Shown piece by piece: positions 1 to 64,000 of a stretch of DNA of 64,000 nucleotides. Numbering within the stretch: the first letter of the stretch is position 1; the number at the start of each line of letters is the position of its first letter. The notes beneath the pieces are model-generated. The model saw nothing but the letters and a program-made list of their open reading frames with translations. It had not been told where the DNA came from and made no database searches. The position numbers and the translations under genes are program-made. This DNA comes from Shigella phage PSD9, in sequence record MZ561532, one strand, 5' to 3'.

Positions 1-60
1 CTTTAAATTTTCGACGGTATAATGAATCAAGGACTTTGCCTTTCAATTAAACCGGGTGGT

Positions 61-675
61 TCAGTAAGAAAGAACGGAAAGATTCCAAATGGTGTAATTA
101 TTCCATTTAGGATTTCTCTCAATAGAGTCTACGCGCAGCGTAGTTCCCGCAGGGAACATCATCTCATCTTCATCATTTATTAATTGTAAGTTTGCTACAC
201 GGGTAGATTCAGGAAATGCGCCAGGGAACTCTTCAGGGGGTGCAGCACATAACATTTTAAAGATTTCTTCCTGATAATTGTACACAAACGGTGCATCATT
301 AATACAAAAGATATTAAATGTGCCGTAGAAGTTATAAGATGCGAAGTTACGAGCTACATTGAAATCTTTTGAGAAGCTCATTACTCGGTCGAATTCAATT
401 ACGGCACCTACACACATTGTGGACTCTAGATACTTCATAGTCTTTTTAGATATGCCGCGATAGAGCTTATCAGGCACTACAGAAGTCAGGTTCTTACGGA
501 TGATTTTGTTCAGAGTTTCCTGGATAGTATCTGGTTTATTTTCCATACACTGCCAGAGCGTGCTCTGTTCTAAATCAGAATACACCTCATCAATTTCTAT
601 CTGAGTATTCTCACGGAAATCATCGCATTTGGCATTGTTGATAAATTCTGCTAATTTATGGCTTGGATATAACAT
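61..675 (-). CDS. ADP-ribosyltransferase, ModA/ModB-like
   Basis: R-S-E ART triad (LYRGI ... MSFSKD ... EDEMMF); lies upstream of soc as T4 modA/modB do. Confidence 0.55.
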   Translation of the reverse strand: MLYPSHKLAEFINNAKCDDFRENTQIEIDEVYSDLEQSTLWQCMENKPDTIQETLNKIIRKNLTSVVPDKLYRGISKKTMKYLESTMCVGAVIEFDRVMSFSKDFNVARNFASYNFYGTFNIFCINDAPFVYNYQEEIFKMLCAAPPEEFPGAFPESTRVANLQLINDEDEMMFPAGTTLRVDSIERNPKWNNYTIWNLSVLSY

Positions 676-729
676 ATTATTCTCCTCAGTTGATAGAAAG
701 ATAGTACCACAAGCTTCCTTGCCTGTAAA

Positions 730-1299
730 CTAAAAATCCAACATTTTTAAATGAATTGTTTTGTACTCGATTTCGTACGGGTCCCTTTTGACGGTTTCGA
801 TTTCAACAATCTCAAATCTTGATAGGCTGGAGACCATGAACTCACATTCAGTTTCAACCATATCATAGAGGTCAATACGGGTTTCATCTATTTCAAGCTC
901 ATCCACATTCCCTGCAAGAACAAGGTCGATAGCATGATTGTAGTAGTCGAAAATGAACGGTGCATTCCTGAGACTTAAAATGGTTTTGGTTCCATATTCC
1001 CATGCCCCTGCGAATTGACGAGCCTGAGAGTATTGTGTACTAAAAGAAGTAACTCGACCAGGAGACCATTGACAACCTACTGAAAGGAGCTCTAATTGCT
1101 CAAGTTCTCTGGTGGTAATCCCACGATACAACTCTACTGGAACCGCTGAAGTAACATGCTTGCGAACCAGTTTGTCAAGGTCGTAATGGAAGTTAGGGTC
1201 TTTTTTAGCATCCAGACATTTTTCTAAAAGATTCTGTTCGTGTTTTGAGAATTTGGAATTGATTCGGTCTTGATAAAGACATTTTTGTTCGATGTTCAT
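730..1299 (-). CDS. ADP-ribosyltransferase, ModA/ModB-like
   Basis: R-S-E ART triad (LYRGI ... TSFST ... ELEIDE); tandem paralog of the previous ORF. Confidence 0.55.
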   Translation of the reverse strand: MNIEQKCLYQDRINSKFSKHEQNLLEKCLDAKKDPNFHYDLDKLVRKHVTSAVPVELYRGITTRELEQLELLSVGCQWSPGRVTSFSTQYSQARQFAGAWEYGTKTILSLRNAPFIFDYYNHAIDLVLAGNVDELEIDETRIDLYDMVETECEFMVSSLSRFEIVEIETVKRDPYEIEYKTIHLKMLDF

Positions 1300-1310
1300 A
1301 TGACCTCCGG

Positions 1311-1352
1311 TGATTTAGAGGTCATTATAACATGAAGGGAGGAGGTGTAAAA
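1311..1352 (-). promoter_or_regulatory. early-promoter-like cassette (degenerate copy)
   Basis: GTTTTAC -35-like block plus TATAAT-like block upstream of the 730..1299 start. Confidence 0.35.
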
Positions 1353-1354
1353 CT

Positions 1355-1543
1355 TTATTTTACCCAAGGGGCCCAGGGTGGAGGGTCTAAGTAATAAGAA
1401 GCAAGGTCGCTAAGAGCATCTTTAGGCAACTTAAAACCGTGCTTCTGTATAATCATATCAAGTTCATTGACAAGGTCAACAGGCGGCTCCTGAGTTGTTT
1501 CAGGCTCAGGGTCCGGAATGACAAACATATCAAATAAGTCCAT
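1355..1543 (-). CDS. hypothetical protein (62 aa)
   Basis: ORF tiling the minus strand; stop overlaps downstream region. Confidence 0.4.
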   Translation of the reverse strand: MDLFDMFVIPDPEPETTQEPPVDLVNELDMIIQKHGFKLPKDALSDLASYYLDPPPWAPWVK

Positions 1544-2031
1544 TAGTAACCACCGATAGGACCGTACTCGTACATACGAGCTCGTACCTTAGCATCACGA
1601 ATAGCGTCTTCAGTCATGGTAAAGCGCAATCCAATATCAAAGTGCTTCCAAATCTGACGTTCAACTTCAATAAGGTCTTCGGTAGCGGAAATAAGATAAG
1701 TACGACCTTTAAGACGTTCGTTGGACATTCTATCGGTATCTTTATAGAAAATGTCCATTGTTCCTTCGCCATACGGGTCCGGATGGCGATAACCCTTGAT
1801 ATGTAATGCTTCAGCCAGGCTAAAAGGACAATCTTCAGCAACATCAACATTTTTGTTATGGTAAGCCTTCATCATAATATTTTCTGGAAGCTTAATATCT
1901 TTTAATCGTGTTTCTAACTGGGTTATAGAATTCGTACCATTGTCGACAAAGATAAGACACACTGTAGCATCATAAGGACGTGTCTGTCCAGATGAATCAC
2001 GTACATGGAATTCTAGTTCATAAACTTTCAT
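1543..2031 (-). CDS. hypothetical protein (162 aa)
   Basis: ORF with RBS; corresponds positionally to the T4 mrh region, no motif recognised. Confidence 0.45.
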
Positions 2032-2181
2032 TATGATTTCCTCTTCTTAGTTTACCTACTAAAGGACCATCCGGAATTTTATTTTCTTGGATGTATTTCT
2101 CGTTTTCTTCCATCATTTTACTACCAATTTTAAGAAGCAAATCCAGTGCCTCTTTAGCTTGTTTTTCGGCCTCTTCAGTAG

Positions 2182-2382
2182 TCATGATTTATCCCCATAG
2201 ATGTCACGCATAATTCTAAGAGCTTCGCGTTCTAATTTCTTTTCGCGTTCTTCACGGATACCTTTAAGAATCCATTCTTCGGACTCGCGTTTCATTTCTG
2301 CATTAGCTTGGTCCAACCACCCGTCATCAAGATAATCACCAGGACGGTCCAGCCAATCTTTAAGCCATGATAAAGGTTTCAT
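2182..2382 (-). CDS. hypothetical protein (66 aa)
   Basis: minus-strand ORF; stop/start overlap with neighbour. Confidence 0.4.
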
Positions 2383-2705
2383 TAATCACACGAGCCGGAC
2401 GATGAGTCACAGCTTCCTGAGTCATAAGACGAATAAGAAGAATCACCAGTCCAAGAACTGACAGCAGCCGCAACCATAATAGGAGTACTATCAATATGGC
2501 TTGTGCGACGAGCTTCTAAATGTTCTTTAAACTTTTTAGAATTCAAAGGAAGGGCACCCGGGCCTACATTACCGGCTTTTTCAGGTTGACGGATAACTTC
2601 TTCCATCATACCATCGCCCACATAAACATATTCCTTCAGACCTGAGATAGGAACCACCCCTTCACCAGGTTTGGTCTTGAAAAAATTCTTAAGCCAACGA
2701 ATCAT
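2382..2705 (-). CDS. hypothetical protein (107 aa)
   Basis: minus-strand ORF, Ser-rich C-terminus. Confidence 0.4.
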   Translation of the reverse strand: MIRWLKNFFKTKPGEGVVPISGLKEYVYVGDGMMEEVIRQPEKAGNVGPGALPLNSKKFKEHLEARRTSHIDSTPIMVAAAVSSWTGDSSYSSYDSGSCDSSSGSCD

Positions 2706-2947
2706 AGGAAACCTCGTTTAAATTCAACTTTATCGATATCATCAGTCTCGTGACGGATTTCGGCATTAAATTCGATAGAACCGTCTTCATGCATCATAAA
2801 TGAATGGACAATAACTTCGGTATACCAAGGAGTATAAAAGTACTTTTTCAATACATGATTAGCGATAATTTCATCCAAAGTTTTATTTGGTTTAATCCAA
2901 CGATTTAACATAGTGTTCTCCTCTATAAGATAAGACCATCTTAACAC
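2702..2947 (-). CDS. hypothetical protein (81 aa)
   Basis: minus-strand ORF with ATGA overlap to downstream gene. Confidence 0.4.
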   Translation of the reverse strand: MLRWSYLIEENTMLNRWIKPNKTLDEIIANHVLKKYFYTPWYTEVIVHSFMMHEDGSIEFNAEIRHETDDIDKVEFKRGFL

Positions 2948-2977
2948 GGCCTTCCTAGAAAGTAAACCCTTAAAACC

Positions 2978-3002
2978 AAAAAAAGGAACCCGAAGGTTCC
3001 TT
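2978..3002 (-). terminator. intrinsic terminator hairpin
   Basis: aggaacc-cgaa-ggttcct stem-loop followed by T-run on the minus strand, just 3' of soc. Confidence 0.6.
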
Positions 3003-3006
3003 ATAA

Positions 3007-3240
3007 TTAAACTACTGGGGTCGGCGTGAACATTGCTGCGTTCTTAGTTCGCCAATCGGCTGCATCAGTCACTACAGTAGTATAGGCTGCAACGGCCGAA
3101 GGGAAAGTCTGATAATGAGAGTCTGCAATACGGTGCTCGTTTGAATAAATCTCAAACGGGACCGAAACCTCAGTACCTTTAACTTCTTTACCTTCACCAG
3201 CTGGATGTGTAAAGGTTTTGATATTAACGAAACCACCCAT
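3007..3240 (-). CDS. soc: small outer capsid protein Soc
   Basis: direct similarity to T4 Soc (VNIKTF ... SHYQTFPS ... AAYTTV); late promoter upstream. Confidence 0.8.
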   Translation of the reverse strand: MGGFVNIKTFTHPAGEGKEVKGTEVSVPFEIYSNEHRIADSHYQTFPSAVAAYTTVVTDAADWRTKNAAMFTPTPVV

Positions 3241-3271
3241 AATTAACTCCTTTGTTGTTTAATTACAGGTG

Positions 3272-3279
3272 TATTTATA
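3272..3279 (-). promoter_or_regulatory. late promoter TATAAATA
   Basis: plus tatttata = minus TATAAATA about 30 nt upstream of the soc start. Confidence 0.55.
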
Positions 3280-3281
3280 AC

Positions 3282-3803
3282 TTAATAACCTCGGTCCTGG
3301 CGAGCAAAGTTCTCGGCATTTTTCAGGTAATACAATTTAAAGATTTCTTCAGCAGTCAGACCAAGACCCTGGAACATATTCAGAACGAAATGGAGAATAT
3401 CAATCATTTCAAATTTAATTTCGAGCTGGTCTTCAGGAGACAAATCGTTAATCAAGGTTTCACGACGTTCAGCATGTTGAGCTTTCCAAGGCTTCCATAC
3501 TGCTGATGCATCTTTTTCACCATTGCTCATACCGCCAAGAGAAGTCAGAAGTTCACGGAATTCATCATCAATATAATCTTTCTGATTACGCAGCCAATCA
3601 ACAACTTCACCTGCAGTAGCCAAATCATCAGGATGACGGTTATATTCAGGTTTATCTTTAGATAAACGAACCTGTAATGATTTCTGCATATCAAGCATAA
3701 CCTGCAGAGGGTCTTTATCTTCATGAATCAGAGCATTAAAATAAGCTTCCTCAGCTTTATCAACACCATCAATCAGGTTTGCGCATTCGTTAAAGTGTGC
3801 CAT
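3282..3803 (-). CDS. 56: dCTPase/dUTPase gp56
   Basis: near-colinear match to T4 gp56 (MAHFNECA ... IDDEFRELLTSLG ... EEIFKLYYLKN ... ENFARQDRGY). Confidence 0.85.
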   Translation of the reverse strand: MAHFNECANLIDGVDKAEEAYFNALIHEDKDPLQVMLDMQKSLQVRLSKDKPEYNRHPDDLATAGEVVDWLRNQKDYIDDEFRELLTSLGGMSNGEKDASAVWKPWKAQHAERRETLINDLSPEDQLEIKFEMIDILHFVLNMFQGLGLTAEEIFKLYYLKNAENFARQDRGY

Positions 3804-3867
3804 TATATTTTTCCTTTTTCAATTCATTAATAAGTTAGATAATTATAACATTAAAATTTGTAAGCAA

Positions 3868-4236
3868 TTAGGAAGACCAGCCGGTAAATTTACGTTGTCC
3901 TGAATCCCAGTGAACACCTACGTCAGGAGAATACCTATAATTAAAATCACCGTAGGATTCCGAAATTTCTAAAATATATCTTACAAAATATTCACAAAGC
4001 TCATTAGACCATGAATCAGAATACACCACGAAGTGGAAAGATGATTGGTCCTCATCATCGACATCAATCCATACCCGTTTTAATTTACCTTCCGGCGAAT
4101 CATAAACACCTGAAATATATTCACCTTTAACCGAAAGGCTTCCTTCTTCAAAAGCAGTATTCAAAACAAGCCCTAATTCTCCAGGGCTAGATTCTTCTAC
4201 CCAATCATCATGGGTATTCAATAAAATCTTAATCAT
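3868..4236 (-). CDS. hypothetical protein (122 aa)
   Basis: minus-strand ORF between 56 and the methyltransferase ORFs. Confidence 0.45.
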   Translation of the reverse strand: MIKILLNTHDDWVEESSPGELGLVLNTAFEEGSLSVKGEYISGVYDSPEGKLKRVWIDVDDEDQSSFHFVVYSDSWSNELCEYFVRYILEISESYGDFNYRYSPDVGVHWDSGQRKFTGWSS

Positions 4237-4245
4237 AATATTTCC

Positions 4246-4728
4246 TTAAAAATCAAATATGTCTAATAACGAATTAGTGGTATTAATATGAACTACTGGG
4301 GCTACATAATCATCCATCCATTCGGGATATCTGCGCCCTTCAGATCGGTCATTAGGGTCTAATGTATTTGCATATGCAAAGTTATATGAAATTATATCTC
4401 GATGTTCTTTAGTGTCACCGACAATATTTAAGATACGTTGGCATAAAAAATCATAGTTATCTTTCATATACTCAATACAATACATATCCTTTAAAGCTTG
4501 GGTTGGCGATACTCCTATTTCCAATTTCTTACGGATAACGGCTTCAACAAGATTACCATCTCCTGCTGAAGGTTCAAAGAATGTATTACCGGCCTTAAAG
4601 GATTCTTCACCACAAAGCTTTAAAAGAATTTTTGTACAGTACTCATTAGTGAATACCTCGTCAGTAGATTGTTGACGCTCACGAGATATTTCACCGTTTT
4701 TTCTTGAATTATCAATTGCTAATTTCAT
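4246..4728 (-). CDS. DNA methyltransferase AdoMet-binding module (motifs X and I only)
   Basis: DEVFTNEY ... FFEPSAGDGNL matches motif X + motif I (FxGxG) of N6A/N4C MTases; no (D/N)PP(Y/F); ATG at 4728 with GGGT RBS. Confidence 0.55.
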   Translation of the reverse strand: MKLAIDNSRKNGEISRERQQSTDEVFTNEYCTKILLKLCGEESFKAGNTFFEPSAGDGNLVEAVIRKKLEIGVSPTQALKDMYCIEYMKDNYDFLCQRILNIVGDTKEHRDIISYNFAYANTLDPNDRSEGRRYPEWMDDYVAPVVHINTTNSLLDIFDF

Positions 4729-6211
4729 CAAGACTTACCCCATTCACAACATTTTCTGCATACTGCCATTCTAAATCGGTAATGTTGAAGCGTTCTTGAA
4801 TCATTTCACGGGTCCACTTCTTGGTAAAATCAACTACAGGAGCGTTTTGAACCATTTTTTTACCGCCGGTACCACCGCCAAGTCCTAAAAAATATTGACA
4901 TGCTACTTTAATAGGGGCGTATGAATAAAATTCAATAGCATTTTCGGCTTCTTCAAAAGTATCAAAAGAGGCCCAAGCCTGTAAAGGTGGCTTTTCTTTT
5001 GTAATACGGGTTTTGGTGTTTGTCATAGCACTATAAAATAACTTGCCCATAATAATTTCAGAATTATCAGATGTAGTTGATGAAGGACCCAATTTCCTAA
5101 TAAAGTTCACATAGTATTCTTTTTCTACACCTTCATAATTATTAAGTTTTTCTTTAGTTCGGGTTTTATCTGCTATAGATTTTGCACTTTTATTATTCAA
5201 AATAATAGAAACAAAATCGTCATTATTATAATTATATTTAGCTTTTGTTCTTCCATTAATTAGGGTAAATCCTTGGGTTTCATTTTTAGAAAATTTTGAT
5301 ATCGCCAAAGCTGTTGTCGGTGAAGCAGAAAAGTACTTATTACCGCCATTGCAATCTATAATAGCATAATTTAGCCTTTTTTTAGCTTCAGGCCTGTGAG
5401 ATATAACTCCCATTGAATATAAAAAAGATGCTGGGGTGATAGATATTACATTATCTGCACATTCCAAGGCTTTATCTAAAAATTTCACATCACTCGTAAA
5501 TGGAGGATTCATGATAACTGTATTAAATTTCATTTTCTTAGGGGCCTTAATGAATTCAAATCCAGAGAAACATCCGAAAGTATCAAATACATATCGAGCT
5601 TTATCTGAATCAGTTGAAATGAATAAGATATCGGAAGTATCGTATCCGATAAGAGATAATAATGAAACAATTTCAAGGGATTCAATAACACAAATACGCT
5701 GAGACCAACCCATTGAATATGCAACCATTATATCACTCATTTCAATAAGCGTTTTTGCTGCTTCAAAAGTCATTACATTAGAGGTTTCCGCTGTTTGGGT
5801 GAATTTACCATCCATGGAGTGGATATAACGGTCATAATGGATTTTGGTATCAGGTTCAGATAAATCAAATTTAACAAAGCAGCGTTTTTCTTCAGAAAGA
5901 CCACGGACGCGGTTTGTTATAGAATCCCAATACTCATCAATGTAAATACCTTCAAGAGAAAAAGCTTCATGCTCATTAAGATTTGATTTAATAATTTCAA
6001 TCATGTCTGAAGGCTTAAGGCCTGATTCAAGAAGCTCTTGGATTTTAGCCAATTTTTCAGCATTACCTTGAGGGTCGGCCTTATTGAATTTTTTAGCTTC
6101 TTCAAAATGTTGCTCAGGCCGAGCACTTACACCTTTACCAAAGTAGAAAGGTTTTTTGTCTTGGTCTACTAAGCGATATACCTGATAAATTGTTTCCTGA
6201 TTGTAAGCCAT
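4712..6211 (-). CDS. GIY-YIG nuclease domain fused to DNA methyltransferase catalytic/TRD region
   Basis: N-term GIY-YIG pattern (IYQVYRL ... YFGKG ... R..QH ... E ... N); downstream VIMNPPF motif IV; occupies T4 dam locus. Confidence 0.55.
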   Translation of the reverse strand: MAYNQETIYQVYRLVDQDKKPFYFGKGVSARPEQHFEEAKKFNKADPQGNAEKLAKIQELLESGLKPSDMIEIIKSNLNEHEAFSLEGIYIDEYWDSITNRVRGLSEEKRCFVKFDLSEPDTKIHYDRYIHSMDGKFTQTAETSNVMTFEAAKTLIEMSDIMVAYSMGWSQRICVIESLEIVSLLSLIGYDTSDILFISTDSDKARYVFDTFGCFSGFEFIKAPKKMKFNTVIMNPPFTSDVKFLDKALECADNVISITPASFLYSMGVISHRPEAKKRLNYAIIDCNGGNKYFSASPTTALAISKFSKNETQGFTLINGRTKAKYNYNNDDFVSIILNNKSAKSIADKTRTKEKLNNYEGVEKEYYVNFIRKLGPSSTTSDNSEIIMGKLFYSAMTNTKTRITKEKPPLQAWASFDTFEEAENAIEFYSYAPIKVACQYFLGLGGGTGGKKMVQNAPVVDFTKKWTREMIQERFNITDLEWQYAENVVNGVSLDEISN

Positions 6212-6224
6212 TTTTGTATCTCCA

Positions 6225-6270
6225 GTAGTTGATATGTCTATAGTATCATATCTAGCAGGGATGTAAACTG
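6225..6270 (-). promoter_or_regulatory. early promoter cassette
   Basis: conserved gttgatatgtctatagtatca ... gatgtaaac block (minus-strand GTTTAC -35, TACTAT -10 region). Confidence 0.55.
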
Positions 6271-6275
6271 ATTTT

Positions 6276-6283
6276 TATAAATA
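6276..6283 (+). promoter_or_regulatory. late promoter TATAAATA (plus strand)
   Basis: exact tataaata about 20 nt upstream of the AGGAGG RBS of plus-strand ORF 6305..6505. Confidence 0.4.
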
Positions 6284-6304
6284 ATAATTTAACAGGAGGA
6301 TAAC

Positions 6305-6505
6305 ATGGGCAGTATTTTTTACCAAATCTGGAAATTGGCTGAAAAGAAAGACAAGAAAATGATGTTAGGTTTTCTTGCACTAGATGTGTTCCTTTGGAAT
6401 CTTCTGGTAGTCCCTGTAGCCGCCAGCCAAGGGATAATTTTACCAGCGGTTACAATGGAGCACGTGTTAAGCATAATTGGATTCTTTAGCGGAATTCCTG
6501 CCTAA
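6305..6505 (+). CDS. hypothetical small hydrophobic protein (66 aa)
   Basis: plus-strand ORF in an intergenic gap with strong RBS aggagga and late promoter; hydrophobic segments. Confidence 0.4.
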   Translation: MGSIFYQIWKLAEKKDKKMMLGFLALDVFLWNLLVVPVAASQGIILPAVTMEHVLSIIGFFSGIPA

Positions 6506-7530
6506 ATCTTGGAATATTTTGAAAGTCTCATTTTTGCCATTAAACCTTGGGCTATATTAGCTTTCATATATGCCAGTACATCATTTATATCAGCTTTATC
6601 TTTCATAATCATATCATTTATATCTTTAGAAGGCCATGGAGCCTTGTCCCAGAATAGAACCCTTTCGCCAGCATCAACTAATCGTTGCATACGCTTAATT
6701 GTGTCAGGATGGCGGGGTTCATTGTCCATTACCCAGGCACGAGTTTCTTTACACGGAACCATAGCCAAGTCCAACGACCCGCCAGTAATTGCTATTGCAT
6801 TCGGTACGAATAATGAATCGATAGGACCTTCCATTACCCACACCAACTGACGTTCGTCGACAGTATCCATTCCATATATTTTTGTAGCTTGGTCATGAGC
6901 TTTTATTGTAATATATTTTTGTGGAGCATCTTTACGTAAGGCTCGACCCTGAAAACTTTCAATTTGTTTATTCTTATTGAAAATTGGAATAACCAAACGA
7001 GGCTCAGGCATTTCTTTAGAATAGGTCCCTGGATTGACAGAGTTCACCAATGCCGGCCATTCTTTAGTAAACCATAAGCGATTCCATTTGTTTTCAGGAA
7101 TGCAACGTAGTGTTACATATTTGATAATAGGATGGTCCTTTGGCATTCTATCCAGACGTTCACAGAAATTAAGCTTTTCGATGACAGGCATCTTGGCTTT
7201 AATCTTTTCTGATATCTCCACCTTAGGTGCAGCTTGTCTCCCGAACGATTGCTCTTTATGTTTCTCAAGAATATATTCTCGATATAAATCAGGCTCATAT
7301 TCGTATAGATACTTCTTAATTCCTGCTGAATAGTCACAGTTAAAACAGTGCAGCATTACGGAGCCGTCATTGGCCGGATAGGCCCAAAAACGAGCTTTGT
7401 TCTCATCTTTTAGGGAGTCGCCACATACACGACAACGACAGTTTAATTTAAAATCACTACCAGTTACTTGTCTGAATTTAGGTTGATAATTCAAGGCACG
7501 TACAGCAAATTCTCTATCGACATATGACAT
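6502..7530 (-). CDS. 61: DNA primase gp61
   Basis: 342 aa as in T4 gp61; N-terminal Cys-rich zinc-binding region (CRCRVCGD ... CFNC); synteny next to 41. Confidence 0.85.
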   Translation of the reverse strand: MSYVDREFAVRALNYQPKFRQVTGSDFKLNCRCRVCGDSLKDENKARFWAYPANDGSVMLHCFNCDYSAGIKKYLYEYEPDLYREYILEKHKEQSFGRQAAPKVEISEKIKAKMPVIEKLNFCERLDRMPKDHPIIKYVTLRCIPENKWNRLWFTKEWPALVNSVNPGTYSKEMPEPRLVIPIFNKNKQIESFQGRALRKDAPQKYITIKAHDQATKIYGMDTVDERQLVWVMEGPIDSLFVPNAIAITGGSLDLAMVPCKETRAWVMDNEPRHPDTIKRMQRLVDAGERVLFWDKAPWPSKDINDMIMKDKADINDVLAYMKANIAQGLMAKMRLSKYSKI

Positions 7531-7568
7531 TATTTTTCCTTGGGCTCTAAATTAATAGAGCCATTATA

Positions 7569-7730
7569 TCATTCGTTTTCGGATTTTTCTTTACGCTTTT
7601 TAGATGGGATTTGTTCAGGCCCTTTGTTGACGACCGCGCCTGAGGTAGTTCCGGAGGCAATATTAGATGGGTTACCACCTGCATCGCCTGCGACCATATC
7701 TTCGTTCATAACTTCTTTAAAAGATTTCAT
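7569..7730 (-). CDS. hypothetical small protein (53 aa)
   Basis: unlisted ORF (MKSFKEVMNEDM ...) with AGGAG RBS in the gap after gene 61. Confidence 0.3.
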   Translation of the reverse strand: MKSFKEVMNEDMVAGDAGGNPSNIASGTTSGAVVNKGPEQIPSKKRKEKSENE

Positions 7731-7746
7731 AGGCTCCTGGCCTTAT

Positions 7747-7956
7747 TTATATTACGAAAATAGCTTTATCACCATTCGCATCAGTGACTTCATAGGTATC
7801 TTCATGATACAGTGGGATAATCCAAGTCACACCATCACCGGCAATAATATGGATAGCTTCTTGGTCCTTTGATACGATTTCATACTCTTCGAATAATTCG
7901 AATACAGAAATCTTAGAGCCCGTACACATTGCACTCATATTGTTCCCTTCTCTCAA
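7747..7956 (-). CDS. hypothetical protein (69 aa)
   Basis: minus-strand ORF. Confidence 0.4.
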   Translation of the reverse strand: MREGNNMSAMCTGSKISVFELFEEYEIVSKDQEAIHIIAGDGVTWIIPLYHEDTYEVTDANGDKAIFVI

Positions 7957-8134
7957 TCAGTTGGCGATGGGCCTTTTTAAGTTTACGAAGCTGGCGCTTA
8001 GTTGGCCGTGCAACATAAGCTTGAGTAGTTACTCGACCAAAAACACCGTACTTAGGTGAAGGAGAATCGATAAAGACTTCCCACTGACAAGAGTAACTAT
8101 ACACCGCTTTAGAGAATTGAGTTAAGACAAACAT
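7913..8134 (-). CDS. hypothetical protein (73 aa)
   Basis: minus-strand ORF, basic. Confidence 0.4.
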   Translation of the reverse strand: MFVLTQFSKAVYSYSCQWEVFIDSPSPKYGVFGRVTTQAYVARPTKRQLRKLKKAHRQLIERREQYECNVYGL

Positions 8135-8135
8135 A

Positions 8136-8576
8136 TTAACCTCGATTCATAAAGGCATTAAAAATCTGGTCATCTATTGAATAAACCGGAGCTTCCAGAA
8201 TTTTCAACAGACTGTTTTTGATATACTTGCTAGGGATGTCCATATTAACGCGGTCGTTCAATTCGTTGTCTGGGAGGATGTCTTTAAATTCGAATCCATC
8301 AAACTCAACCTTGTCAGGAATACCTTCAGCGAAAAAATAAACCAATTGGTGCATTGTATTGCACGAAAATAATTTAGACCTCACCGCGATAAGTTCTTGC
8401 CAATGGTTTAATTCTCTGTTAAGAAGTTTATGAGCCATTGTAATTCGATCATCGCTATCAACAAGAAAATAACCCAGGTATTGGTGGTCGTCGCTCCAAA
8501 ACATCCTGTATGCTTGTGCATTTGGATTTTTACAACGAAGTTTTTTGATAACTAAATTTCTGTTAATCTTATTCAC
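8136..8576 (-). CDS. hypothetical protein (146 aa)
   Basis: minus-strand ORF. Confidence 0.45.
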   Translation of the reverse strand: MNKINRNLVIKKLRCKNPNAQAYRMFWSDDHQYLGYFLVDSDDRITMAHKLLNRELNHWQELIAVRSKLFSCNTMHQLVYFFAEGIPDKVEFDGFEFKDILPDNELNDRVNMDIPSKYIKNSLLKILEAPVYSIDDQIFNAFMNRG

Positions 8577-8862
8577 CTGTCACCTCTTTAACGATATTTT
8601 TGTTATCGAAATTGGCATCACAATACAAATTCCAGTTATATTGCATAACACCACCTGAAGCTAATTGGTCTGACACTTCTTTAGCCATGTCAGGACGGTC
8701 GCGTTTAGTGATGTTCATGATATCAGCATAAATCTGATGCTCAACCGCTTCTTGATCGGCAGTCATAGACCATTCACAAAGGTCTTTATCCAATCCAGCC
8801 GTAACTGGAGCCGTGCCACATGACGCTACTGTAAGGATTGCTGCGATTAATAACTTTTTCAT
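8569..8862 (-). CDS. putative lipoprotein (97 aa)
   Basis: signal peptide with lipobox (MKKLLIAAILTVASC); start adjusted to the ATG preceded by GAGGAGAA RBS. Confidence 0.5.
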   Translation of the reverse strand: MKKLLIAAILTVASCGTAPVTAGLDKDLCEWSMTADQEAVEHQIYADIMNITKRDRPDMAKEVSDQLASGGVMQYNWNLYCDANFDNKNIVKEVTGE

Positions 8863-8874
8863 AATGTTCTCCTC

Positions 8875-8920
8875 GGTAGTTGATAGGTCCATAGTATCAC
8901 TACCATAGACCGTTGTAAAC
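8875..8920 (-). promoter_or_regulatory. early promoter cassette
   Basis: gttgataggtccatagtatca ... ttgtaaac. Confidence 0.55.
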
Positions 8921-8921
8921 T

Positions 8922-9161
8922 TTATTTTAATGAATCTTCCAAAGAAATTTTACGGAATTTACGTTTTGTCTGACGAATCTGACGCTTAGTGGGCTTCACA
9001 GGAAATTCGAAGAACTCTACGTATTCTTGTTCATAATCGTTGTGGCCCACTGAAAGAACTAGTTCCCAGTTGTTTACGGTACGTTGGATAAACATATTAT
9101 GCTTACCGAAAGATTTATTCCAAAAAGAGCTAGGAGTTGGTTTCATTAGTACGATATTCAT
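8922..9161 (-). CDS. hypothetical protein (79 aa)
   Basis: minus-strand ORF, basic C-terminus. Confidence 0.4.
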   Translation of the reverse strand: MNIVLMKPTPSSFWNKSFGKHNMFIQRTVNNWELVLSVGHNDYEQEYVEFFEFPVKPTKRQIRQTKRKFRKISLEDSLK

Positions 9162-9302
9162 TTATTCCTCGCCTTCATGTTTATGAGCAATTTCTTCGAA
9201 TTCGCTGTCACAGTCTAAACAGGTTGCGTTGTCCCAAGCATCAAATACCGCCTGGTCTTCACAGACCGAACAACCACATACTACACATTCAAATTCTTCC
9301 AT
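9162..9302 (-). CDS. hypothetical zinc-ribbon protein (about 46 aa)
   Basis: unlisted ORF MEEFECVVCGCSVCED ... CLDCDSEF with two CxxC pairs; hand-translated. Confidence 0.3.
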   Translation of the reverse strand: MEEFECVVCGCSVCEDQAVFDAWDNATCLDCDSEFEEIAHKHEGEE

Positions 9303-9497
9303 TTAGATTTCCTCAATGCGAGCATCATGTTCATAAACTTCTACGTCGTCGACATAGGCCTTGACTAGAATACTATTGACTTCAGCGAATTGGGTAGCCA
9401 CCCACACAATATCGTTTTCACGCACTGAAGCTTCTTTGGTAGCGGTATCACCGTTGGCGAAATGGCCGACAAATTTTACTTTAATTGATTCAGACAT
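9303..9497 (-). CDS. hypothetical protein (64 aa)
   Basis: minus-strand ORF. Confidence 0.4.
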   Translation of the reverse strand: MSESIKVKFVGHFANGDTATKEASVRENDIVWVATQFAEVNSILVKAYVDDVEVYEHDARIEEI

Positions 9498-9815
9498 TTA
9501 GATTTCCTCACAGAAGGCCCATTCAGCATGATAAACCGTAGCGCCTTTAGTATCATTTAAACAAACCACATCCACCGGAGCAATTACACGATAAAGACGA
9601 GGTTCTCCTCCCACTGAACGAGCTGCACGTCCAGCATAAATCTTAGCCAAACCGATATCTTCAGTAAAGAACACACGATTTAGGTTTTTCTTACGACCGG
9701 TTTCAGACAGAACTCCTGTTTCCTCAGGAGGACAAAGCATATTACCGATATTAGCGACACTACAACTTCCATGGTAATACACTTTATATTCTGCTTTACA
9801 GTCGATGGTTTTCAT
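9498..9815 (-). CDS. hypothetical protein (105 aa)
   Basis: minus-strand ORF; start adjusted to MKTIDCK after RBS. Confidence 0.45.
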   Translation of the reverse strand: MKTIDCKAEYKVYYHGSCSVANIGNMLCPPEETGVLSETGRKKNLNRVFFTEDIGLAKIYAGRAARSVGGEPRLYRVIAPVDVVCLNDTKGATVYHAEWAFCEEI

Positions 9816-9827
9816 TTTGTTCTCCAA

Positions 9828-9868
9828 GTTGATAGGTCTATAGTATCACGCCTACAGGAGATGTAAAC
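9828..9868 (-). promoter_or_regulatory. early promoter cassette
   Basis: gttgataggtctatagtatca ... gatgtaaac. Confidence 0.6.
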
Positions 9869-9878
9869 CCTTAAAAAC

Positions 9879-9900
9879 AAAAAAGGAGCCGAAGCTCCTT
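9879..9900 (-). terminator. intrinsic terminator hairpin
   Basis: ggagc-cgaa-gctcc stem plus T-run on the minus strand, at the 3' end of gene 41. Confidence 0.6.
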
Positions 9901-11338
9901 AAAATTTGATAGATGCTGCTAAATCGTCCAAATCACTTCTATTAACACGCGTCTGTCGATTGACCTCGGCCTGGCGATTCATCTCACCTGTAGCCTCACG
10001 AACAGTGTTCACTGGGCCTGGGTTGGAATCATCTTCAACTTCGTACCAACGTTGATTTCCTTTCTTAACGCCAATCTTAAATTTGTTGTAGTAGCTCTTA
10101 TCGCCATAACGAGATTTAAGCTGCTTAACCATCTGCATACCCATCTGAGCGAACTCTTCTGTCTCGACCACACCCAACATGAAGTCTGCAGTATGTGCAA
10201 TACCAAAGGATTCAGCAATATCGGCCATATCGATTTCGGCTGCAACGTTCGCACCACGAGTAGTCTGGGCTGCAGTCCACAACAGTAATTTCTTCTCTAC
10301 TGCAAGTCCACGTAGTTCTTCAGCAACCATCTTAATCAATCCGTAACTGTTTTCAGAGAAAACTTTCGTACGAGACGATGCACAGATAGCCAAGTAGTCA
10401 ACGATAACGACCTGTGGGACAAAGTTTTGTTTGAGCTTGTATTCGTTTAATAATGCACGGAATGTATCGGCATTAGCACCGCCAGTAGGATACTGTTTAA
10501 TCTTTAAACGACCTAAAGTAGCAGTTGAACGCCATTTATCCATCTTAGCTTTATATTCAGGCCACGAGACGTGACCATCATCGATATCATCCAGCGACAC
10601 GTCCAGAAGGTTGGCATCGATACGCTTAGCACATACTTCCTCTGCCATCTCCATGGAGATATAAAGAACATCGTAACCAGATTGAAGGTAATCAGCAGCC
10701 AATGAACAAAGACCAAGAGACTTACCTACGTTTGTTCCTGCCAACAATACGTTTTCAGTACCAAACTCAGCACCACCCTTGGTAATCTTATTCAGAATAT
10801 TAAGACGGAATGGAACCTTACGTGCTTTATCAGAATAACTTTTGAAACGTTCTTCATAGTCATCCATCCAGTCATGACCTAATTCAGAATCGAAACAAAT
10901 CGATAATGCATCACGCATGATATCCGGAATAGCACCAATACCTGGAAGTTTTCTATTTTGTTGCTCAACCGGAAGGTCGGCATTAGTTTGGATTTCAATG
11001 ATTTTTGAAGTTGCATTATACATCGCTGCTTTCTGAACGTATTTCTCCGTCTCTTTAACCAACCATTCTTGGTCTTCAGGTCCGGCATTCAGCGAACTTA
11101 AAAGCTCTTTAGCGCCTTGGTGTTCAACTTCTGAAAGCGTACTGTTATCTAATGCAATGCTCAATGCGTTCTTAGAAGGCACTGCATTATATTCATTGAC
11201 ATGTTTTTTAATTTCTTTGAAAAGGGTCTTTGCAGGACCCTGGTCAAAATAAGAATCATTCATATAAGGCCAGACCTTAGTGAAATAATCACTATTGCCT
11301 AGCAGTTGAGCCAAAATAGTTTCTACCACTTCCACCAC
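9899..11338 (-). CDS. 41: replicative DNA helicase gp41 (DnaB-like)
   Basis: Walker A GTNVGKS, DnaB-like C-terminal domain; synteny 61-41-40-uvsX. Confidence 0.9.
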   Translation of the reverse strand: MVEVVETILAQLLGNSDYFTKVWPYMNDSYFDQGPAKTLFKEIKKHVNEYNAVPSKNALSIALDNSTLSEVEHQGAKELLSSLNAGPEDQEWLVKETEKYVQKAAMYNATSKIIEIQTNADLPVEQQNRKLPGIGAIPDIMRDALSICFDSELGHDWMDDYEERFKSYSDKARKVPFRLNILNKITKGGAEFGTENVLLAGTNVGKSLGLCSLAADYLQSGYDVLYISMEMAEEVCAKRIDANLLDVSLDDIDDGHVSWPEYKAKMDKWRSTATLGRLKIKQYPTGGANADTFRALLNEYKLKQNFVPQVVIVDYLAICASSRTKVFSENSYGLIKMVAEELRGLAVEKKLLLWTAAQTTRGANVAAEIDMADIAESFGIAHTADFMLGVVETEEFAQMGMQMVKQLKSRYGDKSYYNKFKIGVKKGNQRWYEVEDDSNPGPVNTVREATGEMNRQAEVNRQTRVNRSDLDDLAASIKF

Positions 11339-11652
11339 CTCTTAGATTTAATTTTATCCAGTTCTTCTTGTATTTGCATTGTAACACATTTTTCTACATG
11401 AAGCGCCAGCTCTTCTTTTCGGTCTTCGGAAGGTGTTCCGAAATCAACCGACACTTTTCCATCTTTCTCAATAACAATATTCATCACATAAACGATGTGA
11501 GCAGTGCCATCGGGTAAAGTAAGCATAATTTCCTGCTTAACCGATCCCATTGACTTACGGATTATATCTAATGATTTCTCATAATAACGAGGGTCACTAG
11601 GACCCTCTTCGGTATCTTTAACGAAATTATCTAAATCAGATAAATCAGTCAT
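11323..11652 (-). CDS. 40: gp40-like protein (head vertex assembly chaperone in T4)
   Basis: 109 aa ORF exactly between 41 and uvsX as in T4; positional call only. Confidence 0.5.
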   Translation of the reverse strand: MTDLSDLDNFVKDTEEGPSDPRYYEKSLDIIRKSMGSVKQEIMLTLPDGTAHIVYVMNIVIEKDGKVSVDFGTPSEDRKEELALHVEKCVTMQIQEELDKIKSKRWWKW

Positions 11653-12817
11653 CTAAATCCATCTCTTCCAAATCGTTTTCGATATCAGCGGCGCTTTGGG
11701 CATTACCACCTAATTTAACAGCAACGTTCTTAGAGACACGAGAGTTAATAAGGTCGTTCACTGCATCGTCAACTTCTTTAATAGAATTAATTGCACCGAG
11801 CTTATACTTATTCTCGATTGCTTCACGGAACGGGGCATGTTTAAACAGCGGTCCCCAGAACTCGACACAATCGGTAGCTTTAGCACGCCATGCTTTTTCT
11901 TCTTGAACCATTTCGCCTGTGGTTTCGTCAAGGAATGCACGATTATACCAGCCAGCTTTAGGTTTCACGACAAAGCCAATATCAGTAGCCATTTCAAGCA
12001 ATCCACTGAATGGGTCGATACCACCTTCGAAGTTCACTGTAATCGGGAACGTTGATTTCTCTTTAACCGTACGAGATTTCTCGGCCTTCAGTGTGAAGTC
12101 ATAACCAGTGAGCTCAGTACCATCTTTAACCTGACGTTTAGAGATAAAGAACACGGTAGAAGCAGAGTACAGAATACCAGTACCACCACCCATAATCTCT
12201 TTAGGGTACATTCCACCAATTTCCATAGCCGTGTGGTTAATTGCTACACAAGGGATATCTTTGATAGTCAGATAAGGTGTTACGATACGGAACAGAGATT
12301 TCAGTGACTTAGCACGGGTCATATCACCTACAACTTTCTCGTTCAAAGCATCTTCGGTTTCTTTCTTAGAAGCAGTGTTACCAATGGAGTCGATAAAGAT
12401 AATAACCTTTTCGCCACGAGTAATTTCTTCTAACTGGTTGGTCATATCAACTTTAAGCTGTTCGACTGACTGGATTGGTGTATGAACCACACGTTCCAAA
12501 TCAACACCCATCGAACGGAAATAAGATTCTGAAGCACCAAACTCAGAGTCATAGAACAAACAAATTGCGTCTGGATATTTCTTCATATATGCCGCAACCA
12601 TGGTAAGTCCAAACAACGTTTTAAAGTGTTTAGATGGAGCAGCAAAGATTGTCAAACCTGATTGTAAGCCTGCATTCAACGCACCGCCTAATGCAATATT
12701 CAGCATAGGGATACGAGTAGGAACTTCGTCACGACCATTAAACAATTTAGATTTGGTCAGGTCGGCGGTCATTTTAGAAGTAGAAGCTTTAATCAAACGG
12801 GATTTTAAATCAGACAT
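11645..12817 (-). CDS. uvsX: UvsX recombinase (RecA-like)
   Basis: near-colinear match to T4 UvsX (MSDLKSRLIKASTSK ... FIDSIGNTASKKETEDALNEKVVGDMTRAK ...). Confidence 0.95.
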   Translation of the reverse strand: MSDLKSRLIKASTSKMTADLTKSKLFNGRDEVPTRIPMLNIALGGALNAGLQSGLTIFAAPSKHFKTLFGLTMVAAYMKKYPDAICLFYDSEFGASESYFRSMGVDLERVVHTPIQSVEQLKVDMTNQLEEITRGEKVIIFIDSIGNTASKKETEDALNEKVVGDMTRAKSLKSLFRIVTPYLTIKDIPCVAINHTAMEIGGMYPKEIMGGGTGILYSASTVFFISKRQVKDGTELTGYDFTLKAEKSRTVKEKSTFPITVNFEGGIDPFSGLLEMATDIGFVVKPKAGWYNRAFLDETTGEMVQEEKAWRAKATDCVEFWGPLFKHAPFREAIENKYKLGAINSIKEVDDAVNDLINSRVSKNVAVKLGGNAQSAADIENDLEEMDLDD

Positions 12818-12894
12818 TATATTTTTCCATAGGCATCATTATATTTTACTCACGTTTTAAGATAGGGTAATTATATCACTTCACATTTACAGCG

Positions 12895-13788
12895 TTAAAG
12901 GACCACGTCCTCATAACTTGGCATTTCGTGCTCAGAATGGATGTGGGCACCGAAATAAATGAATTCAGCCAGACCAGGATGAAATACTAAACTGGGATTC
13001 TCATGATAAATGATATGAGGTCTTGATTTCAGAATCTGATAATATTCAACCTTACTCGGTTTGAATTTAATAATCTCTACATCAGGACGATAGTCTTCAC
13101 GCTTAAATGAATCATTCGGATCGGTGATATAAAGGCGAGAACCTTCAGCCGCAGCTTGGTCTACAACTCTTTCGAATTGATAACATTTATCAGAGATACG
13201 GAATGGATGGAAAATACCATCAATTTTAATAGGCGCTAGACCTTCAGAGTAACGCTCAATTACTGCGGGATTAATTACCTTTTGGTCTACAAAAATCTTA
13301 TCAGAGGACGCACCTCGTGACACCAGGACGTCTTTCTGACATTGATTCAAGACTGTAGTATAAATCGAACGTTCAACTGAACCCACGTCGGTATCAATAA
13401 ACTCATCGATGTAATAACGAGGAACTTCAGGGTCCATTGTAATGTTAAAGTTGAATTGTACGGTATGAGCACCATCATAACCTGTGATATCGGTTACCAA
13501 TCCTGAGCAGTCATAGTATTCGATTAACGAATCAACAACGAACTCATTTTCAGACCAAAAATGTTTACGAGTTTCATAAGCATTTTCTTTATACCAAAGA
13601 GGTACAAAATTCAGTTCAGGAAATAATTCAATGCATTCTTTGATATCGCTCGAATTTCTAGGATAAGCCAGATAATCACCTGGGCAAGCACGGTTTAAAT
13701 GGAGTTGAAAATTACCGTCCTTAAGGACGGCATATTCACCTGTTTCGTAACTACGCATACTGAAAATAGGAACGATAAACAAACTCAT
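12895..13788 (-). CDS. hypothetical protein at the beta-glucosyltransferase locus (297 aa)
   Basis: occupies the T4 beta-gt position between uvsX and 42 but has no similarity I recognise to T4 beta-gt. Confidence 0.5.
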   Translation of the reverse strand: MSLFIVPIFSMRSYETGEYAVLKDGNFQLHLNRACPGDYLAYPRNSSDIKECIELFPELNFVPLWYKENAYETRKHFWSENEFVVDSLIEYYDCSGLVTDITGYDGAHTVQFNFNITMDPEVPRYYIDEFIDTDVGSVERSIYTTVLNQCQKDVLVSRGASSDKIFVDQKVINPAVIERYSEGLAPIKIDGIFHPFRISDKCYQFERVVDQAAAEGSRLYITDPNDSFKREDYRPDVEIIKFKPSKVEYYQILKSRPHIIYHENPSLVFHPGLAEFIYFGAHIHSEHEMPSYEDVVL

Positions 13789-14483
13789 TTCAGGAATCCT
13801 CGAACGTAGTCAAAATCACGTTCAAATACGTGTGCACTAACCATAGTATGGGAATACGTACCCAGACCAACACCACACTGTTCAGCAATAAAGGCCATCA
13901 GTTTACCCTGCAGATAGAAATCCAGCTGCATAACAATAGCACAGTTCTGTGAACGCATATGGGTATGTGCATAAAGACGTCCATCACGAATATAATATGT
14001 CACTGAATCAGTACATGGATATTCTAAGGATTCGTCAGAATCAAGGAGGGCTTGGTCTTGTTCTTGGAGAATTTGGAACACAACTCGTCTTGAGTTAGGC
14101 TTCTCTTTAAGCTCTTTAAGTAAGGCTGGGAGTTGGGCCACAATTCTAGGTCCATAGAAAGTGTTGAAGTTTGCAGGCAATACGTCACTTTTCGGCTTAT
14201 CAATGAACTTAGCAACATTAGGGTATTCCTTAAATGCTTCGGCGGCGTCAGTACCACCAGAAATCATAAACTTCCAGAAAGATTCGGCATAATCATAGCT
14301 GATACGATTAATACGAGGGTCGGTGAATTTATAGGTGCTTGCATCCAGTACTTCTACCGAAGCAGAACCAATTTCATAACAACGGCCGATACGAGAATCA
14401 ACTGCAAACTGTGGAGCTTCCAGGATTTCTTCGTTCATTTGCTTAAACGCGTTTTCAAAACTAACAGCGGTAATGTGTTTCAT
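13785..14483 (-). CDS. 42: dCMP hydroxymethylase gp42 (ThyA fold)
   Basis: thymidylate-synthase-family C-terminal region (PCTDSVTYY ... H.R. ... MQLDFYL); T4 position. Confidence 0.8.
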   Translation of the reverse strand: MKHITAVSFENAFKQMNEEILEAPQFAVDSRIGRCYEIGSASVEVLDASTYKFTDPRINRISYDYAESFWKFMISGGTDAAEAFKEYPNVAKFIDKPKSDVLPANFNTFYGPRIVAQLPALLKELKEKPNSRRVVFQILQEQDQALLDSDESLEYPCTDSVTYYIRDGRLYAHTHMRSQNCAIVMQLDFYLQGKLMAFIAEQCGVGLGTYSHTMVSAHVFERDFDYVRGFLK

Positions 14484-15016
14484 TTATTCACCTTATTTTC
14501 AATATATTCATTCAGACGTTTTAATTCTACCATATCGACGTTAAGCAAGTTATTATGGCCGTCGTGATTTAAGATTTTAAACACGTTTTCAAAACATGTT
14601 TCGTATTGGCGGATAGTTAGGTTGAACTCATCTTTGGTTAATTTAATAAGGTCATCTTCAAAGTCTTTATCCAGTGGATTACGGGTTAAAATAACCTCAA
14701 TAATATTGAATTCAGATTTAAACCTTTTCCAATCTTCCAGTTCTACATAAGGGTCCATTTCACCGCGAAGGAATCCCGAGTAAACAATATTACTTGGATA
14801 ACCACGGTCAAGGATGTAAACGAAATTAGGGTCTAAAAACTTATACAACGTCTCGACTAAAGCCTTGTCATTATCGGTCCCTAATGAAATGCATTTGCCA
14901 TTAATCTTTTTAGGGAAATCAATAAGACGATATTTCTTATCAGATAAAAGTGATTCAATTAAAGTAGACTTCCCGGAATTATCCGGGCCGTCGATAACAA
15001 TGATTTTTGGTTTCAC
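14480..15016 (-). CDS. P-loop nucleoside/nucleotide-type kinase (178 aa)
   Basis: Walker A IVIDGPDNSGKST at the N-terminus, typical of small NMP/dNK-type kinases. Confidence 0.6.
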   Translation of the reverse strand: MKPKIIVIDGPDNSGKSTLIESLLSDKKYRLIDFPKKINGKCISLGTDNDKALVETLYKFLDPNFVYILDRGYPSNIVYSGFLRGEMDPYVELEDWKRFKSEFNIIEVILTRNPLDKDFEDDLIKLTKDEFNLTIRQYETCFENVFKILNHDGHNNLLNVDMVELKRLNEYIENKVNK

Positions 15017-15387
15017 GGATGATATGCCTTATAGGTTTCAAGAGTTCCTTCACGAACCATTTCTTTAAAGTGGTCAGGACGGATTGCTCGGTCATCGATG
15101 ATAAAAGTATAACTCGGCTTATGTGTAAGCAGATTGTGATATTTCAATCCAATCTTTTCAAGGTTCTTAACTAATGCAGGAACTACTTCAACCAAGATTC
15201 GACCCGGGCCGCATGAAGTCATACCACGGGCAGTGAACAAGGTAATCTCGTACCCTTCATCATAAAGCTTATTAATCATGGACACCATTTCGGTGTCCGG
15301 TTTAAAGTTTTCGTAATCACGGTCATCTTGCCAGTGAGTAATGGTATTATCGATATCAAAACACAGATGCATTAAATTTTCTTCCAT
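15013..15387 (-). CDS. HAD-superfamily phosphatase (124 aa)
   Basis: HAD motif I DIDNTIT, motif II-like TARG, motif IV IIDD. Confidence 0.65.
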   Translation of the reverse strand: MEENLMHLCFDIDNTITHWQDDRDYENFKPDTEMVSMINKLYDEGYEITLFTARGMTSCGPGRILVEVVPALVKNLEKIGLKYHNLLTHKPSYTFIIDDRAIRPDHFKEMVREGTLETYKAYHP

Positions 15388-17045
15388 TGTTTGTGGAGTT
15401 CGGTAGAACCTGTAGGTTTATATTTTACACCAGTTTCCTGGTCAAGCAAAACCCACTTATCAGGACAACGAGTGATAATTTGAGCCGTGATAGGGTCGCG
15501 AACTTCATCAACGAATTCACCTGTGATAAGCTTACGCTTACGAGGATGCCGCTTCAGCAGCACACTCAGTTGATATAGCCCATTGTAATAAGCGCCCAGA
15601 GCTTTCAGAGGGTTATTTTTAAAGTAACCTGCCAATGCCATCCAAATAACGGCAATCCAGAGCTTGTGCTTAAATGTACACATCGGAATATCATCTAAAG
15701 GCATAACCTTTTCAATATCAACGAATACACGAGTTCCGTTACGAGTTAAGCCACCCCATAGAGGGTCAGAGTTAAATTTGTCATAACCATCGATAGAATA
15801 AAGCACCTTAGCTTCATCATAAATCGCAGGGCCTTTAGAACTATTACCAAAATAACCACGTGGGTCGATGATTTTAATATTACCTTCGTCCGACAACATA
15901 ATATTACTGTAGTGCGGGTCGCCATGAATAAGTTGGTACGGTTCTTTATGTTCAGACAGAATTTCTAGTGCATGACGAAGAAGTTTTTCAGGGTCGCCTA
16001 CCTTAAAGTCATTGACATGGGTAATGCCCTGTGGAGCAAAGCCTTCAATCAATCCGGCAATAGAAGCATTACGAATAAGGACCTTGTCCAATACTTCTTT
16101 CTTAACATCAGAATACCATTGCTCATCGGACGGATTATCGATAGTCCCACCGAACGAACGTAATGCACTAATAACCTTATAAACCATTAGGACTTTAGTT
16201 TCTTTAGACATAAACCGGTAGGCATCTGCCATGGTTCGACCAAAGATACGTTCCATTTTAATGAATTCGCCTGGAGCAAAGTCTACAATGCTAGGAACGA
16301 ATTCGGAATCAATAGAATTATACCAATTGATTTCTTTAGATTGGATTTCTTTACCCAATTCGTTAGTTGGTACTTTAATAGCTAGATTCTCGGTGAACTC
16401 TAATTTATTAAATTCACGGTTAATTTCAGAATCTTCATGCGCCTTAGCCAGTTTCAGTTTGTCACCAACATCAACTACAAAGTCTAACTTACGTTCAGTC
16501 AAATGGACCATTGAATCCAGGTTGTCAGCAAGGTCTTCACCATAATTAGAACGGTCGAAACCTGTCCAATTAGCCACCTGATACAAGCCAACTACGCCAC
16601 CACCGGTACCAATTTCACGCAAGTACGGTTCTTCAAATGTAAAACGACAGTCAGTCCCATAGGTATAACAGTAGTCGTTATCCCACTCAACTTTATGACC
16701 TTCAGGAATAATATCACACCAGTTAAACAAGACATTGTGCCCAATGATATCTTCGGCAATGCAATCGATAGCATGAGCCGAACCATTGGCAACATCAACG
16801 TTACGAATAGTGAATTTAGGCTTATCACTATTAATCATGTTAATGGATTTAATATAGCCTTTAACGAGGTCGTTAAATTTGCTGTGAATAACCAGAATAA
16901 TTTCATCTGATTGATTACTATACAAATCATACAAATGTTTTAATACAGTATGTTGTTTGTAGTTAACCAGTACCTTCGGGATTTCGTTGGTAATTGGATA
17001 CAACCGTGAGCCAAGACCCGCGCCTAAAATAACAACCTTTTTCAT
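15372..17045 (-). CDS. bifunctional sugar-1-phosphate nucleotidyltransferase / APH-fold kinase
   Basis: N-term ILGAGLGSRLYPIT (RmlA/GlmU-type NTase signature); C-term LIHGDPHYSNIM ... IIDPRG (choline-kinase/APH catalytic loop); start adjusted to MKKVV. Confidence 0.7.
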   Translation of the reverse strand: MKKVVILGAGLGSRLYPITNEIPKVLVNYKQHTVLKHLYDLYSNQSDEIILVIHSKFNDLVKGYIKSINMINSDKPKFTIRNVDVANGSAHAIDCIAEDIIGHNVLFNWCDIIPEGHKVEWDNDYCYTYGTDCRFTFEEPYLREIGTGGGVVGLYQVANWTGFDRSNYGEDLADNLDSMVHLTERKLDFVVDVGDKLKLAKAHEDSEINREFNKLEFTENLAIKVPTNELGKEIQSKEINWYNSIDSEFVPSIVDFAPGEFIKMERIFGRTMADAYRFMSKETKVLMVYKVISALRSFGGTIDNPSDEQWYSDVKKEVLDKVLIRNASIAGLIEGFAPQGITHVNDFKVGDPEKLLRHALEILSEHKEPYQLIHGDPHYSNIMLSDEGNIKIIDPRGYFGNSSKGPAIYDEAKVLYSIDGYDKFNSDPLWGGLTRNGTRVFVDIEKVMPLDDIPMCTFKHKLWIAVIWMALAGYFKNNPLKALGAYYNGLYQLSVLLKRHPRKRKLITGEFVDEVRDPITAQIITRCPDKWVLLDQETGVKYKPTGSTELHKQWKKI

Positions 17046-17105
17046 TATCTGTTCCTCAAGTGAATGTAGGTACATTATACACTATTTTTAATAAATTGGT
17101 ATTGC

Positions 17106-17606
17106 TTAAATCTTATCTTTACCGATTTCAATACACTGTTCTATTGCCGCCGGTACTTTGGTCTTGAGCTTATCGATTTGTTTCTTATAATCACGAGCTT
17201 TACCGAAGCTCTCGGTTTCGAGCATTTCGTAATAACGAGCCTCGTGGATGGAAATCTGTAGATTGATATGGTTTACGCACATCGCATACAGTTTCTGCTT
17301 TTTGTACAAATCATCTTGACGCTTCATTTCTGCCTGGTGTTTGGCTAGTACCGCTTCACGCTTGGACTCTTGTTCACGTTGGAATTCGATTTCTTGTTGA
17401 GCATATTTTGCACAGTTATTACCGCATTGATTATTAGCTCGGGTGTACACAAGTCCAGAACCTGCACGGAATTTCATTTCGCCATCGAATTGTTTCTGTT
17501 CAGCTGCGATACGAGCTTTACCAACTTCATCGGCCGAAACTGTATCACCATATTGGACCGCGCAACCTGATAGGAGCATACTCATTGCGATAATTAACTT
17601 TTTCAT
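17106..17606 (-). CDS. putative lipoprotein (166 aa)
   Basis: signal peptide with lipobox LLSGC; coiled-coil-rich mature part. Confidence 0.5.
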   Translation of the reverse strand: MKKLIIAMSMLLSGCAVQYGDTVSADEVGKARIAAEQKQFDGEMKFRAGSGLVYTRANNQCGNNCAKYAQQEIEFQREQESKREAVLAKHQAEMKRQDDLYKKQKLYAMCVNHINLQISIHEARYYEMLETESFGKARDYKKQIDKLKTKVPAAIEQCIEIGKDKI

Positions 17607-17747
17607 AATATCCTCAATTAAAACAGTTATACTTAATTTGTGCTATAAGAATAATCCATCCAATGATGAGTGTCGGAATCATTGGCGGAATTGCCACTGC
17701 CCAATAAACGGTAAAGGCAGCCATTATAAGAAATAAAACAATTATTT

Positions 17748-17984
17748 TCATTGTTTAACAATAATGATTTGTGCGTTTGATTTACGTTCAGCGACGATAG
17801 CCCAGATTAAAGCCACTACCCAACCAATCATCGTCCAGCCTAACAGGAGATTAAGGAAGAAAATTCCTACATTACTACGAGTGCCTCGCAGAAGAGCCAG
17901 AATCCATGGTAAAAAGTAACCGATGAACATAATAACCAGAGAACCGAATCCTAAAACACCAGCACTAACGATTAAAGCTTCCAT
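17748..17984 (-). CDS. imm: superinfection immunity protein Imm
   Basis: two-TM protein with the Imm-family pattern YFLPWILA ... NLLLGWTMIGWVVALIWA; T4 position beside 43. Confidence 0.7.
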   Translation of the reverse strand: MEALIVSAGVLGFGSLVIMFIGYFLPWILALLRGTRSNVGIFFLNLLLGWTMIGWVVALIWAIVAERKSNAQIIIVKQ

Positions 17985-17998
17985 TGTAATTTCCTCAT

Positions 17999-18046
17999 GT
18001 AGTTGATAGGAAGGATACTACCACGTTCCTTGTGGTATGTAAACAC
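17999..18046 (-). promoter_or_regulatory. early promoter cassette (variant)
   Basis: gttgataggaaggatactac ... gtatgtaaac immediately 3' of gene 43. Confidence 0.45.
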
Positions 18047-20758
18047 TTAAAAGTCGAACATATCAAATAATGTTGCTTTTTTCTCGTAGTCGATTTTAGC
18101 AGACTCAGTAAAACCGGTCAGAGGTTTGATAAAGGTCTTTTGGAACAGTACGTTGTAGTCCATCCAACGGAGGACTTGGTCACGAATCTGAACCGGAAGT
18201 TCAATACCTGACGGCCATGCCATACAAGCTTCACCAAACGGGTTGCCTTCTTTAAGTGGCAGTACATATACCTTTTCACCATCAACGATACGAGGCATAG
18301 TCAAATCACCTGCAGAAGCACGCATGTAAGCTAAGCAACCTTTGATGTGGTATGGACATTTAGAACCCGGGAATCCACCTTCATTATATTTCTCGATGTT
18401 GTTAGCACTGGATACTGCTGCAATGCTTACATAATCGAGTTCGTTAAATTCCTTATTAAACTGTTTGAAATATTCTTGCAAAGATGCCTCGCCTTCCTGA
18501 AGCATACGACGGATACATTCCTTCAGAGCTTTCTGAACTGCTTTAGGTGTACTTGATTTCTGAGTTTCGAGACCCATGATTTTCAAGTGTGGTTCAGCAT
18601 AACGAGTACCTTCCATGTCCCAAACGTTAAGTGCATAACGTTTCTTGCCTGTCCAGAATCCACCAAGGCCTTTAGAACCAAGTGGAGGACCTGCGATAGC
18701 TTCTCGGTCCATGAACATCAAGTGTTGTTTGTTGTTCATGTATTCGCACATCTCACGGAAGCCTGCATCAATAGCTGGTTCCATACGTTCACGTGCAAAT
18801 TTATCTAAGAAGTCGACCCAGTGGTTAGTATCACGGAATTTATCTTCGCCTACTTTATTGATGATTGCATCTGCCTTAACATAAATGGAGTCAGTATCAC
18901 CGTAGAGCACGAACTTCTGGTTTTCAGTCTTACACACACTATTCAGATATTCGTTAACCTTACGTTCAATCCATTGGAGGGCCATTTGACCAAACAATGT
19001 GATTGCAGTTGCGTTCCTGAGGTCATAGTAACGGAACCATACGTTACCAAGTGCACCATAAAGGGAGTTGATAAGCAACTTACGGTTAATCTGAGCAGTG
19101 TTACCTGCAACTTCAGTGAGCTCGGCTTTCTTCAACATTTCTCTTAAAGAAGGCGCTGACAGTGCTTTAATCTGGGCTTTGATTTCGTCAGAGAAGTCAA
19201 AACGATAATCGATATCCAGTGGACTATCAACTGAGAGATTAGGATTTTCCAATGCTTCTTTAATTAACTCGCCATTACGTTGAGCTGCAAGCATGTAACC
19301 TTTATGTTCTTTACGCTGCAAGAATACCTTTGTGATTTCTGTCGGAATCACACCTTCACGGTCTTTATAATACATCATGCCGTTAGGAGAGCAACTGTAG
19401 GTGTCGCTAGGACGCGGAGCTGTTCCGGCAATATATTCATGTATCGGTGCGTTAGCGAATGTCCCTGCGATGGTCTCTGGGCTTATATTCACTTGTCGAA
19501 TGATACTCGGATACAGAGATGTAAGGTCGAAACTCATTACATATTTGTAAGCGTTAGGAATCGGTTCCTTAACGAAAGCACCAGGATAAGGTTGGACCAC
19601 GTGTGAGCGAGCTTGTGGAATTACCTTGCCTTGTTCTTTAAGGCTATTAAAGATAATAGCGTCCCAAGTCTTAATTGGGCTGAACACCGACTGAATCTGC
19701 ATCTTGGCATAATAACCCATGTCCAAACTCAGAAGAATGAACTGACGCTTCATATCAATCTGCACTACACGATATACGTCGATAATGTTATAGGAAATAT
19801 ATCGTTGGTGGTTCGTCTCACGTAACTTAGAGATTGGACCATCATATTTCAACTTACCCACTTTCAATTCATATTCAGAAACATAATCCAGAGAATAAGA
19901 AGGCTGGTTGGTGAAGCTGAATTTTTTATAGAGGTCGATATAATCCAGAACAGAGATACCGAACAATGTAATGATTTCACGAGCACCGTACATGTTCTCA
20001 ATAACTTTAACACGAGTTTTACGATGTGGGCTTAATCGCTTAGCAGTGTTCTCACCGAACAGATTTTTCAGACGGTTATAAACGTACGGTACGTCAAACG
20101 ACTCAACGTTCCATCCAGTCAAAATCACAGGAGTTTTCTGTTGCCAGAAATTCAAGTACTCAAGCATCATTTCTTCTTCAGAATTAAACGGAAGATAAAC
20201 GATTTTGTCAATGATTTCCTGTGGAACTTCGTCACCGCCTTCGTCTTGGAGTTTCTCAGCGATTTTAATCGACCACTCTTCGACAGTACCATAAGGCGAA
20301 ACTAAAAGGTCGAATACATAGAATTTATCGTCAATCGAGTCGTAGTGGGTAATGGCATCGATAGGATGTTTAGCCTGAGCTGGTTCAGGGAATCCATCAG
20401 GAGATGTTACCTCGATGTCGAAGTTAGCAATACGAATCTTAGAAGAATCATATCTGATTTCTTTACGATAGGTATCAGACAAATAGGCTAATTTATAGTC
20501 GTCCATACCCAGGGCTTCGAGACCCATATCGTCCATACGTTTCATCCATTGGGATGCATCACGCATAGAGTCGAATTCTTTCTTAACACAACCCTTACCA
20601 TAGATATCAATGTATTTTACGGCTTGCTCTGGATTAGCATGCATAAACATTGTAGGCTTGTAAGGAACTTCACGACTACGTTCGTTACCATTTTTATCGA
20701 TGTAACGTTCGAGAATATTATCACCGATTTGTTCGACTGTCAAATAGAATTCTTGCAT
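18047..20758 (-). CDS. 43: DNA polymerase gp43
   Basis: colinear with T4 gp43 over the full length (exo and pol motifs such as YGDTDS); start set to MQEFYL, matching the T4 N-terminus MKEFYI. Confidence 0.97.
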   Translation of the reverse strand: MQEFYLTVEQIGDNILERYIDKNGNERSREVPYKPTMFMHANPEQAVKYIDIYGKGCVKKEFDSMRDASQWMKRMDDMGLEALGMDDYKLAYLSDTYRKEIRYDSSKIRIANFDIEVTSPDGFPEPAQAKHPIDAITHYDSIDDKFYVFDLLVSPYGTVEEWSIKIAEKLQDEGGDEVPQEIIDKIVYLPFNSEEEMMLEYLNFWQQKTPVILTGWNVESFDVPYVYNRLKNLFGENTAKRLSPHRKTRVKVIENMYGAREIITLFGISVLDYIDLYKKFSFTNQPSYSLDYVSEYELKVGKLKYDGPISKLRETNHQRYISYNIIDVYRVVQIDMKRQFILLSLDMGYYAKMQIQSVFSPIKTWDAIIFNSLKEQGKVIPQARSHVVQPYPGAFVKEPIPNAYKYVMSFDLTSLYPSIIRQVNISPETIAGTFANAPIHEYIAGTAPRPSDTYSCSPNGMMYYKDREGVIPTEITKVFLQRKEHKGYMLAAQRNGELIKEALENPNLSVDSPLDIDYRFDFSDEIKAQIKALSAPSLREMLKKAELTEVAGNTAQINRKLLINSLYGALGNVWFRYYDLRNATAITLFGQMALQWIERKVNEYLNSVCKTENQKFVLYGDTDSIYVKADAIINKVGEDKFRDTNHWVDFLDKFARERMEPAIDAGFREMCEYMNNKQHLMFMDREAIAGPPLGSKGLGGFWTGKKRYALNVWDMEGTRYAEPHLKIMGLETQKSSTPKAVQKALKECIRRMLQEGEASLQEYFKQFNKEFNELDYVSIAAVSSANNIEKYNEGGFPGSKCPYHIKGCLAYMRASAGDLTMPRIVDGEKVYVLPLKEGNPFGEACMAWPSGIELPVQIRDQVLRWMDYNVLFQKTFIKPLTGFTESAKIDYEKKATLFDMFDF

Positions 20759-20814
20759 TTCATTTCCTTTATAGACGAGTGATTGTCTTTTGTTTGTTGA
20801 TGAATCATTATACT

Positions 20815-20837
20815 CCAAAAGGGACCGAAGTCCCTTT
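20815..20837 (-). terminator. hairpin (terminator or gene 43 leader structure)
   Basis: gggac-cgaa-gtccc stem followed by T-run on minus strand, between regA operon and gene 43. Confidence 0.5.
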
Positions 20838-20839
20838 GC

Positions 20840-21055
20840 TTAAATTTCTATTGTAAAACGTTTAATGGATGGATTGCCATATTCGTCTTTAGTTCTAATC
20901 ATAACCTGGAAGACTTGCTGTCCGGGATGTAATAACTTATGGAGGTCCTTTTGAAATTCTATTTGGAGCTCTTCGGAAAGGTCAAAAACAGTTTGAGTTG
21001 GAGAAAGTCCGTATACCTCTTTAAGACGTTCACATGTTTCAATTTCAAGAATCAT
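20840..21055 (-). CDS. hypothetical protein (about 71 aa)
   Basis: ORF between regA and 43, absent from T4 as I recall it; start taken at the ATG adjoining the regA stop. Confidence 0.35.
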   Translation of the reverse strand: MILEIETCERLKEVYGLSPTQTVFDLSEELQIEFQKDLHKLLHPGQQVFQVMIRTKDEYGNPSIKRFTIEI

Positions 21056-21056
21056 A

Positions 21057-21419
21057 TTAATTACCAATGGTGTACTTAGACAGTAGTTCCCAGTCATTTT
21101 TCTGCTTAAAGGAAATGACACGGAAGTTATTGGTGATTTCGAACAGTTCAGAGTCGTCTACGATATCAATCAGTCCCCACTCCTTAAGAAGCTGGGCAAT
21201 TGAATCACGACGTTGGTAGTCTTCACCATCGATATCAACTTGGCGGCCATCCATACGCAACATCTCTTTAAAGTGGACGATATAGTATAGCCCTTGCTTT
21301 TGCAGAATGTGGCAGGATTGATATAGTTTCTTTTCTTTATTATTAGCGATACCCATACGAGTTAGGGTCTCTTTCACTTTCAAGAAGTCTTCAGGTTGTT
21401 TCAGAGTAATTTCAATCAT
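21057..21419 (-). CDS. regA: translational repressor RegA
   Basis: almost identical to T4 RegA (MIEITLK.PEDFLKVKETLTRMGIANNK ... TNNFRVISFKQK). Confidence 0.95.
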   Translation of the reverse strand: MIEITLKQPEDFLKVKETLTRMGIANNKEKKLYQSCHILQKQGLYYIVHFKEMLRMDGRQVDIDGEDYQRRDSIAQLLKEWGLIDIVDDSELFEITNNFRVISFKQKNDWELLSKYTIGN

Positions 21420-21425
21420 TTTAAT

Positions 21426-21998
21426 TTACCATTCCAATGCTTTCTTTTTCAAGTCTTTTTGTTCTTTAACATTTTTAGTTACGGATTTCAGGAACTCGTC
21501 AGTAACCAGCCCTTTCATCTTCTTAAGAACCGCTGGAAGATGTCCTTTAATTTTATAAGTCTCGAGATAACGATAAGCGTCATCATTATTAATTGAATGG
21601 TATTTCATCAATAAACGAGTAATAAAAACTACACTAACTTCATCATCATGGGCCTTAGCCCATTTACCAAATCTCTTACCCTTAGGAACTGTGTGTAAAA
21701 GATAGTTGAAATGACTTTGGTCATCAAGTTTCAAACAGTTAACCATTGCAGCTTGCATAATGCAATCCACATGTTGGCTCAAACTATTATCGAGCCAAAA
21801 TTGATTATAGTTTTCCGATTGAGCCAGGTTACGTTGGTTCTTACCATACGTGATATCGTTCATAATAGCGAACAGTTCGTTTTCAGCCTTTTCTTTAAAT
21901 GAATCGGCCAAGGCTTGAATTGCAGCGTCATTACGTGATTTCCAAGCAACTTCATGTTCGTTCAGTTCGACGTCATCATCAAAAAGACTTATAGCCAT
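21426..21998 (-). CDS. 62: clamp loader small subunit gp62
   Basis: matches T4 gp62 (ADSFKEKAENE ... GKWAK ... LKGLVTD.FLK.VTKNVKEQK.LKK.ALEW). Confidence 0.9.
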   Translation of the reverse strand: MAISLFDDDVELNEHEVAWKSRNDAAIQALADSFKEKAENELFAIMNDITYGKNQRNLAQSENYNQFWLDNSLSQHVDCIMQAAMVNCLKLDDQSHFNYLLHTVPKGKRFGKWAKAHDDEVSVVFITRLLMKYHSINNDDAYRYLETYKIKGHLPAVLKKMKGLVTDEFLKSVTKNVKEQKDLKKKALEW

Positions 21999-22948
21999 TG
22001 GAGCTCCAGAGCAAGTTGGATGAACAGATAAGTCATGTGAATTTCTGGGTTAGCCGCAATACCATGGTATTGGTTATTTTCACCGACAATTTCGTACATT
22101 CTAACAATGCTTGGCCCAGGCAATTTACCATAGAGTTCGTTAGCCAGCGACATAATAAAGTTGGAATAATCGTTGACATGACGTGGAGCTAACGCACGGA
22201 GTTCTTTAAAGTTTTTATCTTTAAGTGCAGCCACTACTTCATCAATAGGCGAATTGGTATTCATTACAATACTCAAAATGCCTGTATCGATTTTACCACT
22301 GGATGAGTAACGGTCTAGTTGGTTAACTGTTTTACGGAAGTCAGGAAAGTTTTGTTTAACTAAGGCAGCAATAACTTTAAGGTCTTCGACTTCGATATTT
22401 TCGTTTTTACAGATTGCTACAGCACGATGAATCATTTCTTTCATCATGGATGTTTGGTCGGCCGGAGTGGCTTCACCAAATTTAATAACACGACAACGGG
22501 ATTGAAGTGGGCCGATAATACCATCAATATTGTTTGCTGTAATAATTACAGAACAGTTTGAGGAATAGGCTTCTAAGAACGAACGAAGGTGACGTTGAGC
22601 TTCAGCAACACCGGCGCGGTCGAATTCGTCGATAACAATTACCTTACGCTTACCTTCGATAGATTTAGAAGATGCAAAACGAGTAAGTTCATTACGAACG
22701 AAATCAATACGGCAGTCAGAACCGTTAACAAACAGCATATCTGAATTTGTATCAGCACACAATGCTTTAGCTACGGTAGTTTTACCTGTGCCTGGTGAAG
22801 CAGAGACTAGGATAATGTTAGGGATTAGACCCTTATTAACAATGGCTTGGAGGGTTTCTTTATCATGCGCAGGCAGAATACACTCAGATAAAGTACCTGG
22901 ACGATATTTCTGTTCCCACATGAATTCATTATTGTTTACTGTAAGCAT
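21989..22948 (-). CDS. 44: clamp loader ATPase gp44
   Basis: 319 aa; Walker A SPGTGKTT, DEFD Walker B; T4 order 62-44-45. Confidence 0.9.
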   Translation of the reverse strand: MLTVNNNEFMWEQKYRPGTLSECILPAHDKETLQAIVNKGLIPNIILVSASPGTGKTTVAKALCADTNSDMLFVNGSDCRIDFVRNELTRFASSKSIEGKRKVIVIDEFDRAGVAEAQRHLRSFLEAYSSNCSVIITANNIDGIIGPLQSRCRVIKFGEATPADQTSMMKEMIHRAVAICKNENIEVEDLKVIAALVKQNFPDFRKTVNQLDRYSSSGKIDTGILSIVMNTNSPIDEVVAALKDKNFKELRALAPRHVNDYSNFIMSLANELYGKLPGPSIVRMYEIVGENNQYHGIAANPEIHMTYLFIQLALELQWL

Positions 22949-23009
22949 ATTAATTTCCTCAGGTTTGTTTTTACATTATACTCCAAGGGAGGAATTTCCT
23001 CCCTATGCT

Positions 23010-23708
23010 TTAGAACGAGTGGCTTGAGCCTGCTTCCATAGCCAATACATAAGAAGCTTGTGAACCTTCAAACTTGGCTGCGAAACGAGCGTCCTGGCCT
23101 TCACCACGGGCCCATAACAATACATGGTAATCGGCAGGCATCATTTTCATATTAGTTTTGTTGATAATGAATTTGAATTCAGGGCCATCATGGTCTGCAA
23201 CCACTAAGGAATACAATGGACGTGCCAGGTCCTTATCATCAACTTGTTTGTAGCCATTGATTACAATTTTACCATTGTCTACAGTAATAGCAAATGTATC
23301 AATACTCAGTCCAGAGGACACACGCATCAACTGTTGGTAATCTTCGGCTTTAAGGTCAAAAATAACTTCAGCCACCGGGAACGGAATAGCTTTGCTTGGG
23401 AATGCAATTGTACTTGGGTCGGCAATAGGCCACTTAATAGTTGAACGTTGGTCTTTAATAATTAGAGTGGTTTGGTCTTCACTTACCGAAACTTCAGCAC
23501 TTTCAGATACCAATGACAGAATACTTAAGAAGCCGTTCAAATCATAGATTGCGGCTTCGATATCAAAGGTATCACTTACAGTAGCTTCACCATAACTTGC
23601 ACCCGTTACTGAACGAGTTAGAATAGTGTTACCAGGCTTAAGCATGATACCTGGGTTAATACTGGAGAAGTTTTTCAGAATGTTCAGAGTTTCTTTAGAG
23701 AATTTCAT
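23010..23708 (-). CDS. 45: sliding clamp gp45
   Basis: 232 aa ORF upstream of gene 44, as in T4 (228 aa); positional plus size. Confidence 0.85.
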   Translation of the reverse strand: MKFSKETLNILKNFSSINPGIMLKPGNTILTRSVTGASYGEATVSDTFDIEAAIYDLNGFLSILSLVSESAEVSVSEDQTTLIIKDQRSTIKWPIADPSTIAFPSKAIPFPVAEVIFDLKAEDYQQLMRVSSGLSIDTFAITVDNGKIVINGYKQVDDKDLARPLYSLVVADHDGPEFKFIINKTNMKMMPADYHVLLWARGEGQDARFAAKFEGSQASYVLAMEAGSSHSF

Positions 23709-23736
23709 AATGTTTCCTTATCAAGTCAAAAATTAA

Positions 23737-24150
23737 TTAAGCAATAACGATCATTTGTTTACGAATGGATTCAGGCAGAGATTCAATATACTCTGGAATC
23801 TGGGAAGCAACAATAGCACCGGCTTCAAGCAGTTGTTCGTCAAAATCTACGCAATAATCATCTTCGAGACGTTCAGAACCATCACGGTCGATAACCAGTT
23901 TAGCACCTGCGGCCAATGAATCATTATAATGGCGACGCATAATTTCTACCCACTTATCAGATACGTCGTTATCAATGATACCGTAGAGCATGAACTTAGT
24001 TTCTTGTGGAAGAGACTGCAGACGACGTGCAGAGTCGGTATCAATATTCAGTACCCATGATTTACGGATACGGTTTTGATTATGTGGGTTGGAATCAGTA
24101 CGAATGGTTTTAACTTGGATATCTTTAACAGTAATAGCGTTAGCAAACAT
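23737..24150 (-). CDS. rpbA: RpbA-like protein (positional)
   Basis: ORF at the T4 rpbA position between 45 and 46; start adjusted to ATG after RBS; no motif check possible. Confidence 0.35.
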   Translation of the reverse strand: MFANAITVKDIQVKTIRTDSNPHNQNRIRKSWVLNIDTDSARRLQSLPQETKFMLYGIIDNDVSDKWVEIMRRHYNDSLAAGAKLVIDRDGSERLEDDYCVDFDEQLLEAGAIVASQIPEYIESLPESIRKQMIVIA

Positions 24151-24210
24151 AATATTTTCTCTCATTTGGTTGGTAGATGTATTATAAATCAATATTTTAA
24201 AGCACTTAAT

Positions 24211-24402
24211 TTAATCAAAGTATTCATAAACGAACCAGGCAGGATTCCTGTTCGACATGATTCTATCATACTCTGACTTAAAAGCATTTCGGAGATAATC
24301 TTCAGTAACAAGATGTTCGTCTCCAGAGAAGTTATTAACTAAAACATACCGCTTTAGTTCAGGAACGGCCAACAAATGCTGGCCTGTTATAAAATCACTC
24401 AT
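24211..24402 (-). CDS. hypothetical protein (63 aa)
   Basis: minus-strand ORF overlapping the gene 46 stop. Confidence 0.4.
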   Translation of the reverse strand: MSDFITGQHLLAVPELKRYVLVNNFSGDEHLVTEDYLRNAFKSEYDRIMSNRNPAWFVYEYFD

Positions 24403-26081
24403 TCCATCACCGTGAATCGTCCAACTTTCTTCATTTGAAGATGTTGGCCATAAGCTTGTGGGTCATGGTCTCGGTGAGAGATAATGAACACGTTCGTATC
24501 CTCAAGGCTATTCAAGATGGTTGCAATGGTCTTAACGCCTTCAGCGTCAGTAGCACTGTCAAATACCTCATCAAGAATTAACGTGCTGATATTAACACCT
24601 GATACCTTAGAAGCAATATCGCGCCATGTAAAAAGTAGTGCGATATCAATACGTGCTTTCTCACCCTGTGAAAATGAAGCATAACTAAAGTCTTCACGTC
24701 CACGTGATTTAATCGTCTCATTGAACTCTTCGTCTAGTGTAAAGACGTAGTCCGCTTCCATAATCTTCAAATAAGAATTTATCTGCTTATTAAAGATAGG
24801 AATGTATTTCTTAATAATGGAACCTTTAATACCGGTATCCTTCAACATTTCTGTTAGAATTCCACGATGATATTTTTCCATTACCAATGTGGATTTGGTA
24901 GAGACGATTTTATCAAGCTCTGCTTGAAGCGCGGCAATCTCTTCGGCATTACTTACGAACTCAGCAGCTGCTTGGTCGATTAATACTTTAACTTTTTTAG
25001 CTTTCTCTACGGCAGTAATGGCTTGTTGCTTATGAGTAGCTATCTGAGATTTAATAGCCAGCGCTTTATTACGTTGTTCGGTTACTTGGTCCTTAATGAG
25101 CTTGAGTTCTTGGTACTGTTCGTTAATCTTATCCAAAGATTTTTGAAGCTCAAAGTTCTTATCCTTAATTTTAGTAAGGATATTTCCATGCTCTTCCAGT
25201 CCTTGCATACATGTAGGACAACTACCACCGGTTTCGTATAATTTCACGACCTTAGTAAAGGTTGCCATATCATTCTTGATTGCAAATCCTTTATTGCTCA
25301 GGTCACTCATAGAGTTGCTAGGGTCATCATCGACGATGACATTGAGTAATTCATCAGTCAGTTTTTCTATATTGCCCTTCGCAGTCCTGGCTTCTTTAAC
25401 TAGCTCGTCATACATTACTTGTAGACGTGCTGCGTTCTCGCCGGATAATTTACGCTGACGTTCTTCGTTGTCATTATAAATTTTAATCTGTTGGGTAATA
25501 GAATCCTGTTTAACGTCGATTACTTGGATTTGGCTATTAGTCTCACGAATCAAAGATTTGTTCAACTTATCCATATCCGCTAATACAGAAACCTCTAAAA
25601 GGTCTTCCACCAGCTTTCGACGCGCTGGGGTTGACAAACCCATGAAAGGGGTATACCCTGCCGTGCCAAGAACGACAATCTGTTTGAAGCTTGCATAGGA
25701 CATTCCGATAAGCTGTTCAAATTCTGCTTGGAAGTCTTTACTGCTGGCAGATTCATCAAGACGTTCACCGCCACAAGAGATTTCAAAAATATTGGGTTTT
25801 TGCCCGCGCTTGATATAGTATTCTTTGCCATCATATTCCATCCACAGTTCGACCAAAAGGTCTTTCTTATTACTTGAGTTAATCAACTGCCCTTTCTTAA
25901 CATCACGAAAAGGCTTACCGAACAGAGCAAATGTAACGGCTTCAAGGAACGTAGATTTACCAGCGCCGTTTTTACCGGTGACTAAGGTCTTTTGGACCTT
26001 ATCAAGTTGGATTGTAATAGGTTGCTGGCCTACCGACATAATATTTTTATACGTTACTTTCTTTAACTTAAAAGTCTTCAT
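24399..26081 (-). CDS. 46: recombination nuclease subunit gp46 (Rad50/SbcC-like)
   Basis: colinear with T4 gp46 (MKTFKLKKVTYKNIMSVGQ ... GKNGAGKST ... ILDEVFD ...); start set to MKTFKL. Confidence 0.95.
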   Translation of the reverse strand: MKTFKLKKVTYKNIMSVGQQPITIQLDKVQKTLVTGKNGAGKSTFLEAVTFALFGKPFRDVKKGQLINSSNKKDLLVELWMEYDGKEYYIKRGQKPNIFEISCGGERLDESASSKDFQAEFEQLIGMSYASFKQIVVLGTAGYTPFMGLSTPARRKLVEDLLEVSVLADMDKLNKSLIRETNSQIQVIDVKQDSITQQIKIYNDNEERQRKLSGENAARLQVMYDELVKEARTAKGNIEKLTDELLNVIVDDDPSNSMSDLSNKGFAIKNDMATFTKVVKLYETGGSCPTCMQGLEEHGNILTKIKDKNFELQKSLDKINEQYQELKLIKDQVTEQRNKALAIKSQIATHKQQAITAVEKAKKVKVLIDQAAAEFVSNAEEIAALQAELDKIVSTKSTLVMEKYHRGILTEMLKDTGIKGSIIKKYIPIFNKQINSYLKIMEADYVFTLDEEFNETIKSRGREDFSYASFSQGEKARIDIALLFTWRDIASKVSGVNISTLILDEVFDSATDAEGVKTIATILNSLEDTNVFIISHRDHDPQAYGQHLQMKKVGRFTVME

Positions 26082-26331
26082 CGTTATAAGCATCCTTGAT
26101 GCATGATTCGGCCATATGGATTAATGTTTCTGGAGTATCATCTACCATTACATTAAAGCTAAATTCCACAGCCCAATCAGTAGCAACATAAACTTTAATA
26201 AGCTCGTTGGTGTCGCGAGTGCTCACGGCTTCAAACCAGAACTTAATGATATTCGTTTGGTTATCGTCATCAATAACGATGCAGTCGTGTTCTAGTTCAA
26301 GGCCTGATTTTTTGAATTCATCTAAAGTCAT
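26068..26331 (-). CDS. hypothetical protein (87 aa)
   Basis: small acidic ORF between 47 and 46. Confidence 0.45.
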   Translation of the reverse strand: MTLDEFKKSGLELEHDCIVIDDDNQTNIIKFWFEAVSTRDTNELIKVYVATDWAVEFSFNVMVDDTPETLIHMAESCIKDAYNDEDF

Positions 26332-27350
26332 CGTGTAACCTCATTATAAAGTTGTGCGGCCATAGTCTTAAGGGCTTTAACATCGTCTTCAGTGTGGCCA
26401 TCAGGAAGGGCATCGATATAATCATACATCATATCCAAGAGGGACTTAACTTCATCTTCCTCTTCAGAATCATCGATATCAACACTGTTATCTACCTTAG
26501 ACACAATACGTAAAGAGTGAACAACCTTTTCAAGTTCAGATTCGAACTTGGTAAGCCCGTCATCAATTTTATCGACTATAACACGAACCGCAATATTTGT
26601 AAAATCTTTGTAATCGATAGTCGCATTCGGATAATGAATCTTACGATGCCAACAAGTTTCATTGATGATGAAATCCATTTTATGGGTTTCTGTATCGAAA
26701 ATCCAGAAGCCACGAGGGTCGTTCTCATCACCTGCAGTCAGGGTCCATGGCGTACCAATATACTTGACGTTTGCTGCATCAGAAATGGTGTGGAAGTGAC
26801 CAGACCATACTTGCTTATACTTCTTAAGGAAATCAGGTTCTAAACCATGTGATTTCATTCCTTTATAGAAATAGAAACCATTTAATTCCCAGTGGCCAAT
26901 GCAGAAATCTGCTGTAGTATTTTTGATATGGTCCATGATATCGGTCGTGTTTTCTTCACACATCCATGGAATCAAATCAATTTCGGTGCCATCAAAGTTA
27001 ACAGTAGTAGGTTTCTCGTAAACAGTAAAATTTTCATACTGAGTAAGAAGTTCAGAAACCGCATTAGGAGTTATGCTATTTTTAAACGTTGCATCATGGT
27101 TACCAATTATAACATGGACTTTAATACCTGCATCGCTGATAATTTCCACCAGACCACGATTAAATTCCATACATTTATGGGTGATAGCCTTGCGTACATC
27201 GAACCAATCACCATATTGAATCCATGTATCAATATTGTTTGCTTTAGAATATTCTACAGCCTGTTTAATACCGTTAAGCTGGATTTCCTGAATCCAAGGG
27301 TCATCGGCTTTTACTCCGATATGCAAATCACCTATATTCAAAATTTTCAT
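26328..27350 (-). CDS. 47: recombination nuclease subunit gp47 (Mre11/SbcD-like)
   Basis: calcineurin-like phosphoesterase motifs (GDLHIG ... GNHD ... GHWE ... GHFH); 340 aa. Confidence 0.9.
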   Translation of the reverse strand: MKILNIGDLHIGVKADDPWIQEIQLNGIKQAVEYSKANNIDTWIQYGDWFDVRKAITHKCMEFNRGLVEIISDAGIKVHVIIGNHDATFKNSITPNAVSELLTQYENFTVYEKPTTVNFDGTEIDLIPWMCEENTTDIMDHIKNTTADFCIGHWELNGFYFYKGMKSHGLEPDFLKKYKQVWSGHFHTISDAANVKYIGTPWTLTAGDENDPRGFWIFDTETHKMDFIINETCWHRKIHYPNATIDYKDFTNIAVRVIVDKIDDGLTKFESELEKVVHSLRIVSKVDNSVDIDDSEEEDEVKSLLDMMYDYIDALPDGHTEDDVKALKTMAAQLYNEVTR

Positions 27351-27404
27351 AATCTACCTTTATAATGTATTTCATAGATTCATTTTATCATCCAAATATA
27401 AAGC

Positions 27405-27426
27405 AAAAAAGGAGCCTAAGCTCCTT
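27405..27426 (-). terminator. intrinsic terminator hairpin
   Basis: ggagc-ctaa-gctcc stem plus T-run on minus strand. Confidence 0.55.
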
Positions 27427-27647
27427 TACCAACTAATACACCGTACAGAGGTTCGTGATTAGACCTGAACTTGATAGGCTTATAGGTAATAGTACCTTCA
27501 TTTTCTGCTTTAATACGAGCGGCTTCAAATTGAAGTATCATCTCATTTTTGTCAGATTTAATCTTATCAAAATCCATCGAATTCGTCATTCATACAACCT
27601 CTTAAACTTTTTCGTATTCGTCTTTCATTAGCCGCCTGTCCACGTTA

Positions 27648-27848
27648 TCATCGTTGCCACCATTTCTTAAGTTGATGAGAATCTACCCAAACCTTGGCTA
27701 CGGGCTCAATCCGAAAAATTCCATCGGAATACTGGCCGACCATTTTATATTCGGTTTCGGACTGCTTAATACAGATATTACCGTATGAGCGAAGTCTAAA
27801 GGCGGCTCCAATAAGAAGCCGTTTAAAGGGTTTATTTACTAGGGCCAT
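27648..27848 (-). CDS. hypothetical protein (66 aa)
   Basis: minus-strand ORF in the region where T4 carries alpha-gt. Confidence 0.35.
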   Translation of the reverse strand: MALVNKPFKRLLIGAAFRLRSYGNICIKQSETEYKMVGQYSDGIFRIEPVAKVWVDSHQLKKWWQR

Positions 27849-28143
27849 TGACGATTTCCCAAATTTGTTTGCGGGTAGATTCCCACATCAATTGAACAAG
27901 TTCATCAGTAACAGGTTGACGGTAAATACCACGTAATTTAATTAAAGCGTACTTATATGCTTCAAAGTTGTTTTCAAGTACAGCGCCTTGGGCATGGAGA
28001 TTTAAACGACGGATTTCACGAGCATTCTTCTTAAGAATCTTAGCCGCTTGAGAATTAGCTTCTTTAATATTGTGCTCTTCTAAACGTTGCTGGGCTTCTT
28101 CAATTTGCTCATCAGTCAATTGAGAAATGTCATGGCTTTGCAT
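27832..28143 (-). CDS. hypothetical protein (103 aa)
   Basis: minus-strand ORF. Confidence 0.45.
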   Translation of the reverse strand: MQSHDISQLTDEQIEEAQQRLEEHNIKEANSQAAKILKKNAREIRRLNLHAQGAVLENNFEAYKYALIKLRGIYRQPVTDELVQLMWESTRKQIWEIVNGPSK

Positions 28144-28144
28144 A

Positions 28145-28411
28145 TTAATCCTTTGGAGTCAATTCAATAGTGAAGTAGAAATTAGCGTTCTCAACATGAT
28201 AACGGTAATCTACGTTATTGTCAGGAGAAGTGAATTCAATATTCCTGACGTTAAGTGGGTCAATATCAATAGGAAGGCCTTTAACATCCCGTAATATCAA
28301 TTTAATAAAATAAGGGAGTGCTTCGAAGTCTTCCATTCCATCTAAAAGTGGAGTGATATTAATCTGATGTTCCATATAAAAAATCCAGTTCACCGACTTT
28401 AGGTTCGGCAC
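28145..28411 (-). CDS. hypothetical protein (88 aa)
   Basis: minus-strand ORF overlapping the gene 55 stop. Confidence 0.4.
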
Positions 28412-28916
28412 TCTTATCAGACCCTGGTGCTTTAGTTAAAGAGGTTTCATACTGAGTCATTTTGTCGTAGATATCTTGGATAAAGGTTTCATCTGCAATA
28501 CCTACCATGTCGTCATCATTACTGTCATAGACATTATGGACGAAGTAGCTATATTTCTTTGCCATTTCTTTACGTTCTTTTTTGATACGCTGAACGAAGG
28601 CATTAAAACAAGCCATAGTGATATATGCATGTGGGTTGTCGTATTTTGTTTCGTCGAAGTTGTGAAGACCTTTAATCGAAGCTTCGATTCCATCAGCAAT
28701 CATTTCTTGCTTCCAAGATTGGGTATATCCTGAGAAGTTGAAACGTTTACTTAGTCCTTCAGCAATGAGCATAATAGCCAAGCCGATAACGTCGTTCTGG
28801 CGAACTATTTTATTAGGATCGGTATTTTCTCTGAGTTCTGTTTTCCATTGGGTGATAGCTTTCAGAAGCTCCTTATTATTTACATAGTTATTTTTAGTCA
28901 GTTTAATTTCGGTCAT
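28359..28916 (-). CDS. 55: late-transcription sigma factor gp55
   Basis: colinear with T4 gp55 (NYVNNKELL ... [55 protein letters not shown] ...). Confidence 0.95.
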
Positions 28917-28982
28917 TGTTACCTCAGATAACTCAAATCATAGGTCTATTATATCATAGTATTTGAAGACCCTTTTAAAGCA

Positions 28983-29246
28983 TCAACGGAGTAAGCAATA
29001 AGCCTGAAATACGGTTTCAAGGATTTGTGTGAACTCGGAATAAGAAATTGTATCAGTACATCCATGTTCAGACATATATCCACAAAATTCTTTAAAAAGA
29101 CCTGGATATTCGCGATGGTTGTATTTGGAAATATGAGACTTCCATACTAAAGAAGTCTCACCACAAACAAACTCAACATCCATACAGTTATCTATTAAGA
29201 AAAATCCGAGACCTTCGTAGGCGAGGGTGGTGGATATGGGTTTCAT
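28983..29246 (-). CDS. hypothetical protein (87 aa)
   Basis: minus-strand ORF. Confidence 0.4.
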   Translation of the reverse strand: MKPISTTLAYEGLGFFLIDNCMDVEFVCGETSLVWKSHISKYNHREYPGLFKEFCGYMSEHGCTDTISYSEFTQILETVFQAYCLLR

Positions 29247-29509
29247 TGTAGGAATCGAGCTCCTTCCAATGCGTCATCTAGGTTATCGAACTCGTCGACG
29301 TAATCAACACCGCCAACCTCATCTTTTGCATACAGCCAATACTGTTTAAACTCGTATTCAATAATAAAGTGGTCGCCTTCAATTTGAAGAACCCCATCAC
29401 CATTAAATTGAACTGCATAACCTGTAAAGCGGACATCATTCAAGAGTTCTTCTTTCATAGCAATCATTTCCAAGTTTTTATCGTAATTAGAGAGTTTTAT
29501 TTTAATCAT
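29243..29509 (-). CDS. hypothetical protein (88 aa)
   Basis: minus-strand ORF with ATGA overlap. Confidence 0.4.
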   Translation of the reverse strand: MIKIKLSNYDKNLEMIAMKEELLNDVRFTGYAVQFNGDGVLQIEGDHFIIEYEFKQYWLYAKDEVGGVDYVDEFDNLDDALEGARFLQ

Positions 29510-29835
29510 TTCGCTGCCTTAACAATTTTCAGGTCAACGAATTTTTTCTTACGTTGGTTTTTCATACGACGGATAGTTTTATCAGAGATTTCACCAGGGG
29601 CCCAAGCTTTAGATTCTACACCAAAGGCAGCGACATCGAATTCATCGAGGATATATTGAACCAGAATTTCACGAATACCGTTCTTACCAATTTTCTGGTC
29701 TTTAGAGTGCATGATAGGTAACAGTTCAGCAACCCATTGGTCAAGAACCTGAGGAGTTACAAAACCTGTTTTCATCAGTTCGTTTACTTTATCGAAAGCG
29801 AAAGAGTTCAGTACGTTTTTAATAGCTTGTGACAT
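29506..29835 (-). CDS. hypothetical protein (about 109 aa)
   Basis: start adjusted to MSQAIKN after GAGGAAA RBS; early-promoter-like block upstream (29851-29895). Confidence 0.4.
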   Translation of the reverse strand: MSQAIKNVLNSFAFDKVNELMKTGFVTPQVLDQWVAELLPIMHSKDQKIGKNGIREILVQYILDEFDVAAFGVESKAWAPGEISDKTIRRMKNQRKKKFVDLKIVKAAK

Positions 29836-29903
29836 AATAATTTCCTCAGTTTTAAAGTTATAATCCGTAGGACCATTATACTCTGGTCCCAAGAGTTTGT
29901 AAA

Positions 29904-30104
29904 CTATTTTTGACTCATTGCACCTTTCCAGCCTTCGTACATAGATGCAGCTGAAATTAATAAAGCGCCTGAACAACTTGAATATTTGTGGTTCCAAAAC
30001 CAGTTCAGAAAAACTTCGTCATCAATACCTTGGGCTATCATATTTTCAAAGAACTGACGACGAGCTTCAGCAATTCGCTGTGATAATTTAGATTCAGGAT
30101 TCAT
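29904..30104 (-). CDS. hypothetical protein (66 aa)
   Basis: minus-strand ORF. Confidence 0.35.
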   Translation of the reverse strand: MNPESKLSQRIAEARRQFFENMIAQGIDDEVFLNWFWNHKYSSCSGALLISAASMYEGWKGAMSQK

Positions 30105-30243
30105 TTAAATTTTCCAGTTTCCGTGTTTATCAATGAATTTAATCCAGTCATTTACTGACCACGTGGTTGTATCGCCCTTTGGACTAACATTTAAAGTGTA
30201 TAGTCCTTGCTTAAAAAGCATTCGTTTGATATTCATATTTTCC

Positions 30244-30537
30244 TCAGCTATAACGATAACATTCGTTTGATTTACGTTTTGCAACTCGATGAGAAGTATT
30301 GTAATCAGGTTCATCGTCATTGTAAACATCTTTTTTCAGCTTTCTCACTTCTTTACGAAGCTGGCGGTTCATTTCGTTCTTAACTTCAGAATCAACACCG
30401 CGCATACGTTTCCACTTGTCGGAACGGAAGATATTTTCTTCAACCAGTTCCTGACTTACTCCGTCCGGTGCTTTACGACGTCCGGAATAATAAAAATCTT
30501 TTACAGACAATTCTTTACGACGAATAGTTTTACCCAT
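30244..30537 (-). CDS. hypothetical basic protein (97 aa)
   Basis: Lys/Arg-rich ORF. Confidence 0.4.
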   Translation of the reverse strand: MGKTIRRKELSVKDFYYSGRRKAPDGVSQELVEENIFRSDKWKRMRGVDSEVKNEMNRQLRKEVRKLKKDVYNDDEPDYNTSHRVAKRKSNECYRYS

Positions 30538-30539
30538 AG

Positions 30540-30794
30540 TTACCTCAGCAGTTTGTATCCAATAAGATTTTTAATGTATTGGACATCTTTGACATCCAAA
30601 TCTAACTTAATATCTTTCAGACGGTCGCACAGGGTCAAAAAGGTTACATGTTTCCAATTCTTCACTGGGCAACAATAAGTCTTAGGACCATTTGCAATTT
30701 CAATATTCTTATCAGTGACGGTGAGAAAAATCAGGCGCTCATCATCCAGATTAAGGGTAACGATATTTTTCATTGAATGTAATTTCAGACTCAT
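30540..30794 (-). CDS. hypothetical protein (84 aa)
   Basis: minus-strand ORF. Confidence 0.4.
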   Translation of the reverse strand: MSLKLHSMKNIVTLNLDDERLIFLTVTDKNIEIANGPKTYCCPVKNWKHVTFLTLCDRLKDIKLDLDVKDVQYIKNLIGYKLLR

Positions 30795-30973
30795 GATTTA
30801 ATTTCCTTAGCTACTGAACAAAATAAAGAACGGTCGCACACCATCAATGGAGCATCAGGGTGAGTCAAAGGTTGATACCATACATCGAGATTTGTTACCT
30901 TTGTTACTTGAACAGGGTAGCCATTTACTGAATAATACTGGTCGGCTTTAATTTCTTTATCTTGGATAGTCAT
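30791..30973 (-). CDS. hypothetical protein (60 aa)
   Basis: minus-strand ORF downstream of an early-promoter-like block. Confidence 0.35.
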   Translation of the reverse strand: MTIQDKEIKADQYYSVNGYPVQVTKVTNLDVWYQPLTHPDAPLMVCDRSLFCSVAKEIKS

Positions 30974-30980
30974 AATGTTC

Positions 30981-31025
30981 TCCTCATGTGTTGATAGGAT
31001 AGACTATAACACGTGAGGAGAGGAA
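30981..31025 (-). promoter_or_regulatory. early-promoter-like cassette (degenerate)
   Basis: gttgataggatagactataaca ... gtaaatac. Confidence 0.35.
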
Positions 31026-31032
31026 GTAAATA

Positions 31033-31350
31033 CTAATCTTCAATTAAATCTTGGTCATAACCAAGTTCAATCAAAAGCGATTTGAAGGCAGGAATATTTT
31101 CTATTTTCTTATTATCGACAAATATGACAGGATAGCGTATCGCTAAGCTCTTGAAGCCTGCACGTTTGGCCAATGATACTATAAGAGGCTTGTCGTATAC
31201 TGCGCCTGACGGCGTCTGGTTAATCACAGGATAGAAAGTATGTGGGATAGAAAGGGAATTTAGGAGCGATAGAACAGCAATGCACCCTGGACAGCGCATG
31301 ACTGTCTCAGGGATACCGTAAATCTCAATTTTAGTTAACTTTTGGTCCAC
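31033..31350 (-). CDS. thioredoxin-fold protein, glutaredoxin-like
   Basis: CPGC redox motif near N-terminus (VMRCPGCIAV); size 105 aa. Confidence 0.4.
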   Translation of the reverse strand: MDQKLTKIEIYGIPETVMRCPGCIAVLSLLNSLSIPHTFYPVINQTPSGAVYDKPLIVSLAKRAGFKSLAIRYPVIFVDNKKIENIPAFKSLLIELGYDQDLIED

Positions 31351-31627
31351 AGGAAATAACTCCTTGGTAGTCCCAAGTTTTTAGAACTTCGTCTTCATTA
31401 GTTCCGTATGGGACGTAAATCTGGATAAGGAACCCGGTATCATCAAAAGAGAAATAGACAGTAGGTTTAATACCATGAATCTCTGACAGAGCATAGATGT
31501 CCTTGAGGTCGTCTTCCTTACCTTTAAAGAATTCAGGGTTCAGGTCACAGTCATGGAAGTACCAATCATCACCAAACTTGTCCCAAGCGGTCCAATTCAA
31601 AGCTACATATTCTTCAAAACGTTTCAT
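31331..31627 (-). CDS. hypothetical protein (98 aa)
   Basis: minus-strand ORF. Confidence 0.4.
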   Translation of the reverse strand: MKRFEEYVALNWTAWDKFGDDWYFHDCDLNPEFFKGKEDDLKDIYALSEIHGIKPTVYFSFDDTGFLIQIYVPYGTNEDEVLKTWDYQGVISCGPKVN

Positions 31628-31851
31628 TCTTTCACCTTCATCATTTTTGCAATAACACTATGAACAGCCTGGATTCGTTTGTCGAACTCGGACCCTTCAA
31701 GACCTTTTTCAGTACTCAGAGCACCAATAATCATGAACAGCAATCCAAACGGAATAGCCAGGATTAAAAGGCATACGATAAACAGAACCAATGTTATATT
31801 AGCCAGGATATCAGAAACAGCATTACGAAATTTATTCATTAAAGAACCCAC
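31624..31851 (-). CDS. hypothetical membrane protein (75 aa)
   Basis: two hydrophobic helices. Confidence 0.4.
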   Translation of the reverse strand: MGSLMNKFRNAVSDILANITLVLFIVCLLILAIPFGLLFMIIGALSTEKGLEGSEFDKRIQAVHSVIAKMMKVKE

Positions 31852-31980
31852 ATGTTAGTTACAACAAATAACCATTGAGCAGGATACTCAACACCCATGC
31901 GCCGGATAATATCATTCATAGATTCGGTTAAAGCATAAAATGTGTAGCCATAAAAATTAATCATTTAAGCGATTTCCTCA

Positions 31981-33054
31981 TTAAGATTTCAAATAAGTTA
32001 TATAACTTTCCAACCATTCAATCATTTCTGATTTTTCGGCAGTAGTCATAGGATTAACTATATCTTTAAAACTGTTAAGCATTACTTGAGACGTAACTTT
32101 TGTCTTTTCGGTTTTTACCAATTCGATAGAGCCAAGTTTTTTAATATGGTCTTCTTTGCTTTCGACTACTAATTTAACAGCTCTTCCATCTTTAATAGCT
32201 TTGTTAGCCTGACCGCGAGTCATACCGTAAAATTCTTCTAACTCGGAATTGGATAAAAATTTTGTTCCTGAAGAAACGTCCTGAAATTTATAACGCTGAC
32301 GAGCAATATCTGGTGGAAGGCCCCATCGGTCTTTAATTAGGTCGAGGGTTCCTTGAAGAAGCCTTGTTAAATGGTTGCTACTTAAATCATTATTACGAGC
32401 GAATTCGTTTTGATTTATTACTTCCACCGGCTTGTTTTCTTCATAGTCCCATATAGTAAATTTAGAGCAATTATAGGTAACAGAATGTTTTTCCATTTTA
32501 GAACGACCAAATTGCCATCCAGATTTAATATACTCACTAACTTCATCAGGTTTAACGTACTTGGTTTTCTGGCCAATTTTATACATCATAGGCCAAGAAA
32601 CATGCTCATTCCCTTTATCAAATTCCATCCATCTTGCAATATCATCCTCTGTTAAATCGTCAAAGCAGTTAGGGTTGAAATGCCCGCCAATTTGTTTATT
32701 GAGCCACATAGGGTCTCGTAAAACATCATTGGCTAATTGCATTTCCATTTCTGCCATAAGAGTTTTACCCCAAGTAGGGTACCATCCTACAATAAGATAT
32801 TCTTTTGGACTTATACCCTTTTCTATCATTGCGTTCAATTCATTGGATGATGAGGTATAGGTTTTCCAATCAGATTCCTCAAACCCTTTTTTAGGACCAC
32901 GTTTAAATGTGCAAGGTGCAGCTTTGATTCGTTTCCAAATCTTTTTAGCACCGACATATTTTTTGCCATCTTCAAAAGTGATTACATACACAAATCCAAT
33001 ATAATTTTTAATATCAACTTCTTCAAATACCGCCCAATGCCCGAAATCTTGCAT
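31981..33054 (-). CDS. putative GIY-YIG homing endonuclease (Seg-like)
   Basis: N-terminal GFVYVITFEDGKKYVGAKK GIY-YIG-like block; 357 aa; lies where T4 carries nrdD/nrdG. Confidence 0.45.
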   Translation of the reverse strand: MQDFGHWAVFEEVDIKNYIGFVYVITFEDGKKYVGAKKIWKRIKAAPCTFKRGPKKGFEESDWKTYTSSSNELNAMIEKGISPKEYLIVGWYPTWGKTLMAEMEMQLANDVLRDPMWLNKQIGGHFNPNCFDDLTEDDIARWMEFDKGNEHVSWPMMYKIGQKTKYVKPDEVSEYIKSGWQFGRSKMEKHSVTYNCSKFTIWDYEENKPVEVINQNEFARNNDLSSNHLTRLLQGTLDLIKDRWGLPPDIARQRYKFQDVSSGTKFLSNSELEEFYGMTRGQANKAIKDGRAVKLVVESKEDHIKKLGSIELVKTEKTKVTSQVMLNSFKDIVNPMTTAEKSEMIEWLESYITYLKS

Positions 33055-33091
33055 GACCTATACCCTTACCATTATTAGATAAGGGTATTTA

Positions 33092-33277
33092 TTATTTTTC
33101 AAATGTACTATAAAACGAGCGATGCAAACGTTTAAATTGGCGAATCATCTTTTTAGTAGGACGGGTGTATAATCCTACACAGGTGGCCATAAACTGGTCA
33201 GTTGGACTTCCTTTAATAAGAAGTTTCCAGACCTTGGCACCGTTTAACTTTTCGGTATAGACTAATACAGTTTTCAT
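33092..33277 (-). CDS. hypothetical protein (61 aa)
   Basis: minus-strand ORF. Confidence 0.35.
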   Translation of the reverse strand: MKTVLVYTEKLNGAKVWKLLIKGSPTDQFMATCVGLYTRPTKKMIRQFKRLHRSFYSTFEK

Positions 33278-33576
33278 GCGACCTCAAATTCATTATCATC
33301 GTTAGTCCAAAAACACCAGAATGCAGATTTGGTGCCTTCATACATTTCTTTAGTGTATTCATATACCTTACCATTGAACTCAATAGCAGTCACACCAATG
33401 ATTTCAGGATTACCCCAGGGAGAAATCTCCACCTTCAAGATTTTAACTTCAGCACCTTCACAGAGCTTACCAGATTCAAAACCGCGATTTCCGTTTAATT
33501 CAGGCCAGTCAACATAATGGTCAACGGTTTCTTCAGTAATACGAACAGTTTTACCTTCAAATTCAAATAAATTCAT
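33274..33576 (-). CDS. hypothetical protein (100 aa)
   Basis: minus-strand ORF. Confidence 0.4.
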   Translation of the reverse strand: MNLFEFEGKTVRITEETVDHYVDWPELNGNRGFESGKLCEGAEVKILKVEISPWGNPEIIGVTAIEFNGKVYEYTKEMYEGTKSAFWCFWTNDDNEFEVA

Positions 33577-33791
33577 CAGAAGGCCTCATCGGAAAAGCGA
33601 AGTTGAGCTTCAAGCCAATGAATATAATCGGCGGCAGCTTTAATCAAATCGGATTCTAAGTCAGGTAAAGAACCTGAATCCGACAATTCGTAAAGCGAAT
33701 GTTCAATCAGACGGCCTTTATGACGGCCAACTTCAATTTTGGTACTCATATCCAAACTCCATATCGATGAAATCATTGTTTGAAGGTTCAT
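33576..33791 (-). CDS. hypothetical protein (71 aa)
   Basis: minus-strand ORF. Confidence 0.4.
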   Translation of the reverse strand: MNLQTMISSIWSLDMSTKIEVGRHKGRLIEHSLYELSDSGSLPDLESDLIKAAADYIHWLEAQLRFSDEAF

Positions 33792-33865
33792 TATACTCTA
33801 TTTCGGAATCGTTGTAAACCGGTTCCTCTGGCTCGGTAGTTTTCCACCGAGCGACATACCATGGC

Positions 33866-34243
33866 TTATCGGTCACACCAATAACAACTTACTTCAAAAT
33901 CAGGTTCACCGTTGTCCCAGTACCAAGGACCAACCGGATGCCAATCGCCGTGTTCATCTTCTTCAAATTCTTCGGATTCAAGCCCAACGTATTGCCATTG
34001 GACTTCGTAATCGGCGGCGCCGATTACAACAGTGTTCTCGCCATATGGATGGGCTACAGCAAAGTCTATACCTTCTGCTTTAGCCAACCAAACCATATAT
34101 TCGTATAGTTTATATTCCAGGTCATCTTCGGTACCATCACCTAGAAAAATGGTTTGTTCGTTTAATTCAATCATTTGAAGTTCCAGAATGAAGCACCAAC
34201 CAGAAATAAAGGCCAACAAATCATAGACGTCAACCACCAACAA
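33866..34243 (-). CDS. hypothetical protein (125 aa)
   Basis: minus-strand ORF, acidic. Confidence 0.4.
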   Translation of the reverse strand: MLVVDVYDLLAFISGWCFILELQMIELNEQTIFLGDGTEDDLEYKLYEYMVWLAKAEGIDFAVAHPYGENTVVIGAADYEVQWQYVGLESEEFEEDEHGDWHPVGPWYWDNGEPDFEVSCYWCDR

Positions 34244-34328
34244 AAGTCACCTGAATCATCTAATTTAGCTAGGGTCTTAGCATAACCAATACCGATGATA
34301 AGATACAAAACAACCAACAATAATTCAA

Positions 34329-34592
34329 TCATTTGAAGTATGCTCGCAGTTGGTCAAAGCCACCAATATGACTTCCATCAGGAGCAAATACCTGAGGCAT
34401 AGTCAAACCTACCTGAGATTCACGTCCAAGAGCAGTCAAGAGTTCAGCAATCTTCTCATCATCAAATACGCCTTTTTCCGGCATCACGTTAATGAATTCG
34501 TAAGGTTGTTTCTTAACATCAAGCAGACGTTTGGCATTATCACAGAAAACACAACGGTGAATATTTGAATCATAACCATAAACTTTAAACAT
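34329..34592 (-). CDS. nrdC: thioredoxin/glutaredoxin NrdC
   Basis: near-identical to T4 NrdC as I recall it (MFKVYGYDSNIH.CV.CDNAKRLL ... GGFDQLR.YFK); 87 aa. Confidence 0.9.
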   Translation of the reverse strand: MFKVYGYDSNIHRCVFCDNAKRLLDVKKQPYEFINVMPEKGVFDDEKIAELLTALGRESQVGLTMPQVFAPDGSHIGGFDQLRAYFK

Positions 34593-34593
34593 T

Positions 34594-34830
34594 TTAAATT
34601 CCTAATATTTGTTTGAATGCTTCAGAACGGTCAAGTTCTGTTCCATATTTTTCCATGTGCTCATATTTTAAATTATACACATCAGATAGTATATTATTAT
34701 ACGAGCGAGTTAAAGCAGATTTTAAAACCGAATAACTGTCTGGGAATTTACCATGCTCTTTATAATAAGCTAGGGTAAGTTCGCGGACTGCCTTATCGGC
34801 AGCCTCTACATATTCTTTACGCTTTGCCAT
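34594..34830 (-). CDS. hypothetical protein (about 78 aa)
   Basis: start adjusted to MAKRKEY to avoid a long overlap. Confidence 0.35.
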
Positions 34831-35128
34831 TTTCTTCTCGCTCAAATTTATGTTTACAATGGCGGCATTTGTAACGAAGATTACTAGTCTGCCAATGGAC
34901 CAATTGAACCTGTTCTGTGCCGCACTTAGGACAGTTAGGAACATTCTTAGAAGCTTGTTCTCGTCGTGCGACCATAGCCATTACAGCATCCCAATTAACG
35001 GCATCACCATAATCATCACAACCATGAATTTTACCAACCAATTCAACTTCAACATCCGCGGCTTTAATAAATTTCAATAAGCCGGTATTAGATGCTGAAG
35101 CAATATCTTCAGCTAAACGTTGTTTCAT
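34817..35128 (-). CDS. hypothetical zinc-finger protein (103 aa)
   Basis: CPKCG ... CRHCKHKF zinc-ribbon pattern. Confidence 0.4.
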
Positions 35129-36135
35129 TTCAGCAGCTCCAGAGCCTGTTCAAGACGGTCTAAACGATTGGTAGACTCTTCCAAAAGTTTTTTGGCAGCA
35201 GTATATTGTCCGGCCAGTTTTTTGTTGATAGCAAGGGCATCTTTATACGCTTTTTCTAAGGCAACGACTTCTGGTAACTTGGATTTAGTAATTGGTGTAG
35301 GGGCCATGATAGGGCTGTTCAAGTCGTTAATCAAGTCTTCTAATGTTGCAGGCTCTTTATCAGTATTCACAATTTCCTCACATTTTTCTTGGTAAATTTC
35401 AGCGTCAGTTTTTGGAACGGTACATTTGATTTCACGGACTGTTACTAAGACTTCATATCCTTTCCAGCCTAAGTGGTGTTTAACTTCTTGGGTCTCATAT
35501 TTCTCTACGGTATCCATCAGAGCTAAAGCTTGTTCGATAGTATTCAAGGTATCGTAAGCAATATCTTGATACTTTACAACTTCCACATCATCTTTAGGTT
35601 TCCTATTAGGCGACCAAATAACAGAAATAATAGCTTTTCCTTTATAACTATTTGTTTTAATCATGCAATTAGCCATAGGGTGAATAGTACGACAATCACC
35701 GGAAACTATAGTTTTAGAGGCCGCTTTGAGAATTAATGCAGAGTTAGCCTTGAATTCGCTAACCCAACGTTGCGGAAATAACCTATTAGGGTCCATACCT
35801 TTAATTTTGATATAACCTTTTATGGTATCACCAAACCATTTGTAGCTAACAACACGGTTGGAACCTGGATATTTCTCTTTACCGAACTCAGAAAGGATGT
35901 CCTTATTGACCAGTCGCGAAAGCAGTCGAGAACCTTTAAATGTTTTAATGATATCATGAATGCACAAACGGCCTGCAATCTTTTCGATTTCAGCTTTGAA
36001 ACAGCGCGATAATGCATCATCAATTTGGTCGACCCATTTATTGATATTAGAAACTATTACCTCGTATGGGGTTAACGGAGGGGTGTTGGTAGTGATATAC
36101 GTAGTAAAGGCATTAATGTATTCAGTACGAGTCAT
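35125..36135 (-). CDS. hypothetical protein with C-terminal coiled coil (about 336 aa)
   Basis: start adjusted to MTRTEY after GAGGAGAA RBS; C-terminal heptad-like [12 protein letters not shown]. Confidence 0.45.
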   Translation of the reverse strand: MTRTEYINAFTTYITTNTPPLTPYEVIVSNINKWVDQIDDALSRCFKAEIEKIAGRLCIHDIIKTFKGSRLLSRLVNKDILSEFGKEKYPGSNRVVSYKWFGDTIKGYIKIKGMDPNRLFPQRWVSEFKANSALILKAASKTIVSGDCRTIHPMANCMIKTNSYKGKAIISVIWSPNRKPKDDVEVVKYQDIAYDTLNTIEQALALMDTVEKYETQEVKHHLGWKGYEVLVTVREIKCTVPKTDAEIYQEKCEEIVNTDKEPATLEDLINDLNSPIMAPTPITKSKLPEVVALEKAYKDALAINKKLAGQYTAAKKLLEESTNRLDRLEQALELLK

Positions 36136-36193
36136 GATATTCTCCTCAGTAGATTTAAAAAGATTATACTCCATCCATCCTTGGATGTAAACA

Positions 36194-37063
36194 TTATTTT
36201 AGAGCTAATACTGCCGCGCGGAGCTTGTCACGCTGGAGTTCCATGTTCTTGATGCGAATCAATACGTCTTGAATACTCTTTTTCTCATCTTCGATCTGGC
36301 CGTTTAAACGGTGGATTGATTCCTGGAGGTGGTCCTCATGATACTTCTCGATAGGTTTCATCGTAGGGTTAGTAACCACCAAAGAATTCTCGGGTTTAAT
36401 TTTCCAATGATACGGTTTGGAATTGAATGGACTCGGTACAGCCGTGGTTTTGAATTTGTCATAGGCTGCATACTGGCCTACAGGCCCATATGATGCGGTA
36501 GAGATACGTCGTTCCATTTGTGGGTCCTTTTGTTGGGATTGATAAGGGGCATAAGACAAAAGATATTCACGAGTTAGTTTAACATTAAAATACACTGCAT
36601 CAGCCCGCTCAAAACAATCAGCATATTCATCGGTTGTAACTTTATATGATTCTACTGCCTTAATACGGGTCATTGCCTCTCTGAATAAGGTTTCGAATGC
36701 TTCACGAAGGGCCTTATTACCTTTTGAGGTAGGACGGAAACGAACTTGAATACCGTCAGGCAGAATATTAATGACTAGGTTACGAGCCGTAAAATTAATA
36801 TTCTTGATATTGACAGGAACCGTAGAAATACGTCCTGCAGTAGCCAAGAGGTCTTTGATATTAGCTCGCAGTGTTGCACCAAATAAATGAGCAGGGCAAC
36901 GGCAATAATCGTTCAAAGAACTAATATAAGTCCCTTTACGACCTACACCATAAGTATAATTACCATTACAAATATGACCGAAGTCGGCCAGCCGATCGAT
37001 AGCGATACGACGAGTCGTGTCATGGTCATAGATGGAATATTCTTTACGTGTTTTAATGTTCAT
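36194..37063 (-). CDS. hypothetical protein with C-terminal coiled coil (about 289 aa)
   Basis: N-terminus MNIKTRKEY resembles neighbour MTRTEY; C-terminus ELQRDKLRAAVLALK. Confidence 0.45.
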   Translation of the reverse strand: MNIKTRKEYSIYDHDTTRRIAIDRLADFGHICNGNYTYGVGRKGTYISSLNDYCRCPAHLFGATLRANIKDLLATAGRISTVPVNIKNINFTARNLVINILPDGIQVRFRPTSKGNKALREAFETLFREAMTRIKAVESYKVTTDEYADCFERADAVYFNVKLTREYLLSYAPYQSQQKDPQMERRISTASYGPVGQYAAYDKFKTTAVPSPFNSKPYHWKIKPENSLVVTNPTMKPIEKYHEDHLQESIHRLNGQIEDEKKSIQDVLIRIKNMELQRDKLRAAVLALK

Positions 37064-37064
37064 A

Positions 37065-37280
37065 TCAGAGTCCAAATAATTTTTCATAGAGTTTAGCGAT
37101 AGGCCACAGAATTAGCATACATAACCAGGCAAAGCAAAATACTGGCCATACAAATGTAATGAATACCGCATCATAGCTTGATTCAATTTTAACCGGGTTC
37201 CACGCGCCTGTTTTATGCGCAATCAAAGCAGTAATAAATCCTATCACAAGATAAGCAAGAATAAAACCAATAATTTCCAT
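37065..37280 (-). CDS. hypothetical membrane protein (71 aa)
   Basis: two predicted TM helices. Confidence 0.4.
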   Translation of the reverse strand: MEIIGFILAYLVIGFITALIAHKTGAWNPVKIESSYDAVFITFVWPVFCFAWLCMLILWPIAKLYEKLFGL

Positions 37281-37282
37281 AA

Positions 37283-38125
37283 TTAATCCTTAAGAAGATT
37301 TAGGATATCGATATATTTTTGACGTTCAGCCTTGGCTTTAGCATTCAGACCAGAGAGTCGGAAAATCTCATCATCTTGTTGTTGAATTGTAACATTAAGA
37401 CAAGTAAGCAAATTGCTAAAATACTCGATTTGAGCTTGGTGCTTCTCATTGCTGCGCACTGGTACAGGTTCCGGTTTAGGAGCTTCTGAATGACTCTTAA
37501 CATCATTACCTGGCTTAACAAGTTTAATACGCCAGCCTGTACTGGTATTAACATTATCGAAGGTAAGAATACCACTACGTTCGAGTTCGGACAAAGCCAA
37601 TCGAAGATGGAATTTCCAGTTGTCATATTGACAACCACTAAAAGTTGAAGTAAGATACTCGTTTTCGTTACCTGGTTGGTTGACAATATTAAAGATAATC
37701 CAATCGCCTGAACCATTAGTCTTAAATGGCATTTGCTTATCTTGACCTTTTGCAAGGCGAGCACCCAGTGCTAGTAAACGACGTTGGTTAGTACGAAGGT
37801 CTTTAACAACTTCATCAAATGACATCGCTGGAATTAAACGACCATAGAGGTCATAGCCTTTGTTATAATTTCTAAGAATAATTCTGGCGTTAGCACGAGT
37901 CAACATACCGGCCCTGTGAAGAGATTTCATGACTCGGTCTTCTAACGTAAACAAACCTTTAGTCTTGTCAAATATTTTAGTGAATTCATCTACAGAAATA
38001 CAAACTTCAAACTTTTCCCACATCATGGCCAAAACCTTTTCAACCACTTCTTTATTCAGTGGAATACGACCAAATTTAATAACTTTTTTAACTTCAGAAC
38101 GAATTTGATTAATTGCCTGTGACAT
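37283..38125 (-). CDS. hypothetical protein (280 aa)
   Basis: minus-strand ORF; coiled-coil-like C-terminus. Confidence 0.45.
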   Translation of the reverse strand: MSQAINQIRSEVKKVIKFGRIPLNKEVVEKVLAMMWEKFEVCISVDEFTKIFDKTKGLFTLEDRVMKSLHRAGMLTRANARIILRNYNKGYDLYGRLIPAMSFDEVVKDLRTNQRRLLALGARLAKGQDKQMPFKTNGSGDWIIFNIVNQPGNENEYLTSTFSGCQYDNWKFHLRLALSELERSGILTFDNVNTSTGWRIKLVKPGNDVKSHSEAPKPEPVPVRSNEKHQAQIEYFSNLLTCLNVTIQQQDDEIFRLSGLNAKAKAERQKYIDILNLLKD

Positions 38126-38188
38126 AATAATTTCCTCAGTAAGTAATTAAGAACCTAGAACCATTATACCATCCTTGGTATAAAGCGT

Positions 38189-38713
38189 TTATGCGAGAAC
38201 CGTCTTTAAACGCTCTTCAAATTTATGAAGCAGAGCTTGGCGTTCAGCTCGTTGTGATTTGTACTGCTCGATACGACCTGAAGTGAGGGCGTACTGTTCG
38301 TTTACTGATTCCCGCATAAATTCAGGAATCTCTTTACAAGCTTTGATTTCGTCAAACTTATCAATAACTGCTTGTTGTTCAGCAATCAGATTATCGAAAT
38401 AAGCGATATCAGATTTAACGTTTGCCAGGTCAGATTCGGTAGGCATTAAACGTTTGTTACGTTCATCTTGATAAGCTTGATTGGTTTCACGACTCCAGTG
38501 AAGAGTACGTTTTTTGTTAGTGTTTTTATAGAGCTCTACAATACCAACTGAATCGATGATAACAATCCAGTTCCAACGGCTTTTGTAAATCTCTCCTCCA
38601 GATACAGTAATCTCATTACCACAAGCAACGTCGTTAAAGAACTTGCTTTGTTTTTCGGATTTGAAATTACCATTGTTATAATTGATGAGTGAAAAAATAT
38701 CTTTAGCGTTCAT
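38189..38713 (-). CDS. hypothetical protein (174 aa)
   Basis: minus-strand ORF following an early promoter cassette. Confidence 0.45.
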   Translation of the reverse strand: MNAKDIFSLINYNNGNFKSEKQSKFFNDVACGNEITVSGGEIYKSRWNWIVIIDSVGIVELYKNTNKKRTLHWSRETNQAYQDERNKRLMPTESDLANVKSDIAYFDNLIAEQQAVIDKFDEIKACKEIPEFMRESVNEQYALTSGRIEQYKSQRAERQALLHKFEERLKTVLA

Positions 38714-38724
38714 GTTAACCTCCA

Positions 38725-38770
38725 GTAGTTGATAGGTCTATAGTATCATTTCTACTGGAGATGTAAACAA
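38725..38770 (-). promoter_or_regulatory. early promoter cassette
   Basis: gtagttgataggtctatagtatca ... gatgtaaac. Confidence 0.6.
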
Positions 38771-39112
38771 CTAATAGAAACTTTTTTCACCGGCTTGACC
38801 ACTAAACCAGGCGGATTGGGTGTTCTCTTTCCGTTGGTGTTCAATACGAATGCGATATTCATTCCTGATGGCGCAGAGTTCATCTCGGAAGTAGCCTGCC
38901 AACTTTACCTGCTTGCGGTCTAGATTTATTAAGGCCTGGGTGTTAACGGCCAAGCGCAGTCTCCTGAAGTCTCCTCCACTACACGGATTTTTATAGAATT
39001 TCTCAGAAAACTTAGTACTACATTCATTAGTATAGTCTTCAACAGACTGTTTCATAGCTTTGGAAAAAGTCTGACCTGCGTTATAAAGATTGTAAATAAA
39101 TTGTTCAAACAT
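38771..39112 (-). CDS. hypothetical protein (113 aa)
   Basis: minus-strand ORF. Confidence 0.4.
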   Translation of the reverse strand: MFEQFIYNLYNAGQTFSKAMKQSVEDYTNECSTKFSEKFYKNPCSGGDFRRLRLAVNTQALINLDRKQVKLAGYFRDELCAIRNEYRIRIEHQRKENTQSAWFSGQAGEKSFY

Positions 39113-39121
39113 AATTCACCC

Positions 39122-40102
39122 TTATTTCAGAAGTGTAACTTCAGCGATTTCGCTCCAGTCATTTTTATCGGTGGCAATGAAGTCCGCCAGATAAAGAGCT
39201 GTACGTAATGATACGTTACGAAGACGAGATACATTAGCCTTCATCCATGCTAAAGCTTGGTAAGTCTCGGCATCAGTCAGACCACGGTTTTGCATCATAT
39301 CAGTGGACAGGATAACGTCTTCAACACGAACCATAATCTCTTCGTTAGAGTGAACTCCGAGGTCTAAGTAAACTGAACGAGATACTAAAGCCTGGAGGTG
39401 TGGAGCAAGTTTAGTTCCACGCTCTAATTCACGGTCAATATCAACGTTGGTGATGAACACGATGGTGCCTTCATACTCAAATTCTTTATCGATATTTTTA
39501 TCATCAAGATAAGAACTTGAAGTGCTCCAGCACACCTTACGTTTTTCACCAGTATCCAATGCTGCTTTTAACAGGTTCAGGATATCCATATCAGAGAATA
39601 CATCAACATCATCAATAAGAAGAACACTATTAGGGCCGCGGTTATTCCAAAGCTGCTCGTAAAGACCGATTCCACTAATCTTTCCGTTGATTGATTTATA
39701 TTCGATAGTTTCATTTTCGTGGGCATTCTGTAATGCTTTATCCAAAGAATATGTTTTACCAATACCTGCGGCACCAGAGATTATAAGGGAACGAATTTTA
39801 CCATCGATGATTCCGTTAGTCATCATGTTCATTACTTTAAAACGTTTGTTGATACGGTGTTTCATTTCTTCAGCGGATTCAGTAACCATTGCAGGAGCTG
39901 GTGCGCCTTCGGTTTCGATATCACATTTGAATACCCATACACCACGTTCAACACCATCAATCTGTACGAATACCTTGCCATCACCGAGGTGAGCTTCGGA
40001 TTCATGAATTTTGTTAGGGAACCAGGTTTTACCTGAACTCATGAAAGTACCAGAGATTTCATTACCGCGATAGATACCTTTGTTGATTTTGATAGTTAAC
40101 AT
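39122..40102 (-). CDS. P-loop ATPase (about 326 aa)
   Basis: Walker A ISGAAGIGKT, Walker B LLIDDVD; start adjusted to MLTIKINKG after GGAGAATA RBS. Confidence 0.55.
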   Translation of the reverse strand: MLTIKINKGIYRGNEISGTFMSSGKTWFPNKIHESEAHLGDGKVFVQIDGVERGVWVFKCDIETEGAPAPAMVTESAEEMKHRINKRFKVMNMMTNGIIDGKIRSLIISGAAGIGKTYSLDKALQNAHENETIEYKSINGKISGIGLYEQLWNNRGPNSVLLIDDVDVFSDMDILNLLKAALDTGEKRKVCWSTSSSYLDDKNIDKEFEYEGTIVFITNVDIDRELERGTKLAPHLQALVSRSVYLDLGVHSNEEIMVRVEDVILSTDMMQNRGLTDAETYQALAWMKANVSRLRNVSLRTALYLADFIATDKNDWSEIAEVTLLK

Positions 40103-40122
40103 TATATTCTCCATTTCACTCA

Positions 40123-40170
40123 GTAGATTTGATAGGTCTATAATAACATGTTTAAAGCAGATGTACACAC
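40123..40170 (-). promoter_or_regulatory. promoter cassette with MotA-box-like element (middle promoter candidate)
   Basis: minus strand reads GTGTACATCTGCTTTAAACATGTTATTATAGACC: TGCTTTA box upstream of a TATTAT -10. Confidence 0.45.
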
Positions 40171-40401
40171 TTATTTTGCAATAATTTCACAGAAGCCATC
40201 TTTATAGCGGGCCCATGTTTCACCATTTACTGTATAAAGAGCAGCTTTACGGCCATTAGGCATAACAACTTGTTTACCTTTGTTTTTAGTTACTGCTTCA
40301 ATAATTTCGTATTCTTCAGCACGATCAGCTTTAAAGGTATCTTCCAGAGCGATCAAGTTAGTAGTGTAAGAACCGTATTTGTAATTTTTGATAGCGTACA
40401 T
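40171..40401 (-). CDS. hypothetical protein (76 aa)
   Basis: ORF flanked by two near-identical promoter cassettes. Confidence 0.4.
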   Translation of the reverse strand: MYAIKNYKYGSYTTNLIALEDTFKADRAEEYEIIEAVTKNKGKQVVMPNGRKAALYTVNGETWARYKDGFCEIIAK

Positions 40402-40433
40402 TTTTATATCTCCGTTTGGTTTAAGTTTTCAGC

Positions 40434-40480
40434 TCTTTAGCTGATAGGTCTATAATAACATGTTTAAAGCAGATGTACAC
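40434..40480 (-). promoter_or_regulatory. promoter cassette with MotA-box-like element (duplicate of 40123-40170)
   Basis: gataggtctataataacatgtttaaagcagatgtacac repeated about 310 bp apart. Confidence 0.45.
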
Positions 40481-40500
40481 TACTTTTTTGCACTAAACCC

Positions 40501-40524
40501 ATAAAAGGCCCGAAGGCCTTTTAT
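40501..40524 (-). terminator. intrinsic terminator hairpin
   Basis: aaaggcc-cgaa-ggccttt palindrome with flanking T-run, at the 3' end of the NTase gene. Confidence 0.55.
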
Positions 40525-41534
40525 CATTTATAATACGAGTTATGGTTTTCTAGGTAAACCTGCTCAACGAACTTGTCCCAGAACTTCATGTCTACCTTCT
40601 CAGGCATACCGTTCTTGGCCGCCCAGATGGCATTGGTTTCGACTTCATCAACGATAGCTTCAAGTTCGGCCTGTACATCTTTAAAAGCATGAAGCCCTTG
40701 TTTGATTTCAAGGATAAACGGTGCTGTACGTAAAGGATATTGGAGGTCACCTGTTTGATAGATTTCCTTCAACTGGTATCCAGCACGATAAGCGTGGCTC
40801 AGAGCTTTCCAGTCAATACCTTCGTTAGCTTCAGCTTTACGAGCACGTTCACCATATTCCGCATCAAGCTTATTCAGGGATTGCTTGAGCTCTGTAATTG
40901 ATAACGTTGTTTGGTACTTACGTCCGAGAACAGTATAGAACGTTTGCGGACCTGTTTTCTCATGGTTATGGAATACCCATTCACAGAACTCATTTTCAGG
41001 GAGTCTGTGTTTGATATCTTCTACCTTAGTACGACGAAGTCTATCAGGGATTCCTTCTTGATAATCGACCCACTGTTCAGGAATCTGGTTAACAATAGCC
41101 AGTACACCACGCAGTGCAGCTAGTCGAGAACCCTTAACACCATATTTAGAAGCTTGCTTACGGACGTACCCTAAATAGGCTTTCATGTTAGTCGTATAGA
41201 ACCGAGAACGATTGTCTTGGATAAATTTCCATACACCAGGTAAATCAGATTTAACCACCAGTTCAGGTGGAGTGTGGAGCATATCCAGAGCAACGGTTTC
41301 GCCTTCAGCAGCCAGTTTAAAGAAATATTTCAGACTGTAAAGCTCGTGGTCAACATCATCTTTAGTGTTTTTGGAAGCAGTGTTATTCGTATTCAGGTTG
41401 GTATGGTTCATAGCCGTACCTAACAGAATATCACGCGGATGTGGAACAAAGATTTCTTTAAAATCAACATCAGATTCTGGAGTACTTGTTCCATAAAGGT
41501 GGCTACCGAAGTAGCCTTTCATAACTGTTCTCAT
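40524..41534 (-). CDS. Pol-beta-superfamily nucleotidyltransferase (336 aa)
   Basis: N-terminal GS ... SDVDF NTase signature (YFGSHLYGTSTPESDVDFKEIFV) followed by a helical region. Confidence 0.55.
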   Translation of the reverse strand: MRTVMKGYFGSHLYGTSTPESDVDFKEIFVPHPRDILLGTAMNHTNLNTNNTASKNTKDDVDHELYSLKYFFKLAAEGETVALDMLHTPPELVVKSDLPGVWKFIQDNRSRFYTTNMKAYLGYVRKQASKYGVKGSRLAALRGVLAIVNQIPEQWVDYQEGIPDRLRRTKVEDIKHRLPENEFCEWVFHNHEKTGPQTFYTVLGRKYQTTLSITELKQSLNKLDAEYGERARKAEANEGIDWKALSHAYRAGYQLKEIYQTGDLQYPLRTAPFILEIKQGLHAFKDVQAELEAIVDEVETNAIWAAKNGMPEKVDMKFWDKFVEQVYLENHNSYYK

Positions 41535-41989
41535 TCTTTGTCCTCGAAGTGGATTACCGGACAGACCTTAGATTTACGAGCTTTAATGTATTGAATAACG
41601 ATGGTTTCTTTAGTTTCTCGGCCTTCACGCTCAGCTTGAATACGTTGCCATTCCTTTTCTTCTCTACGGGCATCATACCATGCGTGTAAATTCATCGCAC
41701 CGAATGCCAAACCAATGGATAGCGCAATAATAAGAGCTATTGCAACCAATCCTAAAACAAACCCTAGACTCAACAGAACAGGGGTACTTAATACAAAGAA
41801 ATGCTCTAATACACCAACACCTGCAACAGTTAATCCAAAAAGCGTACTACCTGCAACAACAGCACAAGCAAAACAAGCCCAAACCATTTTCCAGAAGTAA
41901 GCACATAAAGAGTGCGGTCGAGAATGACTGTCATAAAAACGGTCATGAAGTTTAGCGTGCCAAGAGTTTGCATTGATAATCATAATCAT
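41531..41989 (-). CDS. hypothetical multi-TM membrane protein (152 aa)
   Basis: long hydrophobic helices; ATGA overlap with the NTase gene (translational coupling). Confidence 0.45.
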   Translation of the reverse strand: MIMIINANSWHAKLHDRFYDSHSRPHSLCAYFWKMVWACFACAVVAGSTLFGLTVAGVGVLEHFFVLSTPVLLSLGFVLGLVAIALIIALSIGLAFGAMNLHAWYDARREEKEWQRIQAEREGRETKETIVIQYIKARKSKVCPVIHFEDKE

Positions 41990-41999
41990 AATATTTTCC

Positions 42000-42560
42000 T
42001 TAAGAGTTCATAGTTGGGATAACAGAGTTCAGATAAGAGACTAAAACTTTTAGTTCGTCTTTAGTAAATACCACTTCACTTTCACCATCGTGTCTTTGGG
42101 TCAAGGATAACAAATCACGGCCCTGATGTTGATACACGGTTAATTCAGTATCATAATTCAGTTCTTCTTCATCACCTTCAAAGGTTTCACTAGAACGAAT
42201 CACGGCATCTTGGCCAGGGACTTTCCATTCAACTTCCGGCTTGCATTCTTCCTGGAACAGTTTGAAAATACAATCAAAGAATTTATCAGAATCGCTGATG
42301 CTCAGACATTCAATACCATTTTCCAGATTAAACCCGGTTTCATTTTTATAGATATAGGCAAACATATCATCATTGATATCGATAGGAGCACTAGCCCGAC
42401 CGTTAAGATAATCGTGTCTATCTAAAACCATTAAATCATAAAGCGGTTTAATATCAGCGATAGTCAGTACGATTTTATCGTCTTCTTGTGAAAGCTCAAT
42501 TGCGTTATTAACTACTTCAGCGGACAGTTCGCCAAACAATTCAGTTGTTTCAATAATCAT
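42000..42560 (-). CDS. hypothetical acidic protein (186 aa)
   Basis: minus-strand ORF. Confidence 0.45.
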   Translation of the reverse strand: MIIETTELFGELSAEVVNNAIELSQEDDKIVLTIADIKPLYDLMVLDRHDYLNGRASAPIDINDDMFAYIYKNETGFNLENGIECLSISDSDKFFDCIFKLFQEECKPEVEWKVPGQDAVIRSSETFEGDEEELNYDTELTVYQHQGRDLLSLTQRHDGESEVVFTKDELKVLVSYLNSVIPTMNS

Positions 42561-42570
42561 TTTCTATTCC

Positions 42571-42768
42571 TCAACGGTTATGTTTTAAAATACTATAAAG
42601 CTCTTCGACTTGGTCTGCATTCAGACAAATCATATCATTTTCTTGTTGGAGCGTGATTCCACCTTTTTCTTCCCAATCTTTAACAAAGACGTCATCGTCA
42701 GATTCTTCAACATCTGCTAAAAGGGCAATCACACCATCTTCAGAACAACCATTTGGATCGTATAACAT
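42571..42768 (-). CDS. hypothetical protein (65 aa)
   Basis: minus-strand ORF, acidic. Confidence 0.35.
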   Translation of the reverse strand: MLYDPNGCSEDGVIALLADVEESDDDVFVKDWEEKGGITLQQENDMICLNADQVEELYSILKHNR

Positions 42769-42889
42769 TTACAATTTCCTCACTAACCATGAAAAGAATA
42801 AACCGATTAAAATAGGGCCTATAATCATTGTTGACCAAGCCCAAGGTTCAAGATAGTAAATCATCTTCAGGCTCCTGTGCCATCAGCCA

Positions 42890-43072
42890 TTATGCTTTCA
42901 ACTCATTAAGATACTCAACCAAGGCCGCTTTAGAATTAGCCAAATCTCGTTTACACTGCTCTATTCCGGAATATGAATAGCCTTCGCAATGTTCTACTGC
43001 ACTATCATAAGAATCACGTTCAATAGCAGTAGCTAGTTTAAGGATTTGTTCAATCTGTTCAGTAGTTAACAT
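42890..43072 (-). CDS. hypothetical protein (60 aa)
   Basis: minus-strand ORF. Confidence 0.35.
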   Translation of the reverse strand: MLTTEQIEQILKLATAIERDSYDSAVEHCEGYSYSGIEQCKRDLANSKAALVEYLNELKA

Positions 43073-43076
43073 AATA

Positions 43077-43313
43077 TCACCAGTATTTGTTGATAGTAGA
43101 AATTAATTCTTGGGCTTGGGTAGTCTTCAGTTTACATCCACAACCCTTTAATGTGTCTTTAAGGAGCCACGGTTCCTTGAGCTCGTCCTTTTCTAGACGA
43201 ATTCTGTATCCTCGATAATCAGCGAAGATACTTCGGTCGTCGAATATCTTAATCTCAAGGATACGACCGTTGATTTCATATTCTAATGAAACCGTAGTAC
43301 TTGTAAGTTTCAT
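43077..43313 (-). CDS. hypothetical protein (78 aa)
   Basis: ORF following an early promoter cassette. Confidence 0.4.
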   Translation of the reverse strand: MKLTSTTVSLEYEINGRILEIKIFDDRSIFADYRGYRIRLEKDELKEPWLLKDTLKGCGCKLKTTQAQELISTINKYW

Positions 43314-43327
43314 ACTGTTCTCCTCAT

Positions 43328-43370
43328 TAGTTGATAGGTCTATAGTATCATGTTCCTAGAGGATGTAAAC
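43328..43370 (-). promoter_or_regulatory. early promoter cassette
   Basis: gttgataggtctatagtatca ... gatgtaaac. Confidence 0.6.
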
Positions 43371-43378
43371 ACCTAAAC

Positions 43379-43407
43379 GAAAAAAGGTCCCACCGAAGTG
43401 AGACCTT
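43379..43407 (-). terminator. intrinsic terminator hairpin
   Basis: ggtctcac-ttcg-gtgggacc stem with T-run on minus strand. Confidence 0.5.
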
Positions 43408-43410
43408 TGA

Positions 43411-43794
43411 TTATTCTAACGTCAGCAAATACTTAGTCTGGTAAAAGACGCCAGTGATATCGTCCAAAGTCGACTGGATGGCCTTAGGAAGTGTATCATA
43501 GATTTTATCAGATGCTTTAAGAAGCTCGTCAAGGAAATCTACAGGGTCCTTAGGCAAGTCTGAAGCAGACGGTAATGATGCTTTATATTCTTTGCCACTG
43601 AATCCAAGATATTGCTCACTAAATTGGTCCAGCGGTCCTTGAACTTCTACATAATAGAAGTCATACGCTTTGTGTCTTGCATAGCTTTTGGTTTCTAAAT
43701 GGGCTGACTTAAAATAGGCTAAAGAAACCAGTAGCCAACCAATATAAGAATCCACTTCAGACCCTCGACTGGGTACGAAATCATTGAACTTCAT
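43411..43794 (-). CDS. hypothetical protein (127 aa)
   Basis: minus-strand ORF. Confidence 0.4.
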   Translation of the reverse strand: MKFNDFVPSRGSEVDSYIGWLLVSLAYFKSAHLETKSYARHKAYDFYYVEVQGPLDQFSEQYLGFSGKEYKASLPSASDLPKDPVDFLDELLKASDKIYDTLPKAIQSTLDDITGVFYQTKYLLTLE

Positions 43795-44074
43795 CTTCCA
43801 CCTTCATTAGTTTTACATAACGCTCTCCGATGGCCCGACCTTCAATTGAGCACGCTTCTATAGTCCGACAACTTGAAATCTTCCAGGAAGCCGTAACATA
43901 GGCCCAATAGTCTTCGGAGGCCTTTACGCTGGGTCTACTCATTTGCGCATAAACAGGCATCGCACTACTAGCAAATGCATCCATCAATTTATCATTGGCA
44001 CCATTTGCTAGTGAAACTGTAGGGCTTAAACATCCCGCCATAAGGATACAAGCCGCTGTACGGAAAATATCCAT
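43781..44074 (-). CDS. putative secreted/lipoprotein (97 aa)
   Basis: N-terminal signal sequence with LMAGC lipobox-like site. Confidence 0.4.
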   Translation of the reverse strand: MDIFRTAACILMAGCLSPTVSLANGANDKLMDAFASSAMPVYAQMSRPSVKASEDYWAYVTASWKISSCRTIEACSIEGRAIGERYVKLMKVEDEVQ

Positions 44075-44166
44075 ACAAAAGTCCTTTGTTGTTTTATACT
44101 ATTTGCCTTTCGGCCTTAACCGATAGCGATTACCAAAAGCTAAAGCTCTACGGTTAGTATTATTAT

Positions 44167-44445
44167 TTATAGCTTTTTAAGCTTACGACAATAAGAATAG
44201 AACACGTCGTTAAAATTATATTCAACCCAATTCCTCTGTATAGGCGAGGTAATGGAAAGCATATAATGCGCTTTAATTAAATCCATCCCGTTTTTATTAG
44301 GACACTCTTTATTATTAGCATTATACGTCGCTGCTACAACCTCTATCTCTCTTTTGTAAGCCACATCATCCATGATAGGCGAAAGAACAATATAAGAAAT
44401 AGCCACAGCGAACGCTAGAATTAAAATCTTTGAATTTAGGTCCAT
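44167..44445 (-). CDS. signal-anchored periplasmic protein (RI-like by position)
   Basis: N-terminal hydrophobic anchor; sits beside tk where T4 has rI/rI.1; no sequence match verified. Confidence 0.3.
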   Translation of the reverse strand: MDLNSKILILAFAVAISYIVLSPIMDDVAYKREIEVVAATYNANNKECPNKNGMDLIKAHYMLSITSPIQRNWVEYNFNDVFYSYCRKLKKL

Positions 44446-44452
44446 AATACCC

Positions 44453-45025
44453 TCAACTCGTTATTTCTATCCAGTGCTTCCTGCACAATGACACGTAAGA
44501 ATCGTTGCCACCTATAGAAACTTGGGCGCCGTCCTTAATTGCGATACCATCCTGGACCCTAGCAGTCATAGTAGCTTTACGGCCACAATGGCACACACCT
44601 TTGTACTCAACGAGTTTATCTGCCGTAGCGAGTAATTCAGCAGAGCCAGGAAACAGTTTACCCTGAAAATCAGTTCTTAGCCCATAGCACATAACCGGAA
44701 CATTATAATTGTCTACTATCTTCGCCAGTTGTTTTATCTGTGCAGGTTCTAAGAACTGTGCTTCATCCACAAATACACAGTGGATATCTTTTTGAGATTC
44801 AGCCCAACGATAGAACTCGTATAGGTCCATATCCGGAGTCACGGCATTAGCCTCTTGACTAATCCCTATACGAGACGAAATGCTATGGCTTGATTCTCTA
44901 TTGTCTATCGCAGGCTTTAAAAGGAGTACGCCCATACCGCGTTCTTTGTAGTTATGAGCTGCCGTTAGCAATGAAGCGGTTTTCCCGGAATTCATCGCCG
45001 CATAGTGAAAATAAAGTTGAGCCAT
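44453..45025 (-). CDS. tk: thymidine kinase
   Basis: TK-family P-loop (AAMNSGKT), C-terminal Cys zinc site; 190 aa. Confidence 0.85.
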   Translation of the reverse strand: MAQLYFHYAAMNSGKTASLLTAAHNYKERGMGVLLLKPAIDNRESSHSISSRIGISQEANAVTPDMDLYEFYRWAESQKDIHCVFVDEAQFLEPAQIKQLAKIVDNYNVPVMCYGLRTDFQGKLFPGSAELLATADKLVEYKGVCHCGRKATMTARVQDGIAIKDGAQVSIGGNDSYVSLCRKHWIEITS

Positions 45026-45034
45026 ATTACCTTC

Positions 45035-45220
45035 TTAAAGACTATTTACATAAGCAATTAATTCATTTTCTTTCTCATCAAACCGACTGGCGAATTCTTC
45101 CTGGTGTTCGGCATCTATAGGGCCATATTCATCATAAAAAGAATTTGCTTCTGCATGCTCATCTAGAAGTTCATGGATAAGCTCAAACAATTTATCTTTC
45201 TGCTCTTTACTCAGACTCAT
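45035..45220 (-). CDS. hypothetical acidic protein (61 aa)
   Basis: minus-strand ORF. Confidence 0.35.
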   Translation of the reverse strand: MSLSKEQKDKLFELIHELLDEHAEANSFYDEYGPIDAEHQEEFASRFDEKENELIAYVNSL

Positions 45221-45444
45221 TTTGGTTCACCATATCGTACAAATTTAGGATGTTCGCAATAACCAGAATGAAAACCTTCGCCTTTATGGTTAATGCACCC
45301 TTTATTGGAACAGTACCACCAGTAATCAAATTCACATTCCATTTCATCGTTGCATAAAGCTGCTATTACTGGCCATTCGCATTTTTCACATTTAGCCGTT
45401 TTAAGAATTCGGGCTTGGCTCATAACCATTGCACCTTTAAGCAA
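45217..45444 (-). CDS. hypothetical Cys-rich protein (75 aa)
   Basis: CEKCEW ... CNDEMECEF ... CSNKGC ... C.H pattern suggests zinc binding. Confidence 0.4.
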   Translation of the reverse strand: MLKGAMVMSQARILKTAKCEKCEWPVIAALCNDEMECEFDYWWYCSNKGCINHKGEGFHSGYCEHPKFVRYGEPK

Positions 45445-45632
45445 TATTCTTCTACATGCTGTTTACGTTTATTTTTATCTATAAAAGTATATTCAACGTA
45501 TTCACCGATATACCGTTTATCGGTGTTGTGTTGACTTTTTATAGGGCATTTAGTTACTCGGGTTTCGGTCCAACGTCGAATAATTTCCGCTTTGTTTTTA
45601 GGGTCAAACGGATGCGGGTAATGGGCTTTCAT
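45420..45632 (-). CDS. hypothetical protein (70 aa)
   Basis: minus-strand ORF. Confidence 0.35.
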   Translation of the reverse strand: MKAHYPHPFDPKNKAEIIRRWTETRVTKCPIKSQHNTDKRYIGEYVEYTFIDKNKRKQHVEEYCLKVQWL

Positions 45633-46071
45633 AATCTACCACCACTAAATTAATATCAGGAGTAAACAAATTAATCAATTGGTAAACCTTGTCCCAATCA
45701 CCACCAGCAATACCACAACCAATGCGAGGAATATAAATTCTTGGTTTAAACAAAAGACCTTTTGCGGTACGGTTTAATTCTATCATACAGTTTACTAAAG
45801 CACCATAATCAAGATTAGGGCCTGGTTCGTATTGGGTATATAAATTATAGCAAATTTGGCCATTATTACCTGTAGCTTGAGTAAACGTGCCAAGTTTTGC
45901 CAAATTGCCTAAATAAGTAGTTTTATCGATAGCGAGAATAGGCGGATAAGCCTTAGCCAATTGCCCAGCTACACCTGAACCCATTGTGTGGAAACAGTTG
46001 CACCCGTGTGCAACATTATTACCTTGAAGAAACAGGGCGACGATATCGCCCTTAATATAATCAATAATCAT
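45604..46071 (-). CDS. macro-domain-like protein (putative ADP-ribose binding/hydrolase)
   Basis: GDIVALF ... VAHGCNC ... GSGVAG ... IPRIGCGIAGG resembles macro-domain core blocks; tentative. Confidence 0.4.
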   Translation of the reverse strand: MIIDYIKGDIVALFLQGNNVAHGCNCFHTMGSGVAGQLAKAYPPILAIDKTTYLGNLAKLGTFTQATGNNGQICYNLYTQYEPGPNLDYGALVNCMIELNRTAKGLLFKPRIYIPRIGCGIAGGDWDKVYQLINLFTPDINLVVVDYESPLPASV

Positions 46072-46424
46072 TTAGAGTTTAATCCTCGATTGTATGAGTC
46101 AACGAGTCTGTCTACCATAGACGCGCACATTTCTTTGTACTTTTTATCAGATGGAATACATTCAGTAACGTTTAGACGTTGCTCGTATCTTTTAGAAAGA
46201 GTTTTCTCTTTCATTCGGCGATGCTCTACGTCATTCTGCCCATCTTTAAAAGCAGCCGTGATTTTTGAACTGAATTCGATAATGCATTCAGTATTACTCG
46301 GATGACAATAATCTTTTGCTGTACGGGTAGCATACTCGACAATTGAATTATTACTATCATAAACTTGTGACGCTAATACTCCCGGAGCAATCAACATAAG
46401 CGCTATAGTCATCTGCTTAATCAT
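46068..46424 (-). CDS. hypothetical secreted protein (118 aa)
   Basis: cleavable N-terminal signal peptide. Confidence 0.4.
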   Translation of the reverse strand: MIKQMTIALMLIAPGVLASQVYDSNNSIVEYATRTAKDYCHPSNTECIIEFSSKITAAFKDGQNDVEHRRMKEKTLSKRYEQRLNVTECIPSDKKYKEMCASMVDRLVDSYNRGLNSK

Positions 46425-46964
46425 TTAATACACCGCCTCAAACATCTTTTTAGATTTTAGGTAATTGGCCTTTTCTAGAACTTCAGAAGCATATTTACTG
46501 CCTGCTTTGGCGTTCCAGCCCGCATTATAAGAAGCAATCGCTTTTCTCAGGTCACCTTTGTGAACATCAATCCAATAAGACAGTTCAATGTAGGCCCAAG
46601 AGGCACTGTTCTGTCGTTTTTGGACCATACGAATTATTTCTTTGTCAGACATCTTCCAACCTACCTGTTGAACACGACTTCTTAACGTAGGCAAGTAATT
46701 TTGGAACATGCCATAAGCATGGTGCTTATCTTTATTTAAACCCTGATTAATTCCGGCAGATGATTCCTGCCATAGTAATCCGGCCATAATATATCCTAAT
46801 CCTTTTTGATTAGGGTTTTCTTTGAACTTTCCCGACTTTTGGTATTGTTCACCGAAAGCATACGCATAATGTAAATTATCGAGTTGTTCATTACTGAAAG
46901 TAGGCTCTACGCTATGGGCAGACATACTAACTGTCAATAGTAAAGTGGCTAATACTTTTTTCAT
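46425..46964 (-). CDS. soluble lytic transglycosylase-like protein (SLT domain)
   Basis: signal peptide; SLT motifs (QESS ... YGMFQ ... ASYNAGWN). Confidence 0.55.
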   Translation of the reverse strand: MKKVLATLLLTVSMSAHSVEPTFSNEQLDNLHYAYAFGEQYQKSGKFKENPNQKGLGYIMAGLLWQESSAGINQGLNKDKHHAYGMFQNYLPTLRSRVQQVGWKMSDKEIIRMVQKRQNSASWAYIELSYWIDVHKGDLRKAIASYNAGWNAKAGSKYASEVLEKANYLKSKKMFEAVY

Positions 46965-46976
46965 GAGACCTCATTA

Positions 46977-47435
46977 TTAAAGATAGATTACTTTCGTGCT
47001 GGTTTTACCTTCTAAACGTTTAGAGTTAACAAATGCCATACGACATTTAAGGGAATATCCTTTATCAGGATGTTTACGGTCTACAGTCATACCTAGCCAT
47101 AAGGTTTTATCGGTAATTTCGAGACGCAATGGGCGATACACTTTACCAGGGACAATTTCGGATTCTACATCAGGTAGAGGTTCCTGGATTAAAAATTCAT
47201 GAATTTCTTTAACATGGTTATGGAGTTGCTTGAATAAAGCAAAAACGTATTTTTCGTCGATTTCACGTTGGATAGCACGGTCCAACAAGTGATTAGAGTA
47301 CTTAATAAAGAAGGCTGGGACTCCGCTCTTGATGGCGGCTTTTTTGATGGACGTATTCAGTTCACGGAATTCGGTTTCGAACTGACGACGTAATTTATTG
47401 CGGCGGATGAATACTTCTGAATTAATTTCTGACAT
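46977..47435 (-). CDS. regB: endoribonuclease RegB
   Basis: colinear with T4 RegB (EVFIRRNKLRR.FE.EFR ... HLLDRAIQREIDE.YVF ... RLEITD..LWLG). Confidence 0.9.
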   Translation of the reverse strand: MSEINSEVFIRRNKLRRQFETEFRELNTSIKKAAIKSGVPAFFIKYSNHLLDRAIQREIDEKYVFALFKQLHNHVKEIHEFLIQEPLPDVESEIVPGKVYRPLRLEITDKTLWLGMTVDRKHPDKGYSLKCRMAFVNSKRLEGKTSTKVIYL

Positions 47436-47448
47436 TTTGTAATCTCCT

Positions 47449-47494
47449 GTAGTTGATAGGTCTATAGTACCACGTCTACAGGAGATGTAAACTG
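47449..47494 (-). promoter_or_regulatory. early promoter cassette
   Basis: gtagttgataggtctatagtacca ... gatgtaaac directly upstream of regB. Confidence 0.6.
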
Positions 47495-47496
47495 CT

Positions 47497-47706
47497 TTAT
47501 TCTTGGAATGGGGTAAGTTTTCCAGCAGCTGAACAAATTTCTACCAGTACAGGGTAAAACTCTTTCACTTGTTCAAGGCGTTGGGCTGCATACTGTACTT
47601 CACCTTCTTCGAGACAAGCCATTTGGTCGTCAAGCAAGTATTTGTGGTAGCCAGTACAGGCTTCACCGATGATACGCTGGAAATCTTGTAAACTTTCAAT
47701 TTTCAT
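47497..47706 (-). CDS. hypothetical protein (about 69 aa)
   Basis: start adjusted to MKIESL. Confidence 0.35.
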   Translation of the reverse strand: MKIESLQDFQRIIGEACTGYHKYLLDDQMACLEEGEVQYAAQRLEQVKEFYPVLVEICSAAGKLTPFQE

Positions 47707-47984
47707 CAGTATTTTTCCTCGGGTTGGAAAACGGAACGACACGCCCACATGCTTGCTTCTTTCAGACGGTCAATTGCATTACGAATCTGGGTGATGCGTT
47801 CATGAGCCTGGTCTAGTTCTTGTTCAGAAACCTCTTCGGTATCTAAGTTCATATAATGAGTAACATGTTCTTCTTCCAGAGCTTTAAACATTAACCCAAG
47901 ACGAACTTCAGCATCTTTGATAGCGTTTACTTTACCGATTTTATCGTCGGTATGCGGCTTATAACCCTTGATATCTTCAATCAT
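47706..47984 (-). CDS. hypothetical protein (92 aa)
   Basis: minus-strand ORF. Confidence 0.4.
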   Translation of the reverse strand: MIEDIKGYKPHTDDKIGKVNAIKDAEVRLGLMFKALEEEHVTHYMNLDTEEVSEQELDQAHERITQIRNAIDRLKEASMWACRSVFQPEEKY

Positions 47985-48199
47985 TTCACTTCCTCGCCAG
48001 TTGCGATATCATATTCTACCAAACGAAGGCCTTCAGTCCAACCTTGCACGGAGATATAGGTAGTCGGGTAAATCATTTCTTTACCATTCCACCGACCGCC
48101 ATCCCAGACTTCCAGAAAGTCTTGTTCACCTGGTCCATTAAGCCATTCAACAAATCTTTTCAGAGCTTCTTCAGAACCTTCAATTGTCAATTTAGACAT
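47981..48199 (-). CDS. hypothetical protein (72 aa)
   Basis: minus-strand ORF. Confidence 0.4.
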   Translation of the reverse strand: MSKLTIEGSEEALKRFVEWLNGPGEQDFLEVWDGGRWNGKEMIYPTTYISVQGWTEGLRLVEYDIATGEEVK

Positions 48200-48536
48200 A
48201 TTTTTTCCAATCAGAAATCATATGAATCTCTTGGTCATAAGTCAAGAGACTACGAGCAATAATACCCTTACAAGGCCCTGAGATGAACTCGAGAGTGAAG
48301 TAAGGAACCTGTTTCATTAATCGGATACTAGGAGCATGACATCTAAAACGAGAGCCCTTAAAGGGCCCTGTCATGAATACATATTCCAATGGGTAGAAAT
48401 AAGCATATTCGAAATTTGCAGTAAGGTCCTCTCTTCGAACCTTACGTGAGAAATAACAGAACTCAAAAAGTTCTTCATCAGTCATCATTGCATTCCTATC
48501 ACAAAGAACAGAGGCAAAGGCTTGTCGCCTTGGCAC
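48192..48536 (-). CDS. hypothetical protein (114 aa)
   Basis: minus-strand ORF. Confidence 0.4.
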   Translation of the reverse strand: MPRRQAFASVLCDRNAMMTDEELFEFCYFSRKVRREDLTANFEYAYFYPLEYVFMTGPFKGSRFRCHAPSIRLMKQVPYFTLEFISGPCKGIIARSLLTYDQEIHMISDWKKYV

Positions 48537-49012
48537 ATAAATTTATTAATCATTACCTGGTAAGCTTCATAGAACTTATCCATCGCTGGAAGGCGCATTG
48601 GCTCTTCGATAATAATCAATAATCGAGTAACAGATAGTCCACGATACTTATGGAAATTGTCTTCATCAAGGAAACTGCGCACAGTATCATAGACAACAAA
48701 ACCAGGACCTTCGACTTGGAGATGTGGGTGTGCCTTAGAAACCTGTTTTATTACATTACAAATTTCTCGCGAGCGATGCGAAGAACTCGACATAACAATC
48801 ACATCATTACCCTTGGAAACCCAATCAGCGGCGAACTGAGCAAGGGCACTTGTTTTACCTGTTTGGCGTCCGCCATCAAGTCGAAGAGTACCAAACTCTT
48901 GCATTCTTGAAGCAGGTTCATACCAGGTATATTGGTCTGAGTCTAAACGTTCAATGGCGCGTTCAGCGAAGGCGTGCATTAAGGTTAGATAAATGGGAGT
49001 TAAAAATTTCAT
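48485..49012 (-). CDS. P-loop NTPase-like protein (about 175 aa)
   Basis: GGRQTGKTSAL Walker A; start adjusted to MKFLTP. Confidence 0.45.
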   Translation of the reverse strand: MKFLTPIYLTLMHAFAERAIERLDSDQYTWYEPASRMQEFGTLRLDGGRQTGKTSALAQFAADWVSKGNDVIVMSSSSHRSREICNVIKQVSKAHPHLQVEGPGFVVYDTVRSFLDEDNFHKYRGLSVTRLLIIIEEPMRLPAMDKFYEAYQVMINKFMCQGDKPLPLFFVIGMQ

Positions 49013-49161
49013 AGTATTTCCTTTGAGGGCCGTTCCTTGGCACATTAATTCGTCCCTTTCTGCATTTACCCATTACCGCACTTGGGCTCGACCTTATTAC
49101 AGGTTGGCGGGAGTCCCTCACAGAATTGTGAGGTCCAGGTTGCTCCCATTTAAAATGCTAA

Positions 49162-49419
49162 TTAACGTTCTTCGTGTTTAAAACCTTTCTTAGTAAACAG
49201 CTTAACAACATCTGCTACTTTACGAAGTTGATCTGCATCAGCAACCAGTTGCTTAACCACTTTCTCGTCAGTTTCTTTAGAGCTAAAAGCGTGCTCAAGT
49301 TCGTCATCATTAGGGTCGGCCATAGAAACTTCAGTGCCGGAAGGTTTAACGTTTACAATCATATTCCAACGTTTAGAAACTAAAGTGGATTCTGTAATAA
49401 ATTCTTGGTAAGTTTTCAT
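49162..49419 (-). CDS. internal head protein (CTS-bearing)
   Basis: N-terminus MKTYQEFITES = T4 capsid-targeting sequence consensus. Confidence 0.6.
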   Translation of the reverse strand: MKTYQEFITESTLVSKRWNMIVNVKPSGTEVSMADPNDDELEHAFSSKETDEKVVKQLVADADQLRKVADVVKLFTKKGFKHEER

Positions 49420-49427
49420 ATTAAGCC

Positions 49428-49787
49428 TTAAAGATGGTCTAGTGCCGGGTTATGAGGTTTTTCTGCTTTAGTAGTGTTTTTATGCCAATCTGATTTAGAA
49501 ACACGGATGGCATCCGCGCCATAAGAACTCTTAAGGAGACCTTTTTTATTGTACACACTTATTGAAGTAAGAGAATCACCATTCCATGTAGCATGAATGA
49601 AGTTAGATTTAGATTTAAGTTCTTTAGCCAAGCTCTGGTTAGTGGCCATGGAAGCAAAGTCTTTACCTGTAACTTTAAAAACTTCAGATGGGTTCAGCCC
49701 TTCTTTGGCCTTAGCCAATTGTTCAGGAGACATAGCTTCGTTAATGCGCTGAGTAGATTCAGTAATAAATTGTTGGTAAGTTTTCAT
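49428..49787 (-). CDS. internal head protein (CTS-bearing)
   Basis: N-terminus MKTYQQFITEST capsid-targeting sequence. Confidence 0.6.
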   Translation of the reverse strand: MKTYQQFITESTQRINEAMSPEQLAKAKEGLNPSEVFKVTGKDFASMATNQSLAKELKSKSNFIHATWNGDSLTSISVYNKKGLLKSSYGADAIRVSKSDWHKNTTKAEKPHNPALDHL

Positions 49788-49829
49788 ATTATTCCTTAAG
49801 TTGATAGAAGTATTCTATCACGGATTTAA

Positions 49830-50246
49830 TTAAGCGTAAATAGCCTTGCCGTAATGTTTGTACCAGGTAGAGCGTTGTGCAATTTTTTCGTCCAAACGGG
49901 CCTGAGATATAGCAATAGAAGCTTCGTGTGGAGTATAGTCACCACGGAATTCCTGAGGAATGTCACTAATGTCCTGGACAGTAGTATCCTTGATATTAAA
50001 ACCACGTTTTAAACATTCGGCTATAAGCTCAATTTGTCGCTTACGTAAAAATTCAAGCTTATCGTAAAAGAATGTAACATGGCCTGTGCCAAGGATAAAA
50101 GTAGGACTGATTTTGAAATCACGGACACGTTTACCATTAGCAACATGCTTACGAACTACACCGAAAACACGTGGCAATTCACGATATTCAGCCATTAAGT
50201 GTTGGTCAGCCAATTCAGATACTAAGGTAAGGTTGATACGAGTCAT
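49830..50246 (-). CDS. denV: endonuclease V (pyrimidine dimer glycosylase) DenV
   Basis: 138 aa, essentially identical to T4 DenV as I recall it ([29 protein letters not shown] ...). Confidence 0.95.
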
Positions 50247-50258
50247 TTTTAATCTCCT

Positions 50259-50304
50259 GTAGTTGATAGGTCTATAGTATCATGACTACAGGAGATGTAA
50301 ACAA
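50259..50304 (-). promoter_or_regulatory. early promoter cassette
   Basis: gtagttgataggtctatagtatca ... gatgtaaac upstream of denV. Confidence 0.6.
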
Positions 50305-50326
50305 CTTTTATCAAGTATCGGCTTTA

Positions 50327-50923
50327 TTAATTACCACGGGCTGCATTAGCAACGGCGTAAGCGTACTGAATATTAGCGTCTTTAAACGTACCTTTAGAGG
50401 TATCTATCTCTGCCTTAAAGCCGCCTTTAACCATAACATCGGCAAATTCTTTACGGAAAGTCATTGCATCAAGACCTTTCCATGCGGATTTATGCTTGGC
50501 AAATTCAAGACCGGCGAAGTTAACTGCTTTAGCCAATTTATTATCAATAGTCCATTTACCTGCTTTAGGTACAAATACAGGACCTTTCTGTTTAGAGAAC
50601 AGTTTTAAATTCCAGCGACGAAGGTCACCGTCAGCTTTAACAAAAGCTGCGTCCAAGTTACTAGCAACAACATCTTGGATATGGGCAAATTTAAGTCCAT
50701 CAGCTTCAATATTTAGGTCGTTACGCCAGCGAAGTCCTTCCCAGGCGAAAGCTTTAAAGTCGGAAGCTTTTGTAGCCAAGTACCGTTCAATAGGAGCTGT
50801 TTTAGCGTCAAAACCGTTTCCTGGGTTGTCAACGCCGTTTCCTTTGTAAGTCCACTCATCTTTATTAATGCCTTGGACCTTTCCTACAGAAGCTTCGGCG
50901 ATAAATTCTTTATACGTTTTCAT
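50327..50923 (-). CDS. ipIII: internal head protein, IPIII-like
   Basis: N-terminus MKTYKEFIAEA capsid-targeting sequence; 198 aa, size and position of T4 IPIII. Confidence 0.6.
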   Translation of the reverse strand: MKTYKEFIAEASVGKVQGINKDEWTYKGNGVDNPGNGFDAKTAPIERYLATKASDFKAFAWEGLRWRNDLNIEADGLKFAHIQDVVASNLDAAFVKADGDLRRWNLKLFSKQKGPVFVPKAGKWTIDNKLAKAVNFAGLEFAKHKSAWKGLDAMTFRKEFADVMVKGGFKAEIDTSKGTFKDANIQYAYAVANAARGN

Positions 50924-50968
50924 ACGGGTTCCTTAAAGGTAAATATTTTAATTGGTCTGTTCAAGTAA

Positions 50969-51007
50969 CTGTAGATATACTATCACAATTCTAGGAGATG
51001 TAAACTG
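50969..51007 (-). promoter_or_regulatory. early promoter cassette (partly degenerate)
   Basis: ctgtagatatactatca ... gatgtaaac. Confidence 0.45.
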
Positions 51008-51010
51008 CTT

Positions 51011-51499
51011 TTATCTATAAGCAGCCCATGTGCCGGTTTTAAAGGTGGCGATAACACGCTTAGCACGATTAGGAGTTTGTTTATACCAACGGGATTGAGC
51101 CAGGTTAACTGCTGCATCGTTCCAACGTTTCTGTTGGAGCATACGTAAAGAGTTAGTGAACCCTGCTACACCTGCTTCACCCATTTGGAATACCATATTA
51201 ATCAGTGCACAACGACGAACTTCGTCCAATACATCATAAACAGGTTTCAATTTAGGATTACGCAGAATAGCTCTACGAGCATTTTCAACCGATCGATTAA
51301 AGAGTTGCTCGGCTTCAGCCATAGTAATACGACCATTACAAACTCGACCCATAAGCTTATCAAGTTCAGCACGAGCAACATCTTTAGAAGGGTTCTTAGT
51401 AATCAATTGGCCAATACCAATAGTCCAATAACCTTCAGTGTCTTTATAAAGATTTAAATCAAGACCTTCGTCTTGACGTAACATATCAAAAATATCCAT
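51011..51499 (-). CDS. e: lysozyme (endolysin) E
   Basis: colinear with T4 lysozyme ([17 protein letters not shown] ... [43 protein letters not shown] ...). Confidence 0.95.
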
Positions 51500-51500
51500 A

Positions 51501-51529
51501 ATACCTCCTGAGTATAGGAGGTATTTATA
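51501..51529 (-). promoter_or_regulatory. RBS-sequestering hairpin overlapped by late promoter TATAAATA
   Basis: inverted repeat atacctcct/aggaggtat (51501-51524) contains the SD of e; minus-strand TATAAATA at 51522-51529. Confidence 0.6.
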
Positions 51530-51979
51530 TCAAAAGAGCGAATCTAAAACCTTAAACATCGACGGGCCCATGACATATTCCCATTGCGGACGTTTAATCA
51601 AGGCAAAAGCATCAAATTCAGGAATAGTACGACCATCAGGGAACGTATGGTAAGCCGTACATTTGCAATCCTTGAACTGCTCGTGTTCCACAGGCACTGT
51701 ATATAAGAACAGATGTAGATTCTTATTGCTTGAATATTTGAACTCACCTAGGTCTTTCAGGAACGCAGGATCGTATGCTGTGAATCCAATCTCTTCTTCG
51801 GTTTCGCGCATTGCCGCTTGAATAGGCTCTTCGCCTGGTTCGACATGACCCTTAGGAATGTCCCATTTATGACGCATATTCTCTGGATTACGAGAGCCTG
51901 TTACACGGCCCATGACCAGTTCTTTATCAACGGTCATGAATAAAATACCGGCAGATAGTTCTTTCACTTTCTTACTCAT
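51530..51979 (-). CDS. nudE: Nudix hydrolase NudE
   Basis: Nudix box GHVEPGEEPIQAAMRETEEEIGF; start adjusted to MSKKVKEL (149 aa). Confidence 0.8.
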   Translation of the reverse strand: MSKKVKELSAGILFMTVDKELVMGRVTGSRNPENMRHKWDIPKGHVEPGEEPIQAAMRETEEEIGFTAYDPAFLKDLGEFKYSSNKNLHLFLYTVPVEHEQFKDCKCTAYHTFPDGRTIPEFDAFALIKRPQWEYVMGPSMFKVLDSLF

Positions 51980-52208
51980 CGTCTCGTTCCCATGATTGTT
52001 TAAAAATATCTTGCATAATAATTTGAAGTCTATTTTCTGATGATGGACTTTCACTATCAGACACTTGAAGCATATAGTCACCAATAGGACAGAACATATC
52101 CATATCGCTTTCTAAGTCTTCTTTAATTTTCTCTTCTGATGTTCCGGTATCATAGGAATACAGGTAAGAATCACATGACTCAGATTTAATATAAATTGCA
52201 ATACTCAT
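51972..52208 (-). CDS. hypothetical acidic protein (78 aa)
   Basis: minus-strand ORF. Confidence 0.4.
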   Translation of the reverse strand: MSIAIYIKSESCDSYLYSYDTGTSEEKIKEDLESDMDMFCPIGDYMLQVSDSESPSSENRLQIIMQDIFKQSWERDDE

Positions 52209-52792
52209 TTACGGCATTCCTTAATAAAAGAGTTTAATGTATTTTTCTTAGTGATATCGTCATATACCTTTTTAACTTTAGAAATACGAAAAGGTACTTC
52301 GATAACAGAGGTCCATAAAAATGATGCGATAAGACCTAAGATAGCAGCAGACATCGCTGAAGCGAATACACAAATAGGCAGGTCATTATCTGTTGTCAGG
52401 AAAAACCCTAGGAGTGGGAAAAATAATATACCCATCCAAACATAGAATCTAGAACTCACCAATTTGTCGTATTCATCACTCCAGGCACGGAAGCCGTATT
52501 TTTTGCTATAACAAATCAATGGGTCTGGAGTCTGTTCTTTATGTGGTTCCGCTTGCCAGCCGTTTACGATATAGCCCATTTTATATTCCTCAATTAAAAG
52601 CTGCTTCATTTCGGCAGTACAACCTGACCAATCTATTGTACTGGCTGAAATTCCTTCATCACCGTCATCGATATTTCGCCAGGACTTTTTAATAATCATA
52701 GTCTCACCACTTGGGATAATAATTCCAGCATTTTCCGACCGACGGATGAAGTTTGTATCAATACCCATACAACCAGGTTCATAAAGGGCCAT
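52205..52792 (-). CDS. hypothetical membrane protein (195 aa)
   Basis: two C-terminal TM helices. Confidence 0.45.
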   Translation of the reverse strand: MALYEPGCMGIDTNFIRRSENAGIIIPSGETMIIKKSWRNIDDGDEGISASTIDWSGCTAEMKQLLIEEYKMGYIVNGWQAEPHKEQTPDPLICYSKKYGFRAWSDEYDKLVSSRFYVWMGILFFPLLGFFLTTDNDLPICVFASAMSAAILGLIASFLWTSVIEVPFRISKVKKVYDDITKKNTLNSFIKECRK

Positions 52793-53478
52793 TACCAGCC
52801 CTCCATAGGGAATTCCAGATATACTTGAGCATTAACGCGGATTTCATTAGTAATCTTTTTAACACGGTCGGTATTACGAGAGACACGACCAAACCAGCGC
52901 CAACCGTTACTTACTGCACGAGAACCTGTATGCCACGTCTGCCAATCAAACTGGAGCAACGTGCGGTCAGGAGCATCCCACTTAGTTAATTCATTAGACT
53001 CAATTTTTTCCAGAACTTCTTTATGCCACTGGCGATAGATAAGTTCGCCTTCAGGAATCTGACTGAACTGGGCAGTTCCGGTTGCAAAATGAGTAGGACA
53101 CACATCAGCGTTAACAAGACCAAGAATATGTTCAGAATGGTATCGAGGATTATCATAATCAGGTTGCCCTGCGGTAATAAAGTGTTGACCCACCGGAATA
53201 TCCGGGCGTGGTACATCATCATGGTGGAAGCCTGGAATTGCAGGGTACCAGCCGGGCATTAACATGTGTACACGGGAATCAAATACGCATTCAACGGCTT
53301 TCCACTCATCAGGGAGATTAGTAATAAAGCTACGAGTAATAGGACCACCATTTTGTGCAGCAAAATTCAAATCACAGTTAAAGAACATAGGCTCGTTTTT
53401 AATATCATCATTAGAAATATGACCTGCAAAACCACCTACTGCACGAGCTTTAGAATTAAAAGTTTTCGGACCGTTCAT
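52792..53478 (-). CDS. hypothetical protein (228 aa)
   Basis: minus-strand ORF; His/Asp-rich segments, no secure motif. Confidence 0.45.
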   Translation of the reverse strand: MNGPKTFNSKARAVGGFAGHISNDDIKNEPMFFNCDLNFAAQNGGPITRSFITNLPDEWKAVECVFDSRVHMLMPGWYPAIPGFHHDDVPRPDIPVGQHFITAGQPDYDNPRYHSEHILGLVNADVCPTHFATGTAQFSQIPEGELIYRQWHKEVLEKIESNELTKWDAPDRTLLQFDWQTWHTGSRAVSNGWRWFGRVSRNTDRVKKITNEIRVNAQVYLEFPMEGW

Positions 53479-53492
53479 AATATTTTCCTCAC

Positions 53493-53705
53493 TTACTTTT
53501 TGTTGAAAAAGTACATTTTACCTTTAGGAGATAAGGATACACGAAGTGCGTTACCAATACCAACTGAACATTTAACCAGGTCAGCAGATTTCAATTCACC
53601 AAATGCTTGACGAAGGTCACCATCACGAGTGTTAACCATCAGGCATTTAGCACCAGCTGCACGAACTTCGTTTAACATGTTGATTGCTTGGTTAGAAAGT
53701 TTCAT
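53493..53705 (-). CDS. hypothetical protein (about 70 aa)
   Basis: start adjusted to MKLSNQ after GGAGAATAA RBS. Confidence 0.4.
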   Translation of the reverse strand: MKLSNQAINMLNEVRAAGAKCLMVNTRDGDLRQAFGELKSADLVKCSVGIGNALRVSLSPKGKMYFFNKK

Positions 53706-53728
53706 TTTATTCTCCATTTCACTCTGTT

Positions 53729-53771
53729 GTTTTGATAGGTCTATAGTATCACACCTATAGACCTTGTACAC
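53729..53771 (-). promoter_or_regulatory. early promoter cassette (GTACAC variant)
   Basis: gttttgataggtctatagtatca ... ccttgtacac. Confidence 0.5.
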
Positions 53772-53783
53772 TGTTTTGTGCAA

Positions 53784-54743
53784 TTATTTTTCGAAAGGAC
53801 GAATTAAATGTTGGTTACGCTTAAACCGTTCAATGTAGTCGTTTTCACCTAAAGTCTTGTACATATTAACCACAGCTTGGTAGTTTTCCCATGCATAAGT
53901 GCGGAACCAACCTGAAGTGATTGAGGTGCACACTTTCTCAAGGGCCATATAGAAACTTAATGATGGTGAAATATTGAAGTCATTAGGAACCTGTGAACGT
54001 TCTAGTGCCAGGACACAAGTTTCTTCATACACACCAGCCAGTTTAATAGCTTCAGGCAAAGCCTCGAACTTCTCACGAGAGGTCATGACTTCAGAACCTT
54101 CCTTCATATAAAAGGTATATGCAGGGCGCCCTGCCAATGCCACTGCTTCATGAATAGAGTCATGGTCCAGCGTATAAATGGTATCATTAAAGAACGATGA
54201 TTTGTTTACATCCAATTTAGGGTGGGAATAGCTCAACGTTTCTTTTTGACGTTGCAACATAATTTCCTGGAGTTCTTCGTTAAGGGTGATACCTTTATTA
54301 CGAAGGTATTTGATGTGGGACATGGTTTTCAAGAAGAACGGATTATTCTTAAGGAAACGATGAGAGGTTTTGATAGCCAGACAGATATCAGGGGTGGCCC
54401 AATAGAAACCAGTAAGACGGTCCTTTTTAATATGATTTTCAGCATATTTCAGGAGACGATAGCTTGAAGTGAAATCTTCGTCTTGAAGCTCACCGGTAAT
54501 TTCTCGTACGTTAGTCAGAGCACGAACGATATAAGCTTCAAAATAGGTTTCTTTACCATTATGCATACATTTGAAAGCCTGGACATCAGGATTGTCAACG
54601 TGTACATGGGCGCCGAACATACGTGCTTTAAAGTGATTCCATGAGCCTTGGTCGGCAATGAAATCCCAATCAGAATTTTCGATATGCTTACTTTCAATCA
54701 GACCAGCGTGGTGCAGTGCACGAGAACCAATAACTAACATCAT
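53784..54743 (-). CDS. hypothetical protein, possible NTase-like fold (about 319 aa)
   Basis: N-terminal IGSRALHHAGL ... SDWDFIA loosely resembles Pol-beta NTase signature; start adjusted. Confidence 0.4.
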   Translation of the reverse strand: MMLVIGSRALHHAGLIESKHIENSDWDFIADQGSWNHFKARMFGAHVHVDNPDVQAFKCMHNGKETYFEAYIVRALTNVREITGELQDEDFTSSYRLLKYAENHIKKDRLTGFYWATPDICLAIKTSHRFLKNNPFFLKTMSHIKYLRNKGITLNEELQEIMLQRQKETLSYSHPKLDVNKSSFFNDTIYTLDHDSIHEAVALAGRPAYTFYMKEGSEVMTSREKFEALPEAIKLAGVYEETCVLALERSQVPNDFNISPSLSFYMALEKVCTSITSGWFRTYAWENYQAVVNMYKTLGENDYIERFKRNQHLIRPFEK

Positions 54744-54762
54744 AATATTTTCCTCAGTAAAC

Positions 54763-55002
54763 TTAAATTTCAGCGACGTAATCGTTATGCAATTCCCACA
54801 TATCATCAGAATTATTCTTAATGATAGGAATTATCTCATTAGAGATTTCTTCAGCATAAGGGTCATTGATACAGTGGGCATCTTCAAAACGAACACCGTA
54901 ATCAGACTTCTTATAAGAGAAGCCATAAATCTTTTTAAACTTGGCGCGAGTAATGCGTACCGGTTCATTGGACTTATCGGACATCGGAGCGTAATACCAC
55001 AT
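54763..55002 (-). CDS. hypothetical protein (79 aa)
   Basis: minus-strand ORF. Confidence 0.4.
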   Translation of the reverse strand: MWYYAPMSDKSNEPVRITRAKFKKIYGFSYKKSDYGVRFEDAHCINDPYAEEISNEIIPIIKNNSDDMWELHNDYVAEI

Positions 55003-55045
55003 ATGTTCTCCTCATGTTTGTGTAGGGTAATAGTAACATGATTTT

Positions 55046-55396
55046 CTAGAGTTGTACATCACTTCTGCAATATTCTAAAAATAATTTATCATTGTCTACT
55101 GTATCCCAACGACGCCAAGACGGGTTCCAGACCAAAGCGTTGTCACCACAATCATTGAGCTTAAAATGGTCGTAGTACATAGCTATGTGTCTAGTCTCGT
55201 CACCAGAGAACCCCAGTATAGGCTCACCGCGGGTGTGATACATATGATGGTGCATTGAGAGGTCGCATTTGTAAAACATCTCACGTTTACCACGAACGAA
55301 CAAGAAGGCCTGTCCATTCATATAGAATTCTTTATTTGTTTTCAAAAGATATTTGAATACTGAATCTTTATGCATAAGTCCTCCTACCACATCCAT
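55046..55396 (-). CDS. hypothetical protein (116 aa)
   Basis: minus-strand ORF. Confidence 0.4.
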   Translation of the reverse strand: MDVVGGLMHKDSVFKYLLKTNKEFYMNGQAFLFVRGKREMFYKCDLSMHHHMYHTRGEPILGFSGDETRHIAMYYDHFKLNDCGDNALVWNPSWRRWDTVDNDKLFLEYCRSDVQL

Positions 55397-55405
55397 GTGG
55401 TTAAA

Positions 55406-55633
55406 TTATTTTCCTAACGAAATACGAGTAGGTTTTTTACCGAAATAGTCTTCATAAGAACCATCTAAACGACCTGCTTTAGACCGACAATATGAATCGT
55501 ACTTTTTGTAATAAGTCATCTCAGTATTATAACGCGGGTGTCTATCAGCCATAATAATACTTAACGGCCAACCTTTGGCATAATCGCGAAGACCATTTAT
55601 TTTACGAATGTATCTTTTCTTTAATTTTAGCAT
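55406..55633 (-). CDS. hypothetical basic protein (75 aa)
   Basis: minus-strand ORF. Confidence 0.4.
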   Translation of the reverse strand: MLKLKKRYIRKINGLRDYAKGWPLSIIMADRHPRYNTEMTYYKKYDSYCRSKAGRLDGSYEDYFGKKPTRISLGK

Positions 55634-55851
55634 GAGCTCGGATACCAGATTTTACCATCGGCCTGAGCAACGAAGGTGCGTCCAGCTTCTTCACCATAAC
55701 AAGAACTATTCAGCCAATCTTCGAGACGAACTTCACCGTCATAATCGTCGAGCTCAACACCAAAACTTTGAGCAGAAGCCATATCTTTTACTTTCTTATA
55801 CAGTGCAGCCAGTTCAAGTGCAGCTTTTTCTAATTCATTAATATCAGACAT
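55627..55851 (-). CDS. small acidic protein, W-x-SS-x-C C-tail family (paralog 4)
   Basis: ends ... KIWYPSSC. Confidence 0.45.
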   Translation of the reverse strand: MSDINELEKAALELAALYKKVKDMASAQSFGVELDDYDGEVRLEDWLNSSCYGEEAGRTFVAQADGKIWYPSSC

Positions 55852-55862
55852 TTTTTATCACC

Positions 55863-56075
55863 TTAGCAAGACATAGAGGATGTAAACCAGAAACCTTCAC
55901 CTTCCGGAATACCGTAGTCATCACGGACCCATTCGTAATCATCATATTCCGGGTTCTTTGGAGAAATGTATTCTCCACGACCAGAAACACGGAACTCTTC
56001 ACCCGTTTCGTCAGCCACAGACTGGCCTTTACGTACTAATTCACGGATTTGGTTTTCAATTTCATCAATAGTCAT
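55863..56075 (-). CDS. small acidic protein, W-x-SS-x-C C-tail family (paralog 3)
   Basis: ends ... FWFTSSMSC. Confidence 0.45.
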   Translation of the reverse strand: MTIDEIENQIRELVRKGQSVADETGEEFRVSGRGEYISPKNPEYDDYEWVRDDYGIPEGEGFWFTSSMSC

Positions 56076-56084
56076 TTTATTTCC

Positions 56085-56366
56085 TTAACATTCAGAAGAA
56101 GAGGACACCCAACCACCATTTTCTAGGCTGGTAGTGTAATCATGTTGGTTTACAATAGCGTACTGAGCTTCACCGTATTCTTCCCAGTGGGCAAGGTCGG
56201 CTTTCAAGGCGCCAGGAGAATAATAGTCACCGCCCATACCGCGAGCAGGGTATATATTAAAATGAGTCTCATATTTGTTTGCAATTTCCTCGGCACGACG
56301 AATAGCTTTATGGATATCATTTACTGCGTCAGCCAGCTCTTTATTTTTATGGTAATCATTCATCAT
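56085..56366 (-). CDS. small acidic protein, W-x-SS-x-C C-tail family (paralog 2)
   Basis: ends ... GGWVSSSSEC. Confidence 0.45.
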   Translation of the reverse strand: MMNDYHKNKELADAVNDIHKAIRRAEEIANKYETHFNIYPARGMGGDYYSPGALKADLAHWEEYGEAQYAIVNQHDYTTSLENGGWVSSSSEC

Positions 56367-56375
56367 AAAATTTCC

Positions 56376-56666
56376 TTAGCACATTGCCGAAGAGGAGATC
56401 CAAGCACCAACTGTAACGACGCCATTTTCAACTTCACCACCGTTGTTTTCAATTTCATCTTTAAACCACTGGGAGCATTCATAACCGACAGGATAATATG
56501 TACGGCCTGAACCATAATCACCAGTACCGAATTGGATACCATACTTATCGGCAATAGCTTCACATTCATGTTCGATGGTATCTACTTTATTTAGAAGAGC
56601 ATAGATAGCCTTTTCTGCAGATTTCTCGTCGTTGTGTTCTGGGATTTCGATTTCAATTTTATTCAT
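56376..56666 (-). CDS. small acidic protein, W-x-SS-x-C C-tail family (paralog 1)
   Basis: ends ... GAWISSSAMC. Confidence 0.45.
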   Translation of the reverse strand: MNKIEIEIPEHNDEKSAEKAIYALLNKVDTIEHECEAIADKYGIQFGTGDYGSGRTYYPVGYECSQWFKDEIENNGGEVENGVVTVGAWISSSAMC

Positions 56667-57013
56667 GATTTACATTCCTTAATAAAGGTTTCAAGGTCAT
56701 TACGTTTGGTTTGTTTTACATACTCATTATAATTAGCCATCGATACAGCATATCTCTTTTTACGTGGCTTGTTTATTTTATTGGTTTGGGCAATATCAAA
56801 GACCAATGGGATAAAATACCCTATTAAAGCAGGAACCCAAATCCAGGCAAGGTTCAATTCAAATATGTTTTGTGTCGTATCATTAACGACTCCACCAGCA
56901 ATTAGTCCAACAAGTCCGGCAATCGTACCAGTGACAAGTCCAGCGAATAAAGAAATAGCAATATCATAATCTGCTAATGCGTAACCAGGGTCGGTTTTAC
57001 TAGGCTTATACAT
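56663..57013 (-). CDS. hypothetical membrane protein (about 116 aa)
   Basis: TM helices; start adjusted to MYKPSK. Confidence 0.4.
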   Translation of the reverse strand: MYKPSKTDPGYALADYDIAISLFAGLVTGTIAGLVGLIAGGVVNDTTQNIFELNLAWIWVPALIGYFIPLVFDIAQTNKINKPRKKRYAVSMANYNEYVKQTKRNDLETFIKECKS

Positions 57014-57542
57014 TTTGAACCTCTTTAGCGTATTCACGGCATTCAGCAATAAAACGATTAAGCTTCCGTTGTTGTTTTCGAATCTCTGATGTATACTCAT
57101 TGGCTAAAATAATAAGCTCGTCTTTATCGTAATTTTTAATATCAGAGTAAGATGGGCGGCGGTCGACCATACCAAAATGGTCACCATTTTCTAACATCAA
57201 ATAGCATACTAAATGGTAATCATCGTCGGCATTAGTAAGCTGTTTATAATCGCTTGGTTCATTTAAAGAGTATACTGAATAGCGTAGCCCAGCGAATTCC
57301 ACTCGTTGAATAGCCAGATTTACGTCAATAATTTCCAAAGCATCTTCAAAAGAAAGGTCTTCAGCTAAAGCAAAAATAAAAGGTAATTTGGTAGTATCGC
57401 CACGGCTAGATGTTCTGCTTAAGAAATCGTTTGAATAGCCTAGGTCTTGGCGAATTCTATAAAGAACTGAATTGGTTTCATGGGAAAGACCACTATTTTT
57501 AAACCAATCAATATTTGATATCAAATTATCATATAAACCCAT
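57006..57542 (-). CDS. hypothetical protein (178 aa)
   Basis: minus-strand ORF. Confidence 0.45.
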   Translation of the reverse strand: MGLYDNLISNIDWFKNSGLSHETNSVLYRIRQDLGYSNDFLSRTSSRGDTTKLPFIFALAEDLSFEDALEIIDVNLAIQRVEFAGLRYSVYSLNEPSDYKQLTNADDDYHLVCYLMLENGDHFGMVDRRPSYSDIKNYDKDELIILANEYTSEIRKQQRKLNRFIAECREYAKEVQNV

Positions 57543-57590
57543 AATATTCTCCTCTCCTCCAAATAGGGAGACCGAAGTCTCCCAGTAAAA

Positions 57591-58184
57591 TTACTTAAGT
57601 GAATTAATGTAGTCTTCGATATCAGCAGAAGTCGTATCCATTCCAACTTGTGGGCCTTTAAACGTTTCTACACGCAGTAGGGTGTCTTCAATATCAATCT
57701 TGGTCAGTGCAGCGATTTCAACAACATCATCGGCAGTAGCAATACCAAGGGCAGCCATATTACGAGTTTCACGAATGTACTCGAGCTTAACGGCTAGTTC
57801 CTGACGAGAGTCATCAAGTTCCTTAACCTTCAGTTTAATTTCATTACGCATTTCGATATAATCATCGGCTTTCTTACGAAGCTGGGTAGCTGTACGACGA
57901 TAAAGGAGGCCAAGTTTAGCATGTACCTGGACATCAGCGCCTTCGGCAATCAGTTTACGAATTTCACGTTCTTTAGAAGCAGCGAGCTGGTCTTTTTCAT
58001 TAGCCAACGCACGAATACGTTTTTCTTCATTCACAGACTTAACATGAGCAGTCTGGAGTTCAGTGATTTTATCAATCAGAGTAGAAGCAGCTTTTGTGTA
58101 TTGGTCTTCGATTGACAGGTTCTGAGCCATTGCGGTGCCCAGTTTAGAACGAATGAATTCAACGATTTTCTTTAAAGTGTTCAT
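57591..58184 (-). CDS. hypothetical coiled-coil protein (197 aa)
   Basis: heptad-rich sequence, loosely PspA/IM30-like. Confidence 0.4.
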
Positions 58185-58260
58185 AGTATTTCCTTCAGTT
58201 GGTTAACGTTTTGTAATCCATGAGGACATTATACCCTGTCCTCTGAGGTTTGTAAACATT

Positions 58261-58659
58261 TTATTTCATTTTTGCGAGGCAAATTTCATTGGCTTCCCAT
58301 TGAGCTTGCTTAATAATAGCTTTGGATACAGGAGCCCTTTGGCCATAAGTTTTTGACGTTGAGAGAACAATACATTTGTTTGCTTCATTATGCCAGCCCC
58401 ATGATTTTTCGCCATGAGTACCTTTAACTACAGCTGACACCTCAACAGAGCAACCACCATCAGAAATCTTGGTTTCGACAACCCATTCATTTCTCTCAGC
58501 AGCTTCAATTTCTAATCTAGTTTTTTCTTCATACATCGCGGCCCAATCAGTTTTTGCCAAGTTGAAAGTAAGAGCTTTCTCTAATTCTTTGGCATATTTT
58601 TGTTGTTCAGGTGTTAATGAATTATACAACTCTTGCATTTCTTTATCTTCGATATTCAT
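58261..58659 (-). CDS. hypothetical protein (132 aa)
   Basis: minus-strand ORF. Confidence 0.4.
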   Translation of the reverse strand: MNIEDKEMQELYNSLTPEQQKYAKELEKALTFNLAKTDWAAMYEEKTRLEIEAAERNEWVVETKISDGGCSVEVSAVVKGTHGEKSWGWHNEANKCIVLSTSKTYGQRAPVSKAIIKQAQWEANEICLAKMK

Positions 58660-58717
58660 TATGTTCTCCTCAAATTATGGGCTCATAATATCTTAATCAT
58701 GAGCCCATGTAAACGTT

Positions 58718-58996
58718 TTATTTCATATTATTGAAATAATTTTCTGCATCAAAATCATTACCATGGTAAACTTTGGTAGACGATTTGGCGTAACCTTCAG
58801 CTGAGAACATATTAATCACAACTTTAATTGTATACCACTGTCCATCTTCATTACCCATTACTGCATAGGTTTCATACACCGGGTGTTCAGGACCGATAAC
58901 CTTAATATCGTTAACTGTGGCACCAAATTCTTCCGGAACACATTTCATAAAGAAATTAAACACTTCACCATAATTATCCATTTTACTCTCCTTCAC
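58718..58996 (-). CDS. hypothetical protein (92 aa)
   Basis: ORF downstream of an early promoter cassette. Confidence 0.4.
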   Translation of the reverse strand: MKESKMDNYGEVFNFFMKCVPEEFGATVNDIKVIGPEHPVYETYAVMGNEDGQWYTIKVVINMFSAEGYAKSSTKVYHGNDFDAENYFNNMK

Positions 58997-59001
58997 TCTG
59001 T

Positions 59002-59048
59002 TGTTTTGATAGGTCTATAGTATCATGTTCTACGAAAGAGTAAACATC
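59002..59048 (-). promoter_or_regulatory. early promoter cassette
   Basis: gttttgataggtctatagtatca ... gagtaaac. Confidence 0.5.
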
Positions 59049-59069
59049 TTTTTTAAACCTTTTAGAAAC

Positions 59070-59100
59070 AAAAAAAAGGCCCAACCTTTCGGAAGGGCCT
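59070..59100 (-). terminator. intrinsic terminator hairpin (copy A)
   Basis: aggccc ... gggcct stem with A-run on plus = T-run on minus; identical hairpin at 59696-59724. Confidence 0.6.
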
Positions 59101-59104
59101 AGAA

Positions 59105-59659
59105 TCAGTTCTTGTAGAACCGGAATGGGTTTATGTGGAAGGCTAACATAGCCTTAGGGATTTTACGAGACAAAAGGCTCTTAAGCTTCCAACCACAGTA
59201 CACGCGAAGGTAAAAGGTAATCCCACCAACCTTAAGATATGGAACTGAAGCAAATACACCCCAGGCGTCGTCATTCCACATCCATAACCATCCGTGATGA
59301 GCTTTATCAGGAGAACCGGATTCCACGTCGGGATTACCTCGATAATGGAATTCCGAGCTACAATCACGACCGAGTTTATGGTAAGCAAAGTTATAAGCTT
59401 TATTTCGCCATAGCCAAGCTACTCTCTGAAGATAAACACCACCCGGCATTTTCCTGATGTTAGCCCAACGTTTAATATGACCTTTGTCGCCGTCAATTGG
59501 ATTATCGTATGTCATCATCCAATCAAAGCCATATGGTAATTTACCGGTCTTTTTATTGTGGAAAGGGACTACAAAAGGTGCAAGGATAACAGCCAGAACC
59601 ATAGAGATAAAATCTAGAGGAACCAACAGTACCCAACTCAAATATTTTAAAAGTTTCAT
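59105..59659 (-). CDS. hypothetical membrane protein (184 aa)
   Basis: N-terminal TM helix; Trp/His-rich; late promoter upstream; flanked by identical terminators. Confidence 0.45.
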   Translation of the reverse strand: MKLLKYLSWVLLVPLDFISMVLAVILAPFVVPFHNKKTGKLPYGFDWMMTYDNPIDGDKGHIKRWANIRKMPGGVYLQRVAWLWRNKAYNFAYHKLGRDCSSEFHYRGNPDVESGSPDKAHHGWLWMWNDDAWGVFASVPYLKVGGITFYLRVYCGWKLKSLLSRKIPKAMLAFHINPFRFYKN

Positions 59660-59686
59660 ATTATTTCCTAGGTTAGTTTAACTACA

Positions 59687-59694
59687 TATTTATA
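59687..59694 (-). promoter_or_regulatory. late promoter TATAAATA
   Basis: plus tatttata about 25 nt upstream of the 59105..59659 start. Confidence 0.5.
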
Positions 59695-59695
59695 C

Positions 59696-59724
59696 AAAAA
59701 AGGCCCAACCTTTCGGAAGGGCCT
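59696..59724 (-). terminator. intrinsic terminator hairpin (copy B)
   Basis: same aaaaaaggcccaacctttcggaagggcct element, 3' of the tRNA cluster. Confidence 0.6.
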
Positions 59725-59774
59725 TTAACCTAGGGTAACCTTGTCGGGGTTCCACCTGCTAGGCAAGTGTTTGT

Positions 59775-59866
59775 ACGAAACGCCGGGATTCGAACCCGGT
59801 TATTAAGTAGTTGACGCCACTCAATATTTTTAAAAGGCCGTATCTCGACCATATCCGAACGTTCCG
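59775..59866 (-). ncRNA. tRNA-like element (aberrant; canonical T-arm, no clear anticodon arm)
   Basis: minus strand has CCGGG-TTCGAAT-CCCGG T-arm and a 7-bp acceptor-like closure (CGGAACG/CGTTTCG) but an AT-rich interior I cannot fold as a tRNA. Confidence 0.3.
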
Positions 59867-60108
59867 TCAAAAACGCTACTCGGCTTACGGCAAAGATATT
59901 TCCTCGAATCGATAATTCGGTGCGCCGTTTCTGCTGTGATGTAAGGGGACGTTAACAGATCGTAAAGATTTGTTAATGCCAGTCCTTACTCAGGGAACAT
60001 CAGTCCGACGACTTACCGGTAGCGACCCGGTTTCTTGTTTGTTGCGCCGGTGAATGCTGGTAATCAGTCTTCATACGACGGCTTGACTATATAATAGTCT
60101 TCATTTGG

Positions 60109-60180
60109 TATCCCGCCCTGGGATCGAACCAGGACCGCAAACTTAGAAGGATCGTATGCTATCCATTACACCAGCGGGAC
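60109..60180 (-). tRNA. tRNA-Arg (anticodon UCU)
   Basis: hand-folded cloverleaf: acceptor GTCCCGC/GCGGGAT, D-loop AATGGATA, anticodon loop CTTCTAA, T-arm CCTGG-TTCGATC-CCAGG. Confidence 0.6.
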
Positions 60181-60188
60181 GTAGTTGG

Positions 60189-60262
60189 TGACCCAGACCA
60201 GATTTGAACTGGTAACCTTTCCCTTATGAGGGGACTGCTGCTAACCATTGAGCTACAGGGCC
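60189..60262 (-). tRNA. tRNA with CAU anticodon (Ile2-like or Met)
   Basis: hand-folded: GGCCC acceptor start, D-loop AATGGTTAG, anticodon loop CTCATAA, T-arm ACCAG-TTCAAAT-CTGGT; several stem mismatches. Confidence 0.5.
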
Positions 60263-60267
60263 TTAAT

Positions 60268-60540
60268 TTAAATTACAAATCCAGCAGGAGCATTATCATC
60301 TTTAGCCATGTGCTGAATTGTGTGATAAGTCATTTCTTCAGGAGCAACCAGATAAGCCGCAGCGTTAACTAGTGGAATTATTTTTGGTTTAGCGAATGTG
60401 CTATCGGCAATTGCCATAAAGGGCTCGCCGTCGGTCTCAACTTCGCCAAATTGACATTCATATGAAATAGAACAACGTTTGGTAGTTGTTGTCTTGGTTT
60501 CTGGGTCGTAAAAAGCTAATTTTAATACTAACATAAACAC
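60268..60540 (-). CDS. hypothetical protein (90 aa)
   Basis: minus-strand ORF adjacent to the tRNAs. Confidence 0.4.
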   Translation of the reverse strand: MFMLVLKLAFYDPETKTTTTKRCSISYECQFGEVETDGEPFMAIADSTFAKPKIIPLVNAAAYLVAPEEMTYHTIQHMAKDDNAPAGFVI

Positions 60541-60708
60541 CTCAAATAAAATTAAGTAAAGTAAGTTTGATTAATAGACCTTGTCTATTATGAAAGGTTC
60601 TTTGAGGGAAGAACCTTTGGTAATAGAGGGTATTAATGATAGAGTAATAATAACACATTACTCTTAAAGCATATTACTATTTTTAGGAATAGTCTGGTCA
60701 AATTTGAT

Positions 60709-60999
60709 TCATTGTGGCCACATATTAATGTAATCAAGTTTAATAGAAGCAATCTTCAAAGGATTTTTAAAGATGTCGTATTCGATCAATCCGTTTTCAG
60801 TTGCGGTGTAGAAAGTAAAGTTAACAGAATTATAACGGCGACCATTAACTTTTAGTTTAACGTCGCTTGAACTACGACCAATATTAACCTGTTGGACATC
60901 AAGCACAGCACCTTTGCCAAAGTTGCGAATCAGTAGCTCTGCTGCAACCTGGTCTGAATTATAGCCATTCTCTGGATTAGTAACCTTAACGTATAGCAT
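60709..60999 (-). CDS. hypothetical protein (96 aa)
   Basis: minus-strand ORF. Confidence 0.4.
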   Translation of the reverse strand: MLYVKVTNPENGYNSDQVAAELLIRNFGKGAVLDVQQVNIGRSSSDVKLKVNGRRYNSVNFTFYTATENGLIEYDIFKNPLKIASIKLDYINMWPQ

Positions 61000-61407
61000 T
61001 TAACCCTCGTCTACAATAGTATGGGTATTAGCATTAACAATCTGCCACCAGTCACAGTCAAAACGATTAGAACCGTAACGAGGCTTTTTCTCATTTTCGT
61101 TAATAATATCACGTAGTTCGTCTTCAGAAAATGCTTTAGCGATTAAATCGGTATAGCCACCACGTGGATAATAGTTATCACCCGCGAACAAAAGGAAATT
61201 TACTTTACCAGAAGGAACATATGCTTCCTTAGGATACTTGTTTCCTGCATGGTCTACCACTTCAATATAACGATAAGGGATATCAGTACTTTCAACCCAT
61301 TGCCAAGCTGCAGAAGGGGATTCAAAAGCATCTACACCTAAACGGTTATCTTCATCTTTAGACGGGTTATTTTCATAATCCGCATATACATAATATTCAA
61401 TGTTCAT
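61000..61407 (-). CDS. hypothetical protein (135 aa)
   Basis: minus-strand ORF with ATGA-type overlap. Confidence 0.4.
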   Translation of the reverse strand: MNIEYYVYADYENNPSKDEDNRLGVDAFESPSAAWQWVESTDIPYRYIEVVDHAGNKYPKEAYVPSGKVNFLLFAGDNYYPRGGYTDLIAKAFSEDELRDIINENEKKPRYGSNRFDCDWWQIVNANTHTIVDEG

Positions 61408-61592
61408 TATTCACCTTTAGAGATTTTATCCATAACGAAAGAAATTGAACCAATTAAGAATGCCACTACTAAAGAGATTATATTCTCGGAAGTTGAAAGC
61501 ATATCGAGCATGAATCCTGCAAACATACTAAAGCCAAAAGCAGTAACAGCGGCCGGTGCAGTAACATTTCTAATTAATTCACAACGTTTCAT
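61407..61592 (-). CDS. hypothetical small membrane protein (about 61 aa)
   Basis: two hydrophobic helices; start adjusted to MKRCEL. Confidence 0.4.
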   Translation of the reverse strand: MKRCELIRNVTAPAAVTAFGFSMFAGFMLDMLSTSENIISLVVAFLIGSISFVMDKISKGE

Positions 61593-61612
61593 TTTATTCT
61601 CCAATCACTCAT

Positions 61613-61658
61613 TTGTTTTGATAGGGCTATAGTACCATCACTAAAGCCCGTTGTAAAC
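61613..61658 (-). promoter_or_regulatory. early promoter cassette
   Basis: gttttgatagggctatagtacca ... gttgtaaac. Confidence 0.5.
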
Positions 61659-61660
61659 AA

Positions 61661-61933
61661 TTATTTTAAATAAATTGCATATTTTTTATAACCAGCCGTC
61701 TCGTGGCGCAGCCCTTTTTCATTAGCAAAACGTTCAATATTGTTAATTTGATTCTGGTCAAGTTCTGAAGTATCAAATACAAAAAAGTTTCGCTTATTGC
61801 CTAAAGTTACGTGATTAGTCAAATCGATGTTATAGAGATGATTTATATTATCAATCATGGTCTTAACAGATTTGTTAATTTTTACTTCTTCATTAAGAAT
61901 AGATTCAGCGATAAATTCTTGGTATGATTTCAT
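61661..61933 (-). CDS. internal head protein (CTS-bearing)
   Basis: N-terminus MKSYQEFIAES capsid-targeting sequence. Confidence 0.55.
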   Translation of the reverse strand: MKSYQEFIAESILNEEVKINKSVKTMIDNINHLYNIDLTNHVTLGNKRNFFVFDTSELDQNQINNIERFANEKGLRHETAGYKKYAIYLK

Positions 61934-61934
61934 T

Positions 61935-62159
61935 TTATTCAGCGCCAGCGGCTTTCAAAAGTTTTTTAAGATTGGCTATGCCGCCAGCAGAAAACGTGAC
62001 CTTGCCACCTTTTTCATTGATAGAGCCAGTCAATTTAGCAAGCTTATCACTAGGGACTTTTTTAAAATCAGCCAGTGTGCCATCAAAGGTTTTTGTAACA
62101 ATTGGCAGTTCATCTTCATGTCTTTTAGCTTCGGTGATAAATTCTTGATAAGTTTTCAT
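61935..62159 (-). CDS. internal head protein (CTS-bearing, IPI-position)
   Basis: N-terminus MKTYQEFITEA; lies beside 57B as T4 ipI does. Confidence 0.55.
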   Translation of the reverse strand: MKTYQEFITEAKRHEDELPIVTKTFDGTLADFKKVPSDKLAKLTGSINEKGGKVTFSAGGIANLKKLLKAAGAE

Positions 62160-62183
62160 TTTGATTTCCGTTTGGTTAGTTTG

Positions 62184-62228
62184 TTTTGATAGGTCTATAG
62201 TATCATGCCTATAGACCTTGTAAACAAC
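62184..62228 (-). promoter_or_regulatory. early promoter cassette
   Basis: gttttgataggtctatagtatca ... ccttgtaaac. Confidence 0.55.
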
Positions 62229-62236
62229 TTTTTAAA

Positions 62237-62929
<693 letters not shown>

Positions 62930-62937
<8 letters not shown>

Positions 62938-63691
62938 TTTTATTTCCTAATAATTTATCAATAGTGGTGTATAGTTCAGAAAGAGTGCCGTTATTTTCAA
63001 CAACAACGTCACCAGGTAAAATTGGTAGACCCGCTTCAGTGATGTGCGAGTCTTGTACTTGACCGGTTTCAGCGCGAACTACATGAATAATCGTAGCACC
63101 CATCGCTCTGAGCGAATCAATTTCGTGTGTTTGACGAACATCAGGTACGACATAGTATTTCGCATCAGAGTATATTTTATCAAAATAGTCTAAAGCGAAC
63201 AACTTAACCCAATACATCTTATCAAATTGGTTAACAATAATATCAGTCCCAAGGGTCTGCATGAGACGACGTACTGACCAATTGTTATTTTTATTTATTA
63301 CTTCAAACAGTTGGTCTTTTGTTTCTTCAGACAGATACTGGACTGGGGTAAGACCATAATGATATGCGGTACGAACATCAATCCCTGGAATAGGAAGGAT
63401 ATTATTCAGTTTAACAATAGCATTTTCAAAGATATCAATAACGTCATATGGTTTTAAAGGAATGATTTCTTCACGGTCGTAACCGATACCTTCAAAACAG
63501 TTGAAATCCAGTTTAGGCATATAACTACGGTCGAATACAGGGTCATCAGAGATGTATTCATAGGCTTCAGCCAGATACTTTTTAATAGGACCTGCGAGCT
63601 GAAATTTTACCGAATCCATATTTTCGATTACATAGTTAGCAACGGTATCCTTACCGCTACGTTTGATTCCTACAATTGATATTAGTTTCAT
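62930..63691 (-). CDS. 1: deoxynucleoside monophosphate kinase gp1
   Basis: colinear with T4 gp1 (KRSGKDT ... QLAGPIK ... RRLMQ.LGTD.IVN.FD.MYWVKLFALDY ... HITEAGLPI). Confidence 0.9.
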
Positions 63692-64000
63692 TATTTTCTC
63701 ATAGATGGATGCATAGACATACGAGCCACACGTTGTTCGGCATACGAATCAATTTGTGGACGACCTGTAACTATTGTACCATCTATTTCTACAGCAAACG
63801 ATTTGAAGTTGAATGTTGCTGTAGCGATTATCGCAGGGTCAGAATCCTCTTTATAAGAGTACTGGATTTCCGAGAGGTCGGATGGCCAACCACCGTAATA
63901 ATGAATACTCATTACTATTTTCTGTTTGTTATTATCAAGGATATGGAGCGTAATTGCTTCAGGTAAGCCTTTAGGATGCCAGGCTTCTGAATCATGGGTT
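63691..64000 (-). CDS. partial CDS running off the window edge (gene 3 position)
   Basis: open minus-strand frame continuing past 64000; follows gene 1 as T4 gene 3 does; no sequence verification. Confidence 0.3.
   Translation of the reverse strand, partial: THDSEAWHPKGLPEAITLHILDNNKQKIVMSIHYYGGWPSDLSEIQYSYKEDSDPAIIATATFNFKSFAVEIDGTIVTGRPQIDSYAEQRVARMSMHPSMRK

What the first reader, a model, noticed from the sequence alone, without database searches (positions are those of the whole stretch)
45604..46071. Possible macro domain protein in a genome that also encodes two ADP-ribosyltransferases
The 155-aa protein has blocks resembling the macro-domain core (GDI ... HG.N ... GSGVAG ... IGCGIAGG). 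Two Mod-like ARTs with R-S-E triads lie at 61-1299. A phage macro domain could reverse or read ADP-ribosylation. The macro assignment is tentative.
Basis: inference. Interest (0 to 1): 0.45.

Follow-up and report, generated by a model that had tools for sequence, protein, structure and literature searches.

The report
Phage macrodomain tk.4 (AdfM) ortholog
The 155-aa protein really is a macrodomain, but it is the ordinary, already described tk.4 gene of T4-like phages, whose T4 copy (AdfM) protects the phage from the bacterial DarTG2 defence that ADP-ribosylates DNA, and nothing ties it to the phage's own Mod enzymes.

Summary

The window is a Dhakavirus, a T4-like phage (100% protein identity to phage WG01). 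The gene is the syntenic ortholog of T4 tk.4 (53% identity over all 155 residues; order regB-vs.1-vs-tk.4-tk.3-tk). The A1pp/macro match of tk.4 was reported in 2006. In 2025 T4 tk.4 was named adfM: a knockout makes T4 sensitive to DarTG2, whose toxin ADP-ribosylates thymidine in ssDNA.

The most likely function is therefore removal of ADP-ribose from phage DNA. That is counter-defence, not reversal of the phage's own arginine-directed Mod marks.

One detail the T4 preprint passages I read do not mention: the family has an invariant Gln (Q80) where DarG, TARG1 and PhiKZ AdfM have the catalytic Lys. SCO6735, a proven dT-ADPr hydrolase, also has Gln there. Bacterial relatives are stand-alone genes, and darT was not recurrent beside them.

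Verdict: already known, low interest.

The parts
45604..46071 (-). tk.4 / adfM ortholog: 155-aa stand-alone macrodomain protein
45997..46008 (-). Codons H22-G23-C24-N25: the conserved His and Asn of the ADP-ribose pocket. They correspond to SCO6735 H24/N27, and N25 to Taq DarG N22.
   Evidence: H22, G23 and N25 are present in all 120 sequences that have a residue there. Alignment to the 5e3b chain (chain numbering is +20, which I attribute to an N-terminal tag). SCO6735 mutant panel, in which H24Y lost activity but through a disrupted fold (PMC9411070). DarG N22/K80 (PMC13309987).
45964..45981 (-). Codons G31-S32-G33-V34-A35-G36: glycine-rich loop 1. Ala35 is invariant where MacroD-type enzymes have a catalytic Asp.
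   Evidence: G33 and A35 are invariant in 122/122 sequences. The MacroD motif is from my own knowledge.
45832..45837 (-). Codons T79-Q80: Gln at the position of the catalytic Lys of TARG1 (K84) and DarG (K80). SCO6735 has Gln85 at the equivalent position.
   Evidence: The profile alignment puts family 'NlYTQy' against TARG1 'yLiTKk'. Q is present in 121/121 homologs, including T4 Tk.4. The equivalence Q85 = K80 = K84 and the dead Q85A mutant are stated in PMC9411070.
45700..45720 (-). Codons G118-C119-G120-I121-A122-G123-G124: diphosphate-binding loop 2. A122 sits where TARG1 has D125.
   Evidence: with codons read.
46068..46424 (-). vs (valyl-tRNA synthetase modifier), the gene immediately upstream. 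Its TGA stop overlaps the tk.4 ATG (ATGA).
   Evidence: PHROG 1256 E 3.8e-34; coordinates; synteny with IME08 and T4.
45420..45632 (-). tk.3 ortholog (DUF7202), downstream. It overlaps the 3' end of tk.4 by 29 nt.
   Evidence: Pfam DUF7202 E 5.6e-37.
61..675 (-). ModA-like R-S-E ADP-ribosyltransferase. It is context for the finding and is not shown to be functionally linked.
   Evidence: PHROG 832 E 7.9e-45; alignment with T4 ModA/ModB; annotated modA in QL01.
730..1299 (-). ModB-like R-S-E ADP-ribosyltransferase. It is context for the finding and is not shown to be functionally linked.
   Evidence: PHROG 832 E 1.4e-37.

Best explanation
The gene is the Dhakavirus ortholog of T4 tk.4 (adfM), a stand-alone macrodomain ADP-ribosyl glycohydrolase that serves as a counter-defence factor. 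When a host carrying the DarTG2 toxin-antitoxin system is infected, DarT2 puts ADP-ribose on thymidines of single-stranded phage DNA and blocks replication. The phage protein most likely binds the ADP-ribose in its glycine-rich pocket (loops 31-36 and 118-124, with H22 and N25) and hydrolyses the ribose-thymine bond, restoring normal DNA. Cytosine hypermodification in T-even-type phages does not shield thymidine, so a dedicated eraser is useful. Catalysis probably follows the SCO6735 route, in which a Gln (here Q80) positions the substrate and an activated water, rather than the Lys-dependent route of DarG and TARG1. What is shown: macrodomain fold and class, orthology to T4 Tk.4, and conservation of the pocket residues. 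What is inferred: the anti-DarTG2 role (transferred from T4 genetics), the DNA substrate, and the Gln-based chemistry (transferred from SCO6735).
For: Orthology: 53% identity over the full 155 residues to T4 Tk.4. The gene order regB-vs.1-vs-tk.4-tk.3-...-tk is the same as in IME08 and T4.

Function of the T4 ortholog: tk.4 was the single significant hit in a transposon screen on a DarTG2 host, and a clean knockout is sensitised. The authors named it adfM (10.1101/2025.11.20.689424).

Active site: H22, N25 and Q80 are conserved in every homolog with a residue at those positions. Q80 aligns with TARG1 K84. SCO6735 has Gln85 there, cleaves dT-ADPr on ssDNA and protects from DarT, and its Q85A mutant is dead (PMC9411070).

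A second, distantly related phage macrodomain, PhiKZ AdfM, removes DarT2-made ADP-ribose from a TNTC oligonucleotide in vitro and is needed to resist DarTG2 (PMC13309987).
Against: No experiment exists on this Dhakavirus protein. The T4 evidence is genetic only and comes from a preprint; the passages I read report no enzymatic assay of T4 Tk.4. The protein lacks the catalytic Lys of DarG, scores far below the NCBIfam DarG cut-off (20.4 against 250 bits) and has no DarT-binding domain. In T4 the loop-2 sequence (GAGIGKGNW) differs from that of this protein and the family consensus (GCGIAGGDW), so specificity could differ. Bacterial relatives are mostly stand-alone genes. A few sit next to ARH-type glycohydrolase and NAD-salvage genes rather than darT, which also fits a broader ADP-ribose-processing role.
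Confidence: 0.72

Rival explanations
1. The macrodomain erases or reads the phage's own ADP-ribosylation, meaning Alt/ModA/ModB marks on host proteins or ModB-type RNAylation. It would tune or time the host takeover.
For: The same genome encodes ModA/ModB-like R-S-E transferases. Macrodomains are generic ADP-ribose erasers and readers. SCO6735 and TARG1 also act on protein Glu/Asp-ADPr (PMC9411070).
Against: T4 Alt and ModA targets are arginines (PMC8120803), a linkage this macro class is not known to cleave. The genes are 44 kb apart in different gene clusters. Tk.4-like proteins occur in 2732 phage records, including many genera and families outside the Mod-carrying group, which has 1063 records whose ten listed genus labels are all enterobacterial or T4-type. 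In T4 the only phenotype reported for tk.4 in the passages I read is DarTG2 sensitivity.
Confidence: 0.07
2. It is a small-molecule enzyme, as the legacy annotations say: an ADP-ribose-1''-phosphate phosphatase (Poa1p/A1pp) or an O-acetyl-ADP-ribose deacetylase. It could also degrade an ADP-ribose-derived immune signal.
Confidence: 0.08
3. It counters DarTG2 without catalysis, by binding and blocking DarT2 or by shielding ADP-ribosylated DNA.
For: Catalytically dead SCO6735 Q85A, DarG K80A and TARG1 K84A all inhibit DarT in vitro, and SCO6735 does so most strongly (PMC9411070).
Against: The ADP-ribose pocket residues H22, N25, Q80 and both glycine loops are invariant or nearly so across 120 or more homologs, which argues for selection on the active site. 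The protein lacks the DarT-binding C-terminal domain of DarG. An active-site Asn mutant of PhiKZ AdfM loses activity.
Confidence: 0.1

Closest known systems
T4 Tk.4 = AdfM (anti-DarT factor Macrodomain), bioRxiv 10.1101/2025.11.20.689424
   Same: Same length (155 aa) and 53% identity end to end. Same genomic slot between vs and tk.3. Same H/N/TQ motifs.
   Different: Loop 2 is GCGIAGGDW here, which is the family consensus, against GAGIGKGNW in T4. This protein has not itself been tested.
Streptomyces coelicolor SCO6735 (PDB 5E3B), a stand-alone dT-ADPr DNA hydrolase
   Same: Stand-alone macrodomain of the ALC1/TARG1-like class. It has Gln instead of the catalytic Lys, with conserved His and Asn. 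The family profile matches it at E 9.8e-17.
   Different: It is a bacterial chromosomal gene under a DNA-damage promoter, not a phage gene. It has a longer mobile loop. The single-sequence phmmer search aligned only two short segments.
Bacteroides thetaiotaomicron BT1257 (PDB 2AFC/2FG1)
   Different: No function has been assigned to it, and it is a bacterial protein.
DarG antitoxin macrodomain (Mtb 5M3I, Taq 5M31/5M3E)
   Different: DarG uses Lys80, has a C-terminal DarT-binding domain and is encoded next to darT. None of these holds here.
PhiKZ gp104 AdfM (Cell Rep 2026, PMC13309987)
   Same: A phage stand-alone macrodomain that counters DarTG2, with biochemical proof of ADP-ribose removal from ssDNA.
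   Different: Only about 17-20% identical (hhalign probability 96%). It has a Lys-type 'FPTK' active site (N23/K78) and is imported into the phage nucleus. It is a separate lineage.
Human TARG1/OARD1
   Different: The TARG1 Lys84/Asp125 dyad is replaced here by Gln80/Ala122.

Membership tests
Macro domain (Pfam PF01661) | Profile match above the curated gathering score over most of the domain | tested here: met
   32.8 bits against a cut-off of 22, E 7.4e-8, profile positions 2-117 of 118.
Macro domain (Pfam PF01661) | Three-layer alpha/beta/alpha macro fold | tested here: met
Macro domain (Pfam PF01661) | ADP-ribose binding | not testable with these tools
   Only the conserved pocket motifs (N25, G31-G36, G118-G124) can be shown.
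ALC1/TARG1-like macrodomain class (TARG1, DarG, SCO6735, Poa1p, BT1257) | Closest structural and sequence neighbours belong to this class rather than to the MacroD, PARG or viral nsp3 classes | tested here: met
T4 Tk.4 / AdfM orthologous group | Full-length similarity to T4 Tk.4 | tested here: met
   53% identity, 155 of 155 residues, E 1e-62.
T4 Tk.4 / AdfM orthologous group | Conserved position between vs and tk.3 in the tk-regB cluster | tested here: met
T4 Tk.4 / AdfM orthologous group | Protects the phage from DarTG2 | not testable with these tools
   Shown only for T4, by knockout.
SCO6735-type (Gln) DNA dT-ADPr hydrolases | Gln at the position of the DarG/TARG1 catalytic Lys, plus the His and Asn of the pocket | tested here: met
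   Q80 aligns with TARG1 K84. The equivalence to SCO6735 Q85 is taken from PMC9411070, not from a direct alignment of that segment. H22 and N25 align with SCO6735 H24 and N27.
SCO6735-type (Gln) DNA dT-ADPr hydrolases | Hydrolysis of thymidine-linked ADP-ribose on ssDNA | not testable with these tools
   This needs an enzyme assay.
DarG antitoxin (NCBIfam NF048014 equivalog) | Score above the equivalog cut-off | tested here: not met
   20.4 bits against 250.
DarG antitoxin (NCBIfam NF048014 equivalog) | C-terminal DarT-binding domain (protein of about 330-340 aa) | tested here: not met
   The protein is 155 aa and matches only positions 3-142 of the 329-position PADLOC model.
DarG antitoxin (NCBIfam NF048014 equivalog) | Catalytic Lys (Taq K80) | tested here: not met
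   Gln in 121 of 121 family members.
DarG antitoxin (NCBIfam NF048014 equivalog) | Encoded next to darT | tested here: not met
   The neighbours are vs and tk.3. Among the families shown for 123 neighbours of 75 bacterial homologs, which are those hit by at least two members, there is no DarT.
MacroD-type O-acetyl-ADP-ribose deacetylase (YmdB-like; the JGI label on homologs) | Catalytic Asp after the first glycine loop, and closest similarity to MacroD structures | tested here: not met
Poa1p / A1pp ADP-ribose-1''-phosphate phosphatase (the 'phosphatase' label) | Phosphatase activity on Appr1p | not testable with these tools

The most novel reading that the evidence does not exclude
Besides cleaning DarT2 damage from DNA, the Gln-type Tk.4 macrodomain might also act on products of the phage's own transferases, for example by trimming Glu/Asp-linked side products or ModB-attached RNA-ADP-ribose conjugates. 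That would give T4-like phages a writer-eraser pair. Nothing here excludes this, but nothing supports it beyond co-residence in one genome.
Probability: 0.07. Interest if true: 0.6.

Novelty: already known. Interest (0 to 1): 0.15.

Why it matters
It matters little as a discovery. The gene has been annotated as an A1pp/macro-domain protein in T4-like phages since at least 2006, and its T4 ortholog was assigned an anti-DarTG2 role in 2025.

Two small points may be useful to specialists:

- The T4-type AdfM family has an invariant Gln in place of the DarG/TARG1/PhiKZ-AdfM catalytic Lys. It therefore probably works like SCO6735. The two phage proteins that share the name AdfM belong to different lineages with different chemistry.
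- The bacterial relatives are widespread stand-alone genes rather than DarT-linked antitoxins. The 'orphan antitoxin' origin proposed for phage NADARs may therefore not apply here.

The 'phosphatase' label propagated in RefSeq and PHROGs is probably misleading.

Tried and rejected
- The promoter/terminator scan of 43500-49500 gave promoter-like sites at chance level (15 found against 15.6 expected). I make no claim about transcription units beyond the overlapping and abutting coding regions.
- The first T4 record hit by tblastn (MZ375356) was an engineered mutant with a disrupted tk.4. I used NC_000866 instead.
- LeRoux et al. 2022 (PMC9250638) is not held in the library. I therefore could not check which E. 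coli DarTG2 hosts or which phages were tested, nor where adfA lies.
- Pfam finds nothing for the two Mod-like ARTs. PHROGs and alignment with T4 ModA/ModB were needed.
- A direct residue-level alignment of the Q80 segment with SCO6735 and DarG was not obtained, because the PDB tool prints only the five best alignments. The equivalence rests on the TARG1 alignment plus the published statement in PMC9411070.
- The alignment to PhiKZ gp104 around the TK/TQ motif is off by one or more residues and is unreliable there.
- I considered and rejected three classifications: DarG membership (four defining features not met), MacroD-type deacetylase, and a functional operon with modA/modB.

Full report
**1. 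What is in the sequence**

The minus strand of 45604-46071 carries an ATG-initiated ORF of 155 codons. I checked the codons of H22, N25, T79-Q80 and G118-G124 by hand against the DNA.

The ORF sits in a tight run of minus-strand genes:
- regB at 46977-47435 (Pfam REGB_T4, 6e-69).
- vs.1 at 46425-46964 (PHROG 600; a weak SLT match).
- vs at 46068-46424 (PHROG 1256). Its TGA stop overlaps the ATG of the macro gene.
- The macro gene itself.
- tk.3 at 45420-45632 (DUF7202), overlapping the macro gene by 29 nt.
- A zinc-binding ORF at 45217-45444, a 61-aa ORF, and thymidine kinase at 44453-45025.

The promoter-pattern scan is at chance level and adds nothing.

**2. It is a macrodomain**

The sequence evidence is strong:
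- Pfam Macro scores 32.8 bits (cut-off 22, E 7.4e-8) over nearly the whole model.
- PHROG 335 matches at E 1.4e-66.
- phmmer against PDB sequences finds BT1257 (7.5e-9), SCO6735 (3.9e-7), Poa1p, Mtb DarG (5M3I, deposited under the name 'RNase III inhibitor', 6.6e-5) and TARG1.

**3. Which gene it is**

The window is a Dhakavirus, a JS98/IME08-type T4-like phage of E. coli. The protein is 100% identical to one encoded by phage WG01, and the surrounding 4 kb is 95-99% identical to QL01, vB_EcoM-E33, AnYang and IME08. In IME08 the gene is annotated tk.4, with the product name 'phosphatase', between vs and tk.3.

The two proteins are both 155 aa long and are 53% identical from end to end (E 1e-62). 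The A1pp (macro) match of tk.4 orthologs was already tabulated in 2006 (PMC1524935). Other GenBank records label the ortholog 'macro domain protein' or 'Poa1p-like family protein'.

**4. What the ortholog does**

A 2025 preprint (10.1101/2025.11.20.689424) screened a T4 transposon library on a DarTG2-expressing host. It found tk.4 as the single significant hit and showed that a clean knockout sensitises T4 to DarTG2. The authors noted the similarity to the Mtb DarG macrodomain and renamed the gene adfM, for anti-DarT factor Macrodomain. They proposed that it removes ADP-ribose from DNA. The passages I read report no enzyme assay.

DarT2 ADP-ribosylates thymidine in ssDNA and thereby blocks phage replication. 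T4 AdfN, a NADAR protein, handles only the guanosine adducts made by DarT1 (PMC11825919).

An independent 2026 paper gave the name AdfM to PhiKZ gp104. It showed in vitro removal of DarT2-made ADP-ribose from a TNTC oligonucleotide, loss of activity in an active-site Asn mutant, and loss of DarTG2 resistance in mutants (PMC13309987).

By orthology, the window's gene is most likely an anti-DarTG2 DNA ADP-ribosyl glycohydrolase.

**5. Active site: a Gln-type enzyme**

In 122 aligned sequences (the window protein, T4 Tk.4 and 120 database homologs), H22, G23 and N25 are present in all 120 that have a residue there. G33, A35 and D49 are invariant in all 122. N76, Y78 and Q80 are present in all 121 that have a residue there.

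The profile-to-PDB alignment places the family motif N-L-Y-T-Q against TARG1 L-I-T-K. Q80 therefore occupies the place of the catalytic Lys84 of TARG1, and A122 occupies the place of TARG1 Asp125. BT1257 also has Gln there.

PMC9411070 states that SCO6735 Gln85 is at the position equivalent to DarG Lys80 and TARG1 Lys84. It also reports that Q85A and Q85E abolish activity, that SCO6735 cleaves dT-ADPr on ssDNA with a higher turnover than DarG or TARG1, and that it protects against DarT. The authors propose catalysis by an activated water. H22 and N25 correspond to SCO6735 H24 and N27.

PhiKZ AdfM, in contrast, is only about 17-20% identical to this family and has the DarG-like 'FPTK' Lys (K78). 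The two phage proteins named AdfM therefore come from different lineages of the same class and probably use different chemistry. The T4 preprint passages I read do not mention this point.

**6. Relation to DarG and origin**

The protein is not a DarG by membership criteria:
- It scores 20.4 bits against the 250-bit equivalog cut-off.
- It has no C-terminal DarT-binding domain, and matches only the first 142 positions of the PADLOC DarG model.
- It has no catalytic Lys.
- It has no darT neighbour.

A scan of one genome per bacterial species found at least 498 loci encoding relatives that carry the same HGCNC and N-[AGC]-Y-T-Q motifs. The best 80 of these are 32-43% identical to the query. They come from Rhodobacteraceae, Undibacterium, Desulfobacterales, Planctomycetota, Verrucomicrobiota, Bacteroidota and others, and most encode proteins of about 150 aa.

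I scanned 123 immediate neighbours of 75 such genes. No DarT model appeared among the families shown, all of which were hit by two or more members. The recurrent neighbours were Exo_endo_phos (6), ARH-type ADP-ribosylglycohydrolase (5), NAPRTase (3) and NAD synthase (2). The ORF calling was crude and only the top 25 families are shown, so a single DarT neighbour cannot be excluded. Even so, the family is overwhelmingly stand-alone, like SCO6735 and BT1257.

**7. The Mod transferases**

ORFs 61-675 and 730-1299 are ModA/ModB homologs: PHROG 832 at 8e-45 and 1e-37, conserved R73, S100 and E169-x-E171 when aligned with T4 ModA/ModB, and the annotations modA and modB in QL01.

A functional link to the macrodomain is not supported, for five reasons:
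- T4 Alt and ModA modify arginines, for example RNAP alpha R265 and MazF R84 (PMC8120803).
- The TARG1/DarG/SCO6735 class is known for Glu/Asp esters and thymidine adducts.
- The genes lie 44 kb apart.
- Tk.4-like proteins are found in 2732 phage records, including Pseudomonas (183), Vibrio (134), Acinetobacter (93) and Aeromonas (86) phages and Felix-O1-like, rV5-like and Vi1-like phages. Mod-like proteins are found in 1063 records, and the ten genus labels listed for them are all enterobacterial or T4-type.
- In T4 the only phenotype reported for tk.4 in the passages I read is DarTG2 sensitivity.

**8. Verdict**

The likely substrate, however, is host-inflicted DNA ADP-ribosylation and not the phage's own protein marks.

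The gene is a routine, conserved and already named component of T4-like genomes, so it is already known and of low interest. What remains uncertain is that the function is transferred from T4 genetics and from SCO6735 and PhiKZ biochemistry. No experiment has been done on this protein, or on the enzymology of any Gln-type phage member.

Noticed in passing
window 12895-17075 (minus strand): Between uvsX and the DNA polymerase region, where T4 has beta-gt and gene 42, the window has four ORFs. They are a thymidylate-synthase-like ORF (13785-14483, probably the dCMP hydroxymethylase), a P-loop kinase-like ORF (14480-15016), a small ORF annotated 'phosphoheptose isomerase' in QL01 (15013-15387), and a 567-aa NTP_transferase plus APH-kinase fusion (15372-17075). 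From memory this resembles the arabinosyl-hydroxymethylcytosine pathway reported for RB69/JS98-type phages. I did not check that in the literature. Cytosine modification would not protect thymidine from DarT2.
   Followed up: partly
window 60106-60262 (minus strand): Two adjacent tRNA genes, tRNA-Arg(TCT) and tRNA-Met(CAT). This is a much smaller tRNA cluster than the one in T4.
   Followed up: no
window, somewhere between about 1300 and 44000: The coordinate offset to the close relative QL01 changes from 11262 at modA to 8452 at tk. The window therefore carries about 2.8 kb that QL01 lacks. This could be a homing-endonuclease or other accessory insertion; related genomes show such gaps.
   Followed up: no
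L007-L086 (bacterial loci): Stand-alone Tk.4/SCO6735-type (Gln) macrodomain genes are widespread in bacterial chromosomes, with at least 498 loci. A handful sit next to ARH-type ADP-ribosylglycohydrolase, NAPRTase or NAD synthase genes. Three neighbours match AbiLi, AriA or mad3 defence models.
   Followed up: partly
PDB entry 5M3I as listed: The Mtb DarG macrodomain is deposited under the molecule name 'RNase III inhibitor', and the Taq one as 'Appr-1-p processing domain protein'. A reader who sees only molecule names would miss the DarG hit.
   Followed up: yes
window 45988-46305 (plus strand): A 105-aa GTG-initiated ORF runs antisense to the tk.4/vs junction. It has no support and is most likely spurious.
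   Followed up: no

Follow-up and report, generated by a model that had tools for sequence, protein, structure and literature searches.

Five genes with a capsid targeting sequence at two variable loci of a T4-like phage: probable T-even internal head proteins and inhibitors of host defences

Shigella phage PSD9 (MZ561532) is a T4-like coliphage of the genus Dhakavirus, that is, a T-even phage related to JS98, WG01 and QL01. The window analyzed here, a 64,000-nucleotide (64-kb) stretch of its genome, contains on the minus strand five tagged ORFs of 85, 119, 198, 90 and 74 codons, raising the question of whether their products are internal proteins (IPs) of the phage head and which functions these proteins fulfill. 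A preliminary description of the window had noted that all five begin with MK(T/S)Y(Q/K)(E/Q)FI(A/T)E, as proved correct. It had also located them at positions 49162, 49428, 50327, 61661 and 61935; these coordinates are accurate but correspond to the stop-codon ends of the ORFs and not to their starts, because the genes lie on the minus strand (Table 1). The data presented below indicate that the five genes probably encode T-even internal head proteins that are injected as inhibitors of host defences.

Table 1. Features of the two loci (positions in the window; genes run from the stop-codon end, lower value, to the start codon, upper value)
Feature	Position	Strand	Remark
Cluster 1, IP locus			e-[IPIII]-denV-[119][85]-vs.8 (gene order vs T4)
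85-aa CTS protein	49162..49419	(-)	near-orphan body
CTS of the 85-aa protein	49390-49419	(-)	MKTYQEFITE, then ST
119-aa CTS protein	49428..49787	(-)	unnamed IP candidate, phrog_3966
CTS of the 119-aa protein	49758-49787	(-)	MKTYQQFITE, then ST
Perfect inverted repeat, 8 nt	49802-49820		at promoter 49812..49840
Early-type promoter TTTACG-N17-TAGAAT, TG	49812..49840	(-)	over denV end, upstream of 119/85-aa cassette
denV	49830-50246		inside cluster 1
Inverted repeat, 17-nt arms	50247-50301		encloses promoter 50274..50301
Early-type promoter	50274..50301	(-)	IPIII/denV boundary
IPIII (Ip3) orthologue, 198 aa	50327..50923	(-)	T4 and PHROG homology
CTS of the 198-aa protein	50894-50923	(-)	MKTYKEFIAE, then AS
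Early-type promoter TTTACA-N16-TAGTAT, upstream TG	50977..51004	(-)	between e and IPIII gene
T4 late-promoter consensus TATAAATA	51522..51529	(-)	upstream of e; consensus match only
Cluster 2, IP locus			57B-[Ip8][Ip9]-trna.4 (gene order vs T4)
Early-type promoter	61629..61657	(-)	directly downstream of Ip9, upstream of trna.4; distal cassette boundary
Ip9, 90 aa	61661..61933	(-)	phrog_7673, QL01 and IME08 notes
CTS of Ip9	61904-61933	(-)	MKSYQEFIAE, then SI
Ip8, 74 aa	61935..62159	(-)	phrog_8765, QL01 note
CTS of Ip8	62130-62159	(-)	MKTYQEFITE, then AK
Perfect inverted repeat, 10 nt	62191-62218		at promoter 62197..62224
Early-type promoter	62197..62224	(-)	between 57B and Ip8

A degenerate DNA pattern covering the first eight codons of the tag (<=2 mismatches) matched exactly five sites in the 64 kb, all of them in these ORFs, for a chance expectation of 0.01 in shuffled sequences; none of 100 shuffles reached five sites. 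No sixth copy of the tag emerged when the window was searched in six frames at the protein level with <=3 substitutions permitted. Tyr4, Phe7, Ile8 and Glu10 were invariant in the five copies, positions 3, 5, 6 and 9 varied, and the residue following the predicted cut was Ser or Ala in all cases. The capsid targeting sequence (CTS) of T4 has been defined experimentally as the first 10 residues of IPIII and IPII; mutagenesis assigned residues 4 and 7 to targeting and residues 8 and 10 to cleavage by gp21, and the 10-residue tag alone is enough to package foreign proteins (PMC9026906). Judged at positions 4, 7, 8 and 10, following the same source, all five proteins carry a CTS. T4 IPII has the same 10-residue tag as the proteins of the window, whereas T4 IPI differs by a 19-residue leader (MKTFKEFTSTTTPVSTITE). 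IPI and IPII belong to the same class, being small, tagged, gp21-processed, injected and encoded at the same two loci.

The first 30 nucleotides of the genes were identical at 23 to 28 of 30 positions in pairwise comparisons, as might be expected if the conserved 5' end were a nucleic-acid signal (a translation-initiation region or an RNA element) and not a peptide tag. This explanation is scarcely credible. Codons 4 (TAC/TAT) and 8 (ATT/ATC), which specify invariant residues, showed synonymous differences only, indicating that the constraint acts on the protein, and codon 9 was represented by five different codons encoding just Thr or Ala. The ribosome-binding regions upstream differed between the five copies, and the peptide itself was shown experimentally to be the targeting signal (PMC9026906).

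Comparison of the gene order with those of T4, WG01, QL01, JS10 and IME08 revealed that cluster 1 is syntenic with the ipIII/ipII locus of T4 and cluster 2 with the ipI locus, the two being separated, within positions 49162-62159, by ~10.7 kb of unrelated genes (e, nudE, e.x genes, two tRNAs, trna.2-4). All five genes lie inside the two variable IP loci that are classical for T-even phages and known to be hypervariable; the two clusters distinguished from the outset correspond to these loci. Repoila 1994 and Comeau 2007, as cited in PMC2839356, reported over 30 IP variants at two variable loci. Genes of this class have been on record since 1994, names already exist for three members in the window, and the internal-protein reading of the five genes is textbook biology. 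It is supported by the tag, the position, the homologies described below and the gp21 protease of a relative: the closest relative, WG01, encodes gp21 (89% identical to T4 gp21), gp22, gp67 and gp68, the head-gene region lying outside the 64-kb window. The papers searched contained no proteomic data on Dhakavirus IPs. Five copies of the IP genes are not exceptional, as WG01 has eight tagged IP genes.

T4-early-type promoters were found at every cassette boundary and inverted repeats at four of the five. These elements match the IP-associated promoters and stem-loops of Repoila 1994, as summarized in PMC2839356. The sites near the IP genes were exclusively of the early type; a point against the packaging reading is that nothing in the sequence analyzed accounts for the synthesis of enough protein when heads are being assembled. 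The consensus match upstream of e is the sole late-type site that could give late read-through transcripts of cluster 1, and no late-promoter consensus was detected upstream of cluster 2 within the window. The best matches of locus 1 were LQ5 and WG01 (98.5%), QL01 covering just 74%, and the best match of locus 2 was QL01 (99.8%), with WG01 at 93.6%. The window is thus a mosaic of a WG01/LQ5-type locus 1 and a QL01-type locus 2. The presence of two loci, the sharing of only the tag between cassettes and the early-promoter/stem-loop flanks are shared with the T-even hypervariable IP loci (PMC2839356), as is the variation of gene content between close relatives; the particular combination found here, IPIII + 119 + 85 / Ip8 + Ip9, reflects the mosaic of the two locus types just named.

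The 198-aa protein is, on the basis of sequence homology, the IPIII (Ip3) orthologue. It displayed 87% identity with T4 IPIII over its full length (E = 6e-128) and matched phrog_5341 ("internal virion protein"; E = 6.6e-115), which together with Pfam Phage_T4_IpIII represents the family; homologues in JS10 and WG01 are annotated as ipIII or internal virion protein. The T4 protein begins with MKTYQEFIAE, and both genes are located directly downstream of e, followed by ipII in T4 but by denV in PSD9. The predicted mature product comprises 188 aa (pI 9.5). Relative to T4 IPIII, the 198-aa protein differs by 19 substitutions and by an insertion of 6 residues (VDNPGN), and a shift in specificity is therefore possible. 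Comparison of the bodies (residue 11 to the end) of the five proteins by pairwise BLASTP gave a best match of only E = 0.18. Thus, the bodies, described as divergent at first, are so among the five (E >= 0.18) but not between the 198-aa protein and T4 IPIII. The 85-, 119-, 90- and 74-aa bodies showed no significant similarity to T4 IPI, IPII or IPIII. The preliminary description, which had spoken of extra members beyond the three IPs of T4, has to be amended in this respect, since the window encodes an IPIII orthologue together with four proteins that bear no relation to IPI or IPII.

The 74- and 90-aa proteins belong to the Ip8 and Ip9 families of the public records, which are variants of the ipI locus occupying the 57B-trna.4 slot. 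Both matched their families over the full length (Ip8, phrog_8765, "internal virion protein", E = 8.1e-27; Ip9, phrog_7673, "internal head protein", E = 6.5e-56). RefSeq notes of QL01, whose locus is 99.8% identical at the DNA level, read "Ip8" and "Ip9 gene product", and the note for the Ip9 homologue of IME08 reads "similar to RB15 and K3 Ip9". The copies in the window differ in essentially nothing from the named proteins, variants of which recur across many genomes. The start of Ip9 lies 1 nt past the stop of Ip8, indicating that the two genes form one cassette.

The 119-aa protein matched phrog_3966 over its full length ("unknown function"; E = 3.9e-26) and is carried by 89 phage records; among the matches listed, it is hypothetical, mis-annotated or unannotated, and none is labelled as an internal protein. 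Other coliphage records, among them Av-05 and phiC120, contain homologues with 35-37% identity, which in Av-05 lie directly after ipIII. The protein contains a second possible gp21 site, INE followed by A, ending at residue 17. The 85-aa protein was present in 6 of 50,697 phage records, annotated as "hypothetical" or unannotated in all of them. It formed one cluster among 5.8 billion proteins; a set of 1.84 billion representative proteins yielded two, with 96% and 56% identity and the CTS present in each. The AAGG that forms its Shine-Dalgarno sequence shares nucleotides with the stop codon of the 119-aa gene, indicating that these genes also form a single cassette. The 119- and 85-aa families appear to be new, previously unannotated members of the class, to which no IP label was attached in the records or PHROGs examined.

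Because very few records carry the 85-aa ORF, no separate promoter precedes it and its structure was predicted with low confidence (AF2 model, pLDDT 64), it would be the most plausible case if at least one tagged ORF were a decaying or non-expressed remnant, the tag being kept only as a 30-nt recombination hotspot. We regard this scenario as highly improbable, since the ORF, preceded by a Shine-Dalgarno sequence and translationally adjacent to the 119-aa gene, is intact in all six carrier records, with 97.6-100% identity at the protein level. Furthermore, the 56% homologue keeps the length, the tag and the motifs W-N-M, PSGT and SKET, and occupies the same place, as the last IP gene before vs.8, on another T4-like contig with five tagged genes at the locus.

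According to a 2025 study, each of T4 Ip1, Ip2 and Ip3 inhibits one distinct GmrSD type IV restriction enzyme, without cross-protection, IPI (Ip1) acting on GmrSD-CT596 and IPII (Ip2) on GmrSD-ECOR21 (PMC12373910). Infection of ECOR17 by T4 requires IPIII, and IPIII lacking the CTS is active when produced from a plasmid (10.1101/2022.04.14.488369). By analogy with the inhibition of GmrSD enzymes by Ip1-Ip3, the expectation of anti-defence functions is stronger than the preliminary description had assumed, and the 198-aa protein most likely shares the inhibition of ECOR17-type GmrSD by Ip3 (PMC12373910). Homology to a characterized GmrSD inhibitor was found for this protein only. The other four bodies, including that of the 119-aa protein, showed no similarity to characterized inhibitors and no Pfam, PDB or fold match; their targets are thus extrapolated from the three T4 cases.

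With the T4 experiments as a guide, packaging, cleavage, injection and anti-restriction would proceed as follows. Through its CTS, each precursor would attach to the core of the scaffold (gp22 and others) during prohead assembly. The gp21 prohead protease would cut after Glu10 (I-x-E, before Ser or Ala), freeing the mature proteins inside the shell, and the DNA would be packaged around them. Upon infection, they would be ejected into the cell together with the leading DNA, as pre-made, instantly usable inhibitors of defences attacking the hypermodified phage DNA. The 198-aa protein would block the type IV restriction mentioned above, and Ip8, Ip9, the 119-aa protein and the 85-aa protein would be unrelated cargoes, each most likely specific for another modification-dependent restriction variant or another first-line defence. 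In the two IP loci, which are prone to recombination, the one- and two-gene cassettes bounded by early-type promoters could be exchanged between phages by means of their common 30-nt tag and of the promoter elements. The Dar proteins of P1 are large, are incorporated in an ordered, DarA/Hdf-dependent manner and target type I restriction. Like the IPs, they (DarA, DarB, Hdf, etc.) are packed in the head, coinjected with the DNA and guard against restriction (PMC12810830), but they are unrelated proteins of another family with an unrelated incorporation pathway. As for the DNA modification, WG01 has no gene annotated as an alpha- or beta-glucosyltransferase, and the window contains a thymidylate-synthase homologue, a kinase and a nucleotidyltransferase cluster, in agreement with the arabinosylated-cytosine pathway reported for Dhakaviruses (PMC13326640).

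The mature proteins of the window have masses of 6.7-20.7 kDa (~8-20 kDa for the T4 IPs). Their pIs are 9.5, 9.5, 9.6 and 8.0 (~9.5 for the 119-aa protein and ~9.6 for Ip8) and 6.1 for the 85-aa protein (75 aa once mature); the values computed here for the T4 IPs range from 7.9 to 9.7, IPI being the lowest at 7.9. The pI of the 85-aa protein, ~6.1, is below those of the other four window proteins and of the three T4 IPs. That all but one of the mature proteins are basic or almost so in net charge (pI 8-9.6), that a T4 head contains ~1000 IP molecules and that head assembly is aberrant in IPIII-minus and IP-null mutants of T4 (PMC9026906) would be accounted for if the packaged proteins were chiefly structural or physical, acting in core assembly, charge neutralization, organization of the condensed DNA or ejection, the diversity of the bodies reflecting weak constraint. 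Head morphogenesis is likewise influenced by T4 IPIII (PMC9026906), and the proteins may therefore be structural in part. A chiefly structural function is nonetheless very unlikely, since all three T4 IPs have specific anti-restriction targets (PMC12373910), tag-less IPIII acts from a plasmid (10.1101/2022.04.14.488369) and the IP genes of T4 are non-essential (PMC9026906). In addition, the body families are well conserved, as Ip8 and Ip9 recur and the 85-aa motifs are kept at 56% identity, which argues for specific folded functions and not filler.

Although inhibition of host defences remains our preferred reading, some of the injected effectors, the 85- and 119-aa proteins especially, may be aimed beyond type IV restriction, at other immune systems or at host physiology (transcription, proteases, superinfecting phages). 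The bodies are indeed unrelated to Ip1, Ip2 and Ip3, the same tag is found elsewhere on a GNAT acetyltransferase, a HiPIP-like protein and an LRR-like protein, and T4 also packages the ADP-ribosyltransferase Alt, whose target is RNA polymerase (PMC9026906). This is possible but doubtful, as all T-even IPs of known function inhibit GmrSD-type enzymes (PMC12373910), the mature size of 64-109 residues suits binding inhibitors more than enzymes and no enzymatic domain was detected in the four small proteins. It is rather unlikely that a new family of injected proteins countering host defences, with a target outside the GmrSD subtypes blocked by Ip1, Ip2 and Ip3, begins with the 85-aa protein and perhaps also with that of 119 aa. 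The 85-aa protein is near-neutral, near-orphan, always tagged and always last in the IP locus. A restriction or sensing system specific for arabinosylated-cytosine DNA would be one candidate target of such a family.

The five open reading frames to which the preliminary description had attributed a capsid targeting sequence (CTS) are all real, lie on the minus strand, and carry the tags reported for them; the positions listed for them correspond to the 3′ end of each gene. A degenerate DNA pattern covering the first eight codons of the tag matched the window at five sites, precisely those of the five ORFs (0.01 expected from shuffles), and a six-frame protein search of the window allowing up to three substitutions revealed no sixth copy. 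As had also been claimed, the bodies are divergent, since no significant similarity was detected among the five proteins past residue 10. Their interpretation as internal proteins (IPs) is supported by the tag, by synteny, and by homology, whereas we infer their packaging and function from T4.

Coordinates of the features of the window and of the comparison loci
Feature	Location	Strand	Remark
85-aa tagged ORF	49162-49419	minus	N terminus MKTYQEFITE
119-aa tagged ORF	49428-49787	minus	N terminus MKTYQQFITE
198-aa tagged ORF	50327-50923	minus	N terminus MKTYKEFIAE
90-aa tagged ORF	61661-61933	minus	N terminus MKSYQEFIAE
74-aa tagged ORF	61935-62159	minus	N terminus MKTYQEFITE
Locus 1 as compared	49000-51600
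Locus 2 as compared	61300-63000
Early-type promoter, example	50247-50301 (span of the inverted repeat)	minus
Early-type promoter, example	62191-62218 (span of the inverted repeat)	minus
Early-type promoter, example	9840-9867	minus
Early-type promoter, example	47464-47491	minus
Gene cluster between uvsX and DNA polymerase	12895-17606	minus
tRNA-Arg(TCT) and tRNA-Met(CAT)	60106-60262	minus	adjacent
phrog_899 paralogues	55627-56666	minus	four, in tandem
T4-like contig, tagged genes of locus 1	L096 1743-4267		Logan SRR10097265, 118.9 kb; five tagged genes
IMG/VR tag example	L008 9316-9345
IMG/VR tag example	L058 3497-4197
IMG/VR tag example	L012 10284-10313
IMG/VR tag example	L016 3622-3651
IMG/VR tag example	L023 5181-5210
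S-CRM01 gp185	L095 1501-1896		'acetyltransferase'

In experiments, the CTS was identified with the ten N-terminal residues of T4 IPIII, in which residues 4 and 7 weigh most in targeting and residues 8 and 10 in cleavage by the prohead protease gp21; the tag alone is enough for GFP, nucleases, and other foreign proteins to be carried into heads (PMC9026906; PMC3012670). Y4, F7, I8, and E10 are the same in all five genes of the window, and positions 3, 5, 6, and 9 are variable. Codons 4 and 8 differ synonymously between the five copies and position 9 is specified by five different codons, all for Thr or Ala, indicating that selection acts on the peptide and not on the RNA. In all five, Glu10 is followed by Ser or Ala. 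A further I-x-E↓A motif, which ends at residue 17, is present in the 119-aa protein and recalls the longer leader of T4 IPII. The related phage WG01 encodes gp21 (89% identical to that of T4) and the scaffolding-core proteins gp22, gp67, and gp68; the protease gene of the window phage itself lies outside the 64 kb.

By sequence, the IPIII orthologue among the five is the 198-aa protein (87% identity to T4 IPIII; phrog_5341, E = 6.6e-115). The 74- and 90-aa proteins belong to the PHROG internal-protein families phrog_8765 and phrog_7673, respectively, and are noted as Ip8 and Ip9 in the QL01 and IME08 records ("similar to RB15 and K3 Ip9"); a literature search for Ip8 and Ip9 turned up unrelated papers only. 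For the 119-aa protein, the match to phrog_3966 ("unknown function") spans the full length; it is present in 89 phage records, and no annotation among those listed labels it as an internal protein. Among the 89 are homologues at 35 to 37% identity, for example in Av-05, which are encoded directly after ipIII. The 85-aa protein has no full-length match in PHROG and is represented by 6 of 50,697 phage records, one cluster in a collection of 5.8 billion proteins, and two clusters among 1.84 billion representatives. The N terminus of the farther cluster (56% identity) is also MKTYQEFITE, and this homologue is the last tagged gene before vs.8, that is, in the same slot, in the metagenomic T4-like contig L096. 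Locus 1 of this 119-kb contig holds five tagged genes, which encode a DUF7412 protein (158 aa), a 92-aa protein, an IPIII variant with the divergent leader MKTFNEFNAMITE, a 134-aa protein, and the 88-aa homologue of the 85-aa protein of the window; denV separates the second of these genes from the third. In its mature form, the 85-aa protein has a pI of ~6.1, in contrast to the basic IPs of T4.

Domain and structure searches added little to these assignments. None of the five proteins gave a Pfam match above threshold, and sequence searches of the PDB returned nothing apart from an alignment of 28 residues between the 119-aa protein and 9hnh. This hit was rejected as spurious, the chain, which looks like a designed repeat protein, matching the query three times via a repeated, near-identical helical motif. 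Single-sequence AlphaFold models of the 85- and 119-aa proteins were weak (pLDDT of 64 and 69, respectively) and had no Foldseek match in the PDB with an E value of <0.6, so that no fold was assigned to either protein. Deeper alignments were not feasible because the large protein searches gave one cluster per query.

The window phage belongs to the Dhakaviruses, JS98-like T-even coliphages in the Straboviridae. The gene order is nudE, e, [198 aa], denV, [119 aa], [85 aa], vs.8 in cluster 1 and gene 1, 57A, 57B, [74 aa], [90 aa], trna.4 in cluster 2. The corresponding positions in T4 are taken by ipIII and ipII (the interval from e to denV) and by ipI (the interval from 57B to trna.4). These slots are occupied by other tagged genes, of 132 and 100 aa, in JS10 and by gp118, Ip7, and gp147 in WG01, which has eight tagged genes altogether. 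Thus, five tagged genes are an ordinary number for the group. Locus 1 is 98.5% identical to LQ5 and WG01, with a coverage of only 74% for QL01, whereas locus 2 is 99.8% identical to QL01 and only 93.6% identical to WG01, which contains the additional genes Ip7 and gp147. A 132-aa tagged gene located between e and ipIII in WG01 is missing from the window. The window is therefore a mosaic, and the different nearest relatives of its two loci provide direct evidence that the loci assort by recombination. The tRNA region, including two adjacent tRNA genes, lies between them.

Promoters of the T4 early type (TTTAC-N13/14-TG-N-TA-NN-AT) occur 16 times in the window (701-62224), always on the minus strand. 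The IP cassettes are bracketed by five of these promoters: one precedes each of the IPIII gene, denV, the 119/85 pair, and the Ip8/Ip9 pair, and the fifth lies immediately downstream of Ip9; four of these five, at which repeats were examined, overlap short inverted repeats across the −10 region or the transcript start. This layout agrees with published accounts of IP-associated promoter/stem-loop elements (PMC2839356). Several early-type promoters, including some outside the IP loci, have the spacer ATCTCCTGTAG in common, and these promoters are neither specific to IPs nor confined to IP loci. Since generic sigma-70 and terminator scans revealed no enrichment over shuffles, only the specific T4 early form was relied on. 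Early-type promoters are the only ones next to the IP genes: the late-promoter consensus has a single site near cluster 1, upstream of e, and, within the window, no site preceding cluster 2 was found. Coupling within each pair is tight: the stop codon of the 119-aa gene overlaps the Shine-Dalgarno sequence of the 85-aa gene, and the Ip9 start follows the Ip8 stop by one nucleotide.

T4 IPI has long been known as an inhibitor of the type IV restriction enzyme GmrSD, and a 2025 study extended this activity to Ip2 and Ip3, which act on distinct type IV restriction systems of the GmrSD type, with no cross-protection by any of the three proteins (PMC12373910). Infection of ECOR17 by T4 requires IPIII, and plasmid-borne IPIII is active without its tag (10.1101/2022.04.14.488369). 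By homology, the 198-aa protein should inhibit GmrSD-type restriction in the manner of Ip3. A similar subtype-specific anti-restriction role would be the best inference for the other four, to which homology lends no support.

The gene cluster between uvsX and the DNA polymerase gene encodes a 232-aa thymidylate-synthase homologue, a 178-aa P-loop kinase-like protein, a 567-aa nucleotidyltransferase-phosphotransferase (kinase) fusion, and three unknown proteins of 297, 124, and 166 aa. No alpha- or beta-glucosyltransferase appears in the annotation of WG01. The uvsX-adjacent cluster and the WG01 annotation match the RB69-type cytosine arabinosylation cluster said to be common to Dhakaviruses and fit the arabinosylated-cytosine pathway reported for this group (PMC6024577; PMC13326640), and the phage DNA would be of the kind that type IV restriction enzymes attack.

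Together, these results confirm the observation and support its interpretation for a system that is already well described: it was recognized as early as the 1990s that variable IPs encoded at two loci are packaged by way of the tag, and names already existed for three of the five genes. The only apparently new elements are the 119- and 85-aa members, which lack an internal-protein label in public records, where they are "hypothetical," and which can be re-annotated as internal head proteins. Because every T4 IP is, since 2025, a subtype-specific type IV inhibitor, uncharacterised tagged cargo offers a probe for the matching host defence. The short list comprises Ip8, Ip9, and the 119- and 85-aa proteins, and their value as probes is greatest in a phage group with DNA modification of the arabinose type rather than the glucose type.

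An exact tag-codon scan of IMG/VR gave 105 matches and 88 distinct ORFs, whose bodies form about 31 unrelated families, in agreement with the ">30 variants" of IPs at two variable loci published earlier (Repoila 1994 and Comeau 2007, as cited in PMC2839356). The 85-aa family was absent from this set, and a 224-aa environmental tagged family had no tblastn match among cultured phages.

MKTY[KQ][EQ]FI[TA]E starts many ORFs in environmental viral contigs beyond the T-even coliphages (L008-L091). Some of these contigs belong to distant T4-like phages, such as L008, which contains homologues of gp17, 18, 19, 20, 21 (43% identical), and 22. Cargo unlike that of T4 includes a GNAT acetyltransferase family of 122 to 126 aa (PF13508, above threshold), a 67-aa HiPIP-like Cys-rich protein, a 270-aa LRR-like protein, and very basic proteins of 170 to 296 aa. 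The tagged GNAT family is 33% identical to gp185 of the cultured cyanomyophage S-CRM01 (Kyanoviridae), which begins with MKTFDEFLTE; no paper tying the CTS to cyanophages was found in the literature searched. The GNAT module also aligns with 'DarB-like antirestriction' proteins of Pseudomonas phage Skulduggery and Serratia phage Parlo.

Elsewhere in the window, the phrog_899 paralogues (unknown function; 74, 70, 93, and 96 aa) each have, at the extreme C terminus, a Trp residue, then within a few residues a stretch rich in Ser, and Cys as the last residue (...KIWYPSSC, ...GFWFTSSMSC, ...GGWVSSSSEC, and ...GAWISSSAMC).

Follow-up and report, generated by a model that had tools for sequence, protein, structure and literature searches.

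The lysozyme gene leader of a JS98-like phage very probably carries the T4 gene e translational switch

Introduction

The mechanism which times translation of the lysozyme gene e in bacteriophage T4 was reportedly demonstrated by McPheeters et al. (1986, NAR 14:5813). The leaders of two other T4 genes, soc and gene 49, also contain structures which inhibit initiation of translation in long transcripts. In the case of gene e, long early transcripts run into the gene and form an inhibitory structure, and lysozyme synthesis is cut roughly 100-fold; two late promoters each give RNAs which lack the 5′ part of this structure and are translated (reviewed by Uzan & Miller 2010, PMC3014915). Similar leaders, each with a late promoter where the 5′ strand is encoded, were predicted for closely related T4-type phages (PMC3014915, Figure 5A). 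The same design, i.e., a late promoter combined with a hairpin over the ribosome-binding site (RBS), is found in I-TevI, I-TevII, I-TevIII, segB and Aeh1 mobE, and soc, e, 39, 25 and 26 were named as further cases by Edgell, Gibb & Belfort in 2010 (PMC2988022).

Here, we analyzed 64,000 nucleotides of DNA from Shigella phage PSD9 (sequence record MZ561532), referred to below as the window. A first-pass annotation of this DNA had compared the start of its lysozyme gene with the timing device of T4 lysozyme, and the parallel agrees with the descriptions available for T4 and its relatives (PMC3014915). In the literature on the T4-type e switch we found no paper treating JS98-type phages specifically.

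Anatomy of the lysozyme leader

The 1.3 kb around the site are 99.3% identical to Escherichia phage LQ5 and 92–98% identical to QL01, WG01, JS10 and JS98 (92% for the latter), and by its sequence the window is assigned to Dhakavirus (JS98-like), i.e., to the T4-like Straboviridae. Gene e is preceded by nudE and followed by an ipIII-like gene and denV, the latter recognized by Pfam Pyr_excise. Annotated relatives carry e, nudE and ipIII, and the synteny nudE–e–ipIII–denV supports orthology with T4 e. Coordinates of all features are collected in Table 1.

Table 1. Features of the lysozyme leader and of other loci in the window
Feature	Position	Strand	Remarks
nudE (e.1), Nudix hydrolase gene	51530..51979	(-)	ORF list; Pfam NUDIX 7.5e-15; 60% identity to T4 NudE
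nudE stop codon TGA	51532-51530	(-)	abuts box TATAAATA directly
T4-type late promoter box TATAAATA, RNA form UAUAAAUA	51529-51522	(-)	putative promoter positions -13 to -6
Hairpin 5′ arm AAUACCUCCU	51525-51516	(-)	anti-SD CCUCCU = promoter positions -5 to +1
Hairpin loop AUACUC, 6 nt	51515-51510	(-)
Hairpin 3′ arm AGGAGGUAUU	51509-51500	(-)	Shine-Dalgarno (SD) AGGAGG at 51509-51504
Gene e, soluble lysozyme/endolysin, 162 aa	51011..51499	(-)	ATG 51499-51497; Pfam Phage_lysozyme; 74% amino acid identity to T4 e
Predicted late transcription start	~51516 (+/- 2)	(-)	from box geometry
gp55 homologue, late sigma factor needed for TATAAATA use	28362..28916	(-)	tblastn with T4 gp55: 79% identity over 186 aa, E = 2e-96
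SegE-type GIY-YIG homing endonuclease gene leader	33052-33093, before ORF 31981-33054	(-)	Pfam PF19835, 5e-34
soc (small outer capsid protein) leader	3228-3279, before soc 3006-3240 (ATG 3240)	(-)	Pfam Soc, 3e-17
ORF 730-1299 (189 aa) leader	1297-1352	(-)	TTTACA-16-TATAAT, -10 hexamer 1329-1324

Read along the minus strand, the leader passes from cucuuuUGA, which is the end of CUCUUUUGA and contains the nudE stop codon, through UAUAAAUA, CCUCCU, AUACUC and AGGAGGUAUU to the AUG of e. The inverted repeat of the first-pass annotation, atacctcct (51524-51516) and aggaggtat (51509-51501), is present, and one additional A-U pair extends it to a perfect stem of 10 bp, all Watson-Crick, between 51525-51516 and 51509-51500. 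The minus-strand TATAAATA which it had placed at 51522-51529, overlapping the upstream arm, lies exactly there. This box shares 4 nt with the start of the 5′ arm, which itself begins 4 nt past the nudE stop codon, and the six nucleotides directly 3′ of the box are the anti-SD CCUCCU. Extended by 31 nt, the nudE-coding RNA includes the complete hairpin.

A T4 late promoter is an 8-bp box located about one helical turn upstream of the start, with its first position at -13, and A(-13) is the commonest variant of the box (Geiduschek & Kassavetis, PMC2988020). With the first position at -13, position -6 falls at 51522 and +1 at approximately 51516, which is the last nucleotide of the 5′ arm; since +1 lies at the end of this arm, the predicted late RNA could not form the hairpin. 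The earlier idea that late transcripts begin inside the hairpin and leave the SD free is thus supported. A second late promoter located in the loop is absent, as only one TATAAATA occurs in the leader. A search of Rfam with 51300-51800 (E <= 1) returned no match, so no curated family covers the element.

Folding of read-through and late RNAs

In a 101-nt read-through RNA the hairpin is a feature of both the minimum free energy (MFE) and the centroid structure (RNAfold), and the SD AGGAGG is base-paired there, as had been claimed. The hairpin alone has a free energy of -13.1 kcal/mol, and the probability that the GGAGG core of the SD is unpaired is 0.00 in read-through RNAs. We also calculated the opening cost, i.e., the free energy required to unpair the RNA from the SD through AUG+3. 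For RNAs with 5′ ends at 51560 or farther upstream (60–400 nt before the ATG) this cost was 12.3–15.9 kcal/mol, and it was ~14–15 kcal/mol for RNAs beginning only at 51530 or 51525. RNAs beginning at 51516-51513 required 3.7–5.4 kcal/mol. Folding of both leaders, which had been suggested as a check together with the original observation, therefore gives an RBS opening cost of 12–16 kcal/mol for read-through versus 4–5 kcal/mol for late RNA.

None of the five partners of the SD core remains in the predicted late RNA of the window, in which the SD is partly paired with the coding sequence (probability of being unpaired 0.1–0.3, ~4 kcal/mol to open). The same calculation performed for T4 gave 14.6–17.0 kcal/mol for read-through versus 1.2–4.1 kcal/mol for late RNA, the late values being ~4 kcal/mol for the first late promoter and 1–2 kcal/mol for the second. 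The early–late difference of ~10 kcal/mol found here is equal to that computed for the experimentally characterized T4.

Conservation of the leader in Straboviridae

Loci for comparison, from IMG/VR and from annotated phage records, were gathered with a lysozyme protein query or a coding-plus-leader DNA query, not with the hairpin motif, and the Straboviridae leaders among them were reduced to 14 distinct sequences. These represent seven named genera (Tequatrovirus, Dhakavirus, Mosigvirus, Gaprivervirus, Gelderlandvirus, Karamvirus and Jiaodavirus, the last one being Jiaodavirus-type Klebsiella phages), and unclassified Klebsiella phages and metagenome contigs were also included. Every leader (14/14) contains the core ATAAATAC, an anti-SD, a loop of 4–8 nt and an SD, and directly 5′ of the anti-SD, ATAAATAC shows no variation in any of them, despite diverged flanks. 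When each leader was folded individually, positions G1–G4 of the SD were paired in all 14; the pairing is centered on GGAG, and the SD of e serves as the 3′ arm. In none of the 14 do nucleotides which pair with the SD core lie downstream of the predicted +1.

The stems occur in two registers. In the first one, shared by T4, Dhaka-, Mosig-, Gapriver- and Gelderlandvirus, the box and the spacer contribute to the stem (AAUA/UAUU). The second one is found in Karamvirus, in the Klebsiella-phage leaders (HMGUkp2, Roth78/KPV15) and in related metagenome contigs; these have lost one C behind the box and have UCCU as the spacer, and their stem is instead prolonged towards the loop (UAUC/GAUA). Compensatory changes were observed at three pairs, namely U-A to C-G (VR26 SD), C-G to A-U (L017) and C-G to A-U on the loop side. 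In a covariance-model alignment, which leans towards the structure it was built on, canonical pairs fill 85% of cells versus 38–56% when the partners are slid, and three pairs carry double-sided changes; shuffling gave 0.7 such pairs, and 6 of 500 shuffles attained three. The covariation is modest because the SD and the box are each constrained otherwise, and most stem pairs are invariant. Scored with this model, the window reaches 53.6 bits and T4 47.5 bits, values which add little, as they are expected by construction since both are among its eight source sequences. RNAalifold applied to a plain MAFFT alignment of the 14 leaders gave a consensus of only 5 pairs (-0.8 kcal/mol), because the loss of the C after the box in one lineage group shifts the 5′ arms out of register; this consensus was replaced by per-sequence folding and the covariance-model alignment.

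Outside Straboviridae, phage ECGD1 (Justusliebigvirus) has a related lysozyme, and its leader contains neither the box nor the hairpin. Distant T4-type lysozyme genes (40–50% identity) were also found at L031/L033, L034/L035 and L036 (~1440-1503), on viral contigs of ~18–35 kb derived mostly from bacterial isolate genomes. At these loci an anti-SD pairs with the SD (CCUC/GAGG), and the hairpin encloses an ATAAATA-like box 3′ of the anti-SD; in L036, the gene that follows is preceded by another element of this kind (1997-2039). No match between these contigs and catalogued phages was found outside the lysozyme gene, therefore the loci were left out as evidence. They may represent the same logic in another geometry, or a coincidence. 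In lysozyme homologues at L022-L029 (~1470-1500; 54% identity), the SD is covered by a UUCCUU/AAGGAA hairpin whose loop sequence contains TAA triplets; this would suggest translational coupling rather than a promoter switch if the upstream gene ends at these triplets.

Plausible read-through transcription into gene e

All ORFs from ~63.9 kb down to e lie on the minus strand. On this strand, upstream of e, we found matches to sigma70-type/early promoters at 58256-58228 (11/12 positions) and 58713-58685 and an early-promoter-like element at ~53775-53745. MotA-box middle-promoter matches lie at 59252, 60671 and 60905. A terminator scan detected no terminator-like site in the nudE–e interval, and on the minus strand in the 8.5 kb upstream it gave two weak matches only, none of any strength. 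Since no strong terminator but several promoter-like sites were found upstream, early or middle read-through transcription into e is plausible in this phage. In the whole window, MotA-box matches (TGCTTNA-N11-13-TANNNT) are enriched (14 versus 3.5 expected), with 9 of 14 on the minus strand. Genes for tRNA-Arg(tct) and tRNA-Met(cat) lie at 60106-60262 on the minus strand, ~8.6 kb upstream of e, and form a cluster far smaller than that of T4.

Alternatively, the hairpin might act mainly at the end of nudE, as a terminator or a 3′-end stabilizer of the early message, and the occlusion of the SD would then be incidental. Its position 4 nt after the nudE stop codon and a run of five U residues downstream (51486-51482) agree with such a role. 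However, the U run begins 13 nt past the stem instead of adjoining it, and the site was not flagged by the terminator scan. Moreover, all 14 lineages use the SD of e as the 3′ arm and always center the pairing on GGAG, and in T4 early transcription reportedly continues into e (PMC3014915). We thus consider a function at the nudE end very unlikely. Processing by RNase III was set aside, as a 10-bp stem is too short. For RegB, we considered cleavage of the SD at GGAG; this enzyme cuts accessible sites, and GGAG is paired in the early RNA here.

The putative late promoter box

The bare TATAAATA occurs six times in the window versus 6.9 expected, which is not above chance. Its core ATAAATA is strongly depleted, approximately threefold (8 occurrences versus 26.9 +/- 5.6 expected), and seven of the eight occurrences are on the transcribed (minus) strand. 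Four of the six TATAAATA boxes are located 5–45 nt upstream of an SD and an ATG opening an ORF of at least 60 aa (binomial P = 2.5e-5). Considering this depletion together with the placement, the motif behaves as a selected signal, retained only where it is used. The box in the lysozyme leader is therefore a credible candidate signal through its placement and conservation, and not through its frequency. In T4 late promoters, the stretch immediately following the box is usually A+T-rich (PMC2988020), and the CCTCC found directly downstream of the box here is G+C-rich; because of this segment the strength of the late promoter is uncertain.

The same segment gives some room to the idea that the hairpin does block translation while TATAAATA is silent, the structure being opened in another way, for example through processing of the late RNA or through translational coupling, with ribosomes that terminate at the nudE stop codon. 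A G+C-rich stretch at -5..-1 is atypical of T4 late promoters (PMC2988020), the nudE stop is nearer to the stem than in T4 (4 versus 8 nt), and the number of bare motifs, as stated above, does not exceed chance. Nevertheless, a silent box would hardly be expected to leave ATAAATAC invariant 5′ of the anti-SD in 14/14 leaders whose flanks have diverged, in a window where ATAAATA is otherwise avoided and gp55 is present. The equivalent box of T4 gives mapped late 5′ ends (PMC3014915), and a ribosome terminating at nudE would, we infer, reach only the A-U base of the stem. We find it highly improbable that the box is silent.

A perfect palindrome overlapping a promoter could in principle be a DNA operator, bound by a dimeric protein in a manner resembling autorepression by I-TevI, and operators over T4 late promoters have a precedent (PMC2988022). 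However, the length of the loop (4–8 nt) and the register vary among the leaders, so that what persists is the complementarity, and not the sequence or spacing of half-sites, and lysozyme is no DNA-binding protein; an operator function is exceedingly unlikely. Finally, although TATAAATA is as frequent as expected in this A+T-rich window, co-occurrence of the palindrome and the AT-rich octamer by mere chance is effectively refuted, as a perfect 10-bp hairpin is rare (0.75 expected per window) and the arrangement recurs at the homologous position, with compensatory changes, in seven named genera and in further lineages.

Related elements in the window

The logic of an anti-SD embedded in a promoter is seen four times in the window, including one case with a sigma70-type early promoter. 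Apart from e, the leader of the GIY-YIG homing endonuclease gene has a late-promoter variant, AATAAATA (33093-33086), which shares nucleotides with the 5′ arm of a hairpin of 11 bp (AUACCCUUAUC/GGUAAGGGUAU) covering the likely SD, with a predicted RBS opening cost of 16.8 kcal/mol for read-through versus 7.1 kcal/mol for late RNA. This matches the design described for T4 homing-endonuclease genes. In the soc leader, TATAAATA (3279-3272) is followed by a 13-bp stem (CACCUGUAAUUAA/UUAAUUAUGGGUG) which pairs the AUG; the opening cost is 12.5 kcal/mol in read-through versus 5.2 kcal/mol in late RNA, and the late RNA retains the weak A-U half of the stem. The sigma70-type case precedes ORF 730-1299, where a 9-bp hairpin (AUGACCUCU/GGAGGUCAU) directly follows the promoter and buries the SD GGAGG, with 16.2 kcal/mol required in read-through RNA versus 3.3 kcal/mol in RNA starting 6–8 nt past the -10 hexamer. 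To our knowledge, this sigma70-promoter version has no previous description. The product of ORF 730-1299 gave no hit in Pfam; it may be ModA/ModB-like, judging from ADP-ribosyltransferase-like R/S/E motifs recognized by eye.

Perfect stems of at least 10 bp with loops of 3–10 nt occur five times in the window versus 0.75 +/- 1.1 in dinucleotide shuffles. Near-identical perfect 10-bp palindromes, AGGTCTATAG...CTATAGACCT, lie at 53737-53764 and 62191-62218, 8.4 kb apart. On the minus strand, both are within an early-promoter-like (T)TTACA-16-TACTAT just upstream of a small gene; neither is a terminator. Two more perfect 10-bp short-loop hairpins are ATAAAAGGCCCGAAGGCCTTTTAT (40501-40524), which looks like a bidirectional intrinsic terminator, and AAAGGTTCTTTGAGGGAAGAACCTTT (60593-60618), located near the tRNA genes.

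Proposed mechanism and its standing

Homology, geometry, folding and comparative data support the interpretation of the lysozyme leader as a switch, and we are highly confident that the element is the Dhakavirus orthologue of the translational switch of T4 gene e. Early in infection, RNAs from early or middle promoters kilobases upstream would run through nudE into e. In such read-through RNA, AAUACCUCCU would pair with AGGAGGUAUU and lock the SD in the 10-bp hairpin (~-13 kcal/mol), so that 30S subunits could not bind to the occluded SD and no lysozyme would be made. After the onset of replication, RNA polymerase carrying gp55 would recognize TATAAATA (51529-51522) and start ~6 nt downstream, near 51516. 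The late RNA would begin at the loop, without the anti-SD arm, and would be translated. Of this scheme, the anatomy of the leader, its homology to T4, the presence of gp55, the computed folding energies and the conservation across genera are shown here; read-through transcription in this phage, the precise position of the late 5′ end and the extent to which translation is blocked are inferred.

The mechanism is already known from T4, and only minor lineage-specific differences are seen here. JS98-like coliphages are often proposed for phage therapy, and the timing of their lysis enzyme very probably uses the classic T4 device. What is gained are exact coordinates for annotation of the late promoter, the predicted late start and the translational operator; conceptually, nothing new is added. 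The single promoter, the Watson-Crick stem and the abutting stop codon are relevant only for comparing or engineering lysis timing between genera. More tentatively, the e leaders of Tevenvirinae might follow a common scheme, in which the anti-SD always occupies positions -5..-1 of the box's promoter, in two registers, and promoter and translational operator are coupled within ~15 nt, with the minimal form present in Dhakaviruses. ‘Translate only from my own promoter’ could then be a general and predictable rule in T4-like genomes rather than a peculiarity of some late genes, a possibility to which we lend somewhat less than even weight.

Comparison with known systems

The leader of the window is, judged by the alignment, plainly homologous to the T4 e leader (L001, UUUUAUAAAUACCUUCUAUAAAUACUUAGGAGGUAUUAUG). 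Between the box and the ATG they differ by one arm substitution, two loop substitutions and a 4-nt loop deletion, the T4 loop region being CUAUAAAUACUU / AUAAAUACUU versus AUACUC here. Both leaders belong to the orthologous gene, with nudE upstream and ipIII downstream; in both, the AAUA base of the 5′ arm is shared with TATAAATA, the box is followed by the anti-SD, and the SD AGGAGG together with the spacer UAUU makes up the 3′ arm. However, T4 has two late promoters and the window only one, as the TATAAATA of the T4 loop is removed by the 4-nt deletion and the two substitutions. Among the genera sampled, a second late box was found only in Tequatrovirus leaders, and the two tandem promoters are a T4-specific detail which does not define the mechanism. 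The loop is also shorter (6 nt versus 8–10 nt in T4), and the arm substitution, C for U, turns the U·G pair of T4 into C-G, which makes the stem of the window perfect. Finally, the nudE stop codon abuts the box, whereas 3 nt lie between them in T4, and it is 4 nt away from the stem versus 8 nt in T4.

The homing-endonuclease genes of the T4 family share the logic of the switch: early or middle read-through RNA hides the RBS, and a late promoter in or beside the 5′ arm gives a translatable RNA. The genes themselves are unrelated, however, their hairpin sequences are not homologous, and I-TevI also represses its own promoter. T4 soc and gene 49 resemble e in being late genes within earlier transcription units, with the start region paired in long RNAs, as is also seen for the soc gene of the window; in soc, in contrast to e, the AUG and not the SD is in the stem, and the late RNA retains part of the 5′ arm.
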